From NCBI GenBank assembly GCA_965223845.1, contig CBDCXR010000004.1, positions 4,608,001 to 4,672,000 on the forward strand: DNA of 64,000 nucleotides, read 5' to 3'. The stretch comes from Planctomycetota bacterium (GTDB lineage Bacteria; Planctomycetota; UBA8108; SXIK01). The position numbers were made by a program, and so were the translations under genes. Each line of letters begins with the position of its first letter. Within the stretch, counting starts at the first letter, position 1. Under the pieces are notes generated by a model, which made no database searches, was not told the origin of the DNA, and saw only the letters and a program-made list of their open reading frames with translations. This document shows, piece after piece, positions 1-64,000 of this stretch.

Positions 1-76
1 TCGGATCTTTTTTTCGCTCTTTCGCCCAGTCCGGGCGACAAGAAGATGAACGACGAGAGTTCGAGGCCTACGGTCG

Positions 77-3000
77 ATGAGCATCCACGCCGAAGAGAGA
101 GTTCTCTGGAAGCGCTGGCGGGACGAGAAAGATCCCGACGCGTTCACGGAGATCATCTCGCGCCATTCGGGGCTCGTTCACTCGGCCTGCCGGCGAGTGC
201 TCGGAAGCGCGGCGGACGCGGACGACGTGACGCAGGAGTGTTTCGTCGAGCTTCTCGACGAGCGCCGGGACGTGCGTTCCGTTCCGGCGTGGCTGCACAC
301 GATTGCCGTACGCCGATCGATCGATCGCCTCCGACGCCGGCGACGCGAGGAGCAAAAGAAGCGGGAGCTCTCCGCGGGCGGCGCAACGGAGACGTCCGAC
401 CTCGATGAGGCACTCGGCCATCTCGACGCGGTGGTCGAGAGTCTTCCCTCGTCGCTCCGCGTTCCCGTCGTACTCCGCTTCTTCGAAGGGCGAACCCACG
501 CCGCGATCGGGAAGGAGCTCGGCATCGCTCCGTCCGCCGTGCGCTATCGCCTCGAGAAGGCACTCGCCCGAATGCGGAGCGAGTTTAAGCGGCGAGGCTT
601 GATCGCCGGAGCGGCGTTCGTCTCGTCCGTTCTCGGTTCGAATCTGGTCGAGGCGGCGCCACCGGCGCTCGCGAAGGCGCTCGGGAAGCTCGCCCTCGTC
701 CGCAGCCTTCGCGCGAGACCGTCGATCGAACCGGACGCGGGGAGGATTCCTTCCGGACTCGAGCTCGGTGTGAGGTGGTTCGTCATGAGCCTGAAGCTGA
801 AGTGGGTCGTTGGTGGTCTGGCGCTGGTTTTGGCTCTTCTCCTCTTCTACTTTCGGCCGTCCCCGACTCCGGACGGCGGGGCGGCGAGCGATCTCGCCAC
901 CGCGGACGACACTAGGAGCACGATCGTAGACTTCGCTGCAAGCGTGCGCTGGAACGACACGGGCGAGCCCGTCGTCGGCGCGCGTCTCGAGTGGACGGCC
1001 GAAGGGATCGAATCCGCAAGTGCGACGACCGATGCGTCGGGACGCGGAGCGGTACGGGTGGAATCGATCTCTGGGGCCGTTCGAGTGTCCGCCGATCATC
1101 CCGGCGCACTCACACCGGTGACCATCGAGCTTGCCGCGGGCGGTGAACTTGCAGCAGAGATCGACCTCGAGCCGCGCGTGTTCGGCGCGACGGTCGTCGA
1201 CGCGCTCAGCGGTGATCCGATCGAGTCGGCGCTCGTCGCCGCGGGTGAAACCTCCGGCGCGACAGACGCGCGCGGGGCGGTCTCGCTCCGGCTCGTCGAC
1301 GCGGCCGTTCGCGTCGTCACCGTTACCGCACGGGGCTACGTCGCCGGGCGACTCGAGCTCGCGCCCGAAGACTCTCGAGAGTCACTTGGGGAAATCCCGC
1401 TCGACCCTGCGCTCACGGTTCGGTGCGTCGACGAGACGGGTGCACCCGTGGCCGACGCGGAGGTCTTCGTCGCGAGCGTTCTCCACCCGATCGCCGGCAA
1501 ACCGATCGACCCCAGCGAAGAGACCGTTCAAGAACACGGTCCCGTGCAATCGGGCGTCGATGGATCGGCTTCGTTCGAGACGATCTCCGTCCTTCCTCGC
1601 GGAGAAAGCGAATCTCGTGTGGTCTTCGCGCGGATTCCCCAAGTTCGATCCGGGTTCGCGCAGCTCTTCACCCGGGAGGATGATCCGCGGGTGGAACCGA
1701 TCGAAGTCGTGCTGCAGCCGATCATGAAGGTCGCCGGCACGGTTCTCGTACCCGACGGGTTTTCACCGACGAAAGCCAGAGTGCGACTCCTCTACACGGG
1801 CTCGCCGCCATTTTCGCGGCTCTCGGATCGGCGGACGCTCTTCTCCGATCACTTCGATGCCGCACCAAACGAGTCGGGCGAGTTCGAGCTCCCCGGAGCG
1901 CCGTGGGGCGCGACCGTCGCGGTTGGCGCCGAAGCGCCGGGGCTCGGCCAAGCCCAGTTCGCGAGCGCCGAACCCGAAGCGCTGCGCGCGATCGTTCTCG
2001 AAATGCGCGCGGAAGGTGTGATCGAGGGGACTCTCGCGTTCGCCGAAAGCGGCGAGCCGGCCGCTGGCGTCGTGCTCGTCGCCCATCCGCACGAAGACGT
2101 TCCGGCCGACGAAAACTTCGAGGCCGTCGTCGGTGAAGATGGCGCGTTCCGGTTCGACGGACTCGGCGTGAACGCGTATACGATCAACCTTCACCGCTCG
2201 CTTCACGGCGGTGAGTACACGATGGCCGTCTCAAAGCTGATTCGAATCGATTCAGGAGAAACCGTGCGCGGAGTCGATCTCGAGCTCGAGCGGGGCGCGC
2301 TCGTTTCCGGCCGGATCGTCGACGAGAGTACGGGAAGGACCGTCGCCTCGGCGATGGTCGGTGCGGTCAGCGGCGCGGGACCGCACACACAGGCCATCGG
2401 ATACGCACCGGCGACGAAGTCCGACGGACGCTGGGAGCTTCGCCTGCCCACCGGCAGAACGAAGGTCTACCTCGCCATGATCCCCCGCGGATTCGCGCGC
2501 GACCGAAACTTGAGCCAGCGGTGGATCGACATCGCACCCGGCGAGGAGTCCAAGGAAGGAATCGATTTCTTATTGCGGCCGGGCGCGCAGCGCATCCCCG
2601 GTTTGCCCGAACCCGGCGAAACCTACGCGAACGTCCACGGTCGCGTCGTCGACACCGACGGAGCTCCGCTCGCCGGCATCGAAGTGGCTGCTCATCGGCA
2701 GTACCACGTGGAAGAGGACGCGAAGAAGCGGAAGTTCTTCGTCAACCCGACGGCGCGCACGCGGACGAGCGCCGAAGGTGTCTACACGGTGCAAGTGATC
2801 GCCGAGAAGCCGTACAAGATCCGAGCGTCGGGAACGAAGTGGAGCTCGACCTGGAGTCCACAGCTGAGCGTCGAGACGAACGACACGACTGCGATCGACG
2901 ACCTCGTGCTTCGCGCGGGAACGAGCACGATCACCGGAATCGTCGTCGACTCGAAAGGACAGCCGCTCGAAGGTGCCCGATTGATCGTCTCGTCGGAGAG

Positions 3001-3679
3001 CAAAGCCCGGCGACTCGACGCGTTTCCCACGACGGACGCGACGGGGTCGTTTCGCATCGAATATCTCATCGCAGGCGAACCCGTCGAAGTCACCGCGACG
3101 CGAGCCGGTTACCATGCAACTCGACGCCGAGTCGCGCCGGGTGCGACCGACATTCGTCTCGAGCTCGACTCGGAATCCGCAAGGTCGGCCGGCGGAGACG
3201 ATCACCGCCCCGCGATCGTGAGCGCCGCGGATGCCATCGGGAGCGCCGCGCCCGAGTGGAGCGTCGCGGAGTGGATTCGCGCCCCGCGCGCTTCCACGTC
3301 CGTGCCACGTGCCGGCAGCGTGCCGACCGTGATCCTGTTTCCCCGGCTGATGGCCGATGCCGAGGGAATCGCCAGCGAGCTGCAAGAGTTCGAGACCATC
3401 TGCCGGGAAGCGAGGACGAATCCGGTCGCGCTCCTTCCGCGCCGCTACGACGCCAGCTACGTAGAGTGGGCACTCGAGGGGCGGCGCCTCTCCCTCGCGG
3501 TCGGCATCGATCGCAGCGTCCCGGGCGTTCACATGGGGGAGACCGCGCTCGCTTTCGGGCGCGCGGGCAACATCACGATCGTGATCCTATCGCCCGAAGG
3601 CATCGTGAGCGCGGTTACGTCGTCCCTAAGCGATCTCCGCGAAAAGCTCGCTGCGACGGAAACGAGCTCGGGCGAGTGA
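77..3679 (+). CDS. ECF sigma-70 factor fused to a TM helix, repeated carboxypeptidase-regulatory-like beta-sandwich domains and a degenerate C-terminal thioredoxin-like domain
   Basis: Sigma region 2 (DADDVTQECFVELL, AWLHTIAVRRSID) and region 4 (LRFFEGRTHAAIGKELG, VRYRLEKALARMR). TM WVVGGLALVLALLLFYF, then repeated G-x-V-V-D-x-x-G-x-P-L-x-G-A modules. Confidence 0.9.
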   Translation: MSIHAEERVLWKRWRDEKDPDAFTEIISRHSGLVHSACRRVLGSAADADDVTQECFVELLDERRDVRSVPAWLHTIAVRRSIDRLRRRRREEQKKRELSAGGATETSDLDEALGHLDAVVESLPSSLRVPVVLRFFEGRTHAAIGKELGIAPSAVRYRLEKALARMRSEFKRRGLIAGAAFVSSVLGSNLVEAAPPALAKALGKLALVRSLRARPSIEPDAGRIPSGLELGVRWFVMSLKLKWVVGGLALVLALLLFYFRPSPTPDGGAASDLATADDTRSTIVDFAASVRWNDTGEPVVGARLEWTAEGIESASATTDASGRGAVRVESISGAVRVSADHPGALTPVTIELAAGGELAAEIDLEPRVFGATVVDALSGDPIESALVAAGETSGATDARGAVSLRLVDAAVRVVTVTARGYVAGRLELAPEDSRESLGEIPLDPALTVRCVDETGAPVADAEVFVASVLHPIAGKPIDPSEETVQEHGPVQSGVDGSASFETISVLPRGESESRVVFARIPQVRSGFAQLFTREDDPRVEPIEVVLQPIMKVAGTVLVPDGFSPTKARVRLLYTGSPPFSRLSDRRTLFSDHFDAAPNESGEFELPGAPWGATVAVGAEAPGLGQAQFASAEPEALRAIVLEMRAEGVIEGTLAFAESGEPAAGVVLVAHPHEDVPADENFEAVVGEDGAFRFDGLGVNAYTINLHRSLHGGEYTMAVSKLIRIDSGETVRGVDLELERGALVSGRIVDESTGRTVASAMVGAVSGAGPHTQAIGYAPATKSDGRWELRLPTGRTKVYLAMIPRGFARDRNLSQRWIDIAPGEESKEGIDFLLRPGAQRIPGLPEPGETYANVHGRVVDTDGAPLAGIEVAAHRQYHVEEDAKKRKFFVNPTARTRTSAEGVYTVQVIAEKPYKIRASGTKWSSTWSPQLSVETNDTTAIDDLVLRAGTSTITGIVVDSKGQPLEGARLIVSSESKARRLDAFPTTDATGSFRIEYLIAGEPVEVTATRAGYHATRRRVAPGATDIRLELDSESARSAGGDDHRPAIVSAADAIGSAAPEWSVAEWIRAPRASTSVPRAGSVPTVILFPRLMADAEGIASELQEFETICREARTNPVALLPRRYDASYVEWALEGRRLSLAVGIDRSVPGVHMGETALAFGRAGNITIVILSPEGIVSAVTSSLSDLREKLAATETSSGE

Positions 3680-3745
3680 GCGGGCCAACCGTCGGACCCG
3701 ATTCAGTGTTGGAAGACGGCCCCGAGCAGGGCAAGATCCGATCCC

Positions 3746-4357
3746 ATGGACCTCGCCCAGATCTTCGGCCCGATCGACATCTACCTCTTCGACCAGATCC
3801 TGCGCGGACGGATCCGCCCAGGAATGCGGATCTTCGACGCCGGCTGTGGCGGCGGCCGCAATCTCGTCTACTTCCTTCGCGAAGCGTACGAGGTCTTCGC
3901 CGCCGACCAGGATGAGTCTGCCATCGCGAGCGTCCGCGAGCTGGCGCGCCGACTCGCGCCGCGTCTCCCTGCCGAGAACTTTCGGCCCGAGAAGCTCAGC
4001 GCGGTTACGTTTCCCGAAGGCTTCGCCGATGTCGTGCTCAGCAATGCGGTGCTTCACTTCGCCCGCGACGACGACGACTTCGCGGCGATCCTCCGCGAAT
4101 CCTGGCGCACGCTTCGCCCGGGAGGACTCTTTTTCTGCCGACTCGCCTCGACGATCGGCATGGAATCCCGAATGCAGCGAATCGCAGGGCGACGATTTCG
4201 CCTGCCCGATGGTTCGGATCGCTACCTCGTCGACGAGTCGATTCTTCTCGACTGGACGGAGAAGCTCGGCGGCGAGCTCGTCGATCCGCTCAAGACGACG
4301 GTCGTGCAGAATCAGCGTTGTATGACGACTTGGGTTGTGCGGAAAGGCTCGCCCTAA
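3746..4357 (+). CDS. Class I SAM-dependent methyltransferase
   Basis: Motif I IFDAGCGGGRN; DVVLSNAVLHF; LRPGGLFF. Confidence 0.9.
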   Translation: MDLAQIFGPIDIYLFDQILRGRIRPGMRIFDAGCGGGRNLVYFLREAYEVFAADQDESAIASVRELARRLAPRLPAENFRPEKLSAVTFPEGFADVVLSNAVLHFARDDDDFAAILRESWRTLRPGGLFFCRLASTIGMESRMQRIAGRRFRLPDGSDRYLVDESILLDWTEKLGGELVDPLKTTVVQNQRCMTTWVVRKGSP

Positions 4358-4498
4358 ACGAGGCGCGCGAAGAACGGTCGCAGTTCGCACCGCCGGGAAA
4401 CACTCTCGAGTACAATGTGACTCTCTCGAGAAGTCTTCCCATAGGAGCTGCTGGAGTAGACGCGCCGTTCTTACGATCGCGCGATTTGGAAAGACTCG

Positions 4499-5140
4499 AT
4501 GAAAACTGAAGGCCGCGCCACGAAGCGCAGACGCAGGATCGTCACCATCGTGCTGGGCGCCGCCGGTATCGGTGTCCTGCTGCTCTCGCTGGTTTTCTCG
4601 AAGGAATTCTTCGTCGTCTACTACGTTGACCGAATGGAATCCGACGCTGGTTTTCTGAATGAACTCACGGGGGATCTCGAAGACAGCACCAAGCACGAGG
4701 CGTTCCAGCGGTTCGTGAAAAGGCCAGAGGCGGTCCCCTTACTTATCGATGCCCTCCTTGCGCAGCCGTGGGACCCCTTCGAGAACGAGGAAGCACCGCC
4801 TATCGCGAACGCTCTCGTAGTTCTGGGGCCGAGCGCTGTTTCAGAACTCCAGGCATTCCTCGAAACTTGTGACCTCACGACGTATCAGGGCGAAGACAAA
4901 ATCCTCAAGGTGTTGGAACTCATAGGGACGAAAGCGAAATCCACGACCCCGATCGTTTCACAGCAGCTGAAGCATGATTACTGGGAGCTTCGGGAACTAG
5001 CCGTGAGCACATTGGGCGAGTTCGGCAAGGAAAGCGAAGCCGCACGGGCAGTGCTGCGAGCGGCCGTCAAAGAAAAGACGGACGTCAGAGGCGACGCGTG
5101 GGAGGCCCTGAAGAAACTCGGAGAAAAATGGCCTGAGTAG
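4499..5140 (+). CDS. Membrane-anchored HEAT-repeat protein
   Basis: Basic N-terminus plus hydrophobic helix; HEAT-like units (ELRELAVSTLGEFG, VRGDAWEALKKLG); visibly lower GC than neighbours. Confidence 0.7.
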   Translation: MKTEGRATKRRRRIVTIVLGAAGIGVLLLSLVFSKEFFVVYYVDRMESDAGFLNELTGDLEDSTKHEAFQRFVKRPEAVPLLIDALLAQPWDPFENEEAPPIANALVVLGPSAVSELQAFLETCDLTTYQGEDKILKVLELIGTKAKSTTPIVSQQLKHDYWELRELAVSTLGEFGKESEAARAVLRAAVKEKTDVRGDAWEALKKLGEKWPE

Positions 5141-5163
5141 TAACGCGAGACCTCTTCTGTAAA

Positions 5164-5188
5164 GAGTCTCACTGAAGAGATGAGACTC
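5164..5188. terminator. Candidate hairpin between convergent genes
   Basis: GAGTCTCA-N9-TGAGACTC 8-bp stem; no clear U-tract. Confidence 0.3.
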
Positions 5189-5282
5189 CAGACGAGTTGC
5201 AATCGCGAATTACGCGACCGATCGGCGAAACGTCAAAAGTCGGCCACCCTCTCTGGCTATCCGAAAGAGCGAGGAACCGCGC

Positions 5283-5900
5283 TCACCGATACTTCTCGTG
5301 CATGCGCTCGCCTCGCGCTAGCTGATCGAGCGCCTTCGCGAGTCGTCGCTTCCTTGTCTCCTCTCGCTTCGCTGAGGCGATCCACTCGCAATACTCGCGC
5401 TGCGCCGAAGGCGGAAGCGAGTCGAAAAAAGCTCGTGCCTTCGCGTTCTTCTTGAGGCCGAACGCCTCTTCGAACTCAGCCGGAACCGCGACGGGCGGTT
5501 TCACCCTCTTCTTCCCCTGAGGCTCTACTCCTTCCGCGTCCAGTCGCGCTGCCTGCCGCACGAGCGCGACGAGAGACGCCTCGGGAATCGAGTCGCCCTC
5601 GAGCAACTTCACGCCGCGCGACTTGGCGTTGTCGAGGCCGTGGTTGAACACTCCGTCCGGGTCGTCGATGAACGCGCCGCGAAAGAAGTCGACGGTGAGG
5701 TGCTTCTTGAACGCCGCGAACCCGCACACGAGCGACTCGCCGGCGAAGCAGGGACAACCCCACTTCCAGTCTTCCTCGAGATCCGGCGCCGCGCGGTGGA
5801 CGATCGCCCGTAGGCGAGTGCACACCTCATCCCAGGGCGCGGGGAGCGCGGCGATGTAGGTATCGATTTTGGCGGAGGCTTCGGGGTGGCGCTGAGTCAT
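5283..5900 (-). CDS. YdeI/OmpD-associated family protein (DUF1801 plus OmdA-like domain)
   Basis: LEEDWKWGCP, AAFKKH, FFRGA; C-terminal FDSLPPSAQREYCEWIASAKREETRKRRL. Confidence 0.9.
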   Translation of the reverse strand: MTQRHPEASAKIDTYIAALPAPWDEVCTRLRAIVHRAAPDLEEDWKWGCPCFAGESLVCGFAAFKKHLTVDFFRGAFIDDPDGVFNHGLDNAKSRGVKLLEGDSIPEASLVALVRQAARLDAEGVEPQGKKRVKPPVAVPAEFEEAFGLKKNAKARAFFDSLPPSAQREYCEWIASAKREETRKRRLAKALDQLARGERMHEKYR

Positions 5901-5951
5901 TCGGGCTCGCCGCGGCGGCGCTTGGGTTTTTTGGGTTTCTCGGGAAGAGGT

Positions 5952-6207
5952 TCACACGAAGGACGCGAAGGACCGCGAAGGCAGACGAAGGGAGGAGAGA
6001 AGAGAAGAGAGATGGATGGGGAGGAGCCTGGGCGTACAAGACGAAGGGTGGAATTCCGCGACGGGATTCTCACGCCCCTGGTTCCGCGAGGTGGAGAAGA
6101 CGCGTCTCACTCTAACGCCTAAGCGATCGAGATCGATCATCTGCGAGTGCACTCTCTCATTCACTCTTCTTCGTCTGCCTTCGCGGTCCTTCGCGCTCTT
6201 CGTGTGA
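5952..6207. repeat. 39-bp imperfect inverted repeat pair flanking a 178-bp spacer (REP/MITE-like)
   Basis: 5952-5990 TCACACGAAGGACGCGAAGGACCGCGAAGGCAGACGAAG matches the reverse complement of 6169-6207 at 37/39 positions; arms are built of CGAAG subrepeats. Confidence 0.85.
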
Positions 6208-6234
6208 GTTCTTATCCCCATGCGCCCCACCGCA

Positions 6235-6591
6235 CTAGGAGTTTGCGATCTCGACGAGCACGTCCGCATGGCAATGTCCCGGCGGCGCACCGCACGGACA
6301 ACCGAGGTCGAACCCGCGGAGCTCCTCGCGGACCGTGTCCGTCGAGTAATCGAGTCGACCGCTCTCGAGAGCCTCTCGGTAACGCGCGATCGATTCGGCG
6401 TTCGTCTCGCACAGAAGATCGGCGACGGCGATCCCCCACTTCTCGGAGTATTTCCGAACGAGGCGCGGAGGCTTCTCGAGGTCGACTTTGCCGACCGGGA
6501 ACGGATTCCCCCACCTCGTGTTGCGCCCGACGAGTCGCTGGCGGTCCTTATCGACGCGCTGAAACCGCTTCGCGGCAAATCGCTTTGGCAT
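6235..6591 (-). CDS. DUF4326 domain protein
   Basis: VGRNTRWGNPF ... ELRGFDLGCPCG...CHADVLVEIAN signature; ATG at 6591 preceded by AAGGGG. Confidence 0.8.
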   Translation of the reverse strand: MPKRFAAKRFQRVDKDRQRLVGRNTRWGNPFPVGKVDLEKPPRLVRKYSEKWGIAVADLLCETNAESIARYREALESGRLDYSTDTVREELRGFDLGCPCGAPPGHCHADVLVEIANS

Positions 6592-6774
6592 CTGTTCGGC
6601 CCCCTTTGCGATGGCGCAGATGACGTCCGGCTCACCGTCCCTCGAAAGCGCGGCGGCACAAGGCGCGGAGTCAGCCGAACACCTCGTGGATTTCGTCCGC
6701 CCGCTACCCGACAATGCGGTCTTCTCGATAACCGATCTGCGCCGTAGCTCGCCCTCTCACTCGGAGATTCGTTC

Positions 6775-7911
6775 ATGTCCCACGCACGCTGGATTCTCAG
6801 CCTACTCTTTCTTCCCGGGCTCGTCTCGTTCGGATGGACGCAAGTCCCCGAGAGCGCGTTCAATCGCGACCCTTGGCCGATGGTGAAGGAAGGTCCCGTC
6901 AAGGTATTCATCCTGGCCGGGCAGTCGAACATGCAGGGGCACGCCTCGCTCCGCACGCTCGAGTATCTCATCTACAACGAAGAGACCGCGGCGGACTACG
7001 AACACTGGAAGACCCACGACGGACGGTGGCACGAACGGCGCGATGTGTGGATTTGGACCACCGACGGCAAGCGAGGCGGCAACCTGAAACCCGGCTACGG
7101 TGCGAACGAGATGAAGCTCGGACCCGAGCTCGCGTTCGGCTGGGAGCTCGGGAAGCATCTTCCCGAGCAGGTCCTCCTCATCAAAACGTGCTGGGGCGGG
7201 CGCAGCGTGAAACGCGACTTTCTTCCACCCTCGGGGGACATGCCGCCGGACGAAGTGCTCGCGGCGGAGCTCGAACGCGGACAAAAGCGCAATCCGAACC
7301 TCACCCTCGACGAAGTGAAATCTCGCTACGGGAAGGCCTACCGCGACATGATCGCGCACGTGAAGGATGTACTCGGGAATCTAAAGGAGCATTTCCCGGA
7401 CTACGACGCGGAGCGAGGGCACGAGCTCGCGGGCTTTGTCTTCTTTCAAGGCTGGAACGACATGGTGGACGGGTCGCAGCGCGGCGAGAAATACGTCAAC
7501 TACACGACGCGCCTCGCGCACCTCATCCGGGACATGCGTCGGGACCTCGGCGCACCGAAGCTTCCCGTCGTCATCGGCGAGCTCGGCGCGAACGGGAAGC
7601 GCGGCGATTTCCAAACGGCGCAGAAAGCGGTTGCGGCGATCCCCGAATTCGCGGGGAACGTCCAGTTCGTCGAGACCTGTGAGTTCTGGGAGCCGGAAGT
7701 TGCCGAGCTCGTGAACCAGGGCGTGTGGAAGGGTCCCGATTGGGTGAAGTTCTACAACGTCGGCTCCGACCGCGGATACCACTACCTCGGGAGCGCAAAG
7801 ATCTACTCCCGGATGGGGAAGGCGTTCGGCGAAGGGATGATCTCGCTTCTCGACGCGAGTGCGTCCTCTTCCGCCGGCGACGACTCGGAGGCGACGTCCG
7901 GCTCAGAGTAG
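6775..7911 (+). CDS. Secreted sialate O-acetylesterase / CE6-type SGNH esterase
   Basis: Signal peptide; VFILAGQSNMQG, GPELAFG, FFQGWND, YHY motifs. Confidence 0.88.
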   Translation: MSHARWILSLLFLPGLVSFGWTQVPESAFNRDPWPMVKEGPVKVFILAGQSNMQGHASLRTLEYLIYNEETAADYEHWKTHDGRWHERRDVWIWTTDGKRGGNLKPGYGANEMKLGPELAFGWELGKHLPEQVLLIKTCWGGRSVKRDFLPPSGDMPPDEVLAAELERGQKRNPNLTLDEVKSRYGKAYRDMIAHVKDVLGNLKEHFPDYDAERGHELAGFVFFQGWNDMVDGSQRGEKYVNYTTRLAHLIRDMRRDLGAPKLPVVIGELGANGKRGDFQTAQKAVAAIPEFAGNVQFVETCEFWEPEVAELVNQGVWKGPDWVKFYNVGSDRGYHYLGSAKIYSRMGKAFGEGMISLLDASASSSAGDDSEATSGSE

Positions 7912-9201
7912 CAACTCGAGTGCGTCGGAGGCTGTCTTCGCGCCGTCTTCCTCGGCGATCTCGCGCGCGACGCGTTCCGCCGACTCGAGGTAGGATTCGT
8001 TCTCGAGGAGGGCGCGCAGCTCCGCCGCGACGCGCCTCGCGCGATACTTCGCTGGCGCGAGAACGCGCACTGCGCCGAGACGTTCCGCGCGAAACGCGTT
8101 GTCGTTCTGGTCGTGGGCGTGCGGCACGATAAGAGCCGGACGCGCGCTCCGGAGCGCCATGCCGGTAGCTCCTATGCCGCCCGCGTGAACGACCGCCGCG
8201 GCGCGAGCGAAGAGGGGAGCGAACGGAGCGTAGGCGATGCAGAAGATTCGCTTCGAGTCGACCGGAAAGAGATTTCGCTCGTCGGGGCCCGCGATCAATA
8301 CAGCGCGACGACCGAGGATCTCCGCGGCCGAGGCGCTTTCGCGAAAAAACCTTCCGGCGACCATCGCCGCCGATGAGCCGAGCGTAAAGACGATCGGCGG
8401 CTCACCGTCCGAGAGGAAACTCTCGAGCTCACGCGGCAAGTCGCCGTCCGGCCCCTCGCCGTACCACGGAAAGCCGGTGAGCTTCGTCTGCGGCGGCCAG
8501 TCGCGCTGTTTCTCGCCGAGAAGCGGCGAAAAGAGCGCAAGGTGAAGCGCCGGTGAAAGGCTGTCGTAGATCGGGCTCTCCGCGCGAACCGGCGGGAGAT
8601 CGATGCTCGCTCGGAGTCGATCCCAAGGTTTGGCCCAACTCCGCGTCGCTCGCTTGGCGGTAGCGACGAAGGGTTTCCAAAACGGCGGACCGAGTCTCCG
8701 CAAGCCCTTCGACAAACCGGGAGCGAGCGGAAGGATCGATGGATCGTACGCAGAGAAAAAACCGAGCGGCTGAAGCGCGGCCGTCACCCACGCGATCCCT
8801 GTTTTCTCTGCGACGAGCCGCGCCGCCCAAGGGACATGCGCGACGAGCAGGTCAGCGTTTTCCGTCGCAGCTAGAGTGTCTTCGTAGGTGGCCCCGACGT
8901 TCGGAAGTAGGATTTCGCGGACGACGCGCACCGTCCCCGTTCGCGGCGCCATGATGCGCTTCATGAGCGCGGGATCCGTCGTCCAGTCCGCGTCGGGCCG
9001 CACGCGACGAAACTCGAGGCCGTGCGCCTCGACTTTCTCTCGGTAGCACTCGGCGGTTCCCACGACCGTTTCGTGACCGCGGGCACGGAGTTCCATCCCG
9101 AGAGCGAGGTACGGATGGAGATCGCCGAACGAGCCGGTCGTCGTCAGAACGATGCGACGCGGAACTCTCCGATTCCCGTCGGGTGCGGCGCGGTCACGCA
9201 T
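7903..9201 (-). CDS. GT1-family (UDP-sugar, GT-B fold) glycosyltransferase
   Basis: GSFGDLHPYLALG; VVHAGGIG; PHAHDQNDNA; start ATG overlaps the upstream stop (TGATG). Confidence 0.9.
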   Translation of the reverse strand: MRDRAAPDGNRRVPRRIVLTTTGSFGDLHPYLALGMELRARGHETVVGTAECYREKVEAHGLEFRRVRPDADWTTDPALMKRIMAPRTGTVRVVREILLPNVGATYEDTLAATENADLLVAHVPWAARLVAEKTGIAWVTAALQPLGFFSAYDPSILPLAPGLSKGLRRLGPPFWKPFVATAKRATRSWAKPWDRLRASIDLPPVRAESPIYDSLSPALHLALFSPLLGEKQRDWPPQTKLTGFPWYGEGPDGDLPRELESFLSDGEPPIVFTLGSSAAMVAGRFFRESASAAEILGRRAVLIAGPDERNLFPVDSKRIFCIAYAPFAPLFARAAAVVHAGGIGATGMALRSARPALIVPHAHDQNDNAFRAERLGAVRVLAPAKYRARRVAAELRALLENESYLESAERVAREIAEEDGAKTASDALELLL

Positions 9202-10532
9202 CAAAACAAACCGAGGACGGGCTTCCCCTCGACGACTCGATGCGGCCGTCCGTTCATGTCGTGGACCACGGTCTCTGATGACATTCCGAGCGCGTGGTAG
9301 ATCGTCGCGACGAAGTCCGTGACGTAGACGGGGTCGTCGACCGGTTCCGCGCCATCCCGATCCGACGATCCCCACACCTGGCCGCCGCGCACCCCACCCC
9401 CAGCGAGGACCGTGCTGTAGACGTTTCCCCAGTGGTCGCGGCCCGCCTTCTTATTGATCTTCGGCGTCCGCCCGAACTCTCCCGTCCACGCAACGAGAGT
9501 TTCGTCGAGCAATCCGCGGTCGTCGAGATCTTCGAGGAGAGCGGAGAAGGCGCGGTCGAGGGTCGGAAGCAGTAGGTCCTTCATGACGGTGAAGTGCTTC
9601 TCGTGCGTGTCGAAGTTCTTCGTCGAGTGTAGGAACGTCCACGGCACGGTGACGAGTCCCACTCCGGCTTCGATGAGCCTCCTCGCGACGAGACAACTTC
9701 GGCCGAATTTGTTGTCGCCGTAGCGCTCGACCGTCGTGGCGTTCTCATCGTCGATGGCGAACGCGCTCCACGCATTCGACCGAGCCGAGAGGATCTCGAG
9801 CGCTTGACGTCTGAACCGCTGCGAATCGCGCACCGCATCGCCCGGTGGATCGATCGCTCGAGACTCGAGCGCCCGGAGAAGACGCGCTCGGTCGCGGCGC
9901 CGCTCGGCTCCGATCTCGGGCGACGGCTCGAACGAAGGGAGCAAGGTGCCCGGCGTCCAGGTCTCGTCGATCAGCATGAGCGGATCGTACTTCGGACCGA
10001 GATACCCCGCATGCTGGCCCGCCCACTGAAAGTTGTTCTGGTCACCGATCCGCACTGGGAGCTGGACCGCACCCGGGAGATCACCGCGGTCGCCGAGGAC
10101 CTGCCGGATCACCGAGCCGACCGACGGGGGATCCTTCCGGGACGCCTGCGGCTCACCGCGGGGGCGCGGTGCGTGCTTCAGCCCCGTGAGGTTGTAGTGA
10201 ACGCCGACGCCGTGGAGGGAGCTCTCGTGATGGACCGAACGAAGGATCGCGTAGCGATGCGCCGAGCGGGCGAGACGCGGAAGATGCTCGCAGATGCGAA
10301 TGCCGGGGACGGACGTCTCGATCGCCGCGAACTCGCCCCGCGCACCATCCGAAGCCTCCGGCTTCGGATCGAACGTCTCCTGCTGCGCCGGCCCGCCCGT
10401 CCCGTAGAGCAGGATGCAGCTCTTCGCACGGCCACCACCCGCGGCCGGGGCAGCTCGACTCTGCAGGACGCCCGGAAGATGGAGGCCGAGGGCACCGATC
10501 GTGCCGACTTGGAGAAACGTGCGGCGACGCAT
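9201..10532 (-). CDS. DUF1501 family protein with Tat signal
   Basis: MRRRTFLQ; AKSCILLY-GGP-QQETFDPKP; FGRSCLVARRLIEAGV; GEFGRTPKIN; GRDHW. Confidence 0.92.
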   Translation of the reverse strand: MRRRTFLQVGTIGALGLHLPGVLQSRAAPAAGGGRAKSCILLYGTGGPAQQETFDPKPEASDGARGEFAAIETSVPGIRICEHLPRLARSAHRYAILRSVHHESSLHGVGVHYNLTGLKHAPRPRGEPQASRKDPPSVGSVIRQVLGDRGDLPGAVQLPVRIGDQNNFQWAGQHAGYLGPKYDPLMLIDETWTPGTLLPSFEPSPEIGAERRRDRARLLRALESRAIDPPGDAVRDSQRFRRQALEILSARSNAWSAFAIDDENATTVERYGDNKFGRSCLVARRLIEAGVGLVTVPWTFLHSTKNFDTHEKHFTVMKDLLLPTLDRAFSALLEDLDDRGLLDETLVAWTGEFGRTPKINKKAGRDHWGNVYSTVLAGGGVRGGQVWGSSDRDGAEPVDDPVYVTDFVATIYHALGMSSETVVHDMNGRPHRVVEGKPVLGLF

Positions 10533-10706
10533 GGACGGCTCCGTCGAACGGCAGTTGACTCGCTCGCCATCCTTCCTAGCGCTTCCGTGCGGCGCAAGAG
10601 GAATCCTTTTCGGAGCCGGAGGGAGATCGGTATGCGTTCGACTGTTCTCGAACGTCCTCAAACGCGATAGGCTTGCGAGAGGCCTTCGAGCCGATCCGCG
10701 ACCGCG

Positions 10707-10722
10707 TGGAACATGGTTTGCA
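10707..10722 (+). promoter_or_regulatory. Putative sigma54 (-24/-12) promoter of the site-2 protease gene
   Basis: TGGAACATGGTTTGCA = GG-N10-GC with TTGCA, ending 14 nt before the ATG. Confidence 0.65.
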
Positions 10723-10736
10723 CCGGATGATCTCGC

Positions 10737-11888
10737 ATGTTTCGTCACGCGATTCGTCTTCCCTTTCGCCTCCTCGGGATTCCGATCCGTCTCGATCTAT
10801 CGCTCGTCATCATCCTTCCGCTTCTCGCTTGGAGCATCGGCAGCAATCTCGAGCTCTACGCAAAGACGTTTAAGCTCGACATCCCGCTAGAGCCACTTCA
10901 GCGAGGCAGCGTCCCCTTTTATATCGGGCTGGGGGGCGCGGTCGGGCTCTTTGTCAGCGTCCTCATCCACGAGCTCGGGCACTCGGCAGTCGGTCGCTTC
11001 TACGGCCTCGAGATCAAGAGCATCACCCTCTGGCTTCTCGGCGGTGTCGCCGAGTTCAAGCAGATGCCGCGGCACGGAGGAATCGAAGCGATCATCGCGA
11101 TCGCTGGTCCGCTCACGAGCTACGCGCTCGGCGGAGTGTGCTGGGGTCTCCTCGCCACGACGCCGCCCGATGCGCCTGCGATGCAGTTCATCTTCACCTA
11201 CCTCATGTGGATGAACGTCGTCCTCGCCACGTTCAACCTGCTCCCCGCGCTGCCGCTCGACGGGGGGCGCGTACTCCGGTCGCTACTCGCTCTCCGGACG
11301 AGTTACCTGCGCGCCACCCTCTCGGCCGCGGCGATCAGCAAAGGCATCGCGTTCGCGCTCGGCCTCTTCGGATTTCTCTCGGGGAACCTCTTTCTCGTCC
11401 TCATCGCGTTCTTCGTCTACATGGCGGGCGCCGCCGAGGCGCAGATGGCGACAGCGGCGAGTCTTCTCCAAGGGATCCGGGTGCGAGACCTCATGACGAC
11501 AGAAGTCAAGACGATCGCCGCAAACACCACGGTTGCGGACCTCATCGAGCAGATGCTTTCCGACGGCCCGCTCGCGTACCCGGTCGTCGGAAACGCCGGA
11601 GACGTTCAGGGAATTGTCTCGCTGCGTGATCTTCAGAGAGATCGCGAACTCGCTGCGACGGACGGAGCGACTCCCGTCACGGCGATCATGAGGACGGAAT
11701 ACGAGTCGATCGCGCCGGACGCCGACGCCATGGATGCGTTCCGCCAGATCGCGCAGAACGAGATCGGAAGAATCCTCGTCGAGGACGAGCGCGGTGGTCT
11801 CGCGGGGATCATCAGCAAGACGGACCTCGTACGCGCCGTGCAGGTCCGGCTCGTCGGGCAGACGCTCGGTGGGTACGGGGGCTACTGA
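10737..11888 (+). CDS. Site-2 protease (M50) with tandem CBS domains
   Basis: HELGH, IAIAGP, FNLLPALPLDGG; C-terminal CBS pair. Confidence 0.95.
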   Translation: MFRHAIRLPFRLLGIPIRLDLSLVIILPLLAWSIGSNLELYAKTFKLDIPLEPLQRGSVPFYIGLGGAVGLFVSVLIHELGHSAVGRFYGLEIKSITLWLLGGVAEFKQMPRHGGIEAIIAIAGPLTSYALGGVCWGLLATTPPDAPAMQFIFTYLMWMNVVLATFNLLPALPLDGGRVLRSLLALRTSYLRATLSAAAISKGIAFALGLFGFLSGNLFLVLIAFFVYMAGAAEAQMATAASLLQGIRVRDLMTTEVKTIAANTTVADLIEQMLSDGPLAYPVVGNAGDVQGIVSLRDLQRDRELAATDGATPVTAIMRTEYESIAPDADAMDAFRQIAQNEIGRILVEDERGGLAGIISKTDLVRAVQVRLVGQTLGGYGGY

Positions 11889-14335
11889 GCGACCGCGCCG
11901 GAGTTTCGAGGTCGGCGTCGTAACCTCTTCTCCACTTCGAGTACGCGGAGCGTCGTTTTCAGCACGGTGTCGGGGTTGAGACTCATCGAGTCGATCGCCT
12001 GCTCGACGAGGAACTCGGCGATCTCCGGGTAGTCGGACGGCGCCTGCCCGCAGATCCCGCAGTGGCGACCACTTCGCCGGGCGCCTTCGATCGCTTGGCG
12101 AATGAGCGCGAGCACGCCCGGATCGCGCTCGTCGAAGTCGAACGCAACTTGCTCGGAATCGCGATCGACGCCGAGAGTGAGCTGCGTGAGGTCGTTCGAT
12201 CCGATCGAGAAACCGTCGAAGATCTCGGCGAACGCGTCGACCTGGACGACATTGTTGGGGATCTCGCACATCACATAGACTTCGAGACCGTTTTCTCCCC
12301 GGCGGAGACCGTTTCGGGCGAGCTCCTCGAGTACCTTCTTACCTTCGTCGACCCGCCGGCAGAAGGGAACCATGAGCTTCACGTTCCTGAGCCCCATGTC
12401 GTCGCGGACGCGGCGGAGCGCCGCGCATTCGAGCGCGAAGCCTTCGGAATACGCCGGGTGTGCGTACCGTGACGCGCCGCGGAATCCGATCATAGGGTTG
12501 CTTTCGACCGGCTCGAAAGCGCTTCCGCCGAGAAGCCCGGCGTACTCGTTCGTTTTGAAGTCGGAAAGGCGCACGACAACTGGACGCGGGTAGAACGCGG
12601 CCGCGATCATGCCGACGCCCTCGGACAACTTCTCGACGAAAAACTCGGCCGGCGTAGTGTAGAGCCGAGTCAGCTCCTCGACCGCTTCGCGTTCAGCGGG
12701 GTCGAGGACGCGCTCGGGATGGACGAGCGCCATCGGATGCGCGCGGATCGATTCCGAGATGATGAACTCGACGCGAGCGAGCCCGACGCCGTCCGAAGGG
12801 AGGCGACTCGTACTGAAGGCGAGCGCGGGATTCCCGAGATTGACGAGGATTTCCGTCGCGGGTCGCTCGAGACCCGCGAGGTCGATCTGCTCGACGTCGA
12901 ACGGCACTTCACCCGAATAGACCTTACCGACGTCGCCTTCCGCACACGAAACGGTCACTATGTCGCCGGGGCGCATGCGCTCGGTCGCGTCCTCGGCACC
13001 GACGACCGCGGGGATGCCGAGCTCGCGCGCAACGATCGCGGCGTGACACGTACGCCCCCCGCGGTTCGTCACGATCGCCGCCGCGCGCTGGAGGACCGGC
13101 TCCCAGTCGGGAGTCGTCGCGTCTGCGACGAGAACGTCCCCCGTCTCGAACTGATGGAGATTCTGCGCGTTCGCGATGGCTCGCACGGGTCCGGTCGCGA
13201 CTTTCTCGCCGACGGCGCGGCCCGTCACGATGACGGGAGCCGAACCGCGTACGACGTACTCTTCGAGAACCGCCGCGTCTCGCTGCGACACGACCGTCTC
13301 GGGACGGGCCTGGACGAGGTAGAGTTTTCCGTCGATGCCGTCCTTCGCCCACTCCATGTCCATCGGTTGATCGCGGTCCGCTTTCTCCGAGTAGTGCTCC
13401 TCGACGCGAATCGCGTAGTCCGCGAGCGCGAGAACCTCGTCGTCGCGAATCGAGTACTGTTCGCGCTCGTACCGAGATGTCGGCACGTTTCGGGTCGGCT
13501 CGCGTGTGCGTCCGTGCGAGTAGATCATTTTGATCTTCTTCTCGCCGAGGACACGGCGAAGGACGCAGCGGTAACCCTCGCGGAACGTCGGCTTGTGGAC
13601 GTAGAACTCATCGGGGTCGACGCTTCCCTGAACGACGTTCTCGCCGAGACCGTACGCGCTCGTGATCAACACCGCGTCCCGGTAGCCCGATTCGGTGTCG
13701 ATCGAGAACATGACGCCGCTCGATGCAAGATCCGAGCGAACCATGCGCTGGACTCCGATCGAGAGCGCGACGTCGAAGTGGTCGAAGCCCTGATCGATGC
13801 GGTAGTGAATCGCGCGATCGGTGAAGAGGCTCGCGAAACATCGGCGGCACGCGTCGAGGAGCGCGGTGTCGCCGCGCACGTTGAGGTAGGTGTCCTGTTG
13901 GCCGGCGAAGCTCGCGCTCGGAAGATCTTCCGCGGTTGCCGAGCTCCGCACGGCCACGCTGAGGTCGGAGCCGTAGGTCTCCTCCAGTCGATGGTACGCG
14001 CGGAGAATGTCCCGGCGGATTTCTTCGGGGAGCTCCACGGCGAGAACGATCTCTCGCGCGGCCCTCCCGCGTTCGGCGAGATCCTGGACGTCGCTCGGGT
14101 CGAGGCCTGCGAGCGCATCACGGAGGCGCGGAAGCGCGCGCGCTCGCTCGAGGGCGCATCGGTACGCCTCCGCCGTCACCGCGAACCCGTCCGGGACGAG
14201 AACGCCGCGGGGAGTGAGCTCGCGGTACATCTCGCCGAGCGAAGCGTTCTTCCCGCCCACCAGCGAGACGTCGTCGATCGTGAGCTCTTCGAAGCGGCGG
14301 GTGAACATCCTTCCGGTCGCACTCGATCCAGGCAT
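11882..14335 (-). CDS. ppsA: Phosphoenolpyruvate synthase
   Basis: VGGKNASLGEM, AVRSSATAED, GGRTCHAAIVARELG, SDFKTNEY, FSIGSNDLTQL; alternative start at 14308. Confidence 0.97.
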   Translation of the reverse strand: MPGSSATGRMFTRRFEELTIDDVSLVGGKNASLGEMYRELTPRGVLVPDGFAVTAEAYRCALERARALPRLRDALAGLDPSDVQDLAERGRAAREIVLAVELPEEIRRDILRAYHRLEETYGSDLSVAVRSSATAEDLPSASFAGQQDTYLNVRGDTALLDACRRCFASLFTDRAIHYRIDQGFDHFDVALSIGVQRMVRSDLASSGVMFSIDTESGYRDAVLITSAYGLGENVVQGSVDPDEFYVHKPTFREGYRCVLRRVLGEKKIKMIYSHGRTREPTRNVPTSRYEREQYSIRDDEVLALADYAIRVEEHYSEKADRDQPMDMEWAKDGIDGKLYLVQARPETVVSQRDAAVLEEYVVRGSAPVIVTGRAVGEKVATGPVRAIANAQNLHQFETGDVLVADATTPDWEPVLQRAAAIVTNRGGRTCHAAIVARELGIPAVVGAEDATERMRPGDIVTVSCAEGDVGKVYSGEVPFDVEQIDLAGLERPATEILVNLGNPALAFSTSRLPSDGVGLARVEFIISESIRAHPMALVHPERVLDPAEREAVEELTRLYTTPAEFFVEKLSEGVGMIAAAFYPRPVVVRLSDFKTNEYAGLLGGSAFEPVESNPMIGFRGASRYAHPAYSEGFALECAALRRVRDDMGLRNVKLMVPFCRRVDEGKKVLEELARNGLRRGENGLEVYVMCEIPNNVVQVDAFAEIFDGFSIGSNDLTQLTLGVDRDSEQVAFDFDERDPGVLALIRQAIEGARRSGRHCGICGQAPSDYPEIAEFLVEQAIDSMSLNPDTVLKTTLRVLEVEKRLRRRPRNSGAVAQ

Positions 14336-14347
14336 CGATCGAAACCG

Positions 14348-14809
14348 TTACGGATACGGATAGTAGAGGTCGTCGTGTCGCTTGATCTTGTAGCGATCTT
14401 GGAGGAATGCGACGACGTCGATGAGCTGCTGGACGGTCATCGCCTGATTGAAGTTCGGCATCTTCGATTTGCCGTCCTCCGAGACTTTCTCCTTCGGCTC
14501 GCCCCTCTTGAGAGTGTGCGAAGGATTGATGACGGCCGTCACAAGCTCACCGTAGGTTTTGATTCGGCTCACTTCGCCACCGAGAGAAACCTTGGATTCA
14601 ACACTTCCGTCGACGGCGGGAAGCTCGCGACCGAACACCGTGTGGCAACTGTGACAGTTGAGGGCGACGAATGTCGCCTCTCCCGTCGAGACGTCACCGT
14701 CGGGAAGTCGAAATCCTCGCGCCGACTTTTTCCCGCTGCACCCGGAAGCGAATGCGAACGTGATCGTCACTCCCGCGCAGAGGACGAAGAAAACGCGTGC
14801 GAACTTCAT
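14348..14809 (-). CDS. Monoheme cytochrome c lipoprotein (SoxX-like fold)
   Basis: Lipobox ASGC; CHSCH; distal SKMPNF Met ligand. Confidence 0.85.
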   Translation of the reverse strand: MKFARVFFVLCAGVTITFAFASGCSGKKSARGFRLPDGDVSTGEATFVALNCHSCHTVFGRELPAVDGSVESKVSLGGEVSRIKTYGELVTAVINPSHTLKRGEPKEKVSEDGKSKMPNFNQAMTVQQLIDVVAFLQDRYKIKRHDDLYYPYP

Positions 14810-15315
14810 GAGACCAGCTCCTTCTCAGGCTCGATCGCGACCGATTCGCAGGTGCACTCCCGTTCGGGGCACCGACAGATCGCGACGAGCGTGTCCGAAA
14901 CTTCCTCGGCGGAAACGCTCGGCCTCCGCGCCCCCCGATCGTGATCTGCTCGGAGAACGAGATCGCGAAGCGAGAGAATTCCGACGAGGTGGCCATCGCG
15001 GCTCGTGACGGGAAGGCGGCGAACTTGCGCCTCCTTCATCGTCTGTTCGGCGTCTTGAAGACTCTCCTCGGGGTGGCAACACGAGAGCTGCGTCGCCATG
15101 ACTGACCAGACGGGGATTTCGTCGAGACGCTTCCCTTGGGTGTACGCCGCCATACAGATATCGCGATCGGTGAGCATGCCGACGAGCTCCGTCCCGTCCC
15201 GGCAGACCGGTACGCACCCACAGTCGCGCTCCCACAGAATCTGGGCGGCACAGTTGAGTGAATCCTCCGGGTGACATGAGGAGACATCGCGCGTCATAAG
15301 TTCGGAAACTTGCAT
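14806..15315 (-). CDS. Cys-rich CBS-domain protein
   Basis: GGAGGGAGG RBS; LVGMLTDRDIC, QVRRLPV, LVGILSLRDL; C-terminal CRCPERECTC. Confidence 0.9.
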   Translation of the reverse strand: MQVSELMTRDVSSCHPEDSLNCAAQILWERDCGCVPVCRDGTELVGMLTDRDICMAAYTQGKRLDEIPVWSVMATQLSCCHPEESLQDAEQTMKEAQVRRLPVTSRDGHLVGILSLRDLVLRADHDRGARRPSVSAEEVSDTLVAICRCPERECTCESVAIEPEKELVS

Positions 15316-15374
15316 CGGTCCTCCCTCCATGTGTATCGCAGCGCCCCACGCGGCTGCGGCGGGAGAAACGAGAG

Positions 15375-15390
15375 AGCAAAGGGTGTTCCA
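15375..15390 (-). promoter_or_regulatory. Putative sigma54 promoter of the CBS-cytochrome c-ppsA operon
   Basis: Minus strand reads TGGAACACCCTTTGCT (GG-N10-GC). Confidence 0.7.
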
Positions 15391-15495
15391 TCGACGCCTG
15401 TCCGCGGTGATCGACGAATCGAACCGCGAGGATCTCATTCACTGCGTCTCGCGACGACGCGAAGAGCCACGAAAAATCCCCCTGCACTCGAGGAA

Positions 15496-16104
15496 TTACC
15501 CGATGGGCGGCCCAGAACGGAGCCCGGAACGCGGCACAAATCGCGGTACCCGGCTCGCGTACTCCCGGTACGCGTCCCCGAAACGAGCACGAAGCTCGCG
15601 CTCTTCGAGCTTCGCGATGACGAAAACGGCGGGGACGCTCAGCGCGAAGGCTACGTAGGCTGCGGCGTAGTTGCTGAAAAGAGAGAACGCGAGGACCACG
15701 ACGATGAGCTGCACGTATCGCGGGTGGCGGATTCGCGAATAGATGCCGGTCGTGACGAGCTCCGACGGGTTCGCTCGCTGCTCGAGCTCGGTCGAGCCGA
15801 CGAGCGTCCGGAGGGGTATCTCGCGCGCGATCGCGCGACGAAGCAGCACGGAGACGATCAGAAGGAGCGCCGAGACGACGATCAAGACCGGGTTCGCGCC
15901 GAACTCGAGCGCGAGAAACACGTCCCGGGCGAAGTACACGATCGCCCCGACCGTCGCGACGAATGCGAGGTGAACGGCCAGCGCCAGCGAGCGGTTCACT
16001 CTCCGCCAAAAGACGATCCCGCCGTGCATCGAGAGCCAGTACACGAAAACCGCGGGGACGGCCGCGACGACGACGTAAGCGATCCAGAATCTTGCGGTGT
16101 CCAA
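15496..16104 (-). CDS. Isoprenylcysteine carboxylmethyltransferase / PEMT-family membrane methyltransferase
   Basis: LVTTGIYSRIRHPRY; EERELRARFGDAYREYASRVPRFVP; multiple TM helices; TTG start. Confidence 0.88.
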   Translation of the reverse strand: MDTARFWIAYVVVAAVPAVFVYWLSMHGGIVFWRRVNRSLALAVHLAFVATVGAIVYFARDVFLALEFGANPVLIVVSALLLIVSVLLRRAIAREIPLRTLVGSTELEQRANPSELVTTGIYSRIRHPRYVQLIVVVLAFSLFSNYAAAYVAFALSVPAVFVIAKLEERELRARFGDAYREYASRVPRFVPRSGLRSGPPIG

Positions 16105-16412
16105 GCTCAGCTCCGTAGAAGCAGCGTCATTACCGTCGATTCCCGAGGAGAATTTCGGCTTGCGAATCGCGTTCTCCCGACAGAGCTCTGGTCAGACGTC
16201 TGTTCCGCGTCGATGCGTCGTCGGGAATCGATCCCGACCCAGCGGAGCGAGACGGCGTTCCGGTCCGCGTCGAGTGCGCACCTCGTTCCCGCGGACAGAG
16301 TCGACGATGCTCTTCGCCGGGACTTGCGACCGGCCACGCCCCGCCTCATCCTACTCATGCCCGGCTTGTCGCTTCGAACCCCGATGCTGCCTTGCTTCTA
16401 CCTTAGGGGGTC

Positions 16413-17330
16413 GTGGTGCAGCCTCGGCGTATTCTTCCGGACGCGACGTATCTCATCACTCGGCGCTGCAGTGAACGGCGGTTTCTCCTTCGCCCCGAAG
16501 AGAAAGTGAACCGTGCCGTGCTCTACTGCCTCGCGTACGCGGCGGCAGAAACGGGTGTGGAGGTGCACGCGTTCGCGACTTTGTCGAATCACTACCATTT
16601 GGTGGTTACCGATCCGGCGGGGCGGATCCCGCGCTTTCTGCACCGACTCAATTCCCTCCTCGCGCGCTGCGTGAACTCTATGCGAGCGCGATTCGGCAGC
16701 CTGTTCGAGCCTTCGGGGCCGAGCTGCGTGCGGGCGATCGAGTCGGGGGACGTGGTCGGGCAGCTCGTCTACACCTACTGCAACCCGGTGTCGTCGGGGC
16801 TCGTTCCCGATGCCAAGGAGTGGCCGGGCGTGCGGAGCGACCCGAGCGACTTCGGGTCGACGCTCTACGCGGAGAGGCCCGAGTGGTTCTTTTCGGAGTT
16901 CATGCCGGACGAGGTTCCGCTCGAGATCACGCCGCCCCCTTGCTTTGCCGAGCGCGATCTCGGGGAGTTGATCGCGGACCTCGAGGCGCAAGTCGCCGAG
17001 CGCAATGCGAAGTGCAAAGCGGAGATCGAGAGTTCGGGAACAGGATTCCTCGGGATGCGGCGGGCGCGAAATCAGAGCCCCACCGACTCACCCCAGAGCT
17101 ACGAGAAGAAATGGAAGCTATCGCCAACCGTCCAGGCGAAGCGGCCTGCCGCGCGGATCAAAGAGATCCGAGAGCTCGTCACCTTTCGAAAACGCTATCG
17201 CGTGGCACTCGAGCAGTATCGCGACGGAGTGAACGACGTTCCCTTTCCGGCCGGAACCTACTGGATGCGGGTCTTTCACCGCCAGAAGTGTGAGCCGCTG
17301 ATCTCTGGAGCGGTACCGGCAGCTCCGTAG
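16413..17330 (+). mobile_element. RAYT-like HUH/Y1 tyrosine transposase (IS200/IS605 superfamily)
   Basis: TYLITRRC..RRFLL, HAFATLSNHYHLVV (HUH), YTYCNPVSSGLV (catalytic Tyr), C-terminal FPAGTY. Confidence 0.85.
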
Positions 17331-17551
17331 AAGGCTCGGGCGAGTTCGCTCCGGTCTCGAACGCACCAAGACCGGGTGCTTTGGCGGGGAACGAATGTCT
17401 GCCGGCCGACGGTCTGAATTGAGAATTGGTGCGCGGCGTGAGCCTTCTGTTGATTCGGCGGACGGCGGACGGGATCCCTGTCCCCCGGCCGTCGCGAAAC
17501 GCCCCAATACAATCTTTTATGATTACTCTTTTCTGGATGAACCCCGTTAGT

Positions 17552-20344
17552 TCAAATGGGAACCCGGTTCGGGGCTGTCCTGTCCGGGCTCGGAAACCAA
17601 ACCCGCACCACCGTCTTTCCCAGCTCGATGACGGTCACCGGAACGAACGCGAGCGCACCGACCCACCCCCACTCGCCCGCCCGTAGCGTGCTTACCTCAA
17701 ACACCGATTGCGCGACCGGAATCACGATCACACCGACCTGGAGCAGCGTCGAGATCGCGATCGCACCCCAGAGGTGCAGGTTCGAAGTCCACCCGAGCTC
17801 GCCCAGGGTTTCGGTTCGACTGCGACAGCTGACGGCGAAGAGGAGCTGCGAGAACGCGATGACGCAAAACGCCGCGGTTCGCGCGCGCGGTAGATTCGCC
17901 GCGTCGCCGCCGTAGATGATCCCGAAGCCGACCGCCGCCGTCCCTCCGAGGAGAAGACCGTGCGCGAGCATCGCTCGTCCGCGTCGCCCGTCGATCACGG
18001 GGGCCTTCGGCGGTCGAGGTGGCCGGCGCATGACGTCCCTCTCCGGCGGCTCCATCGCGAGCGCGAGCGCCGGGAGACTGTCCGTCACGAGATTGATCCA
18101 GAGGATCTGAATCGCGACGAGCGGGATCGGCCAGCCGATGAGCGTCGCAAGAAACATGAAGGCAACCTCACCCGCATTGCACGCGAGGAGGTAGTGAACG
18201 AACTTCTGAATGTTGTCGAAGATCCCGCGCCCTTCTTCGACCGCGGCGATGATCGAGGCGAAGTTGTCGTCGGTGAGCACCATGTCCGACGCTCCCTTGG
18301 TCACGTCGGTACCGGTGATTCCCATCGCCACGCCGATGTCGGCGCTCCTGACGGCCGGGGCGTCGTTCACGCCATCCCCGGTCATCGCGACCACTTGGCC
18401 GCGGGCGCGCCAGGCGCCCACGACGCGAAGCTTGTGCTCGGGTGAGACTCGGGCGTACACCCCGATCGTTTCGACGGCGTCCTTCAGCTCCTCGTCGGAG
18501 AGACGATCGAGCTCGGCGCCGGTGACGACACGGTCGCCTTCGCGCAAGATTCGCAGCTCGCTCGCAATCGCACGCGCCGTCTGCGGGTGGTCTCCCGTGA
18601 TCATAATCGGGCGGATTCCCGCGGTTCCGCACTCCTCGACCGCGCGCTTCACCTCTTCCCGCGGGGGATCGATCATTCCCGCGAGGCCGACGAACGTGAG
18701 ATCACGCTCCTCGACCTCTCGTACACGCTCGAGAGCGACGTCGCGGAGCGCGAAACCGAGAACGCGAAGCGAGCGCGAAGCCATTTCCGACGCCTCCGCG
18801 AGGATCGCGCGACGCCGCTCGTCGTCGAGTGGCTCGATCCGCCCGCCGCGATGTTCGCTCGTACACCGCGCGACCACGGCTTCGACCGCGCCCTTCGTAT
18901 AGAGAACGGGGCGTCCGGGCTCTTCTTCGACCACGACCGACATCGCGCGACGCTCTGAGTCGAACGGAATCTCGAAGAGAGTCGGACGACGCACTTGCGC
19001 GGCCTCGAGTCGCGCCTTAAGCGCCGCGACGACGAGCGCCCCCTCGGTGGGGTCGCCGATCACCTGCCAGGTCTTTGCCCCCGCGGTCGGATGGACGCTC
19101 GCATTGTTGCAGCGAGCGGCGACCGTGAGGAGGCGCGCGAGGTCACCTGCATCGCCGAGTGTCACTTCCGACTCGCCGGCCTCGTCGCTTCTTGAGCTCG
19201 AGTCCTCCGCGCGTCGAAGGAACTTTCCCGATGGCGCGTAGCCGACTCCCGTCACCGAAAACGCGGAGTCCGGAGTCCGGATCTCCCGGACGGTCATCTC
19301 GTTCTTCGTGAGTGTCCCCGTCTTGTCGGAGCAGATCACCGTCACCGAGCCGAGCGTCTCGACGCTCGGAAGTCGCCGAACGAGCGCGTTTCGTTCGACC
19401 ATGCGGCGGAGTCCTAGAGCGAGGGCGATCGTGACGACCGCCGGCAATCCCTCCGGTACGGCTGCGACCGCGAGGCTCACCGAGAGGAGGAAGACTTCGA
19501 AGATGTCGCCTCCGCGCAGTACCTGGAGCGTAAAGATCACCGCGACAAGTGCGAGACAGACGACGACGAGCACGCGACCCAGCTGACGCAGCCGAATTTG
19601 AAGCGGTGTCGGCTCGGGCTCGTGCCTCCGCAACATCCCGGCGATCCGCCCGAGCTCCGTCTCCATCCCGGTCGCGGTGACGATGGCTCGCGCCTTGCCC
19701 GCCGCCGCCACCGTCCCGAGATAGACCATGTTCACGCGGTCGCCGAGCGCGGTGTCGACGGCGAGCTCGGCGTCGGCAGCCTTCGACTCGGCGACGGACT
19801 CGCCCGTGAGCGAAGCCTCCTGCACGCGAAGATCGTAGGCTTCAACGAGGCGCGCGTCCGCGGGCACCGCGTCGCCCGCTTCGATCTGAATGACGTCCCC
19901 GCCGACGAGGTCGCGCGCCGGCACGGTCTCGAGGATTCCGCCGCGGAACACGTGCGCGAGCGGCGCTGAGAGCTCTCGGAGCGCGCTCAGCGAGCGCTCC
20001 GCGCGCTCTTCTTGAAGAAAACCGAGAATGCCGTTGAGGAGCACGATCGCGAGGATCGCCGCCGTGTCGGCCCAGTCGCCGATCACTCCCGAGATGATGG
20101 CCGCGGCGATGAGGATCCAGACGACGAGATCGGAGAACTGACGGAAGAAACGCCGCCACGTCGGAATCGGCGGTGCTTCCGGAATTTCGTTCGGCCCGTC
20201 GCGCTCGCGACGCTCGATCGCGACCGTGCCAGATAGACCCTCCGCGGGGTCGACACCCGCTGCGCGCGCAACGTCCGTCGCGGGTCGAGTGTAAGCTGCG
20301 TCCTCCTCGGTGCGCGCGCCGATCTTCGGAGCATGCTCCGTCAT
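17552..20344 (-). CDS. P-type IIA (Ca2+-type) cation-transporting ATPase
   Basis: [43 protein letters not shown]; ATG at 20344 overlaps the upstream stop (ATGA). Confidence 0.95.
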
Positions 20345-21348
20345 CGCGGCCCCTCGCCCAGCCAGTAGAGAACGACGAGCGCCGCTACGACCAGTCCGAT
20401 GACGAGAAGCGCGTCCGGCTCGACGAAACGCTTCCGTGCTTCGATGTGGTAGAGCTGCCCGAGAACAGCGACCGCAGTGATGAGAATGGCCGCGAGACAA
20501 GTGACGATCTGCACCGGCGACGCCGCGCCGAGAAGAGGCGCCCCCGACGAGAGCTCGACGACGGCGAGGAGCACGATATTGAACGAGTTGCTTCCGAAGA
20601 TGTTCCCGAGCGCGAGATCGAACGCGCCTAGGCGAACCGCCGTGATCGTCGTCACGAGCTCGGGAAGCGACGTCGCGGCTGCGACGAATGTCGATCCGAC
20701 GAACGTCTCTCCGAGACCGGAAGTCTCGGCGAGTTCCCCGGCAGACGACGCCAGAAACGGTCCGGCGACGAGGATGACTCCGGCCGTCGCGATATACCCG
20801 GCGACGGCCTGCGCGAGCGTGAGGCGCGGCGGAGGAGCCGATGGATCTGGCTCCGTCCGACTCGCATCCGTTCCTTGCTGATCGCAGTAGACCATGCGCA
20901 CTCCAAACGCGTACGCGGCGAGGATCCCGACGCTCCCCGCGCCGATCGGACCGATGTATCCGCGAAGCCCGATCGCGATCGCGCCGGCGGCGATGCTCAT
21001 GAGCGCGATGCTCACGACCCCCGAGAGCGCGTGCGCGGCCGATATCCGCGAGAGAAGACGGCCGCGGGAATGATGCGTGAGGTCGAGCACGCCCAAAATG
21101 AGAAGGTTGAACAGGTTGCTCCCGACGAGGCCGCCGACCGCGACATCGATGAACCCCTGCCGCGCCGCGGCGATATCGACGGACAACTCGGGAAGCGATG
21201 TCGCCCCCGCGAGGAACACGCTTCCTACCCAGAGCCGCCCGAACCCCGTCCGGCGCGCGATTCCGTCGGCGAACCAGGTGAGCGCGGCGCCGCACACGAT
21301 GATGGCGATGGCGAAGAGACCGAACTCGACCAGGACTCCAAGCTGCAC
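20341..21348 (-). CDS. Ca2+:cation antiporter (CaCA, YrbG-like)
   Basis: Two alpha repeats, ATSLPEL...GSNLFN and ATSLPEL...GNIFGSNSFN; GTG start with AAGGGG RBS. Confidence 0.92.
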   Translation of the reverse strand: MQLGVLVEFGLFAIAIIVCGAALTWFADGIARRTGFGRLWVGSVFLAGATSLPELSVDIAAARQGFIDVAVGGLVGSNLFNLLILGVLDLTHHSRGRLLSRISAAHALSGVVSIALMSIAAGAIAIGLRGYIGPIGAGSVGILAAYAFGVRMVYCDQQGTDASRTEPDPSAPPPRLTLAQAVAGYIATAGVILVAGPFLASSAGELAETSGLGETFVGSTFVAAATSLPELVTTITAVRLGAFDLALGNIFGSNSFNIVLLAVVELSSGAPLLGAASPVQIVTCLAAILITAVAVLGQLYHIEARKRFVEPDALLVIGLVVAALVVLYWLGEGPR

Positions 21349-21419
21349 CGCGATCGTCCCCTTCCGCGTCGCACCGTCACTTCCCGCGCGAGCATCCGAA
21401 TCACGCGCGGAGGTCGCAG

Positions 21420-21435
21420 CGCACATCCTATTCCA
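21420..21435 (-). promoter_or_regulatory. Weaker putative sigma54 promoter of the CaCA-ATPase operon
   Basis: Minus strand TGGAATAGGATGTGCG; correct GG-N10-GC spacing but a deviant -12. Confidence 0.4.
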
Positions 21436-21615
21436 CGGACGGCGATTCGGATTACGGCCACGCGAACGAATCCAGGGCGGCGCGGGAACTACCGCACACG
21501 CTATGGAATATTACCCAGCCGCTCGCCGGCCGAACTCGGCCCGAGGACGCCCCATCCAGCGAGGGACGTGCGTCCACGCCACGATAACAACGTTCACCGA
21601 TCTCGTCAGGAACGA

Positions 21616-21631
21616 GGGAACGCCCTTTGCA
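21616..21631 (+). promoter_or_regulatory. Putative sigma54 promoter of hsp20
   Basis: GGGAACGCCCTTTGCA, nearly identical to the motif at 15375-15390. Confidence 0.65.
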
Positions 21632-21727
21632 GTTACTCTCTGCGACCGGCGCGTCGCCAACGATCGGGGCGGCGCGGAGTGGTCCTGGATGTTTAGAGCG
21701 GCCTTTCAGTGAAGGAGGTCAAAGGCC

Positions 21728-22207
21728 ATGAAACTCACCGATCTGATGCCCTGGCGCAGCCGCGAGCTCGGAGCTCGGCCCGCTAACGGAGAGTCCCTCG
21801 CGTCGTTTCGCCGAGAGATGAACCGACTCTTCGACGATTTCCTCGCCGATCCTTGGGGAACGGAGGCCGGAAAGACCTTCGCTCCGAAGCTCGACATCAC
21901 CGAAACCGAGGGAACGATCGAGGTGAAGGCGGAGATTCCCGGCGTGGATGAGAACGACGTCGAGCTTCTCCTCGACGACGCGTCGCTCACGATCCGCGGC
22001 GAAAAAAAGGAAGAGAAAGAGACCGAAGACGAAGGCTGGCACGTCCGCGAGTCGTCGTACGGAAAGTTCGAGCGCGTCGTGCCGCTCCCGTGCGGCGTCG
22101 ATTCGGGGAAGGCCAAGGCTAGACACAAGAAGGGCGTGTTGACCATCACGCTGCCGAAATCGGAGGACGCGAAGAAGGCCCGAAAGCGCATTCCAGTGAG
22201 CGGTTAG
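21728..22207 (+). CDS. Hsp20/alpha-crystallin small heat-shock protein
   Basis: REMNRLFDDF, PKLDITET, AEIPGV, ESSYGKFERVVPLP, GVLTITLPK; AAGGAGG upstream. Confidence 0.95.
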   Translation: MKLTDLMPWRSRELGARPANGESLASFRREMNRLFDDFLADPWGTEAGKTFAPKLDITETEGTIEVKAEIPGVDENDVELLLDDASLTIRGEKKEEKETEDEGWHVRESSYGKFERVVPLPCGVDSGKAKARHKKGVLTITLPKSEDAKKARKRIPVSG

Positions 22208-22467
22208 TCCATCTATGCAGCGTGGGGACTCGCGGCCGCGGCTCGCACTCGAGCTAGCCGCGACCCTAAGGGTTTGGGCGGGCTGGTCGACGAGGAACGG
22301 GCGAGGCGTTCACGGCGTCCTCGCCCGGTTTTCGTTCTGACGAGTGCGCGGACGCATCACGCGACGAGGCGAATCACTTGGGGCGTCGGATGGACTGGGG
22401 TACGATCGGACGCTCGAGACTTGACGACCGACCGCCGCTGCGCGGCGGTTCTCCGATCTGATCACCA

Positions 22468-24162
22468 TTGAGAGACGCCATCGCCTTGGTTCGATCACGC
22501 AGCCGTTCACGTCGAGAGGAGCTGGGGCTCTCCAAGCTTGCTCTTCTCGTCACCATCGTCGTCGCCCTTTTCGCCGAAACGAGCCTCGCGACCACGGAGC
22601 GAGCGGAGGAATCCCTCACCCTCCGCGGCTCGATCGTCGATGCCGATTCGGGAGCCGCGCTCCCGGCGAGGCTCTACATCCGCTCCGGTGGCGGCAAGCT
22701 CTTCCTCGCCCGTTCGGCGGACGAGAAGAAAGGGTCCGCCGTTCCCTACGAGCGAAGTCGATCGGCAACGAGCATCGAAGTGCACACGGCGCTGTCGGCG
22801 CACGACTTCGTCGCGGATCTCCCTCCGGGGACGTATACCCTCACCGCCGAACGCGGAAAGGAGTACCTCCCCGCGACGGCGACGGTCGTGCTTCCGGCCC
22901 CGAGCGGCGAACGCACGCCGAAGGTCGTCCTTCGCCTCCGCCGCTGGATCGATCTCCGCGCGCTCGGTTGGTACTCGGGCGAGACTCACGTTCACCGCTC
23001 GCTCGACGAGCTTCCGACCGCGATGCTCGCGGACGATCTCAACGTCGCGCTCCCGCTTACCTACTGGGTAACAAAGTCGCACACGCCGCCCAGCGCCGGC
23101 GACAAGAACTCCGGCGCGGCAACGGCCGAGCTCATTCGCGTCGACCGCGAGCACGTGATCTATCCGCTCAACACCGAATACGAGATTTTCACTGTTCGCG
23201 GGCGGCGCCACACGCTCGGCGCCGTGTTCGCGCTTCGCCACCGCACGGTGCTCACCGAGGGAGTCCCTCCCGTTCGCGCTATCGCCGAACGAGTTCACCG
23301 CGAAGGCGGTCTCCTCGAGCTCGACAAGCACAACTGGCCGTGGTCGATGATGCTGATTCCGGTGATGGGCGTAGATCTCTACGAACTGACCAACAACCAC
23401 GTCTGGCGCACGGAGTTCCATTTCAAGGGCTTCGGAGTCGCGGCGGCCGACTATATGAAAGTCGAGCGCGGTCCGCACGACTGGACGGAACGCGGCTGGA
23501 TCGACTTCACGCTAAAGAACTACTACGCGCTCCTCGACTGCGGCTTTCGCCTTCGTCCGACCGCGGGAACGGCTTCGGGTGTCCACCCGGTGCCGCTCGG
23601 CTACGGTCGCGTGTACGTCTACCTTCCCGGCGAGTTCTCCTTCGACGCGTGGATGGACGGACTCGACGCGGGACGCAGCTTCGTCACAACCGGCCCTCTC
23701 CTCGACGTTCAGATCGATCGCGAGCGTCCGGGCGCGACGCTGCGCGGAGTGCGACCGCGCCAGATCACCGGCTGGGCGAAGAGCGCCTCGCCCCTCTCGC
23801 GCATCGAGATCGTGTCGGCGCGCGGCGGCATCCTGAAGGTGACGCCCGCGAATCGAAAGACGACGAACGGCAGCTACGAGTCACGGATCGACCTCGTCGT
23901 GGCTCCGCGCGAATCCACTTGGTACGCCGTCCGCTGCTTCGAGCCGCAGCCCGGCGGGCGCGAGCGATTCGCTCACTCCGCTCCGTTTCACGTCGAGATC
24001 GAAGGAAAGCCGCTCCGTCCGCGCCCGGAGGTCGCCGCGTATCTCGTCGAGCGAGTGCGCGCCGAAATCGAACGGAACAAGAACGTCCTCGACGACGCGG
24101 CCCTCGCGGAGTATCGCTCCGCCCTCGAAGCGTACGAAGCGATCGCTAAGACCGCTCGGTGA
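22468..24162 (+). CDS. CehA/McbA-family PHP-like metallohydrolase, secreted
   Basis: GWYSGETHVH, YYALLDCGFRLRPTAGT, GYGRVYV, GRSFVTTGP, FAHSAP; start uncertain. Confidence 0.8.
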   Translation: MRDAIALVRSRSRSRREELGLSKLALLVTIVVALFAETSLATTERAEESLTLRGSIVDADSGAALPARLYIRSGGGKLFLARSADEKKGSAVPYERSRSATSIEVHTALSAHDFVADLPPGTYTLTAERGKEYLPATATVVLPAPSGERTPKVVLRLRRWIDLRALGWYSGETHVHRSLDELPTAMLADDLNVALPLTYWVTKSHTPPSAGDKNSGAATAELIRVDREHVIYPLNTEYEIFTVRGRRHTLGAVFALRHRTVLTEGVPPVRAIAERVHREGGLLELDKHNWPWSMMLIPVMGVDLYELTNNHVWRTEFHFKGFGVAAADYMKVERGPHDWTERGWIDFTLKNYYALLDCGFRLRPTAGTASGVHPVPLGYGRVYVYLPGEFSFDAWMDGLDAGRSFVTTGPLLDVQIDRERPGATLRGVRPRQITGWAKSASPLSRIEIVSARGGILKVTPANRKTTNGSYESRIDLVVAPRESTWYAVRCFEPQPGGRERFAHSAPFHVEIEGKPLRPRPEVAAYLVERVRAEIERNKNVLDDAALAEYRSALEAYEAIAKTAR

Positions 24163-24172
24163 GGAAACTGCC

Positions 24173-25801
24173 GTGGCGAACGCGCCGAACCGCGATCTAA
24201 CGGGCCGTCACTCGGCGAACATCTCTCCGGCCATTCTCGCCGTGACGATGTTCATCGCCGCGCGCGTCCCGCTCGTCTCAGTGGCGATTGCCGACGAGGC
24301 GCCCCCAGCGCCCGACTCGCCGCAGGTCGTCCGGCCGCCGGAGTCGTTTTTCGAGCTCGTTCCCGAGCGCGACCGCGAGACCGCGCGTGGGTTCTACGGA
24401 AAATACGTCGACGTCGACGGCATATCCGTCGCCGCCGCACCCGAAGTCGACGACGCCGCGCTCGTTCGAACTCACGAGATCGTGAGCCACATGCTCGCCG
24501 GGCGCCCCGACGTGCGCCGCGCGATGATCGAGCGGCGGACCTACCTCATCATCATCGGAAAGGGCCAGGTCTACACCGAGATGCCGGAGTACCGGCATCG
24601 CTCGAACAAGGAGTACTGGAACGAGCGCGTCCGCGGCACAGGAGGGAACCCGACGAGCTTCGGCGAAGAGAACCTCCTCAGCCTTCCCGTCGATCGCTAC
24701 GACGACGAGAGCATCGCGGTCCACGAGTTCGCGCACACGATCGACGGCGCGCTCCGTGCGCTCGATGCGACGTGGAACGAACGGAAACGCGGGGTCTACG
24801 ACGAAGCGATCGCCAAAGGGCTCTATCGCGGAGCCTACGCCGCGACGAGTCCCGGCGAGTACTGGGCCGAGATCGTCCAGTCGTACTTCGATTCGAACCG
24901 CGTCAACAACTGGAACCACGGGCCGGTCGGAAAGCGCGAAGAGCTCAGGGAATACGACCCGGCGGGATACGAGCTCGTGCGTTCGACGTTTCGCCTGACG
25001 CCCGAGACGGACTGGCGGTACTCGTTTCGTCAGTCGCTCCCGCGAGTGAGCGCGCCGCCGGAGCGATTCGGAATCGACCCCTATTACAAGAAGTTCACCT
25101 GGGCGCGTGAGCTGATCGTTCTCGGTCGGGAGGCGAGCGACGAAGCTCTCCTCGCGGCGAACGATACGATCCGAAAGCTCTTCGCGTACCGTCACGACAT
25201 TCTGAAGGCGCTCATCAACGACGGCGTTCGCGTCGTCATCCTCGGAAGGACGGAGCGCCTCGCCGACCTTCCCGAGCTGCGCGAACGCGCGCCGGGAACC
25301 ATCGATCTCGGTGGCCGCACGCTCGACTACGCACCGGGGGTGCGGCGCGTCGTCATCGGAGAAGAGGCCATCGTTCGCCCCGAATCGGGCGGGTCGCGGA
25401 GCGAAGTGATCCGCGCGCTCGCCGTCGCGTCGTACCGCGTTACGTCAAGCCGGCCCGTAGATCCCAATTGGGACGACCGTCCCCGCCGGCAGCGGCAGCA
25501 GTACGAGCTCAACGTTTCCCGGCTCGATCGAAGATTCGGCGAGCGCGTCGCGCAGCTTCACGCCGCGGCGATGGCGGAGCGGCGTTGGCGGGGAACTCCC
25601 GCCGTTCACCGCCCCGAGACGTACTGGGCCGAAGGCGTCCTCGCTTACTTCGACGCCGTCGGGCGCGCTCTTCCCCCCGAGGGAAGCGAGACGGCGATCG
25701 ACACCCGCGAGAAACTCAGAGACTACGATCGGCCGCTCTACGAGCTCGTCCACGAGACGATGGCTTACGCCGGTCGCGTCGAGTGGCGGTACCGGGGCTG
25801 A
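24173..25801 (+). CDS. Zinc metalloprotease-like protein with duplicated ATLF/M34-like domains
   Basis: HEFAH ... YAATSPGEYWAE in domain 1; second copy keeps ETYWAEG and REKLRDYD but lacks HExxH. Confidence 0.75.
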   Translation: MANAPNRDLTGRHSANISPAILAVTMFIAARVPLVSVAIADEAPPAPDSPQVVRPPESFFELVPERDRETARGFYGKYVDVDGISVAAAPEVDDAALVRTHEIVSHMLAGRPDVRRAMIERRTYLIIIGKGQVYTEMPEYRHRSNKEYWNERVRGTGGNPTSFGEENLLSLPVDRYDDESIAVHEFAHTIDGALRALDATWNERKRGVYDEAIAKGLYRGAYAATSPGEYWAEIVQSYFDSNRVNNWNHGPVGKREELREYDPAGYELVRSTFRLTPETDWRYSFRQSLPRVSAPPERFGIDPYYKKFTWARELIVLGREASDEALLAANDTIRKLFAYRHDILKALINDGVRVVILGRTERLADLPELRERAPGTIDLGGRTLDYAPGVRRVVIGEEAIVRPESGGSRSEVIRALAVASYRVTSSRPVDPNWDDRPRRQRQQYELNVSRLDRRFGERVAQLHAAAMAERRWRGTPAVHRPETYWAEGVLAYFDAVGRALPPEGSETAIDTREKLRDYDRPLYELVHETMAYAGRVEWRYRG

Positions 25802-26006
25802 GCAACTCGACACGAAAGGTCGCTCGAGGCGAGTCGGGTCGACAGATACGGGATCTGTTCGGCGGACGCACCGCGACTTTCCGGAAAGAAACCGGGGAAC
25901 ATTCCTCGGCCCTCTCTCGACGACCCGTCGTTGCCGACCGGCCCCTGTCTGGTACCATCGCACGTATCGTCGAGAACGAATCAAGCTCTCCCCGAGTTCC
26001 GAAGTT

Positions 26007-27296
26007 ATGCGAATTTTCTGCGTCCTCCTCTTGACCCTCGTCGCGGTGAGCGGCGTCGCGCTGTGGGGACCGTTTTCGTCGGCCGAACACCACGCGGACG
26101 TCACCGGCGATTTCGGCGATCCGATCCCGGGCCTCGCGCCATTCGAGCTCGTCTCGTTCCAGCGCGGTCGCGACGTCTTCATGAGACGCTGGCCGCGCGA
26201 CGAAGGTCTCGGCCCTCACTTCAACGCCGTGTCGTGTATGTCGTGTCACGAGGATCCCGCCCCCGGTGGTTCCTCGCAGCGCTACCGCGATTTCTACATC
26301 GCCGTCCAATCGGAATCGCCGGCGAGTAAAGTCTACGGCGATTGCACCGACGAGAACGCGCAAACGCAATCGACCGAGCTCTGCCTGCCGAGCATCGTGA
26401 TGCCGCACTACGGGCCGATCCAGTCCCGCACCGATCCGGTCGCGGCGAGCGTGGCTCACCCGCCGATTCCGTACGACGGCACCATCGCCGCGCTCCGGAA
26501 CGCGCCCCCAATCTTCGGTGTCGGTCTCTTTCGACTGGTCTCCGACGACGAGATCAGTTCGCGAAACGATCCGCTCGACCTCGATGGCGACGGCATCTCC
26601 GGCCGCTTCAATCTCGTGGCGAGCGAAGACTTCGCGATCGGCCGTTTCGGCTACAAGGCACAAACCGCGAGCATCGAGGCCTTCAACCGCGGCGCGCTCC
26701 ACAATCAAATGGGGATCACGAGCGACTCGCTCGAGCTCGCCGCCGCGTTCGAGTCGGATGATCGCGGCCTCCTCGACCGCTTGCTCGGCACGGAGACGGC
26801 GTACGCCCAGGTCGCAACTCCGACCGATCGCATCACCGATCAGGATCCGATTCCCGATCCGGAAATCAGCCGACAGGATCTCTTTGACCTCGTCTCCTTC
26901 CAAGAGAAGCTCGCTGCGCCTCGTCGCGGTCGCATCACTCCGGCCGTGCGGCGCGGAGAGCGCGTCTTCGAAGACATCGGATGCACCGGCTGCCACACTC
27001 CGTCGCTCAGCATTCCGCAGGGACTGATCTTTCCCTACACCGATCTGCTCCTTCACGACATGGGAGAAGAGCTCGCCGACGGAGTCGCGATGGGGGCCGC
27101 GAGCGGAAGCGAGTTCCGTACGCAGCCGCTCTGGGGACTCTGTGCGCACCCGCCGTTTCTCCACGATGGGCGTGCGGACACCGTCGCCGAGGCGATCCTC
27201 GCTCACGGTGGCGAGGGACAGGCCTCGCGCGATCGGTACGCCGATCTCGACGACCGAGATCGCGCCGATCTTCACCGCTTCCTGGAGTCGCTCTGA
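26007..27296 (+). CDS. Di-heme oxidoreductase (DHOR-family) protein
   Basis: GLGPHFNAVSCMSCH; DPLDLDGDGISGR; GRFGYKA; CTGCH; YTDLLLHDMG; FRTQPLWG; LHDGRA. Confidence 0.92.
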   Translation: MRIFCVLLLTLVAVSGVALWGPFSSAEHHADVTGDFGDPIPGLAPFELVSFQRGRDVFMRRWPRDEGLGPHFNAVSCMSCHEDPAPGGSSQRYRDFYIAVQSESPASKVYGDCTDENAQTQSTELCLPSIVMPHYGPIQSRTDPVAASVAHPPIPYDGTIAALRNAPPIFGVGLFRLVSDDEISSRNDPLDLDGDGISGRFNLVASEDFAIGRFGYKAQTASIEAFNRGALHNQMGITSDSLELAAAFESDDRGLLDRLLGTETAYAQVATPTDRITDQDPIPDPEISRQDLFDLVSFQEKLAAPRRGRITPAVRRGERVFEDIGCTGCHTPSLSIPQGLIFPYTDLLLHDMGEELADGVAMGAASGSEFRTQPLWGLCAHPPFLHDGRADTVAEAILAHGGEGQASRDRYADLDDRDRADLHRFLESL

Positions 27297-28759
27297 TGTC
27301 GCGCCGACGAATTCGCGCCTGGGTGATCGGCGCCGCCAATTTTGGCCTTCTCATCGCGATCGCGCTCGTCAGCTATCACATCCCGTTCGGCGGAGCGCGC
27401 GGATTCGACGATCGATTCCGAACGGACAACGAGTTCATCCGCGGCGACTCGAACGACGATGGTTTCGTCGACATCTCCGACCCGCTCCATATCCTCGGCT
27501 TCCTCTTCGGAGGCGGCGAAATCCCTCCCTGCCGCGCGGCGTCGGACGCGAACGACAGCGCGCGGATCGACATCTCGGACGCACTCCTTCTCCTCAATTT
27601 CCTCTTCGGTGATGGATTCCCGCCGTCGGCACCGTATCCCGAACCCGATCGCGACCCGACCTTCGATCTCGGGTGTCGTGAGGCGCCGGCGCCGCCCGTG
27701 CCCGCGGTCGGCGAGCTCGGCGGTCCGGATCGGGAGCTCACGGACGCAGAGATGCAGTCGTGGCTCCGCGGGCGGCAGCTCTTCGATCGTCGGACGACCC
27801 TCGCCGAGGGGCTCGGTCCGATGTTCAACGGCGACTCCTGCCGCGGATGTCACCTCGATCCCGTCATCGGGGGCTCGGGCGGACTCGACGTCAATGTCGT
27901 TCGTTTCGCCAACGAGGATCCGGAGAGCGGTGAGGTCACCTTCGTCGAAGGCGGTCCCGCCACGTCGCGCTTCGCGCTGCTCACGCTCCAGCGTGAGGAG
28001 ATTCCCCCGGACGGCAACATCATCGAATCGCGACAGACGCCGACCGTTCTCGGCCTCGGACTCGTCGACCGACTCTCAGACGATGTCTTGCTCGCGAACG
28101 CGGACCCGGACGACTCGGACGGCGACGGAATCTCGGGGCGCGCGAAGATCGTCAACGGCCGCGTCGCGCGATTCGGGCACAAATGCGACGTGCCGACCCT
28201 CCTCGACTTCACCGCGGATGCGCTCTTCAACGAGCTCGGCGTGACGGTCGGCGCACACCGCTCGACGTTCGCCGTCGCCGAGGACACCGACGGCGCCGAG
28301 GACCCCGAGCTCTCCGACGAGCAGCTCGACGACCTCGCGTTCTTTAGCTCGCACCTCGCGCCCCCGCCTCGGCTCCTCCCCGACTCACCGAACGCGCTCG
28401 CGCTCATCGCCGAGGGCGAATCGCTGTTCGCCGAGATCGGCTGCGCCAAGTGCCACGTTCCAGCGCTCGAAGGCGCCGACGGCCCGGTCCCCGCGTACTC
28501 GGATTTCCTGCTCCACGACGTCGCCGACCCGCGCCGGTATCAAGTCATGAGCACCGACGCCGAACCGCGCGAGTTTCGCACCGCGCCGCTGTGGGGGGTT
28601 CGAGACACGGGACCGTACCTTCACGATGGGTCCGCGGAGTCGCTGCGGAACGCGATCCTCATCGGCCATTGGGGTGAAGCAGAGGCGGCACGCGACGCCT
28701 ATGAGGCTTTGCCCATCGTGGAAGCGCAGAAGCTCGAAGCGTTCTTGCTCAGCCTCTGA
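27296..28759 (+). CDS. DHOR-family di-heme protein with N-terminal dockerin-like (EF-hand) module
   Basis: ATG overlaps previous TGA; FIRGDSNDDGFVDISD...DANDSARIDISD; CRGCH, CAKCH, FRTAPLWG. Confidence 0.88.
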   Translation: MSRRRIRAWVIGAANFGLLIAIALVSYHIPFGGARGFDDRFRTDNEFIRGDSNDDGFVDISDPLHILGFLFGGGEIPPCRAASDANDSARIDISDALLLLNFLFGDGFPPSAPYPEPDRDPTFDLGCREAPAPPVPAVGELGGPDRELTDAEMQSWLRGRQLFDRRTTLAEGLGPMFNGDSCRGCHLDPVIGGSGGLDVNVVRFANEDPESGEVTFVEGGPATSRFALLTLQREEIPPDGNIIESRQTPTVLGLGLVDRLSDDVLLANADPDDSDGDGISGRAKIVNGRVARFGHKCDVPTLLDFTADALFNELGVTVGAHRSTFAVAEDTDGAEDPELSDEQLDDLAFFSSHLAPPPRLLPDSPNALALIAEGESLFAEIGCAKCHVPALEGADGPVPAYSDFLLHDVADPRRYQVMSTDAEPREFRTAPLWGVRDTGPYLHDGSAESLRNAILIGHWGEAEAARDAYEALPIVEAQKLEAFLLSL

Positions 28760-29239
28760 TCAGCTCCGATCGTTCAGCCGTCTCGTCTCCGAGCCTGCCG
28801 GCCGGCGCGTCGGTCGAAAGCATGCTCGGACGGCCGAGCCCTAAGTCGACCGACCGGTGTAGGACCGCGAACGCGGACAACCCGCGACACGTCGACGTCT
28901 GTCGACCGAGCTCCGTGACTCGCTCCGAAGTCGGGGCCCTCGCGACAAACCGCGACCGCACGGCAACATTGTCGAGTGAGGATTCCGGGGATACGAACTT
29001 CAATCCGATCATCGTCGTCAACAACGGACTGGATCACTTCGAGGGTTGGTCGGAACGGCAGAACCCAACAAATTCGTTCGGTTTAAGCGGCTCGAAGTCT
29101 AGACCGTCGACGAAGCGAGCGCACTCGAGCTTGTTCTGATTCTCTCGCGCTGAAGCAGCCGAGCGGCAGCGGAGGACGTCGCTTCCCGCTCGCGCTCGCG
29201 ACGGGCCGTCACTCGAAGCTTGCTCTATCCGCCGTTCGG

Positions 29240-32200
29240 TCAATCCGCCGATCGAATCTTCGCTCGATAGACCGCCCGCGGCGCCCCGAGTGGCGCGACG
29301 CGTTCGACGCCCTGCGGTGAACGAGCAACGAAGTAGTACCCGACGACGCGCATGGAATCGTCGAGGGGGAGTTTGACTGCCGCCGTGACTCGCCCGGACC
29401 CGGGCTTCGTCGGCGTCACCGCCGGAATCGGCATCTCGATCTCGCGCCATTCCGATTCGCCACCACGACCCGAAACGCGGCAGTGAAGCGTGAGAGCGGC
29501 GATCCGATCAGCGGGAACCCAGTCCTCAAGATTCACTCGGACTTCGAGCTCGTCGGATTCGCCGCGCCGGCCGCGAAGCTCTCCGTTCGTCATGACGGGC
29601 GGCGCTAGCTGCGCATTCCGCGCGTTGTCGCGGCCTGGTGTCGGTTCGAGAAATCCGAAACCCGCTTTGGTTCGTCCGTACGAAAAGCCGGGCGACTGCC
29701 GACCGTAGACGTACCAGTCGTAAACGATCGCGCGATCTCGATCGTCGTCGTCATGACGACCGGAGCGCTCGCGATCCTCGTCGAGCTCGCGCTCGTCACG
29801 CGTGGGCTCGTCATCGCGACGGTCCCGTTCGACTCGCTCCGATTTCCCATCGTCGCCTCGACGCTCGACAACGGGGCCGAGAAGCGCGACCAGCCCGCCC
29901 TCGGGGGCGAACCCCGGAAAAGAATCGCGGCGCCGCTCGCGCTCGTCTCTGTCGCGACGTTCGAGCTCCTCGCGCTCTCGGCGTTCGAGCTCCTCCTCGT
30001 CCAGCTCCTCGCGTCCGCGTCGATCGAGTTCCTCACGCTCGCGACGTTCGAGTTCCTCACGCTCACGACGTTCGAGCTCCTCCTCGTCCAGCTCCTCGCG
30101 TCCGCGTCGATCGAGTTCCTCACGCTCACGACGTTCGAGCTCCGCTCGCTCACGCCGCTCGAGCTCCTCGGCGTCGACCTCCTCGTCGGCATCTGGTGCC
30201 TGCGGCGGACCGAACCGAACGACTCGAAACTCCCGTGGATCGAGAACGCCGTTCCCGAGCTCGTGCCGCGGCCCCCGGAGACGGTCGTCCGCCGCGAGCT
30301 CGAACCCGCGGAGATCGACGCGTCGATCTCCCCGATTGTAGAGCTCAACCCAACCGCCCGAGCTCGAGAACTGAAACTCGTTGATTACGATCGGCGGGCG
30401 AAGGCGAGCGCGCTCGGTCGCGATCTGCTCGAGAAGCGACGCGGCGTGCTCGCGCACGAACCGCCGAAGCATCTCGGGCGATCGGCGAAACGGGTCGTGA
30501 TCTCCCGGCGGCCAGTGATTCGGATCCGCCTCGGCTTCCGGCGCGAGCGCCGCGAAATTGCGCTCGACGAGCGGCGTGACGAGTCGCTCTAGCCCCTGCG
30601 CGGCATCCCCGAGGCGGTCGAGGTACTCTCCGCGCAGCGCGGCGTCGTTCAAAACGCGCGAGTAGAGCATGAACCAGTAGGGCCGGGATGGCCCGAGCCC
30701 CTGAAGCGTCTGACCGAACACGGAGAGGTGCGGCCTCTCGAGGCGGCGCGACGGCCCCATGATGCCGAAACTCCCGTTGTTGTGATCCCAAGGGAGGAAA
30801 CTCCAGCGCCGTGACGGGCTCGCGTAGGAGTAGAAGAAATCGTTCGCCTCGATCTCCGACCGGTGGCAGAGAACCGACGCGATCCAGAAGTCGCGCACCG
30901 CTGGCCAGTCCGTCGCGGCGCGGACGAACGCGTGGAACTCGCCGCGGTCGATGCGGTTGATCTGCCAAAAGAACTCGTCGAGGTAACGCCGGCGGCGGTA
31001 GCTGCGGTCGCCGCCGAGTGAACCGGCGCTCGCCTCCTGAAACGATCCCGCGCGGTAGACGTAACCTTTCGGGAGTCCCAAATCCTTTCGAAGCGCGCGA
31101 TCGACCGGCGATATGTCGAGGTAGACGCCTTCGTAGCGGCCGTTGAGCACGAGGTGGACGAACGCGGCCGACGACGCTGGGACACCGAGCGCAGCGAAGA
31201 CATCGGTCGCGAGCTTCTCCTGCTGAAACGTAAAGTCGATCGGCTCCGCCTTCAGATAGAGCTTCCTCCCCGCGCGGGGACCGTGCGTTGCGGGCGGAGC
31301 ATCGCCGCCGCGAAACTCGATTCGGTAGCTCTTCTTCGCGGCGTGCCGGCTGCTGGCGCCGCGAAGACGAACCGTCACTCGGCTCGCCTCGCCGCGATAA
31401 CGGAGGAGGCCCTCGAACTCTTGATCGTCGAACGGCTCGACGAGAAGCCGGCGCAGACCCGGAGGGGAAATCTCGAGCTCGTACACGGGAAGCGCGGCCG
31501 CGGCGAGAGCTCGCGGCGCGAGCGTCACCGTCTCGCTCCACGCGCCGGCGCGCATTTCGTTCGCCCCCCGCTGGAGGCTCGCGATGCGGTACGTGTACTC
31601 GCGCCCGGGAACGACGTCGCGATCGATCCACCGCGAGACCCGCGCGCCCGACTCCCAGACGACGCGGAAGTCTCCACCATCCGTCCGCCGTTCGATGCGA
31701 AACTCAGAGACGCCGGCGCAGCCGGGCCCATTCCAGAAGAGATGGTTCTGGCCAAAGCTCGCGTCGCCGCGAAATCTCTTCGGCGGCGAAAGCGCGGCGC
31801 GGCGGGGAGACGGCGAGACCCAAATCGCACTCACGATCGATTCTCCCTGCCGGGCATCGGAGGGAACGAACCGAACGGTCAGAAGCTCTCCCGGTGCGAC
31901 GGCTCCGATTCCGCTCACTCGAAACGCTTGACCGACGCCGGCGAGCGCGAACGGATCGATCGCACTCGCGATTTTCTGGTTCTGAACGTAGACGTCGAAC
32001 TCGCGAAGCTCGCTCGTGTGAGCGAGCAACTCGACCTGCCCGATCTCGACGAGGTATTCTCCGGGACGCACCTTGAAGCGATACGCGGATGCACCGACAC
32101 GTGCCGACGCGTAGAGATCGACCGGTTCGTCGCCCCAGACCCCCACGGCAGGAACGAACCACGGCCGCAAGGAGTCGCCGCCGGTGCAACCGTACGTCGC

Positions 32201-32419
32201 GCCCTCGCGGTAGCGACGATCAGGAAGGACGCGCGTGCCGCCGAGTCGTATTCCTTCGCCGCCGCAGTTGACGATAAACGGGGCTCGAAGCCACGCATCC
32301 CGCGCGGGAGCTTCCGCTCCCATTCCGTAGGAATCGAGCTGCGCCCCCGTCCCAATCGCGACGATCAAAACGCGCAGCCCGATGCGCGTCGCGCTCGTCC
32401 TCGTCAATTCTTTCGCCAT
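29240..32419 (-). CDS. CotH-family kinase with malectin-like, FN3 and lamin-tail domains and a charged repeat insert
   Basis: IVNCGG/REFDVYVQ (malectin-like); WIDRDVVPGREYTYRI (FN3); RGASSRHAAKKSYRI, LNGRYEGVY, FLPWDHN (CotH); VINE...WVELYN (lamin tail). Confidence 0.82.
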   Translation of the reverse strand: MAKELTRTSATRIGLRVLIVAIGTGAQLDSYGMGAEAPARDAWLRAPFIVNCGGEGIRLGGTRVLPDRRYREGATYGCTGGDSLRPWFVPAVGVWGDEPVDLYASARVGASAYRFKVRPGEYLVEIGQVELLAHTSELREFDVYVQNQKIASAIDPFALAGVGQAFRVSGIGAVAPGELLTVRFVPSDARQGESIVSAIWVSPSPRRAALSPPKRFRGDASFGQNHLFWNGPGCAGVSEFRIERRTDGGDFRVVWESGARVSRWIDRDVVPGREYTYRIASLQRGANEMRAGAWSETVTLAPRALAAAALPVYELEISPPGLRRLLVEPFDDQEFEGLLRYRGEASRVTVRLRGASSRHAAKKSYRIEFRGGDAPPATHGPRAGRKLYLKAEPIDFTFQQEKLATDVFAALGVPASSAAFVHLVLNGRYEGVYLDISPVDRALRKDLGLPKGYVYRAGSFQEASAGSLGGDRSYRRRRYLDEFFWQINRIDRGEFHAFVRAATDWPAVRDFWIASVLCHRSEIEANDFFYSYASPSRRWSFLPWDHNNGSFGIMGPSRRLERPHLSVFGQTLQGLGPSRPYWFMLYSRVLNDAALRGEYLDRLGDAAQGLERLVTPLVERNFAALAPEAEADPNHWPPGDHDPFRRSPEMLRRFVREHAASLLEQIATERARLRPPIVINEFQFSSSGGWVELYNRGDRRVDLRGFELAADDRLRGPRHELGNGVLDPREFRVVRFGPPQAPDADEEVDAEELERRERAELERREREELDRRGREELDEEELERREREELERREREELDRRGREELDEEELERREREELERRDRDERERRRDSFPGFAPEGGLVALLGPVVERRGDDGKSERVERDRRDDEPTRDERELDEDRERSGRHDDDDRDRAIVYDWYVYGRQSPGFSYGRTKAGFGFLEPTPGRDNARNAQLAPPVMTNGELRGRRGESDELEVRVNLEDWVPADRIAALTLHCRVSGRGGESEWREIEMPIPAVTPTKPGSGRVTAAVKLPLDDSMRVVGYYFVARSPQGVERVAPLGAPRAVYRAKIRSAD
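29955..30175 (-). repeat. Intragenic 87-bp tandem repeat (about 2.5 copies) encoding E/R-rich 29-aa units
   Basis: CGTTCGAGCTCCTCCTCGTCCAGCTCC recurs at 29982 and 30069; unit ELERREREELERREREELDRRGREELDEE. Confidence 0.9.
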
Positions 32420-32573
32420 CGCTCATCTCGTTCTTCGTCGACCGCTCCATTGTCGTCGTCGACAGCGTTCGGCGCGAGGCCTCGATCGAGGTCGATCGCG
32501 CCGCTGGCGTGGAAGCCCGTCGGAACTCGCGGTTAGAATGTTCGTCTGGGGCGGCAGGCGACGGAGGAAAGAC

Positions 32574-33761
32574 ATGAAGATCCGCGAAGTCCGCGTCATC
32601 GTCACTTCACCCGGGCGAAACTACGTCGTCGTCAAGGTTCTCACGGACGAAGGCGTCTACGGCGTGGGAGAAGGAACGCTCAACGGGAGCGAGCTCGCGG
32701 TCGCGGAGTCTCTCCGTCATTCCTCGGAGCTCCTCATCGGACTCGACCCCCACCGCATCGAGGACATCTGGCACCTTCTCTACCATCACGCCTACTGGCG
32801 CCGCGGGCCGATTCAGATGGCAGCGATCAGCGCGATCGATATGGCGCTCTGGGACATCAAAGGGAAGGTGGCGAAGCTCCCCGTCTACCAGCTCCTCGGC
32901 GGCAAGGCCCGCGAGGGATGCATGGTGTACGGCCACGCGGGTGGATCGTCGCACGAAGCGATCGTCGAGTCGGTACGCGGCTATCAGCAGCGCGGGTTCA
33001 AGGTGATTCGCGTTCAGCACGGCGCGTACGGCGGTCCAGGACTTCTCCGCCGAATTCCCGCTCACCGCCCCGGGATTCCGAGCACGGCGGTGTTCGAACC
33101 GACACCTTATCTTCTCGACACGCCGCGCATGTTCGAGCACTTGCGAAAGCAGCTCGGTGACGAGGTCGAGCTCTGCCACGACGTCCACGAGCAGCTCACA
33201 CCGCAGCAGGCGGCCCATCTCGCCCGACAGCTTCAGGACTTTCGACTCTTCTTTCTCGAAGATCCCGTCCGCCCCGATCACAAGGAGAGCTTCAAGCTCG
33301 TCCGCGAAGCGTCGACGACGCCGCTCGCGATGGGCGAACTCTTCGTCTCGCGATGGGACTGTATCCCGCTCTTCGTGAATCAGTGGATCGATTACATCCG
33401 GATCAAGCCGCAGCACGTCGGCGGAATCACGGAAGCCAAAAAGATTTTCGCTCTCGCTGAGCCGTACCAGGTGAAAAGCGCGTCCCACGGCGCGCGCGAC
33501 ATCGGCCCGATCGGCCAGGCGGCATCCGTCCACGTGGGGCTCACGATCCCGAACTTCGGGGTGCAGGAGTGGACCGACTTTTCGAAGACGGAGCACGATG
33601 TCTTTCCCGGCCGGGCGTTCTTCCACGACGGCTACGCACACGTCCAGGAGACACCGGGTCTCGGAGTCGACGTCGATGAACGCGCCGCCGCGAAATACCC
33701 GTACCAGCGCGCTTACATGCCTCTCGTCCGGCGTGAGGACGGGACGATGCACGTCTACTGA
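32574..33761 (+). CDS. Enolase-superfamily acid-sugar dehydratase (ManD/RspA-like)
   Basis: GRNYVVVK, YWRRGP, DMALWDIKGK, HDVHE, FFLEDP, LAMGE, NFGVQE; GGAGG RBS before ATG at 32574. Confidence 0.9.
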   Translation: MKIREVRVIVTSPGRNYVVVKVLTDEGVYGVGEGTLNGSELAVAESLRHSSELLIGLDPHRIEDIWHLLYHHAYWRRGPIQMAAISAIDMALWDIKGKVAKLPVYQLLGGKAREGCMVYGHAGGSSHEAIVESVRGYQQRGFKVIRVQHGAYGGPGLLRRIPAHRPGIPSTAVFEPTPYLLDTPRMFEHLRKQLGDEVELCHDVHEQLTPQQAAHLARQLQDFRLFFLEDPVRPDHKESFKLVREASTTPLAMGELFVSRWDCIPLFVNQWIDYIRIKPQHVGGITEAKKIFALAEPYQVKSASHGARDIGPIGQAASVHVGLTIPNFGVQEWTDFSKTEHDVFPGRAFFHDGYAHVQETPGLGVDVDERAAAKYPYQRAYMPLVRREDGTMHVY

Positions 33762-33763
33762 CC

Positions 33764-33788
33764 CGCGCGAGCGTTTCGCGCTCGCGCG
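33764..33788 (+). terminator. Stem-loop immediately after the dehydratase stop codon
   Basis: CGCGCGAGCG-TTTCG-CGCTCGCGCG 10-bp stem; no U-tract. Confidence 0.45.
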
Positions 33789-34019
33789 AATCTCGGAGTG
33801 GAGCGCGGCGACGACGCGACATCTGGCCCGGATGACGAGAGTGCCGCGAGCGACCATTCGCGAAGATCCGGACGTCGAGCTCGCGGCGCTGCACGCACGT
33901 CGGTTACGATCTGGATGCTCGAGGAGCTCCGAGGAAGGGCTTGCTCGGCGAAGCCAGCGGGCTCCTTACGGTCCGCGCATCTCGAAGGAAGTGCACGCCG
34001 CGTGCCTGAGCCAGTTCGG

Positions 34020-34697
34020 ATGCGGAGTCAGAGACAAACCACAGCGATCTTACTCGGCACGCTCTCGGTCGCCGTACTCATCGCGTTGATCGCGATGGTT
34101 TTCTTCAGACCACGAGCCGCCCGAGCTTACCCGCCAGCACCCACCGCGCGTGTCGTCACGTTTCCGACCGATGCGATCTCGTTGGGAGGTGGGGTTCTTG
34201 TGAGCTTTGGGACACTGCACACACGGCCGTGGAAGGAGGGGCCCATCCGCACACCGGGGCGGTGGGAGAACATCGGCGAGGCGCGGGGCGAAGTCTCGAT
34301 TCCCGCGAACAAGATGCTCATGCTAAGCCTCGATTCGAACAACGATACAACACTCACTGCGCTCACTCGCCTTGACCCGTTTGACCTACAGGTCCTTTCG
34401 GCGCCCAGCCAGAACCGAATGACCCATGCCGCGATACCGAGCATCAGCCACTTGAAAGGTCTCAGAATACTGCACCTCGGTGGAGCACGAATCACGGATG
34501 ACAGTCTTCGTCACCTATCGCGTCTCTCATTCTTGGAACACCTCGACCTCCAGAGCTGCCCCATCTCCGACGAAGCGATCCCGCACTTAAGCAAACTGCG
34601 CTCGTTGCGCTCGCTGTCGCTCGCGCGTACACAAACCACGAATCGAGGAGTCTCGCGACTCCAATGGGCGCTTCGCGAATGCCAGATCAGTCACTGA
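34020..34697 (+). CDS. Membrane-anchored leucine-rich repeat protein
   Basis: N-terminal TM; LKGLRILHLGGARITD, LEHLDLQSCPISD, LRSLSLARTQTT. Confidence 0.8.
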   Translation: MRSQRQTTAILLGTLSVAVLIALIAMVFFRPRAARAYPPAPTARVVTFPTDAISLGGGVLVSFGTLHTRPWKEGPIRTPGRWENIGEARGEVSIPANKMLMLSLDSNNDTTLTALTRLDPFDLQVLSAPSQNRMTHAAIPSISHLKGLRILHLGGARITDDSLRHLSRLSFLEHLDLQSCPISDEAIPHLSKLRSLRSLSLARTQTTNRGVSRLQWALRECQISH

Positions 34698-34854
34698 GCT
34701 CGTAGCGTAGCTCCGGCGGTGTTCGACTGACTCCGCGCTCGTTTCAGTTGGCGTCCTTTGTAGCAACCTCACCTCGCCCGCAAGATCCCAAACGCCCTTG
34801 CGGTGCCGCGAACTGCCCGTTCTCGGTCACGTTCAAATTTCCTGGAGAATCAAC

Positions 34855-36258
<1,404 letters not shown>

Positions 36259-36277
36259 GCTCCGAGCGGCCAAAGCG

Positions 36278-39200
36278 ATGCGACGGCGACGAGCTCGCGA
36301 CCGAGCAGTGCACCCGACGCGGAACGCCGCGCGGCCGCGCGGCGTCGCCGATCTGCGGTTCGCCGCGGCACTCTGCGCGATGGGGTTTGCCCCGGGCGTC
36401 GCAGCCGATCCGCCGCGGGACTTCACCCGTCTCGTCGCCCACTGGGCGGAGTACGCCGACCCGGAGTACCTCCGATTCATTGGCGATGCGAAGCCCGAGA
36501 TCGCCCAGATCGGGTTCTACGGTGCCCATTTCTGGAGTCTCGCGCACACGGCGCACGGCGGCGGCTACCCCGCGCACTTTCCGGTGCGCGGGCACCGGGA
36601 GTGCGCGGATTGGTTCGAACGACGGAACGTCGAGATCCATCGCCTGGGAACGAAGATCGTCGGTCACCTAAACGTCAAGTTTCTCGTCGGCGATCCCGAC
36701 AGCGACGACGGGCCGCGCGGATTCTTCCGCTTCTACCGCGACTGGGATGAATCTCTCCTCGGACCGAAGCCCACGGCAGACCCGATGTCGCTTCTCGAAG
36801 TGGGTCGCAACGGCAAGCCTCGAGCGAGCGAGTCCTATCGGATCGGCGGGATGCGAGAATACTGGGCGTGCCTCAGCAATCCCGACTGGCGCGCCGTGCT
36901 CAAGGCGTGGGTTCGATTCGGCATCGCGCGCGGCGTCGACGGTTTCATCGTCAATTACTTCTACCGCCACGACTGTCACTGCGAGCACTGCGTCCGCGGA
37001 TTTCGCAAATACCTGCGGGAGCGATTCAGCCCCGCAGAGCTCGCCGGAAGGCTCGGCATCGACAGTCTCGCCGAGCACGTCTTCGATGAAATCGGCGCTT
37101 GGCACGATCCGTCGCGGTCGACTCTGCTTCGCCGCGAGGCTCTACGATTCTCGCAGCTCACGAACAAGCGGGCGTTCGACGAAGTCCTCATCGAGTTCGG
37201 ACGCGAGCTGAAACCGGATCTCATCGTCGCGCAGTGGAACCACCTCGGTGACTTCTCGCAATTGAGCGGCGACGAGCGCTGTCTTCTCCCCCGCGACGCG
37301 TGGGCTCGAGGCGAAGACTACCTCTGGTACAGCACTGGCGGCGCCGCAAACTCGACGAAGCTCGCCGAAGGAAACTTGGGCGAGGCGACGCTCCAGGCGC
37401 GCTACATCCGCGGCGCGTCGGGCGGGAAACCGTTCACGCTCGGGAAGTACGAACACGTTCGGGTCCGCACCGCGATCGCCGAGCTCGCCGCGAACGGGGG
37501 AGCGCCGATGGGCTTCTACACGAGATTTCGCGAAGCGGACGCTCGACGCGAGATCGTCCGCTACTATCGCTTTCTCCATCGCTACGACGCGCTCTATTCC
37601 GGGGATCGATCGTACGCGCCCGTTCTCCTCCGCTTCCCGCGCCGTGCCGTTCACTCCGGTGACTTGAAACCGCTCGAGCGCTTCAAGACGATCGGCCGGC
37701 GACTACTCGATGAGCACGTCCTCTTCGATGTCACTCCGGACGATTCGCCGGCGGCGAGTGCGTCGGAGTACCTCGCCGTCGTCGATCCCACCGACCCGGT
37801 CGCGAGAGCCGACACGGTGATGGATTCGCTCCCCGACTCGCTCAGCCGATTCGAGGCACCGGCGACCGTCCGCGTGTCGGCGTCGCGACCCGCACGGCAG
37901 GGAGAACTCACGATTCACTTTGTGAACTACAACCGCGTCGAACCGTCCGATGGGAGCGGCGCCGGCGGTGGAATCCGCGATGAAAGGCCGATCGCGACGC
38001 CTAGGATCCCCGCGAGCATTCGCGTGCCGCGCGGCTGCGTCGCTCGGCGCGTCGAGTTCCTGACGCCCGAAACCGACGCGCCGACGGAACTGCGGTTCCG
38101 CGCGGGCGCGGACGCGCGCGTGGACGTCGTCGTTCCGTCCTTCCTCGTCTACGGTGTTCTCCGGATTCATCTCGAAGCTACCGACGAGTCGAGCGCGAGA
38201 CTCCGTCCCCGAGTGGCGGGCGTCGTCACCGAGTATCGACACAATTCGCACGCCGACGTGATTCTCAGCCGCCTTCTCCTTACCGATACGCTCGACGGCA
38301 AAGGGAACCCGTCTGCGCTCGAGCTCGCGTCCCTCTATACCGATCAACGTCCGAGCGGCGACACGAGCCGTCTCCTCGCCGCGTCGCACGGGTTTCGCGT
38401 GAGCGAGACCGTGGCGGACGCCCTCACCCTCGGAACCGGCGAGCTCGCCGTCGACGCCGTTCTTCTCATCGCCGAGCACGGCAACTACCCGCGATCGGAA
38501 ACCGGCAACATCGTCTATCCGAAGCGCCGCCTCTGGGAGCAGATCCTCGAGGTGTTCCGCGCGAGCGGACGCGCCGTCCCCGTTTTCATCGACAAGCACA
38601 TCGCCGACAACTGGAAGGATGCGAAGTTTATTTACGACACGGCACGCGAACTCGACGTCCCTCTCATGGCGGGTTCGTCGCTCCCCGTGACTTGGCGACG
38701 ACCCGCGGTCGATGTTCCCCGCGGGTCGAAGCTGCGCGAGATCGTAGCGATCACCTATCACACGACGGATGCCTACGGCTTTCACGCTCTCGAGTTCGTC
38801 CAAGCGCTCGCCGAACAGCGAGACGGTGGCGAGACGGGGATTCGGGCGGTCGAATCGCTCGCGGGAGACGCGGTTTGGAATGCGCTCGACGAAAGGGCGA
38901 TCGATCTCGAGCTCTTCGGCGCCGCGTGGACGCGACTCTCGGCACCACGGGTCCCACGCGAGCGCCTCCGCGACGCCGTGCCCGAACCGCGGCTCTTTCG
39001 CCTCGAGCACACCGACGGACTCCGCGTCCACCTCCTCGAGTTGAACGGCGCGGCCGGCGAGTGGTCCGCGGCCTGGCGCTACGCCGACGGATCGAAGGCG
39101 TCGTCGCTCTTTTGGACGCAAGAGGGCCGTCCGGGAATGCACTTCACGTACCTTCTGAACGGGATCGAATCGATGGTCGAGACCGGAACGCCCGCTTGGA

Positions 39201-39370
39201 ACGCCGAGCGAACTCTCCTCACGAGCGGGACTCTCGACGCCCTGCTGAGCTCCCTTCACAATGGCCAACGTCGCATCGAAACACCCCACTTGGAGCTTCG
39301 CTACCAGCCGGTCTGGCGCTGGAGCGAACCCCCGTATCCTCCCTTCATGAGGCCTTGGTCCGAGCAGTGA
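36278..39370 (+). CDS. Large fusion: glycoside-hydrolase-like TIM barrel plus C-terminal Gfo/Idh/MocA-like domain
   Basis: WACLSNPDWR, GVDGFIVNY, CHCEHC in the N-half; VAGVVTEYRHNSHADVI, EHGNYP, FIDKH, MAGSS, YGFHALE in the C-half. Confidence 0.65.
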   Translation: MRRRRARDRAVHPTRNAARPRGVADLRFAAALCAMGFAPGVAADPPRDFTRLVAHWAEYADPEYLRFIGDAKPEIAQIGFYGAHFWSLAHTAHGGGYPAHFPVRGHRECADWFERRNVEIHRLGTKIVGHLNVKFLVGDPDSDDGPRGFFRFYRDWDESLLGPKPTADPMSLLEVGRNGKPRASESYRIGGMREYWACLSNPDWRAVLKAWVRFGIARGVDGFIVNYFYRHDCHCEHCVRGFRKYLRERFSPAELAGRLGIDSLAEHVFDEIGAWHDPSRSTLLRREALRFSQLTNKRAFDEVLIEFGRELKPDLIVAQWNHLGDFSQLSGDERCLLPRDAWARGEDYLWYSTGGAANSTKLAEGNLGEATLQARYIRGASGGKPFTLGKYEHVRVRTAIAELAANGGAPMGFYTRFREADARREIVRYYRFLHRYDALYSGDRSYAPVLLRFPRRAVHSGDLKPLERFKTIGRRLLDEHVLFDVTPDDSPAASASEYLAVVDPTDPVARADTVMDSLPDSLSRFEAPATVRVSASRPARQGELTIHFVNYNRVEPSDGSGAGGGIRDERPIATPRIPASIRVPRGCVARRVEFLTPETDAPTELRFRAGADARVDVVVPSFLVYGVLRIHLEATDESSARLRPRVAGVVTEYRHNSHADVILSRLLLTDTLDGKGNPSALELASLYTDQRPSGDTSRLLAASHGFRVSETVADALTLGTGELAVDAVLLIAEHGNYPRSETGNIVYPKRRLWEQILEVFRASGRAVPVFIDKHIADNWKDAKFIYDTARELDVPLMAGSSLPVTWRRPAVDVPRGSKLREIVAITYHTTDAYGFHALEFVQALAEQRDGGETGIRAVESLAGDAVWNALDERAIDLELFGAAWTRLSAPRVPRERLRDAVPEPRLFRLEHTDGLRVHLLELNGAAGEWSAAWRYADGSKASSLFWTQEGRPGMHFTYLLNGIESMVETGTPAWNAERTLLTSGTLDALLSSLHNGQRRIETPHLELRYQPVWRWSEPPYPPFMRPWSEQ

Positions 39371-42147
39371 TCTGGACTCGAAAGCCGCAAGAGTTCGGCG
39401 GCACAACGAGCCGTTGCACGGCGACTAGACCGACCGTCGCGCTGCGCTCGATCAGCGCGCTCGCGGTTTTCGTCGCGATGGCGCTCAGCGCGGCAGCCGA
39501 GGAGCCGGCGCCGGCGCAGGAATCGAGTCCCTCGACGCCCAGACCGCGCTGGACGACGTCCCGCGTTCGCGGCACGCCGGAACCGCCCCTCGCTTACACG
39601 GTCGAAAAGACGTTCCAGCGCGTCGCGTGGAAAGCGCCGATCTACATCATCGCGGAACCGGGAACGCAGGACCTTCTCGTCGTCCAGCAGGGCGGCGAGC
39701 GCGACCGTCCGTCGCGGATCCTTCGCGTCCGCGACACCGGGGAAGCGGACCGAGCCGAACTCTTTCTCGAGGTCCCCGGACGACTCGTCTACAGCGTGAC
39801 GTTCGATCCGAGGTACCGAGAGAACGGCGTGGTCTACGTGTTCTCGAACGGTCCGACGGGCGCAGGGGAACGCTTCAATCGCATCTCGCGGTACCTCGTC
39901 CGCGGGGATGAAGAACGAGCGTGCGATTCGGATTCCGAGAGATCCATCATCGAATGGCCCTCGGCGGGACACGACGGCGGCGACATGGTGTTCGGTCACG
40001 ACGGAATGCTCTACATCTCGTCGGGTGACGGCACGGGCGACTCGGACTCCGACGTCACCGGGCAGGACCTCTCGAATCTCCTGGCCGCCGTTCTTCGCAT
40101 CGACGTCCGATCAGCGGCCGAAGAGGGCGACGAGTCGAACGCTCCCGCGTACACGATCCCGTCCGACAATCCCTTCGTCGAGCATCCCGGAGCGCGCGGC
40201 GAAATCTGGGCCTACGGCCTCCGTAATCCGTGGCGGATGAGCATCGACCGGAAGACCGGACGGATCTGGGTCGGCACGAACGGACAGGACCTCTGGGAAA
40301 CGGCGCACTTGCTCGGACGCGGCGAGAACTACGGGTGGAGCGTCTACGAAGGAAACCATCCCTTCTACCTCCACCGCGAGCTCGGCCCGACGCCGTTCGT
40401 CCCGCCCACCCTCGAGCATCATCACCACGAGGCGCGCTCGCTCACGGGCGGGGTTGTCTATTACGGCGCCAAGATTCCAGATCTCGAGGGCGTCTATGTC
40501 TACGGCGACTACGCGACCGGGAAGATCTGGGGCGCGCGTCACGACGGTGCCCGGGTCACGTGGAAAGCCGAGCTCGCGGATACCTCGCTTCAAATTGCCG
40601 GTTTCGGCCTAGGTCATTCGGGCGATCTCTACGTCGTCGACCATGGCGGGGGCATCTACAAGCTCGTCCCTCGGCCTCCTCAAGGAGAGGATCGTTCTCC
40701 GTTTCCCCGTCGTCTGAGCGAAACCGGGATCTACGAATCGGTCGCCGAGCACCGCGTCGCGCCCGGCATCATTCGCTACTCCGTGAACGCTCCCGGCTGG
40801 AACGACGGCGCAGACGTCGATCGTTTCGTTGCGCTCCCGGGCGATGCGCGTGCGTCGTTCGCCGGCTCGCGCGGCTGGAACTTTCCGAACGGTGCCGTGC
40901 TCGTGCAGACCCTCTCTCTCGCCGGACGGAGAGTCGAAACACGCCTTCTCCACCGCGAGAGGAACGAGTGGCGCGGCTACTCGTTCCGCTGGCTGAACGA
41001 TGGGAGCGATGCCGAGCTCGTTCCCAAGAACGGCCTGACCACCGAGCTCGCTCACACAGCCGGAGCATCCGACGAGTCTTCACCCGGTGGGCGTACGTGG
41101 CGATTTCCCTCGCGAACGGAGTGCCTGTCGTGCCATTCGCGCGCGGCGAACTTCGTCCTCGGCCTTCGCACCGCGCAGGTCAACCGCAGCCAAGACTTCG
41201 GACACGGACCGGAGAATCAACTCCGGGCGTTCGTTCGCCTCGAGGCACTCGCGGGCGCTCCGGCCTCCGCTCCCGACGGACTGAGTCAGCTCGTCGATCC
41301 GTACGACGAGACAGCCGGTCTCGAACTCCGAGTTCGCTCGTACCTCGACGCGAACTGCGCGGGCTGTCACGTCGAAGCAGGCGGGGGGAACGCGAAGCTC
41401 TCGCTAGCCCACTCGACAGCGCTCGCCGGCACAAACTTGATTTCGCACCGCCCGCAGCACCATGCATTTGAGATTGCGAACGCGATGATCGTCGCGCCCG
41501 GGAACCCCGAGCGCTCGGTCCTCCTCCAGCGCTTGAGTCGGCGCGGGAGCGGTCAGATGCCGCCGCTCGCCAGTCTGCGAGTCGACGAACGCGCGGTCAC
41601 GCTCGTCCGCGCTTGGATCGAGAGTCTCCCGGTGCCGGAGAGGCGAATCGTTCGAGACTGGACCCTGAAGGATTTCTCCGGCCGCGTCGGGGAGGTTACG
41701 GCAAATCGTTCCTTCGCGGCGGGGCAGGCCGCGTTCGAGTCGACTGGGTGTACGCAGTGCCATCGGTTCCGCCGGAAAGGTGGCGGTGTCGGACCCGATC
41801 TGACGAACCTCGGGAGCCGCATGACGCCCGAGAAGCTGCTCGAAGCGCTGATCGAGCCTTCGAAAACCATTGCCCCGGGTTACGCAACGACGATCGTGCA
41901 GACGAGCGACGGCGAGGTCTACACCGGGCGCATCGACAGCGAAGACGAGGACGGAATCGTCCTTCGCACGGTGGCATCGTTCGCCGAGCCGACGAGAATC
42001 GAGAAGAGCGAGATCGTCGATCGGAGTGCGTCAACGGAGTCGATCATGCCGGCCGGAGCGCTCGACACGCTCGAGGCGCACGAGGTCCTCGATCTGCTCG
42101 CGTTCCTGCTCGCCGGCGGCTCGCGCGAGCACCCGGCGTTCGAGTAA
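39367..42147 (+). CDS. Glucose/sorbosone dehydrogenase-type beta-propeller fused to cytochrome c domains (3 CxxCH)
   Basis: HDGGDMVFGHDGMLYISSGDG, EIWAYGLRNPWR, NYGWS; CLSCH, CAGCH, CTQCH; GTG start overlapping the upstream TGA is inferred. Confidence 0.88.
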   Translation: MIWTRKPQEFGGTTSRCTATRPTVALRSISALAVFVAMALSAAAEEPAPAQESSPSTPRPRWTTSRVRGTPEPPLAYTVEKTFQRVAWKAPIYIIAEPGTQDLLVVQQGGERDRPSRILRVRDTGEADRAELFLEVPGRLVYSVTFDPRYRENGVVYVFSNGPTGAGERFNRISRYLVRGDEERACDSDSERSIIEWPSAGHDGGDMVFGHDGMLYISSGDGTGDSDSDVTGQDLSNLLAAVLRIDVRSAAEEGDESNAPAYTIPSDNPFVEHPGARGEIWAYGLRNPWRMSIDRKTGRIWVGTNGQDLWETAHLLGRGENYGWSVYEGNHPFYLHRELGPTPFVPPTLEHHHHEARSLTGGVVYYGAKIPDLEGVYVYGDYATGKIWGARHDGARVTWKAELADTSLQIAGFGLGHSGDLYVVDHGGGIYKLVPRPPQGEDRSPFPRRLSETGIYESVAEHRVAPGIIRYSVNAPGWNDGADVDRFVALPGDARASFAGSRGWNFPNGAVLVQTLSLAGRRVETRLLHRERNEWRGYSFRWLNDGSDAELVPKNGLTTELAHTAGASDESSPGGRTWRFPSRTECLSCHSRAANFVLGLRTAQVNRSQDFGHGPENQLRAFVRLEALAGAPASAPDGLSQLVDPYDETAGLELRVRSYLDANCAGCHVEAGGGNAKLSLAHSTALAGTNLISHRPQHHAFEIANAMIVAPGNPERSVLLQRLSRRGSGQMPPLASLRVDERAVTLVRAWIESLPVPERRIVRDWTLKDFSGRVGEVTANRSFAAGQAAFESTGCTQCHRFRRKGGGVGPDLTNLGSRMTPEKLLEALIEPSKTIAPGYATTIVQTSDGEVYTGRIDSEDEDGIVLRTVASFAEPTRIEKSEIVDRSASTESIMPAGALDTLEAHEVLDLLAFLLAGGSREHPAFE

Positions 42148-42420
42148 AAGCTTACGAGTCGAGCGTGAGTGGCGGCTCCCTCGCCGCGCAGAGTCGGGCC
42201 CAGGAAATGCGCCGCGCCGAAGTAAGAAGCCCCGATCTCGCCGCGTCAGAGAAGAGCCAGGGGAAGTCGATGGAGGCCGATCGCCAGTCGTCCGGACATT
42301 CTCGGCGCGAGGCTCGCAGGGGGCGAAGCCTCTCGACAAATTGCGGAACTCCACGCGCGGCTGCCGCGTTCGTCGGAGGAAGGTCGAACTCAAGGTGTTC
42401 TCTGCCCATCGGAGCGACAG

Positions 42421-43218
42421 ATGACGGAAACCGACACCACCGCCAAAGCGCAGGCGGCCTCTCGCCCGTGGACGAAGCTCGTCGTGCTCGGCCTCTTCGT
42501 CGGCGCCGCCGGTGCCGCGTATTACTTCTTTGGTGACGCGCTCACCCTCGAGAGCCTTGCCGAGAAGGAAGCGGCCGTTCGCGATTACCAGAAGGACTCG
42601 GCTCTCGTCGTGTACGGAGCAGCGTTTCTCATCTACGTCGCCGTCACCGGGCTCTCGATTCCCGGCGCCGCTCCCCTCACTCTCGTCTTCGGATGGTTCT
42701 TCGGCTTTTGGCGCTCGCTCGTCCTCGTCAGCTTCGCGTCGACGACCGGCGCGACGATCGCGTTTCTTCTCAGCCGCTATCTCCTTCGCGATTCGATCCA
42801 GAATCGTTTCGGCGAACGCCTCGCGGCCTTCAATCGCGCACTCGATCGTGAGGGCGCGTTCTACCTCTTCACTCTCCGCTTGATTCCCGCGGTCCCCTTC
42901 TTTGTTATCAACGTCGTGATGGGACTCACTCGAATTCGTGCGCTGACGTTTTGGTGGGTGAGCCAGGTCGGTATGCTCGCGGGAACAGCCGTCTTCGTCT
43001 ACGCAGGCTCGAGCGTGCCGGATTCGGCGACCTTGGCCGAACAAGGCGTCGGTGGAATCCTCACCACCAATGTCATCCTCGCGTTCGTCGTCCTCGGGTT
43101 GTTTCCGCTCGTCGTCAAGAAAGTCTTCGAGCGCTTCCGCCCCGCTCCGAACGACGATGCCTCGAGTCCGATTCCGCCTTCGAGACCGAACCCGGACGCG
43201 GCGTCCGTCGATCCATAA
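42421..43218 (+). CDS. TVP38/TMEM64 (DedA/VTT) membrane protein
   Basis: SIPGAAPLTL, GATIAFLLSRY, LRLIPAVPFFVIN. Confidence 0.93.
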   Translation: MTETDTTAKAQAASRPWTKLVVLGLFVGAAGAAYYFFGDALTLESLAEKEAAVRDYQKDSALVVYGAAFLIYVAVTGLSIPGAAPLTLVFGWFFGFWRSLVLVSFASTTGATIAFLLSRYLLRDSIQNRFGERLAAFNRALDREGAFYLFTLRLIPAVPFFVINVVMGLTRIRALTFWWVSQVGMLAGTAVFVYAGSSVPDSATLAEQGVGGILTTNVILAFVVLGLFPLVVKKVFERFRPAPNDDASSPIPPSRPNPDAASVDP

Positions 43219-43252
43219 GAGATTCCCCTCGGGCAGAGAGAAAGGTCGACTC

Positions 43253-44800
43253 ATGTCAGAGACCGCGACGAAGAACCGAGCCACGGAGGAGTGGATTCAG
43301 CTCCAGCCGCGCGACGAGCACAACCTCGAGCTCGAGCGGAATGTCCGCCCGCCCGATTGGGTGAATCCGAAGCCCGAGGGCCGGTACAACCTCGTCGTCA
43401 TCGGCGGCGGCACTGCCGGCCTCGTGTCCGCGGCCGGCGCAGCCGGACTCGGCGCTAAGGTCGCGCTGATCGAGCGCGAGCTGCTGGGTGGCGATTGTCT
43501 GAACGTCGGCTGCGTGCCCTCGAAGGGCGTCATCAGTGCCGCGCGCGTAGCCGCGACCGTGCGGGACGCGGGCGAGTTCGGCATCCGCGTACCCGAGGGA
43601 GTCGAGGTCGATTTCGGCGCGGCGATGGAGCGAATGCGGCGTCTCCGCGCGCGCATCAGCCCCAACGATTCGGCGGCGCGCTTTCGCGACCTCGGAGTCG
43701 ACGTGTTCGTCGGCTCCGGGCGCTTTGTCGACTCGGAGACGATCGACGTCGACGGAACTCAGCTCAAGTTCAAGCGCGCTGTGATCGCCACCGGCGCCCG
43801 CGCGGCAGCACCCCCGATCCCCGGGCTCGACACGGTCGAGCGACCGCTCACGAACGAGTCGGTGTTCTCGCTGACCGAGCGGCCGAACCGGCTCGGAGTC
43901 ATCGGAGCGGGACCGATCGGCTCGGAGCTCGCCCAGTCGTTCGCCCGGTTCGGCTCCGAGGTCTACCTCGTCGAGTCGGCGCACGGGATTCTAACGCGCG
44001 AAGATCCGGACGCAGCCGAGTTCGTGGAGCGACAGATGCTCCGCGACGGGGTCCGTCTCCTCTGCTGCGGACGCGACACGAAAGTCGTCGGAGGCGACCC
44101 GATCCGGCTCACTCTCGAATCTCACGACAAAGCCTACGACCAGCCGATCGACGAACTCCTCGTCGCGGTCGGCCGCGCGCCAAACGTCGAGAGCCTCAAT
44201 CTCGAGGCGGTCGGAGTCGAGTACGACAAGAAGGGTGTCAAGGTCGACGACCGACTTCGGACGACGAACCCGCGCATCTTCGCCGCGGGCGACGTCTGCT
44301 CGCGCTACCAGTTCACGCACGCCGCCGACTTCATGGCCCGGATCGTCATTCAGAACGCACTCTTCATGGGACGATCGAGAGCGAGCGCGCTTACGATTCC
44401 GTGGTGCACCTACACGACTCCCGAAATCGCGCGCGTCGGCCTCAACGAGAAAGATGCCGCCGATCAGGGGATCGCGATCGACACCTACACTCAGGAGCTC
44501 GCGGACGTCGACCGTGCGATTCTCGAAGGCGAGGAGGACGGATTCGTCCGCATCGTCACGAAAAAGGGCGCGGATCGAATTCTCGGTGCGACCATCGTCG
44601 CCCGGAACGCCGGCGACATGATCGGAGAGGTGACCCTCGCCATGACGCACGGGCTCGGCCTCAAGAAAATCGCCAGCGCGATCCATCCGTACCCCACGCA
44701 AGCGGAGGCGATTCGAAAGGTCGGTGACGCGTACAATCGGACGCGACTCACGCCGGGTGTGAAGCGTCTCTTCGAAAAGTGGCTGATCTGGACTCGCTAG
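43253..44800 (+). CDS. Class I pyridine nucleotide-disulfide oxidoreductase (MerA/LpdA-like, no C-terminal CC)
   Basis: GGGTAG, GGDCLNVGCVPSK, GAGPIG, HPYPTQAE. Confidence 0.9.
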   Translation: MSETATKNRATEEWIQLQPRDEHNLELERNVRPPDWVNPKPEGRYNLVVIGGGTAGLVSAAGAAGLGAKVALIERELLGGDCLNVGCVPSKGVISAARVAATVRDAGEFGIRVPEGVEVDFGAAMERMRRLRARISPNDSAARFRDLGVDVFVGSGRFVDSETIDVDGTQLKFKRAVIATGARAAAPPIPGLDTVERPLTNESVFSLTERPNRLGVIGAGPIGSELAQSFARFGSEVYLVESAHGILTREDPDAAEFVERQMLRDGVRLLCCGRDTKVVGGDPIRLTLESHDKAYDQPIDELLVAVGRAPNVESLNLEAVGVEYDKKGVKVDDRLRTTNPRIFAAGDVCSRYQFTHAADFMARIVIQNALFMGRSRASALTIPWCTYTTPEIARVGLNEKDAADQGIAIDTYTQELADVDRAILEGEEDGFVRIVTKKGADRILGATIVARNAGDMIGEVTLAMTHGLGLKKIASAIHPYPTQAEAIRKVGDAYNRTRLTPGVKRLFEKWLIWTR

Positions 44801-44852
44801 TCGATACAGCCCTCCGTCTTCTCTCACCGTAGAAAAACGCAGGAACGATACG

Positions 44853-46208
44853 ATGGAACTCGACGCTCGAACCGAGATCGATTGCTTCATGCAGGGACTC
44901 GTGAAGCGAAACCCGGGAGAAGAAGAGTTTCACCAGGCCGTGCGCGAGGTCACGGAAACGCTCATGCCGTACATTCTCGAGCATCCGCGCTACCGCGACG
45001 CGCGCATCCTCGAGCGGATGACGGAGCCGGATCGAGTCGTGATCTTTCGCGTGTCTTGGGAAGACGACGCCGGCAACGTCCGCGTCAACCGAGCCTGGCG
45101 CGTGCAGTTCAACAATTCGATCGGCCCGTACAAGGGCGGGATGCGGTTCCATCCGAGCGTGAACCTGAGCATCCTCAAATTCCTCGGCTTCGAGCAGACG
45201 TTTAAGAACAGCCTGACGGGTCTCCCGATGGGTGGCGCCAAGGGTGGTGCGAACTTCAATCCCAAAGGGAAGAGCGATCGCGAGGTGATGCGTTTTTGTC
45301 AGTCCCTCATCACCGAGCTCCATCGCCACGTCGGCGAAGACACCGACGTTCCGGCGGGAGACATCGGAGTCGGCGGCCGCGAAATCAGCTACATGTTCGG
45401 CCAGTACAAGCGGCTCGTGAACCGCTTCACGGGAATCCTCACCGGCAAGGGACTCGCGTTCGGCGGGAGCCTCATCCGCACCGAGGCGACGGGATATGGC
45501 TGCGTCTACTTCTGCGAGAACATGCTCCAGCACGTCAATGATTCGATCGCCGGCAAGACGTGCGTCGTGTCCGGATCCGGGAACGTCGCCATATACACCG
45601 TCGAGAAAGCGGCGGAGCTCGGCGCCAAGGTCGTCACGATCTCCGATTCCTCCGGATTCGTCCACGACCCCGACGGCTTCGACGCGGAGAAGATCGCGTA
45701 CATCAAGGATCTCAAGGAAGCGCGGCGCGGACGAGTCGGAGAGTACGCGGAACGGTTTCCGCGGGCCTCGTTCCACGCCGGCGAGCGCCCCTGGGGCGTG
45801 CCGTGTGACGTCGCCTTCCCGTGCGCGACGCAGAACGAGCTCAACTCGGACGAAGCGAAGACTCTCCTCGAGAACGGAGTGAAGGTCGTCTGCGAAGGCG
45901 CGAACATGCCGTCGGAGCTCGTCGCCGTACACATCTTCCGCGATGCGAAAATCCTGTTCGGTCCGGCGAAGGCAGCGAACGCCGGAGGAGTCGCGGTTTC
46001 AGGCCTCGAGCAGAGCCAGAACGCGCTCCGGCTGTCGTGGAGCCGCGACGAGGTCGACGAGCGGTTGAAGACGATCATGCGAGATATCCATCGGAACTGC
46101 GTCCGGCACGGGAGCGAGCCGGACGGATCCGTCGACTACGTAAAGGGCGCGAATCTCGCCGGCTTCATCAAGGTCGCCGACGCGATGCTCGCGTACGGAA
46201 TCGTGTGA
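44853..46208 (+). CDS. gdhA: NADP-specific glutamate dehydrogenase
   Basis: GPYKGGMRFH, MGGAKGG, DVPAGDIGVG, RTEATGYG, SGSGNVA, EGANMP, KAANAGGV. Confidence 0.97.
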   Translation: MELDARTEIDCFMQGLVKRNPGEEEFHQAVREVTETLMPYILEHPRYRDARILERMTEPDRVVIFRVSWEDDAGNVRVNRAWRVQFNNSIGPYKGGMRFHPSVNLSILKFLGFEQTFKNSLTGLPMGGAKGGANFNPKGKSDREVMRFCQSLITELHRHVGEDTDVPAGDIGVGGREISYMFGQYKRLVNRFTGILTGKGLAFGGSLIRTEATGYGCVYFCENMLQHVNDSIAGKTCVVSGSGNVAIYTVEKAAELGAKVVTISDSSGFVHDPDGFDAEKIAYIKDLKEARRGRVGEYAERFPRASFHAGERPWGVPCDVAFPCATQNELNSDEAKTLLENGVKVVCEGANMPSELVAVHIFRDAKILFGPAKAANAGGVAVSGLEQSQNALRLSWSRDEVDERLKTIMRDIHRNCVRHGSEPDGSVDYVKGANLAGFIKVADAMLAYGIV

Positions 46209-46210
46209 GC

Positions 46211-47146
46211 TCACTCGCTCTTCGGAAAGAGCTGGGACGACGTGTGGAGGAGCAGCGTCGCGTGGAGATCGTCCGGCCTTCGCTTGTCGAGCAGATTGAC
46301 GAGCCGATTCGCCATTCCCTCGCGCACCGAGGTTCGCGCGTACTCGACCGCAGACGCGCCGCAGCGCTCCGCCAGTCGCTCGAGAATGAAGAGCCCGGGG
46401 AGCAGCACCTCACGCCGGGAAGGATCGAGCTCCTCGGGTGCGCCGTGCCGTGCGACCCGATCGATCCAATCGCGGAGCTGCGAGACCGCGATCGAGTCGG
46501 AGCCCGAGATGCGCGCGAGCGCCTTGGCCGTACCGCCGGTGGCGAGCACTCGGGTGGGAGGTGAGATCGGGAGCTCCGCGAGAGCGGCGTCGCAGTACTC
46601 GCGATTCCGCCGCGCGAACTCCTCCGGGGAACGACGATACCGAGCGAACCGACAGTGATTTCGGATCGCGCCGAGCCTCACGCTGCCGCAATCGCGCAGC
46701 CGCCCCGCGTCGATGCGCGCCCACTCGGTCGTGGCGCCGCCGAGGTCCCCTAAGAGAACAGTCTCGCTCGCCGGCGCCGTGAACGTGCGTGCCATGAGCT
46801 TCGCCTCGTCGCGCCCGCCGATGACTCGCACGCGCACGCCCGTCTCGCTTTGGACCCGCTCCGCCAAATCGCGCATCTCGGGAAGCTCGCGGAAGACGCC
46901 GGTGGCAAGACAGAGGCACTTTTCGAGCGGCAATCCCTCGGAGTGCGAAGACGCGGTGCGGATTGCCGACAGGACCTCGTTCACCATTTCGACGCGGAGC
47001 GCGGGCTCGGTGAAGAACTCGTGCGCGACGCGCCAGGGGACTTTCGTCGTCTCGATCGAGTGCGTGCCGTCGAGCTCCTTCGAGACTCGATAGAACTTGA
47101 GCGAGTTCGACCCGAGCTCGAATAGACCGTACTGCCGCCGACTCAC
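46211..47146 (-). CDS. Short Ppx/GppA-family phosphatase (ASKHA fold)
   Basis: ELGSNSLK, LATGVFR, IGGRDEA, DLGGATTE, LGAIR, TGGTA, SVREG; GTG start with GGAGG RBS. Confidence 0.8.
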   Translation of the reverse strand: MSRRQYGLFELGSNSLKFYRVSKELDGTHSIETTKVPWRVAHEFFTEPALRVEMVNEVLSAIRTASSHSEGLPLEKCLCLATGVFRELPEMRDLAERVQSETGVRVRVIGGRDEAKLMARTFTAPASETVLLGDLGGATTEWARIDAGRLRDCGSVRLGAIRNHCRFARYRRSPEEFARRNREYCDAALAELPISPPTRVLATGGTAKALARISGSDSIAVSQLRDWIDRVARHGAPEELDPSRREVLLPGLFILERLAERCGASAVEYARTSVREGMANRLVNLLDKRRPDDLHATLLLHTSSQLFPKSE

Positions 47147-47688
47147 GGGCGTGCTCCCTCCGTCTCGGCTGCGAGCCGCGCGACGCCGGCGAGGAATCTC
47201 GCGCCCGCGGGAGTCCCCCACCGCAGGCTCGCGCGAAGAATTCCGCAGGGGCAGGGACCGCCTTAGCCGGCGACTCCTCTCCATCCGCCCGTCGGCCGGC
47301 GCCGAGCGTGGTCTGCACCCACGCACCCAGTTCCTCCGGGCCCGAAATCGCGCGTCTCCTCGAGCCCCCGCGCGATCGCACCCAGGATTCGGCGGCATCG
47401 TACCTCGATTTCCCGGGGGAACCGCTGAGATTCTCCGCCGCCGGGCCGGGTCCGGCGAGCCCACCGGAGGGACGCCGACCGAGAAGGTTTCTCGAATGAG
47501 CTCAAGCCCCCCCGTCAATCGACCGATAAATGGGGCGAGAAAATTACTTGAACTACTGGTTAGTCTGGAGGGTTCCGTCTAAGATCCTGTCGATCCTCCA
47601 AACCGGCCGCGCGGCCGGGATCCGGCTCTGGGCCTTTCTAGATCTCGGGGCTTCAGCGATTCTTCTGTTTTTTTCGGAGCACCGAGCG

Positions 47689-47979
47689 ATGGCTCAGAAG
47701 CTTTACGTCGGCAATCTTCCCTTTAGCGCCACCGAGGATGAGGTCCGCGACCTCTTCGCTCAATACGGCGAAGTTCTCTCGGTGACACTCATCACCGATC
47801 GGGAGACCGGCCGACCGCGCGGGTTCGGATTCGTCGAGATCGACGACAACGGCGCGAGCAACGCCATCGCGAGCCTCAACGGCACGGACTTCGGCGGTCG
47901 CGACCTGCGAGTCAACGAGGCGCGCGAGCGCAGCCCCAGAGGAGGGGGCGACGGCGGAGGTGGTAGACGTTCGTGGTGA
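47689..47979 (+). CDS. RRM RNA-binding protein with Gly-rich tail
   Basis: RNP2 LYVGNL; RNP1 RGFGFVEI; VNEARER. Confidence 0.95.
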   Translation: MAQKLYVGNLPFSATEDEVRDLFAQYGEVLSVTLITDRETGRPRGFGFVEIDDNGASNAIASLNGTDFGGRDLRVNEARERSPRGGGDGGGGRRSW

Positions 47980-48566
47980 TCTGAAGGATCGCCACTCAGG
48001 TCACGGAGGAGCAGCGCCTTCCCGGGCGCGGTGGCGGAGTGGTCCGGAGTCTCGCGTCGAGCGAGGGCTTCGAACCAAACGCTCGATGCCGGTCCGGGAG
48101 GCGGAGCTCGCCGCGGCGAGGTGACGGGGTAAGTCGGGGGAAAAGGAGAGAGCCGGAAAGGTGATCCGCAAGCGCACGCGGATCGAGTCCCGCTTCGCGG
48201 GGGGAGCGTTCTCTTCCGAGGGCGGCGCGTCGAACGGGACTCCGCCCCGGTCCATGGACGTCGAGCGGGACACGGTCGCGACATCGGACTCACGCAGCGC
48301 GCGATTCGCGACCGTCTGTGACCGACCGTCCCACCAGTGCCGCGCTCGCGGGAGAATCGACGAACCGCAAACGCCGACTCGAAGGTCGGCCGCGGAAAAC
48401 CGTCGAGACCACTAGCGAGACTCTACCCAAAACAACTCACGAGCCCGCACGAAACCGGCCGGCGCGACCCGTCGGACGATTCGTGGAGGCAGCACCGCCG
48501 AGAGACCGACGACGCGCGATTCTCGATTCAGAATTTTGACCACGATGAGAACTCAGGACGACCGCA

Positions 48567-49580
48567 ATGCGTGACGGCAGACTGCTGACTAGAGAGACGA
48601 AGCGATTCGCTTCGGAGAAGCGCGGGCGAAGCTGGTGGTACGTGATCTCGACGACTTGCGTCCTCGCCGCGCTGGTGACGGTCGCGTTCCTCGACCTCCC
48701 GTGGATCGTTAGGATCGGGGCCTGCCTCCTCGCCGGTCTCGTCCACGTCCGACTCTTCGTGATCTATCACGACTATCTCCACGGCGCGATCCTCGAGCGA
48801 TCGATCATCGCGAAGCTGTTCTTTCATATCTACGGGCTCTTCGTACTCGCGCCCCCGAGCATCTGGAAGGACACGCACGACCACCACCACCGCAACAACG
48901 CCCGTCGAATGGGCAGCGACAGCGTCGGAACATTTCCGATCATGACGACGCAGAGCTATCGACAAGCCGGTTTCGGCGCGCGGTTCATCTACGCTCTCAC
49001 TCGCCACCCGGTGACGATCGCCCTCGGCTACTTCACGGTGTTCCTCTACGGCTTCTGCATCCAACCGCTCCTCACCAATCCGAAGAAACATTACGACGCC
49101 GCCGTGTCGATCCTCCTTCACTTCGGGATCGCCGCGCTTCTCGCGCTCTGGAGTCCGGCGGCGATGCTCGTTGCCTTCATCCTCCCGATCGCTCTCGCCG
49201 CGGGGCTCGGTTCTTATCTCTTCTACGCGCAGCACAACTACCCGAGCGCGAAGATCCGTCCGGGAAAGGACTGGGATTACGTTTTCGCGGCGCTCCGCTC
49301 GTCGAGCTTTCTCGACACGAACCCGCTGATGCACTGGTTCACGGCGAACATCGGCTACCACCACGTTCACCACCTGAACGCTCGCATCCCGTTTTACCGT
49401 CTCCCCGAAGCGATGGCGGAGATCGAAGAGCTCCGCTCCCCCGGTACGACCACGCTGCGCCCGGGCGACATCATCCGCTGCCTGCGGCTCAAGCTCTGGG
49501 ATCCGGATCGCGACCGGTTCGTCTCTTTCGCTGAGAGTCGCCGCGCCGCGAAGCCGAAGCGAACGCCGGTCGAAGTCTGA
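48567..49580 (+). CDS. Membrane fatty acid desaturase
   Basis: Three His boxes: HDYLH, HDHHH, HHVHH. Confidence 0.93.
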   Translation: MRDGRLLTRETKRFASEKRGRSWWYVISTTCVLAALVTVAFLDLPWIVRIGACLLAGLVHVRLFVIYHDYLHGAILERSIIAKLFFHIYGLFVLAPPSIWKDTHDHHHRNNARRMGSDSVGTFPIMTTQSYRQAGFGARFIYALTRHPVTIALGYFTVFLYGFCIQPLLTNPKKHYDAAVSILLHFGIAALLALWSPAAMLVAFILPIALAAGLGSYLFYAQHNYPSAKIRPGKDWDYVFAALRSSSFLDTNPLMHWFTANIGYHHVHHLNARIPFYRLPEAMAEIEELRSPGTTTLRPGDIIRCLRLKLWDPDRDRFVSFAESRRAAKPKRTPVEV

Positions 49581-49738
49581 CGCGCAGACGAGCAGAGACC
49601 GGGATCCTCGCGCCGAGCGCGCTGCTCATCCTGGCGCGCCTATCGCGTCGATGGCAGCATGGAGCCTCTCCGTGACGACCGCGCGGCGGCCCGTCGTGGC
49701 CTCCACTCCCTACTCGACGCGAACGAGGATTCCCTGCG

Positions 49739-51280
49739 ATGCGAGTGTTTCGAGCGGGCCTCCTCGCCCTCCTGGTCGCGGTGCTCAGCGGGTCTGCGCT
49801 CTCCGCCGAAAGCCGTCCGCCAACCAACATCGTCTGGATCATCGTCGAGGACATGTCGGCGAACTTCGGCTGCTACGGCGAGAAGACGATCGCGACACCG
49901 AACGTTGATCGCCTCGCGCGCGAGGGGATCCGATTTACGAACGCGGTTGTCACGGCGCCCGTCTGCTCGGCCGCGCGTTCTGCGCTCATCACCGGCATGT
50001 ATCAGTCGTCCATCGGAGCTCACCACCACCGCAGCGGCCGCGGCGTGGAGAAGATCCGACTCCCCGATCACGTGAGGACGGTGCCGCGTCTCTTCAAGAA
50101 CGCCGGGTATCTCGTCCTCAATCTCTCGATCCAAGAGTTCGCCGGCCCGTCCCCGAACGAAAGCCGTGCCGCTGCACGGACGCGGGGTCAGGGGAAGAAC
50201 GGCACGCGCGTGAGAATCGCGAAGACCGACTACAACTTCGAGTGGGACGCGGACGATTTCGATCACACGCACTGGTCCTCGCGCCCGGAGGGGCAGCCGT
50301 TCTTTGCGCAGGTCCAGCTCCGCGGGGGAAAGCTCCGCGGCGGCGGCGACGGCAAGCGCTGGCCGAAAACCGTCGAGAAGACACTCGGGAGCACGACACC
50401 GGCAAGCGCGGTGCGCCTACCCCCGTATCTGCCCGCGGATCCCGTCATCGTCGAGGACTGGCGGCAGTATCTCGACGCCGTGCGCTTCACGGACCATGAG
50501 GTCGGGCGCATCGTCGAGCGGCTGCGGGAGAGTGGCGAGCTCGAGCGGACCTACATCTTCTTCATCACCGATCACGGCATCAGTCACGTCCGCAACAAGC
50601 AGTTCTGCTACGACGGAGGCGTCCACATCCCCTTCGTGGTTCGGGGACCCGGCCTCGAGCCCGGCACGACGCGCGAGGACCCGGTCGAGCACATCGACCT
50701 CGCCGCGACCTCGCTCGGTCTCGCGGGCGTAGCGATCCCCGGGTGGATGCAGGCGCGGAACGTGCTCGCGAAGAACTATCGGCCGCGGACGTTCGCATTC
50801 TCGGCTCGCGATCGCTGCGACGAAACCGTCGACCGGATCCGCTCGGTGCGGAGCGGACGCTACAAGTACATTCGCAACTTCTACCCGAAGCGACCGTATC
50901 TTCAGCCGAATCGCTACAAGGACAACAAGCCGATCCTGAAGGCGATGCGACGTCTTCACGCGGCCGGCGAGCTGAATGCCGAGCGAGCGCGCATCATGGC
51001 GGAGTCGCGACCGCCAGAGGAGCTCTACGACCTTCGGGACGATCCGCACGAAGGGAAGAATCTAGCCGCGTCGGTGGAGCACCGACCACAGCTCGAGAGG
51101 ATGCGAGCGGCGCTCGATGACTGGATCCGAGCGACGAAGGACCGCGCTGAGAGCCCCGAGCCCGCTGCGATGTACGACAGCGATATGGCGAAGTACCTCA
51201 AAGAGAAGCGCGGGGAGCAAGGGGAGATCTTGCGGCGCAACATCGCGACGATGAAGGCTTGGGCGCGTGCGGGTCGCTAG
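49739..51280 (+). CDS. Sulfatase (S1 family), secreted
   Basis: NIVWIIVED, PVCSAARSALITGMY, TDHG, EELYDL. Confidence 0.92.
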   Translation: MRVFRAGLLALLVAVLSGSALSAESRPPTNIVWIIVEDMSANFGCYGEKTIATPNVDRLAREGIRFTNAVVTAPVCSAARSALITGMYQSSIGAHHHRSGRGVEKIRLPDHVRTVPRLFKNAGYLVLNLSIQEFAGPSPNESRAAARTRGQGKNGTRVRIAKTDYNFEWDADDFDHTHWSSRPEGQPFFAQVQLRGGKLRGGGDGKRWPKTVEKTLGSTTPASAVRLPPYLPADPVIVEDWRQYLDAVRFTDHEVGRIVERLRESGELERTYIFFITDHGISHVRNKQFCYDGGVHIPFVVRGPGLEPGTTREDPVEHIDLAATSLGLAGVAIPGWMQARNVLAKNYRPRTFAFSARDRCDETVDRIRSVRSGRYKYIRNFYPKRPYLQPNRYKDNKPILKAMRRLHAAGELNAERARIMAESRPPEELYDLRDDPHEGKNLAASVEHRPQLERMRAALDDWIRATKDRAESPEPAAMYDSDMAKYLKEKRGEQGEILRRNIATMKAWARAGR

Positions 51281-51372
51281 GGGCGAGCGGCGGATGCGTC
51301 CCTTCGCGACCTTCGTGTGAAACTCTTTTCAGAGATCGGGGTGTCTTCGGGCCGTCAGGCGCCACCGAGCAC

Positions 51373-54180
51373 TCAGTCCGATCCTGAAGTCGCCGGCGCG
51401 CCGAAGAACGTCGCCGCGTTCCCGCGAAGCCCCCCGTCGGCGTCGATCCACGAGTCGAGGACGATTCCCGTCGATGGATCCGTCAGGCGGCGGATCAGAG
51501 TCTGACCGAGCGGTCCGCAGACGTCGGGATCCGTCGCGCCGTCCCGGAGGTTCGGACCCGCGCCCGGTTCGAGAAATGCGTGATTGTTTGAACCGTTCGA
51601 GACGCCGTTTTCGTTCACGATGCGATCGAGGTTGAATCGGACGCTCGCCGGGTCGAACACCTTCGATGCAGGTGCGACGTCGTCGCAGCCGTACCGATTG
51701 ACATCGTTGTCGAGCGGGTTGACGGCGCAGCCGTTCGCGTCGAACAGATAGAGTCCGGTGCCGAGCCCCGCGACCATGTGCACCCAGAAGGGCGAATCCA
51801 TTTGATTGCCGGGATTGCGTCCGATGTGCTCCTGGAGAAGAGCGAAGTCGAGCGCGCCGAAATCGTTCGCCTGAATCGCCGTGCGAAACGTGTCGTACTC
51901 GGTCCCGTACTGAGTGATCGCGTTCTCGGTCAGATGGCAGCTCACGCAGTAGCGCGGCCCTTCGTTGTCGTCGGTCACCCGACCGCGGATCGAGTGCGGC
52001 ATCATCGCGTTATGGCTTAGCGATGGATACGGGTTCGACGGATCGTTCCCGGAGCCGTTGCGGTCATTGAACGCGAAGACATCCGAGCGGACGTCGTTCT
52101 GATCGCGGTAGCGGAAGAACGTCTCCGTGTTCGGGCTGATCGGGCTGATCTTGTTGTGAGCGTCCACGCCGAGCTGAAATGGGACCGGGGTCTGGTAAAC
52201 GAACTCGGCGAAGCGCTCGCGGAAGACGATGCGATCCCCCGTGATGTTGCTGAAGTTATTCCCCGTGTTGTACTCGCCCTCGAGGTGACAGCCGATGCAG
52301 CCGTTCGTCCAGGAAGCGTGGCAGGAGACGCAGCTCATATTGTCGCCGTGGCTGAAGCCCGACGTCACGCCGCCGGTTTGCTGCGGACCGATTCCCGTCG
52401 ACGGATCACCGTCGGCCCGCCCCATCGCGTACGACGCGCGTTCGTTGTAGATCGGCTGTCCGTCGAGCGGGTTCGTCCGCCCATTGTCGACGACGACATC
52501 GCGCGTCTGCGGGACGTAGTGGCGCCGTCCGGTCAAGCGGCTCACGAGGAAGTAGTGCCCGGCCCCGTCTCGCGTCACATGACGGAGCGGCTGACCGTCG
52601 GAGTCCGTCGCCATGACGGCGAGCCGGCCGTCGTACGTCGTTCCGGTCGTCGTCTGGGCGTAGGCCTCTGCCGTCCCGTGGCAGCTCTCGCAGCGGATGG
52701 CGACCGCCTGCTCCTGCCGACTCAGAATCTGGAGATCGTTCGGATCGCCGACTCGACCGCCGTGGAGATCGTGACTGCCATGGCAGTCGATGCAGCCGAG
52801 ACCGGCCTCGTAGTGGACGTCCGGCGGCGTGTCGTCGCGAAGGTCGCCGTCGTAGTCTTCCATGAGGAGGTACTGAGCGCCGTTTCGCCCGTTGAAGGTT
52901 CGATTGCCGACGACCGGGTCGAAGAGACGCGTGTCATTGAAGCTGAACTGAAAGCGCACGGGGTTCGCGGGGTATTGCACTCGCCGGGCGACGTCCCGGT
53001 TCTGATCGAGACGGATTCCCCAGTACTGCATCACCGTTCGATTCGATCCCTGATGGCAGCCCGCACAGGTGTAGTCGTCGATTCCCTCGACGACCTCACC
53101 GCTCGGGAGAGTCTGCGCGATGCTCGCGATCATGTGACGACGCACGTGCGCTCGCTCCGGCGGATCGATGTCGTCGGGATCGAGGGGCTCGAACTTATTG
53201 ATCCGCGGGTCCGTACTCCGGCTGCGCCCGTCGAGCGAGTAGCGCATATGGCACGCGGTACAACCCGACGAGCGGAAATCGCCGTAGCGGTTGTTCGCCC
53301 CCGCGCTCCCGAGATGACAATCGCCGCAGGTGAACGCCACCTGCTCGTGGTAGAGATTCGCTAGCGGCGATCCCGTCCGGAGCCGTCCGTCGGGCTCGAA
53401 GCTGAGCGGGAGGTCCGTCGACGCGTAGACTCCCGAATTGTTGAAAATATCGTCGGCGTTCGTTCCGCCGAATCGACTGAACACCGGAAACTCCATGAGC
53501 TCCGCGACCGGCCCCACACGGTTCGGATCGAATGCGAACGCCGCATCCAGATTCGCGCGGAACCCGAGATCCGCGGCCGTGTTCTCGTAGAGACCGACGT
53601 TTCCCGGGACCTGATTCGGGACGCCCGCCGCGTACATCGCACCCGACAGAACGCCGGCTTCCGTCGCGAGAAGACTCTTCTCTACGCAGTCGACGTGCGG
53701 CTTGTGGCACTGACCGCAGCTGCGTCCGTCCGTGACGACGCGGAGATCGCCGGGATTGACGAATTGGAGGTAGTCGAGCGCCGAGTACGTCGTCCCGCCG
53801 ACGTCGTAGTCCGCGAACTTGTCGATTCCGGTGAGCGTGAGTCGGTTGAAGTACGCATGGCGATTGAAGCGCTGATTCTCTCGGTCCCCGATTTCCGGTG
53901 GCGGCGGAACGTGGGCGCCGAGCTCCGTCTGCGCGGTGCCGTCACCGCCGTGACACTCGGTGCACTTCAGCGTGGCCGCGCCGGGGAACGGATGCGGATT
54001 CTCGAGTCCCGGACCCGAGTAGTCGTCGTGCAGCCCGCCGTTGTGACAACGCATGCACGACTCGGCGGTAGCCGCCTGCGGCGTTACTCGCTCGTCCTCG
54101 TCACCGGAATTGTCCGAGCAGCCGCACAGAGTGAAGCCGACCAGCGTGGCGCTCAGCGCTAGTGTCGCGAGTCGTTCCAT
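51373..54180 (-). CDS. 11-heme c-type cytochrome lipoprotein (about 935 aa)
   Basis: Lipobox TLCGC; CMRCH, CTECH, CGQCH, CGDCH, CTACH, CAGCH, CIDCH, CESCH, CVSCH, CIGCH, CVSCH. Confidence 0.9.
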   Translation of the reverse strand: MERLATLALSATLVGFTLCGCSDNSGDEDERVTPQAATAESCMRCHNGGLHDDYSGPGLENPHPFPGAATLKCTECHGGDGTAQTELGAHVPPPPEIGDRENQRFNRHAYFNRLTLTGIDKFADYDVGGTTYSALDYLQFVNPGDLRVVTDGRSCGQCHKPHVDCVEKSLLATEAGVLSGAMYAAGVPNQVPGNVGLYENTAADLGFRANLDAAFAFDPNRVGPVAELMEFPVFSRFGGTNADDIFNNSGVYASTDLPLSFEPDGRLRTGSPLANLYHEQVAFTCGDCHLGSAGANNRYGDFRSSGCTACHMRYSLDGRSRSTDPRINKFEPLDPDDIDPPERAHVRRHMIASIAQTLPSGEVVEGIDDYTCAGCHQGSNRTVMQYWGIRLDQNRDVARRVQYPANPVRFQFSFNDTRLFDPVVGNRTFNGRNGAQYLLMEDYDGDLRDDTPPDVHYEAGLGCIDCHGSHDLHGGRVGDPNDLQILSRQEQAVAIRCESCHGTAEAYAQTTTGTTYDGRLAVMATDSDGQPLRHVTRDGAGHYFLVSRLTGRRHYVPQTRDVVVDNGRTNPLDGQPIYNERASYAMGRADGDPSTGIGPQQTGGVTSGFSHGDNMSCVSCHASWTNGCIGCHLEGEYNTGNNFSNITGDRIVFRERFAEFVYQTPVPFQLGVDAHNKISPISPNTETFFRYRDQNDVRSDVFAFNDRNGSGNDPSNPYPSLSHNAMMPHSIRGRVTDDNEGPRYCVSCHLTENAITQYGTEYDTFRTAIQANDFGALDFALLQEHIGRNPGNQMDSPFWVHMVAGLGTGLYLFDANGCAVNPLDNDVNRYGCDDVAPASKVFDPASVRFNLDRIVNENGVSNGSNNHAFLEPGAGPNLRDGATDPDVCGPLGQTLIRRLTDPSTGIVLDSWIDADGGLRGNAATFFGAPATSGSD

Positions 54181-54286
54181 CGCATTCCACCGTTCAAGCC
54201 CAGTCGGGCCCGTAAACTCTGCGCCCGCTATCGCAGTCGCCGGCTCACGAACCGCCCCGATGCAAAAAGTTCCCGCGGGGGGGAAT

Positions 54287-54303
54287 CGCAATCGGTACGC
54301 CAA
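54287..54303 (-). promoter_or_regulatory. Putative sigma54 promoter of the 11-heme cytochrome gene
   Basis: Minus strand TTGGCGTACCGATTGCG (TGGC-N7-TTGC). Confidence 0.6.
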
Positions 54304-54325
54304 GACGCGATGGGATTCGGCCCCT

Positions 54326-54360
54326 CGGGACATCCGCTCGAGAATCTCGAGGATGTCCCG
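54326..54360. promoter_or_regulatory. Long imperfect palindrome (terminator or activator-binding site)
   Basis: CGGGACATCC(GC)TCGAGA-A-TCTCGA-GGATGTCCCG: 16-bp stem with a 2-nt bulge. Confidence 0.5.
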
Positions 54361-54472
54361 GAAGGAGAGTAGGATGCGAATCGGCGGAGCGCTCATCGGC
54401 GCGGACGGAAAGCCGCGCTTAGGGCGGCGATCGACCAGGACGATTTACCTGACCGGGGCGATTTCGGGGCAG

Positions 54473-56161
54473 CTACCAGCGGAACGTGAGCGCGACGTCC
54501 GCGAAGATCCGGCTCGCTTCGCTCGTATCCGAATACGCGACTCCGGCGGCGAGAAGCCAGGCGCGGGAGAGACGCCAGTGGAAGCGGAGCGAAGCGTCGA
54601 CGACGTGCTGCTCGGCGCGGACTCGACCGAAGAAGTTCGCCCCGCGGGTGGTGAACTCGGTGTAGCGGTAGCCGACGGCGGGCTCGACGATGAATCGATG
54701 CTCAGCGAAGGGAAGATAAAACGAGACGCGGCCGCCGAAGCCCTCGTGCCGCATTCCGTGAAGATTAAAGGCCGATAGCGTCAGACTTCCCGCGGGGAGA
54801 CCCGGCAGTCCGACGCGCGTGAGCGAGACGTTGCCGCGCCAAACGTTGTCCGCGCTCGAATCGAGGAACGCGATCTCTTCGGAGAGGCGCAGGCTACCCG
54901 GAAGCTGATGCGAAGCTCCGATCCAGTAGCGCCAGAAGCCCGAGTCGATCCACTCGTTCTCGTCGAGGTTGCCGATGTCGAGCGCGTCGCGTTCGCCCTC
55001 GGTATCGGGGAGCTCGTGCTTGTCCACGCCGCCGCGGAGTGTGAGCGCGGGACCAAAATCGCGAGTGAGGAGAACGTTGAGTCGTGTCAATCGAACCGGT
55101 CCGCGGTCCGCCTCGGCTGCACCGACGTCGACGTCCACCTCCGACGAAGCGTACGCCGTGAACTCGTCGCGATCGAGCCGCTGATCGACGAGGAGCGCGA
55201 GTCGGTCGGGGCTCCAGCGGTAGAGGGAGCCGAGAAGTCCGGCCGTCATCGAATAGTACTTCGCCCCCGGATCCCCGGACTCGTATGTGAGGTACGGGAC
55301 GACGACGAGCTCGTCCGCGCGGAAGTCGAGATCGTTTCTTCCCGGACGGAAGCCGACCACCGACCCGAAGCGCGTCGCATCGCCGGTGACCTGCTCCGCT
55401 TGAATGCCATCGATGAATCCGACGCCGGGCAGCTCGCGAGGGACGAATCGTCCGAACCGGAGCCAACGCTCGTCGATCCGGCGGTGGAAGGAGAGGCGAT
55501 AGAGCTCGAAGCGAAGTCCCTCGTAGCGGCTGCCGTCGTAGCCGGATCCGTCGCGAAACGCGACATCTCCCGACCATTCGAGCGTCCAGGGCGTGCCTTC
55601 GACGTACTCGAGGGAACCGCTCGAACGCGCACGGGTCGCGTAGAAGTCGTGCTCGTCGGACGCCATCTGATACGCCTGCCGGAGCGTGAGCGAACCTTGA
55701 AAGAGATTTCGCTTCTCACTCGTCCCGGTCGAGTAGAGCTGGAGACGACCCATCAAGGGAACGAAGGAATCGTCCCGATCGCCCTTGAGCGTTTTCGATC
55801 GCTCCCGCTCGCCCTCTTCCGCGACCGCCAGGGCGTCGGCGTGGAGAATCAGATCATCTCCCGCTGCGAGCTTGTTCTGCCGGCGGTCCTCGACGATCTC
55901 GAGAAACACCGACGACTTCGACGTGAGACCGATCCGCACGGTCGCGACGCGATTCCCTTCGAACTCGAGCCAGCCTTCCCCGCCTTCGACGAGTTTCGTT
56001 CCGGAGCCGATCTCCACGTAGACGCCATCGGTCGTCTCGTAGAGATAGCGGCACGGGATCGCTGATTCGTCTCCGAACGCTCGAGACGCGGTGACACACA
56101 GCACGACGACGAGCGCCGCGCGAAGCGTGTGGTTCAGTGCTCTCGAGGACGCGGAAACCAT
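54473..56161 (-). CDS. Putative outer-membrane beta-barrel (porin of a porin-cytochrome complex)
   Basis: Signal peptide (ASRAFG); alternating aromatic/hydrophobic strands; BAM-type C-terminal ADVALTFRW; small N-terminal beta domain. Confidence 0.75.
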   Translation of the reverse strand: MVSASSRALNHTLRAALVVVLCVTASRAFGDESAIPCRYLYETTDGVYVEIGSGTKLVEGGEGWLEFEGNRVATVRIGLTSKSSVFLEIVEDRRQNKLAAGDDLILHADALAVAEEGERERSKTLKGDRDDSFVPLMGRLQLYSTGTSEKRNLFQGSLTLRQAYQMASDEHDFYATRARSSGSLEYVEGTPWTLEWSGDVAFRDGSGYDGSRYEGLRFELYRLSFHRRIDERWLRFGRFVPRELPGVGFIDGIQAEQVTGDATRFGSVVGFRPGRNDLDFRADELVVVPYLTYESGDPGAKYYSMTAGLLGSLYRWSPDRLALLVDQRLDRDEFTAYASSEVDVDVGAAEADRGPVRLTRLNVLLTRDFGPALTLRGGVDKHELPDTEGERDALDIGNLDENEWIDSGFWRYWIGASHQLPGSLRLSEEIAFLDSSADNVWRGNVSLTRVGLPGLPAGSLTLSAFNLHGMRHEGFGGRVSFYLPFAEHRFIVEPAVGYRYTEFTTRGANFFGRVRAEQHVVDASLRFHWRLSRAWLLAAGVAYSDTSEASRIFADVALTFRW

Positions 56162-56198
56162 CGGGATTCGGTCGGACGCGGGCGAAAGTGCCCCTTCC

Positions 56199-57086
56199 TC
56201 ACCTCCAAGCGACCGTGTTGTGACAGTCGAGGCAGTTCGTCGAAAAGCCATTCGCGACGTGATTCGGCGCGTTCACGTAATCGTTCTGGTGACAGGCGAA
56301 GCAGTTTGGATCGAGCGGTGTGAACTGCCCGCTCGCGTGACACTGCGTGCAGTCGAGACCGGCGTGCCCATCGACGAGCGGGAAGGCACTGTGGTCGAAA
56401 CCGCGCGCAGTCCAGGCGAGCGGGGTGTGACATCTCTGGCAGTCGTAGTGCCAGCCGTTGATTACGTGCGGCGGCGACGCGCGCGCGGCGTCTCGCTGAT
56501 GGCAGAATTCACACTCGGGCTGAGTGCCCCGATACTCTCCGAGCGTCGCTCGCTCGTGGCAGGTCTCGCAGGGGGTGATCGCGTGCGCTCCGACCAATGG
56601 AAACCGCGTGCGCGCGTGATCCGCGATCAGCCCGCCGGGACGCCAATGCTCCTCGCCGTGACACTCCGTGCACGCGTTGCCGAGATTGCCGCGGTGCGGA
56701 TCGACGTGACACCCTCCGCATCCCCGCGCAACGTAGGCCTGAACGGGTCCCAGATCGTTGTGGCAAAGAAGACAGTTCGTTTCTGCGTGGGCACCTCGAA
56801 GCGGATGACCGGTCTCCTTCTCGTGATCGAAGGTGAAATCGTCGCGAATCTCGTGCCAGGAGTCCGCGACGTGACAGGTCGAGCATTCCATCGAGAAGTT
56901 GTCGTGCGGCACCACGGGCCCCCACGACTGTTTCCAACTGTTCGGGGGCACGAAGGTCTCGCAGCACACGACTCCGAGAAACGCTGCAAGGGTCGCGAAC
57001 CACACGAGTAGCCGCCCCGCCCGAAGGAGGCGGACGCGATGCGCGCGCGGCTCGATGGAATCGAATCTATTCGGAGCTGAATTCAT
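56199..57086 (-). CDS. Decaheme c-type cytochrome
   Basis: 10 CxxCH in 295 aa; repeating (F)DH-x-T-x-FPL-x-GAH-x3-CxxCH units; N-terminal hydrophobic signal ending VVCC. Confidence 0.92.
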   Translation of the reverse strand: MNSAPNRFDSIEPRAHRVRLLRAGRLLVWFATLAAFLGVVCCETFVPPNSWKQSWGPVVPHDNFSMECSTCHVADSWHEIRDDFTFDHEKETGHPLRGAHAETNCLLCHNDLGPVQAYVARGCGGCHVDPHRGNLGNACTECHGEEHWRPGGLIADHARTRFPLVGAHAITPCETCHERATLGEYRGTQPECEFCHQRDAARASPPHVINGWHYDCQRCHTPLAWTARGFDHSAFPLVDGHAGLDCTQCHASGQFTPLDPNCFACHQNDYVNAPNHVANGFSTNCLDCHNTVAWR

Positions 57087-58782
57087 GGCAGCTCTGACAC
57101 TCCGTTCCCAGCGGCTTGTAGTGAACGACCTCTTCGCCTTCGACCTCGACGCGGCGGTGACACTTCGAGCACTTCACCTTTTCGTGCGCTCCGTCGAGCT
57201 TGAACTGCGATTGCGTGTTGTGATCGAACGTCGTGATCGTCCAGAGCTCGAAGGATCGATGGCACGACGAACAGCTCTCGTAGTCGCGGAACTGGCCACG
57301 GTGTACGTCGCGGTGGCAGCCGCCGCAGTCCCGCGGCGTCCCCTCGTAGCGACGCACGACGCCTTCGACCCCGGGGCTTTCGATCTGCACGTGGCAGTCG
57401 TTGCAAAGCGCCTTCGCGTGGCCACCCTCTAAGGCGTAGTTCGACGCCTTTGCGTGGTCGTACGGCCGGATCTCGAAGCTGACCGCGTCCTTTCGGTGGC
57501 AGGAGTCACAGTCGCCGGTTTCGATCTCGCGGCTGAACTGCGGTCCGTGAGGAGTCGCATGGCACCCCTTGCAGCTCTTGCTCGTCCCGACGAAGCGTCG
57601 CGTCTTCTCGTCGGCGGGAATCGTGTGACACGCCGAACACGCGGTCGCTCGATGCGCCCCGGAAAGGGCAAACGCCGAGGAATGGTCGTCGACTCCGAAC
57701 GCGGCGGGAAGGAATCCCGACGGACTGTGACAACCGACGCAATTCGCCCCCTTCTCGCCGAACTGCCCGAGGTGCTCGTCGCGGTGGCAGGCCGCACAAT
57801 TGAGCTGGTTTCGAGCGTAGCCGGGAACGGCCGGATCGTGATAGCGCTCCTCGAGCGTCAACTCGTGTGGATGGCATCCGGCGCAGGCGACACCGTCGTG
57901 CGGTACGCCGAGCTTGAATCCGGTCTGTGCGTGAAGCGCGTCCGAGACGTGGAGCATCGCGCCCCGCCAGTGACTCTCCGAAAGCTGGTGGCAATCGCGA
58001 CAATTGCCCACGAACGTGTGGTGAGGCGATCGATGGCAGCTTTCGCAGTCTCGGCCCCGCACCCGGTCGAAGGGAAACGGATGCGGACGACGCCGATCGT
58101 CAGCTTCCGGCAGTACGTGACACTCGGCGCACTCGAGGCGCTCATGCCCTCCCTCGAGCGGAAACTTCGCGCCGTGATCGAACCCGACCGTGGGACGGAA
58201 CCACTCCTGCCCGTGACACGAGCTGCAGTCTCCGCTGATGCCGTCGGTGTGCACATCTTCGTGGCAGGCGGTGCACTCCTGCGTGAGACCGAGAAAGGAC
58301 TCCGCTCGCTTGTGATGACCGAACTCTCCACCGAGAGAGAACTCGCTGTCGCGTTTTTCCGTATGGCACTCCGAGCAATCGAGCTGCTCGTGCTTGCCGG
58401 CGAGCTTGAACTCCGTGTGAGGATGGCGGTAGGCCGCTTTCACATATGGCCCCCACGACGCCTCGCTGACGAGGTCGAACGACGCGCCGTTGTGCTCCGA
58501 GTGGCACGATCGACACGCCACCTCATCGTCGAGGAGAAAATGGTGGATCCCGCTGCCGCCCCAGATCTGAGCGGCGATCTCCTGGTGGCAATCGAGGCAT
58601 CCTTCCGCGAGGCCGCCTTCGCTGTGGCAGTGAACGCACCCCTCGGCGGTCGTGAGCTTTCTCACCTTCGCGTGGGCAGACGAAAGTCCGCCGGGCATCG
58701 GTGCATACTTCGCGAGCATCGCCACGAGGACGAGAATGATCACGGTGCCGACGGCGATCGGTGTCTTGGGATTGAGAAGCAT
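57067..58782 (-). CDS. 20-heme c-type cytochrome with N-terminal membrane anchor or signal
   Basis: 20 CxxCH in 571 aa, arranged as triheme repeats with F-x-L-x-G-x-H linkers. Confidence 0.93.
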   Translation of the reverse strand: MLLNPKTPIAVGTVIILVLVAMLAKYAPMPGGLSSAHAKVRKLTTAEGCVHCHSEGGLAEGCLDCHQEIAAQIWGGSGIHHFLLDDEVACRSCHSEHNGASFDLVSEASWGPYVKAAYRHPHTEFKLAGKHEQLDCSECHTEKRDSEFSLGGEFGHHKRAESFLGLTQECTACHEDVHTDGISGDCSSCHGQEWFRPTVGFDHGAKFPLEGGHERLECAECHVLPEADDRRRPHPFPFDRVRGRDCESCHRSPHHTFVGNCRDCHQLSESHWRGAMLHVSDALHAQTGFKLGVPHDGVACAGCHPHELTLEERYHDPAVPGYARNQLNCAACHRDEHLGQFGEKGANCVGCHSPSGFLPAAFGVDDHSSAFALSGAHRATACSACHTIPADEKTRRFVGTSKSCKGCHATPHGPQFSREIETGDCDSCHRKDAVSFEIRPYDHAKASNYALEGGHAKALCNDCHVQIESPGVEGVVRRYEGTPRDCGGCHRDVHRGQFRDYESCSSCHRSFELWTITTFDHNTQSQFKLDGAHEKVKCSKCHRRVEVEGEEVVHYKPLGTECQSCHEFSSE

Positions 58783-60083
58783 CAGCGTCGTCCGAAGAGG
58801 TCACCGAATCCGAGTGCGATCGCGACGTGAAACACGATTCCGAACAAGAGAACGATCGCTAGCCACCGGTGGAAGAATCGCCATGCTCCGATGAGACCGC
58901 GCAGCTCGCGGCAGCGGACGAGCCAACGCCTCTCGCCCCAAAGCCGCACCGCGAGGGCGAGCGCGCGCTGCGCCTCCGAGTCCTGGCAGCGCTTGGCGGC
59001 ACGTTTCAGACGCGCGAGATCGCGCTGCCCTTCGGGATCTCCGCGCACGAGATTGACGATCGTGGCGATGGAAGCGAGCGGCCCTCGCCGTGAACCCTCG
59101 TCGTCGAGGGCGATGATCTTCGGATCGAAGCCGAGCTGGATCAGCTTCCGCCGGTAGACGGCGAGGCGGAGACGGATCGTCTCGAACTCGTTCTCCCGCC
59201 CTTCGAGGTAGCGCGGAACGTGCTTGTAGACAAAGCGGCCGGCCACGCCGCTCACGACGACGATGGCCATCGCCGTGAACGCGAGCATGCCGAGAACGCT
59301 GTGCGGGATAAACGCGGAGTGAAACGCGATGAGAATCGGACCGATGACGCCGGCGAGCATGTGGAACTCGAGCCATGCGCGAGTCGCGCTCGGGCGAACG
59401 CGCGCCGTCGATCGCTTGCGCACGAAGTAGTACATCGAGGCCGCCATGAGCGCCGTTCCGGCGAATCCAAGTGAGAGTCCGAGGACTCCCGATGGACGGA
59501 GCAGTGCGTGGAGATAGTGAAGCGGCCGCAGAGACGGAGTGAGGACGTAGTAACGCCAACCGATCACGGCGAGCACGACGGCGAGCGAGACGACGAAGGC
59601 GCCGGCCGCTCGACACGCCCACGTGAACCGCACACTGCGAGCTTCGTCGTCCGGGTGCGGCGCGAGTTCCTCGTCGATCTCGTGGTCGATCTCGCCTTCA
59701 ACGCGAGCGAGGAATCGGTCAAAGTCCGGATCTTCGAGCTCGTCCGCGCGACGAAGATACTCTTCGAAGACCGGGTCGAAGACCTCGCCCTCGCGGCCGA
59801 GGATCGTCCGCTTCGGATCGTCACTGCGAACGAAGAAGTCCTGCGCTTCGCGCTGAACCGCGGCGTCGTCGACCGCTTCTTCGCGCGCGGGAGTATCTGC
59901 AGAGTCGGCGGGAAAACGGGGCGCCGGATCCGCCGCCGGCGCGCTCTCGGCGCTGACCTCCGGCGGATCGGGAGACAGATCGACGTCGTCGGGAACGATG
60001 ACGACCGGTACGCGCTCGAGAATGAACACCTTGCGCCGAGTCGGCGCCGAGTCGCGCTCTAAGGTCTGCCCGTCGTCATTCAT
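58782..60083 (-). CDS. Inner-membrane protein with TM histidines (ferric-reductase / cytochrome b-like) and an acidic N-terminal extension
   Basis: About 5 TM segments; WLEFHMLAG, IAFHS, WRFFHRWL, FHV. Confidence 0.75.
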   Translation of the reverse strand: MNDDGQTLERDSAPTRRKVFILERVPVVIVPDDVDLSPDPPEVSAESAPAADPAPRFPADSADTPAREEAVDDAAVQREAQDFFVRSDDPKRTILGREGEVFDPVFEEYLRRADELEDPDFDRFLARVEGEIDHEIDEELAPHPDDEARSVRFTWACRAAGAFVVSLAVVLAVIGWRYYVLTPSLRPLHYLHALLRPSGVLGLSLGFAGTALMAASMYYFVRKRSTARVRPSATRAWLEFHMLAGVIGPILIAFHSAFIPHSVLGMLAFTAMAIVVVSGVAGRFVYKHVPRYLEGRENEFETIRLRLAVYRRKLIQLGFDPKIIALDDEGSRRGPLASIATIVNLVRGDPEGQRDLARLKRAAKRCQDSEAQRALALAVRLWGERRWLVRCRELRGLIGAWRFFHRWLAIVLLFGIVFHVAIALGFGDLFGRR

Positions 60084-61441
60084 GATCGCGTCCGGACGAA
60101 ATACTCCGCGGCGGCCGCTTCCTCGCCGCCGAAGGAGACGCCGATCTCTCGAAGGAGCGGATAGGGAGGCTCTCCCCCGGCGAACACGAACACGTAGTCG
60201 TTCGGGAGGAGAGTCGACTTCGTCGCACCGTTCTCGTCGATTGCGAGCGTCACGGAGTCGTCGTCGATGCGCTCGACGTTCGAGCGAAACAAGATCTTGA
60301 GTCGACCCTCGTCAGCGAAGCGCGCGACGCGCTCGGCGTTCCGCGCCTTCAGCCGAAAGAACGCGTCTCGACGATAGGACAGGGTGACGTCATTCTCTCC
60401 GTGGTCGGCGAGCGCCGTCGCCGCTTCGATTGCGCTGTCACCTCCGCCCACGACGAGGACGCGTTCTCGTTCGTACGTCGCAGCGTCGATGAGCTGATAG
60501 AGAACCTTCGCGCTCTCCTCTCCCGGCACTCCGAGACGTCTAGGAGTTCCGCGCCGACCGAGTGCGAGAAGCACGGTGCGCGCGGCGATCGTTCCCGTCG
60601 ACGTCTCAGCGAGAAGAGAGTCTCCGCTCCGCTCGACGCCGCGGAGCTTCACGCCCGAACGGACGCGCAGGCCGAAGCGGGCGACGATCTTTTCCCAGAA
60701 CTCGATCAGCTCTTCCTTGAGAAACTCTTCGCGAGCGACTCTCCCGTAGAGCGGTAGCTGCACCGGGCCGGTCAGGGTGAGCTTTCGCCGCGGGTACTTT
60801 CGAACCGTTCCGCCGATGTCGTCCTGATCGATCGTGATGTAGCTGAGCCCGCGCTCGATGGCTCGGAGGCTCGCGGCGAACCCCGCTGGACCTGCACCGA
60901 CGATGAGAACGTCGACGGCGTCGCTCTCGGGTTCGGGTGCCGACGCGAGGCGCTCGGCGATTGCGTCGATCGCCCGCGCGCCCTGCTCGACGGCGATGCG
61001 GATGAGCGCCATCCCGCCGAGCTCACCGGCGATGTAGACGCCGGGGACGGTCGTCTCGAACTGCTCGCTGAGAACCGGAAGATCGGTTCGGCCGCTCGTA
61101 TCGCCGAGCCCGATCGTCACCGCCGCGACGGGACAAGCGTCGGCGCAGCGCCCGTGCCCGATGCAGCGCGCGCCGTGGATCACCTTGGCGACGCCGTCGA
61201 CGAGACCGAGGACGTTTTCCTCGGGGCAGGCTTCGATGCAGCTCCCGCAGCCGATGCACGCGTACGGATCGATCTGCGGGTGCTGCGCGATGGGAACGCT
61301 CGAGCCTCCCGCGTGTGCCGCGCTCAGATGCTCTGCCGCCTGGTTCCGGTGATGCTCGTCGATCTGCCTCTGCCACACGGCGAGAAGCGCGAGCACCACG
61401 AGGAGGACAGCGAGAACGCCGAGAAGGGTGATGTAATCCAA
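60080..61441 (-). CDS. Membrane-anchored 2x[4Fe-4S] ferredoxin / thioredoxin-reductase-fold FAD-NAD(P)H oxidoreductase
   Basis: N-terminal TM; CIGCGSCIEACP and CIGHGRCADACP; GAGPAG; GGGDSAIE; SYRR; TTG start. Confidence 0.9.
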   Translation of the reverse strand: MDYITLLGVLAVLLVVLALLAVWQRQIDEHHRNQAAEHLSAAHAGGSSVPIAQHPQIDPYACIGCGSCIEACPEENVLGLVDGVAKVIHGARCIGHGRCADACPVAAVTIGLGDTSGRTDLPVLSEQFETTVPGVYIAGELGGMALIRIAVEQGARAIDAIAERLASAPEPESDAVDVLIVGAGPAGFAASLRAIERGLSYITIDQDDIGGTVRKYPRRKLTLTGPVQLPLYGRVAREEFLKEELIEFWEKIVARFGLRVRSGVKLRGVERSGDSLLAETSTGTIAARTVLLALGRRGTPRRLGVPGEESAKVLYQLIDAATYERERVLVVGGGDSAIEAATALADHGENDVTLSYRRDAFFRLKARNAERVARFADEGRLKILFRSNVERIDDDSVTLAIDENGATKSTLLPNDYVFVFAGGEPPYPLLREIGVSFGGEEAAAAEYFVRTRS

Positions 61442-61546
61442 AACGTACTCCGCAGCGTCTCAAACTGCCCATCCCGTCCTCTCGAGAAGGACAGCGAAGC
61501 CGGTCGAGATCGGAGGCGTAGATCTGAAGTGAAACGAGTCGAACGT

Positions 61547-61564
61547 AACCGCCGTGCGGCGGTT
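61547..61564. promoter_or_regulatory. Palindrome in the divergent promoter region (candidate operator)
   Basis: AACCGCCG-TG-CGGCGGTT, about 105 bp upstream of the cytochrome operon start. Confidence 0.35.
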
Positions 61565-61995
61565 GCTCGGTCCCATAATCGGCGAGTGGATCGCCCTTAG
61601 ACCGAACGTGCGGGAAGCGGATCCTTGATCAGACTTCGGCAGCTCTCGCGCGCTTCTTCGCGTCGAATTCACCCCCGGCCGAGACCGGGGCCGAGAACGT
61701 GCGGCTGCGGCTCGAGTGCGCGGTCGGAAGTGCGGTCTCGTCTCGCATCTCTCGCCGATGGCGCGACCTACGCGATGGTTCCCGTCTCGGCGGCCACCGG
61801 TGATACCGGCCCTTCGTTCCGGTCGTTGTTCGCCGTCTGCGACGAGGCCGCGTCCCGGTCGATTCGCCGGTTTCGTCTTTCGAGCCTCCGCGCTACGCTG
61901 TCCCTTCGTGGCCGGCGACGAAACGCCCGCGTTGCGGCGATCGCTCGGTCCGGGCGCCGCCTAGCCGAGGCTCAGAGAGAGCGTGAGGTCGATCG

Positions 61996-63504
61996 ATGTG
62001 GATCCCGAAGTGGGAGCGTGACCGAGAGAACGGAGTCGACTCGCCCGTGCCGACTCAGGTCGTTTCGAACGAAGAGTTCATCCCGCGGCCACAAACGCGC
62101 GAGCAGAAGCAAGTGGAGCGACTGATCGGCGAACTCGCTGACGAGAAAGCGAAGCGTCTCGGACTCGACCGCCGCTCGTTTCTGCGCACCTCGATGGGGA
62201 TGGCGACGGCTTTTCTCGCAAGCAATATGGTCTACGGCCCCCACTGGGAGGTCAGCGCCGAGGAAACTCTCGAGCCCGCGGCGAACGACGAGCGCTGGCC
62301 GAAGGGAGAGTACTTCATCTTCGACGTACAGACCCACTTCACGAACGGACGCGCGATCGGATTCCGCAACATGGAGTTCATGCGCAACATGGGATTCGAT
62401 CTGAAGGACGACGCCGAGGCCTACGGCTTCCCGAACTTCGTGAAAGAGCTGTTCTTCGACAGCGAGACGAGCATGATCGTCATTTCCGGTGTCCCGGGGA
62501 AGGAAGAGCAGCGCGGAGTGGACGGCACGATTCTCGAAGGAAAGGACCGCGGCGGCGGTCTCCTTCCGAGCTGGCTCATGTCGATGCGAAAGGGCGAGAT
62601 CAACGGTCTCGCCGACTCACAACGCGCGCTTTGCCAGGGCAACTGCGCCCCCAATCACTATTGGGATCGGACGAAGAACGCGCCGGATCACACCGCGCTC
62701 TTCGAACAGATGGAGCGCGAGGTCAAGGACTACGGCATCGATTCGTGGAAGTGGTACTGCCACACGGACCCGGGACGATCCGGGGGCGGATTCAAGCTCG
62801 ACGACGAGACGATGACCTATCCCTTCTATGAAAAATCGAAGGCGCTCGGTCTCAAGATCTTCAGCGTGCACAAGGGATTCGCGTCGCAGTCGCGCCGTCT
62901 CGGTCATCTCGCGCATCCGCGCGACATCGAAAAGGCGGCGCTCGACCACCCGGATTTGACGTTCATCGTGTACCACTCGGCACTCAAGCACGGACCGATG
63001 GAGCCACAGTTTCGGCGTGACGGCTTCTACGATCCGACGACGGGTGATTTCGAATGGCACGCCGACTTGATGGCGATCAAGAAACGCAATCCGAAGCTGT
63101 CGAACGTCTACTGCGAGATCGGCTCGTCATTCGGAATGCTCGCGATAGCCCATCCCGAGATGTGCATGCACCTCATGGGCGCCAACATAAAGCACTACGG
63201 CGTCGACCACGTCATCTGGGGGACGGACTGCCTCTGGTGGGGATCACCGCAATGGGTGATCGACGCATTCAAGCGGTTTCAGATCTCCGACGAGTTGTGC
63301 GCTAAATTCGGATACAAGAAGCTCACGAAGGAAGACAAGGCCAAGATCTTCGGCCTCAACGCGGCGCGGGTGTACGGTGTCGACGTCGACGCGGCGCGGA
63401 AGGGAATCTCCCGCGACGGGCTCGACAAGCTGAAGACGGCTTACCTCGACCGCGGCGGCCACCGCGAGAACGCAGCCTACGGTTGGGTACGTGCGCATGG
63501 CTGA
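61996..63504 (+). CDS. Amidohydrolase-family TIM-barrel metalloprotein
   Basis: [43 protein letters not shown]; internal DRRSFL motif. Confidence 0.88.
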
Positions 63505-64000
63505 ACCGGTGGCTCCTCGCTTCGTTCTGCTCGTCACCGTCGCGCTCGCGGGTGGCTGCCACTCCCAAGCGGGCGGCAGTCTCAATCGGCCGGTCGACGG
63601 TCGCGCGGGCTTCGACTGGGGGTCGGATCACGTCGGACTCCCGCTTCCGGTGATGACGAGCGGAGATGAGTGCCTCTTTTGCCACCGGGAGAGGGTCGGA
63701 GCGACTTGGACGGACGACCCGCACGCACGGAGCCTCCGCGAGCTGACCGAAGACGATTCGGAGTACCGCGCCCTTCGCGAGTCGCCGCCGCGAGCCGCCG
63801 AGGCGGAATTCGTCCTCGGGTCGGGGGAGCGGACGCGTCTCCTCCGCTCGATTGGCTACGGCCGCCTCGCGCTCCTCGAAGACGATGACTGGAACGCGGA
63901 GACCTTCGCGGCGAGTTGCTCCGGCTGCCACGCGACCGGAGCCGACGCGGAGACGGGGACGTTCGTCGCGGTCTCCCTCGAGTGTTCGGTCTGTCACGGC
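63497..64000 (+). CDS. Multiheme cytochrome c lipoprotein, truncated by the window end (at least 3 CxxCH)
   Basis: Manual translation [21 protein letters not shown]...ECLFCH...SCSGCHATG...LECSVCHG; open to the edge; overlaps the amidohydrolase stop by 8 nt; absent from the ORF track. Confidence 0.85.

Follow-up and report, generated by a model that had tools for sequence, protein, structure and literature searches.

We identified six open reading frames, all on the minus strand and co-oriented, that probably form an outward, quinone-independent and non-energy-conserving path for the export of electrons from NAD(P)H in a Planctomycetota bacterium. They lie at positions 51373-61441 of the window (the whole 64-kb stretch of DNA that was analysed) and are called g1 to g6. 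The gene content, its conservation, a gene fusion, the folds and the motifs are the observations on which we rely to infer the steps, cofactors, direction and acceptor of this path. The features are:

60080..61441, minus strand: g1, 453 aa, membrane-anchored Fe-S flavoprotein; TM helix at the N-terminus, ferredoxin domain with two clusters, FAD and NAD(P)H domain like that of TrxR/YpdA
61106..61279, minus strand: g1 ferredoxin domain (residues 55-112), C62xxC65xxC68xxxC72P and C93xxH96xxC99xxxC103P
58782..60083, minus strand: g2, 433 aa, putative dihaem cytochrome b with five TM helices, PCC3/PCC4 'IMP' type
59319..59375, minus strand: g2 TM3 motif W237-x3-H241-x13-H255, invariant in all three g2 alignments
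58827..58883, minus strand: g2 TM5 motif W401-x3-H405-x13-H419, invariant in all three g2 alignments
57067..58782, minus strand: g3, 571 aa, c-type cytochrome with 20 haems and a conserved TM anchor at the N-terminus
56199..57086, minus strand: g4, 295 aa, decahaem c-type cytochrome, 29.5 aa per haem
54473..56161, minus strand: g5, 562 aa from the originally proposed ATG (a longer frame extends to 56251), outer-membrane barrel
51373..54180, minus strand: g6, 935 aa, 11-haem lipoprotein, 85 aa per haem

The first three junctions are overlaps (ATGA between g1 and g2, TGATG between g2 and g3, 20 nt between g3 and g4). The g4 stop lies 37 nt from the g5 ATG at 56161, and g5 and g6 are separated by 292 nt when g6 starts at 54180. 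The cytochromes contain 20 (g3), 10 (g4) and 11 (g6) CxxCH motifs, i.e. 41 of the 52 retrieved by six-frame translation of the window, and the other frames of the cluster region contain none. The six co-oriented genes, overlaps and 41 motifs of the original prediction are thus borne out. Its gene limits also hold, except for the start of the last gene, which is most likely 54180 (Met73 of the earlier frame) rather than 54396, because the signal peptide and the lipobox FTLCGC begin there and 9/9 orthologues align from it. The cluster is flanked by two plus-strand genes that are unrelated to it, encoding a sulfatase (49739-51280) and an amidohydrolase (61996-63504). A scan of the cluster for promoters and terminators gave a result no better than chance.

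We scanned genome contigs with the g2 alignment and retrieved 56 loci, carried by Planctomycetota, Elusimicrobiota, Kiritimatiellales and Verrucomicrobiota. We regarded loci as well flanked (n = 36) if 3 kb or more lay upstream and 7 kb or more downstream, and cytochromes were counted as g3-like with 8 or more haems and as g4-like with 5 or more. The full set of g1, g2, g3-like, g4-like and g5 homologue is found together in 34 of the 36 well-flanked loci; hence, the reductase and membrane genes do co-occur with the cytochromes elsewhere. Some loci are reordered (g1 after g5, or g4-g5-g1-g2-g3) with the gene set still clustered. The presence of g6 in only 8/36 of these loci makes it an accessory gene and not, as had been proposed, part of a core unit of six. 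The link between the reductase and the membrane protein, also predicted originally, is close: g1 adjoins g2 in 35/36 well-flanked loci, the two are read as one continuous ORF (725-910 aa) in 6/56 loci, and they are fused in 15/15 further loci from a phylum sample, which gives 21 checked fused loci overall. Downstream, each of these 15 fusions has one cytochrome with 20-26 haems and another with 7-38, together with a homologue of g5 (E 6e-15 to 8e-45). Among 13 long library representatives, Pyr_redox_3 precedes the g2 part in eight, four of which contain Fer4 too. From its sequence, the fused protein is predicted to be a natural NOX-like flavocytochrome b. Because g1 is adjacent or fused to g2, a path from NAD(P)H through FAD, Fe-S, haem b and haem c would be the most economical reading.

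The features of g1 are consistent with the entry point of such a path. It matches Pyr_redox_3 (8.6e-40) and Fer4_10 (1.8e-10) in Pfam, and its closest solved structures are YpdA/Bdr (7a76, 7a7b), TrxR-like reductases and FNRs. An alignment of 39 sequences shows no variation in the motifs for FAD and NAD(P), with GxGxxG and GGGDSA invariant. Six of the Cys ligands of the Fe-S clusters are invariant in this alignment and C62 is kept in at least 90%, while the second-ligand position of the second motif is mostly His (Asp in 2 sequences, Cys in 2, Ile in 1). The TTG start is backed by the orthologues, which also begin with 'MD' and a hydrophobic helix. The protein lacks a twin-arginine signal, and a Pfam search found no cNMP domain in it. 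We rejected a role as disulfide reductase, since all seven Cys of g1 are within the Fe-S motifs and a redox-active CxxC is absent. Past the second Rossmann strand, the alignment shows an S-Y-R-[RK]-x2-F-x-R stretch. The g1 motifs suggest that the donor is NADPH.

The complete dihaem b signature is present in the membrane protein g2, which is predicted to bind haem, as originally proposed. Three alignments of 44-49 sequences show invariant H241, H255, H405, H419, W237, W401, G279 and G282, which include the four His of the two WX3HX13H helices; the SGxxG motif is on TM4. The AF2 model (pLDDT 87.6) has five TM helices, preceded by an acidic cytoplasmic extension of ~150 aa. In VIA, g2 best matches membrane proteins with two haems or haem b (5oc0 Z 10.4, 6y9b Z 10.0, 6hcy Z 9.9), the first four being the dihaem superoxide oxidase CybB, a designed two-haem bundle, STEAP1 and STEAP4, and the top 50 including Dcytb, cytochrome b561, Hyd-1 cytochrome b, FdnI and SpNOX; STEAP1, STEAP4 and SpNOX match at Z 10.0, 9.9 and 7.2. 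The tool itself cautions that, at a Z of ~10, the arrangement of helices is often enough to make bundles match. Foldseek gave no match to the model at E ≤ 0.001. The protein is below every Pfam threshold (DUF4405 24 bits versus 26.7, Ni_hydr_CYTB 16 versus 30) and has no match to Ferric_reduct. The K/R-rich loops are on the same side of the membrane as the N-terminus, and the reductase would be on this side too, because the natural fusion requires it. We found only one g2-type gene in the genome.

These features also bear on an alternative in which g2 is a quinol-oxidising or quinone-reducing cytochrome b that joins the quinone pool to the outside, and g1 is an auxiliary or second input, e.g. 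for keeping the haems reduced, or has a regulatory role. He, Barco, Emerson and Roden (2017; PMC5566968) describe the WX3HX13H motif for the inner membrane protein of PCC3 and PCC4, propose that this protein exchanges electrons with quinones, and cast the motif class as quinone-active cytochrome b. The neighbours of the g2 fold include the quinone-reactive CybB, Hyd-1 cytochrome b and FdnI, and the PCC3 clusters of Gallionellaceae are described as four genes without a flavoprotein. However, a dispensable g1 is hard to reconcile with its near-constant adjacency to g2 and the 21 fusions, and we identified no conserved quinone-site motif in g2, although this is a weak test. We therefore regard a quinone link as unlikely.

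Beyond the inner membrane, g3 follows g2 directly at every locus where the contig continues. It matches Cytochrome_C7 of Pfam in 5 stretches, and its N-terminal helix and a 'PGxL[SA]xxHA' motif are kept in 25 orthologues; we propose that it is tethered to the inner membrane and spans the periplasm. In the g4 alignment, nine of the ten CxxCH motifs are invariant, the other is at least 90% conserved, and ten further His are conserved; the h-region of its signal ends with a conserved Cys. We propose that g4 is positioned in or under the g5 barrel. The AF2 model of g5 (pLDDT 82.8, pTM 0.76) shows a signal helix, a small N-terminal beta domain (33-108) and an outer-membrane beta-barrel of ~22 strands (residues 153-561), in agreement with the porin of the original prediction. 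Foldseek returned 318 PDB matches at E ≤ 1e-3, of which the best 50 are all outer-membrane barrels, and VIA aligned g5 at Z 15-17 to 22-strand TonB-dependent transporters and OprD/Occ porins. Finally, g6 and 9/9 orthologues have an L-x-[GAS]-C lipobox. Its score against the ExtM model NF040943 is 83.7 bits for a cut-off of 800, and its Atlas feature neighbours are clusters of ExtM-like and MtrC-domain cytochromes (0.90-0.94; 0.91 for the ExtM-type neighbour). We propose that g6 is a surface-exposed terminal cytochrome.

As predicted, the outer half of the cluster follows the logic of the characterised conduits MtrCAB, MtoAB, Geobacter Pcc and Ext, in which a compact wire of ten haems and a large barrel lead to a lipoprotein cytochrome at the surface. 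Unlike in MtrCAB and MtoAB, MtrB_PioB does not match g5, which matches nothing in Pfam or NCBIfam and reaches no family threshold; MtrB is also absent among the g5 matches listed by Foldseek and VIA. The DmsE/MtrA model TIGR03508 has a cut-off of 192 bits; g3 reaches 37 and g4 is not matched. These known conduits reach the quinone pool via CymA, ImcH or Cbc. As had been noted, the cluster shows nothing recognisable of the CymA/NapC, ImcH or Cbc type (Pfam, NCBIfam), nor any quinol dehydrogenase, and the NapC/NirT family has no match in this genome, which is 91.7% complete.

The inner half is closer to NOX, SpNOX (8qq7), FRE, STEAP and MsrQ-Fre, in which electrons go from cytoplasmic NAD(P)H to a flavin and through two bis-His b haems to the opposite membrane face. 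The H-x13-H pairs of this family are on TM3 and TM5, as in g2, and both groups have fused and split forms. There are differences: g2 has five helices instead of the six of NOX and ferric-reductase proteins, g1 is a two-Rossmann TrxR/YpdA-type reductase with two Fe-S clusters where the NOX family has an FNR-type domain, and the reductase is N-terminal in the g1-g2 fusions but C-terminal in the NOX family. The acceptor would be a multihaem cytochrome chain, and not O2, Fe(III) or MsrP. All these nearest analogues of the g1-g2 design carry out non-respiratory reductions. Hence, an outward NAD(P)H-fed flow could instead provide a reductive service at the surface and not bulk electron disposal. Such a service might be assimilatory Fe(III) reduction, as in FRE and STEAP, or might act reductively on toxic metals, metalloids or oxidants. 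It would suit a donor such as NADPH, a biosynthetic reductant, a g1-g2 geometry that would conserve no energy, and the weak resemblance of g6 to ExtM of a selenite/tellurite reduction operon. Yet 30-70 haems and a barrel would be costly for iron acquisition, most loci lack g6, and there are no iron-uptake or metal-resistance genes beside the cluster within the 64-kb window. We consider this role improbable.

The closest published parallels are known from genomes. PCC3 was predicted by He et al. (PMC5566968) and in a survey of Gallionellaceae (PMC10734462). Its inner membrane protein resembles g2 (~300 aa, five TM, SGxxG on TM4, WX3HX13H on TM3 and TM5), its periplasmic cytochrome has 21-27 haems (16-26 in g3 and its orthologues), its second cytochrome has 10-35 (7-38 in the g4 orthologues), and an outer-membrane barrel is common to both. 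The predicted overall architecture of the cluster is PCC3-like, a likeness judged from published motifs and layout. In contrast, the published PCC3, placed in Proteobacteria and drawn as a quinone-linked uptake path, is described with no flavoprotein, whereas the Fe-S flavoprotein is constant in our cluster and often fused to the membrane protein. The lineage studied here, unlike PCC3, adds the 11-haem lipoprotein. [quoted passage not shown] They share a logical input module with the cluster, because both pair a flavoprotein, Fe-S and a membrane protein with a porin and cytochromes. But their cytochromes have 5, 4 and 10 haems instead of 20, 10 and 11, and the ptd Fe-S protein has a cyclic-nucleotide-binding domain, while our ferredoxin domain is fused to a TM-anchored TrxR/YpdA-like flavoprotein. 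There is thus no characterised match to the cluster, but its composition is not new to the literature: the kind is already in print.

The original prediction also allowed the conduit to run in reverse, with electrons from extracellular donors reducing NAD(P)+; such donors might be Fe(II), cathodes or partner cells. Multihaem conduits are in principle reversible, but on thermodynamic grounds this direction is implausible, as a donor at about 0 to +0.2 V would have to reduce a couple at -0.32 V, against an inside-negative membrane potential and without a coupling site. The carriers here belong to the PVC and Elusimicrobiota lineages, which are probably organotrophs for the most part. PCC3 and PCC4 are found in genomes of Fe(II) oxidisers and drawn as uptake paths (PMC5566968), but both PCC3 clusters of Sideroxydans ES-1 are down-regulated on Fe(II) (PMC8788666). 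An inward flow is thus very improbable.

In the outward path that we favour, g1 would be held at the inner membrane face by its N-terminal helix, and NAD(P)H would be oxidised at the TrxR/YpdA-like flavin domain, from which electrons would pass to the two Fe-S clusters. In g2, two b haems would lie between TM3 and TM5, with the H241/H405 pair towards the cytoplasm and the H255/H419 pair towards the periplasm, moving electrons over the inner membrane like the ferric-reductase domain of NOX. The 20 haems of g3, anchored beside g2, would carry them across the periplasm, and g4 with its 10 haems and the ~22-strand g5 through the outer membrane. In this lineage, g6 would then deliver them to an extracellular acceptor, e.g. 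Fe(III)/Mn(IV) minerals or humic substances. Such a path would consume membrane potential and build none, because electrons exit the cytoplasm whereas the NAD(P)H proton is left behind in it. Of the self-contained NAD(P)H-fed conduit first predicted, the conserved unit, the barrel, the dihaem signature and the tie between g1 and g2 stand; the reverse running, the novelty of composition and the six-gene core are unsupported or overstated. A putative route of this kind has been seen in genomes before, and here it would be encoded by a widely conserved gene set, whose two input proteins are fused at other loci. The conduit may be better viewed as an electron sink or redox valve of a fermentative or sugar-degrading cell than as energy-conserving respiration.

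ORF calls and a motif count bear out the six co-oriented genes, the junctions and the 20, 10 and 11 haem motifs of the original prediction.

ORFs of the cluster, in window positions
60080-61441, minus strand: g1, membrane-anchored Fe-S flavoprotein reductase
58782-60083, minus strand: g2, five-TM putative dihaem cytochrome b
57067-58782, minus strand: g3, cytochrome with 20 CxxCH
56199-57086, minus strand: g4, cytochrome with 10 CxxCH
54473-56161, minus strand: g5, outer-membrane barrel
51373-54396, minus strand: g6, lipoprotein with 11 CxxCH (start more likely at 54180)

The six ORFs lie head to tail. They overlap at g1/g2 (ATGA), g2/g3 (TGATG) and g3/g4 (20 nt), and a 37-nt gap precedes the ATG of g5 at 56161. 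The cluster holds 41 of the 52 CxxCH motifs in the six-frame translation of the 64-kb window, and the six-frame scan gave none in the other frames of the cluster region. The predicted end of g6 stands, but its start is better placed at Met73 (54180), where a signal peptide with the lipobox FTLCGC begins and from which 9/9 orthologues align, all carrying L-x-[GAS]-C. The flanking genes, a sulfatase and an amidohydrolase on the opposite strand, look unrelated to the cluster. A promoter and terminator scan of the cluster stayed at chance level, with 1 promoter-like signal (1.0 expected) and 7 terminator-like signals (6.3 expected).

The window has other haem-binding motifs. A partial ORF running off its end (63491-64000, plus strand; 3 CxxCH, Cytochrome_C554 Pfam match at 6.4e-6) is an additional multihaem cytochrome gene; it lies on the strand opposite to the cluster, about 2 kb upstream. 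Three CxxCH lie at about 41000-42000 (plus strand), within the long ORF 38692-42147, and four between 26 and 29 kb (about 26000-28800, plus strand). Cytochrome c maturation genes are present in the genome, and one of its two Cytochrom_C_asm (CcsA/CcmF-type) matches, at G000:C4:4693201-4693692 (plus strand), is about 24 kb past the cluster.

The decisive evidence that the cluster is a real and widespread unit comes from synteny and conservation. A genome scan with g2 retrieved 56 related loci. By record label, 38 are Planctomycetota-type, 7 Elusimicrobia, 4 Kiritimatiellales/Pontiella, 2 Verrucomicrobiota and 4 unclassified, and one is a partial match in a gammaproteobacterial MAG. We analysed synteny with ORF calls, BLAST searches with the six window proteins and a g5 profile search, and counted as well flanked the 36 loci whose contigs extend 3 kb or more upstream and 7 kb or more downstream of g2. 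The reductase and the membrane protein co-occur with a g3-like cytochrome, a g4-like cytochrome and a g5 homologue in 34 of these 36 loci. The two exceptions are a truncated remnant (L011) and a variant without barrel (L050). We did not find g1 at five loci: L011, and L037, L040, L048 and L056, where the contig ends at or near g2. The set stays together despite changes in order. Thus g1 comes after g5 in L038, L041, L042, L049 and L052, and the order is g4-g5-g1-g2-g3 in L026 and L031, but g3 always follows g2. Hence, the predicted six-gene unit holds for g1 to g5, but not for g6, which is present in only 8/36 loci, always beside a short g4 with 7-10 haems; in loci that lack g6, the g4 homologue carries 13-33. 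Three loci from Pirellulales and Planctomycetota MAGs (L047, L048, L050) have a reduced module, in which a 5-haem ORF, a short g2 (209 aa) and a 16-haem cytochrome precede g1. In L050, neither barrel nor g4 was found within 10 kb.

The strongest argument for g1 and g2 acting together is that they are often fused. At six loci, g1-g2 is one uninterrupted ORF of 725-910 aa, with neither stop codon nor N. A word-indexed protein search turned up just 13 g2 relatives, all of them unnamed, whereas a full HMMER scan with the g2 profile gave 4444 representatives at E <= 1e-3, of which 2649 remain at 1e-10 and 493 at 1e-30. These fall into two length classes, of about 290-450 aa or about 730-850 aa. Among 13 long representatives analysed with Pfam, 8 have Pyr_redox_3 N-terminal of the g2 part (4 of these 8 also have Fer4) and 5 have no Pfam match. 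The profile matches 94 of 401 sampled Planctomycetota genomes at E <= 1e-10 and 56 at E <= 1e-48, and many of these matches sit in open frames of 734-862 aa. All 15 further loci that we fetched from this sample encode g1-g2 fusions. Downstream of each of the 15 are a cytochrome with 20-26 haems, a g5 homologue (E 6e-15 to 8e-45) and a second cytochrome with 7-38 haems, and 5 also have g6. The parts, their motifs and folds, their linkage and the fusion are what this analysis shows. Since the reductase is fused to g2, it can be placed on the cytoplasmic side of the latter. One representative (P0090, 838 aa) appeared from Pfam to be a triple fusion of g1, g2 and the g3 cytochrome. Its sequence, frame-shifted and with an Arg-rich stretch after TM5, instead marks it as an artefact of assembly or gene calling (frame-shift or read-through), not a genuine fusion.

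In g2, an acidic extension of some 150 residues precedes five TM helices. Its motifs are W237x3H241x13H255 on TM3, S278-G-V-A-G282 on TM4 and W401x3H405x13H419 on TM5. W237, H241, H255, G279, G282, W401, H405 and H419 are among the invariant residues of the alignments (n = 12, 44 and 49), S278 being the only motif residue that is not. The AF2 model of residues 150-433 (pLDDT 87.6, pTM 0.78) has five TM helices. Foldseek gave no match to the PDB at E <= 0.001. An independent search with VIA placed first the dihaem superoxide oxidase CybB (5oc0, Z 10.4, rmsd 3.5, 134 residues aligned), followed by a designed two-haem bundle (7ah0, Z 10.3), STEAP1 (6y9b, Z 10.0) and STEAP4 (6hcy, Z 9.9); Dcytb, cytochrome b561, the hydrogenase-1 cytochrome b, FdnI and SpNOX are lower in the top 50. 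This fold match is supportive, not decisive, because values of Z below about 13 are weak for helical bundles by the tool's own note. The loops of g2 on the side of the N-terminus are rich in K/R, which puts H241 and H405 near the cytoplasm and H255 and H419 near the periplasm. The cytoplasmic N-terminal extension includes the motif P-[VI]-V-I-[VL]-P-[DE]-D-V-D-[IL] (residues about 25-37; about 59970-60010, minus strand). It is conserved among split g2 proteins, occurs in 8 of the 12 sequences of the smallest g2 alignment and is missing from short forms, and could be a docking peptide for g1.

In g1, a hydrophobic helix at the N-terminus is followed by a ferredoxin domain for two clusters and a flavoprotein domain that matches Pyr_redox_3 (Pfam, 8.6e-40). 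Its closest solved relatives are YpdA/Bdr (7a76, 7a7b), TrxR-like reductases and TrxR-type ferredoxin-NADP reductases. Its scores stay below the NCBIfam equivalog cut-offs, at 148.5 bits against 339.9 for YpdA/Bdr (TIGR04018) and 82.2 bits against 343.45 for TrxR (TIGR01292). All seven Cys are in the Fe-S motifs C62xxC65xxC68xxxC72P and C93xxH96xxC99xxxC103P, and g1 hence lacks a redox-active disulfide (CxxC). Most of the 39 sequences in the g1 alignment have His at the second-ligand position of the second motif (residues 95-96; 61153-61158, minus strand); L018 and L024 have Asp there, L029 and L030 have Cys and L017 has Ile. Such natural variation at a ligand suggests that the second centre is a non-Cys-ligated or 3Fe cluster. 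GxGxxG, GGGDSA and an S-Y-R-[RK]-x2-F-x-R stretch are conserved in the same 39 sequences, and the latter seems similar to HRRxxxR, the stretch that specifies NADPH in E. coli thioredoxin reductase. The flavin domain looks circularly permuted relative to the solved relatives, because residues 125-168 (60938-61069, minus strand), which precede GxGxxG, align with the C-terminal FAD motif of YpdA (7a76, 280-324).

We then turn to the cytochromes and the barrel. None of g3, g4 and g6 matched a solved structure by sequence at E <= 0.01. In g3, the 20 haem motifs are packed within 571 residues, and intact orthologues have 16-26. Its N-terminal helix, which is followed by a PGxL[SA]xxHA motif, is conserved in 25 orthologues, and for this reason a membrane anchor seems to fit better than a cleaved signal peptide. 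Nine of the 10 haem motifs of g4 are invariant and the remaining one is at least 90% conserved. It has ten further conserved His, as would be expected for bis-His wire haems. A Cys closes the signal h-region at the N-terminus of the window's g4 (56965-57086, minus strand) and in 8 of the 9 orthologues displayed (L001-L036), preceded by a canonical -1 residue in only about half; g4 may be lipid-anchored. The original prediction of a beta-barrel at 54473-56161 is supported by the AF2 model, Foldseek and VIA. The model of g5 (pLDDT 82.8) has about 22 strands, preceded by a signal helix and a small beta domain. Foldseek found 318 PDB matches at E <= 1e-3, of which the best 50 listed are all outer-membrane barrels, and VIA gave Z 15-17 against 22-strand TonB-dependent transporters and OprD-type porins. 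MtrB is not among the Foldseek and VIA matches listed. Finally, g6 is a 935-aa lipoprotein with 11 haems, and its Atlas feature neighbours are ExtM-like and MtrC-domain cytochromes, which we regard as a lead only.

By family profiles, the cluster differs from the better-known conduits. MtrAB, MtoAB and PioAB have an MtrB_PioB barrel, whereas g5 has no Pfam or NCBIfam match, and the DmsE/MtrA family model (TIGR03508) does not match g4 and stays at 37.1 bits on g3, where the cut-off is 192.2. Relative to the Geobacter ExtHIJKL-MNOPQS clusters, g6 scores 83.7 bits with ExtM (NF040943), for an equivalog cut-off of 800. Hence, g3, g4, g5 and g6 reach no cut-off of the MtrAB and Ext families. The relation to the NOX and ferric-reductase families is different. 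The His pairs that form two bis-His haem sites on TM3 and TM5 in these families have invariant counterparts in g2, where H241/H255 and H405/H419 are the predicted haem sites. However, NOX proteins have six TM helices and a C-terminal FNR-type dehydrogenase, and here there are five and a Pyr_redox_3 plus Fer4 reductase, which is N-terminal in the fusions. No match to Ferric_reduct, FAD_binding_8 or NAD_binding_6 was found in g1 or g2 at E <= 0.01.

Related clusters have been described from genomes. In excerpts of He et al. 2017 (PMC5566968), PCC3 combines a porin and an inner membrane protein (IMP) of about 300 aa with two cytochromes, one periplasmic (median 21 haems) and one extracellular (median 34), and PCC4 has a porin and an IMP along with cytochromes of 4, 5 and 10 haems and other redox proteins. 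The same excerpts place an Fe-S gene upstream of the IMP in PCC4 subgroup II, which includes Planctomycetes, and give the IMP signature as five TM helices, SGxxG on TM4 and WX3HX13H on TM3 and TM5. At the level of primary structure and predicted topology, this is exactly the signature of g2. Parts of a Gallionellaceae survey (PMC10734462) give 21-27 haems for the periplasmic cytochromes of PCC3 and 10-35 for the extracellular ones, and parts of PMC8788666 report that both PCC3 clusters of Sideroxydans ES-1 have four genes and are down-regulated on Fe(II). The window's cluster matches this layout: beside the IMP-like g2 lies g3 with 20 haems (16-26 in orthologues, against about 21-27), and the cluster includes a barrel (g5) and further multihaem cytochromes (g4 with 10 haems, g6 with 11 and a predicted extracellular site). 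As excerpted, 10.1101/2023.11.21.568154 lists the products of ptdABCDEFG as a 5-haem cytochrome, a porin, an FAD/NAD(P) oxidoreductase, a 4-haem cytochrome, a cNMP-binding two-[4Fe-4S] protein, a ferric-reductase-like membrane protein and a 10-haem cytochrome; the operon is placed in Alpha- and Gammaproteobacteria, Nitrospirales and Planctomycetes, and its function is called completely unknown. The window's cluster differs from PCC4/Ptd in its haem numbers (20, 10 and 11 instead of penta-, tetra- and decahaem cytochromes), in showing no cNMP domain with Pfam and in having ferredoxin and flavoprotein on one polypeptide, not as separate proteins. Compared by these descriptions, the cluster shares the layout of PCC3 and adds a constant input flavoprotein, whose family is not that of PCC4/Ptd.

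Unassigned porin-cytochrome operons in Kiritimatiellaeota bins also appear in excerpts of Peterson et al. (10.1101/2020.04.01.018762). Other candidate reports concern different systems: a Verrucomicrobia conduit with an 8-haem periplasmic cytochrome (PMC5615132), clusters EET1-4 with 8-13 haems (10.64898/2026.05.27.727921), flavin-based EET (PMC11323493) and clusters for which these phyla are not mentioned (PMC11475568). Full-text literature searches returned neither an experimental study of such a system nor a paper stating an NAD(P)H-to-surface path for this cluster type. The claim that no characterised system with this composition is known in Planctomycetota stands as regards characterisation, but the kind had already been described from genomes; the constant Fe-S flavoprotein input is what is added here to the PCC3 layout.

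Excerpts of PMC5566968 liken the IMP to the ferric-reductase domain, yet model it as quinone-linked. As initially proposed, proteins of the CymA/NapC, ImcH or Cbc type seem to be absent: Pfam and NCBIfam reveal no recognisable quinol dehydrogenase in the cluster, and the NapC/NirT family has no match in the genome, which is 91.7% complete. The original prediction was of a conduit fed by NAD(P)H. Given the conservation and the fusions, such a path to the cell surface is the most economical and best-supported reading, and we regard it as on balance probable. We infer the cofactors, all the transfers, their direction and the acceptor. Electrons would pass from NAD(P)H to FAD and two Fe-S clusters in g1, then to haem b(N) and haem b(P) in g2. 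From there they would reach the 20 c haems of g3, the 10 c haems of g4 in or under the g5 barrel and the 11 surface c haems of g6.

This path would dissipate the membrane potential, because electrons exit while the proton of NAD(P)H remains in the cytoplasm, much as NOX depolarises cells. By this reasoning, the conduit would be an electron sink with no coupling site. The suggestion that it could also run in reverse, making NAD(P)H from extracellular donors, is implausible on bioenergetic grounds: electrons would move uphill in potential and against the membrane potential, which makes this mode very unlikely. A broader interpretation, which we hold tentatively and rate at slightly less than an even chance, is that g1-g2, fused or split, is a NOX-like flavocytochrome whose acceptor is a periplasm-spanning multihaem wire. 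It would be a quinone-independent entry to EET, common in PVC and Elusimicrobiota, by which sugar-fermenting polysaccharide degraders dump NAD(P)H electrons on iron minerals or humic matter, and PCC3 of iron oxidisers may share the gate.

To our knowledge, all the extracellular electron transfer pathways characterised in Gram-negative bacteria begin with the quinone pool, by way of CymA, ImcH, CbcL or CbcBA. If our reading is true, a direct NAD(P)H gate across the inner membrane would be a different mechanism and a new entry point for extracellular electron transfer. The energetics would differ too, with no energy conserved, as in a pure electron sink. The natural fusion proteins are compact, at about 740-800 aa, and lend themselves to expression, spectroscopy and structure determination, which makes the mechanism directly testable; they might also be used as a portable NAD(P)H-to-electrode module. 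In addition, a testable function can be suggested for the IMP of PCC3, PCC4 and Ptd clusters. Finally, our reading would make abundant and mostly uncultured carbohydrate degraders among Planctomycetota, Kiritimatiellales, Verrucomicrobiota and Elusimicrobiota potential reducers of iron and humic matter in anoxic waters and sediments.
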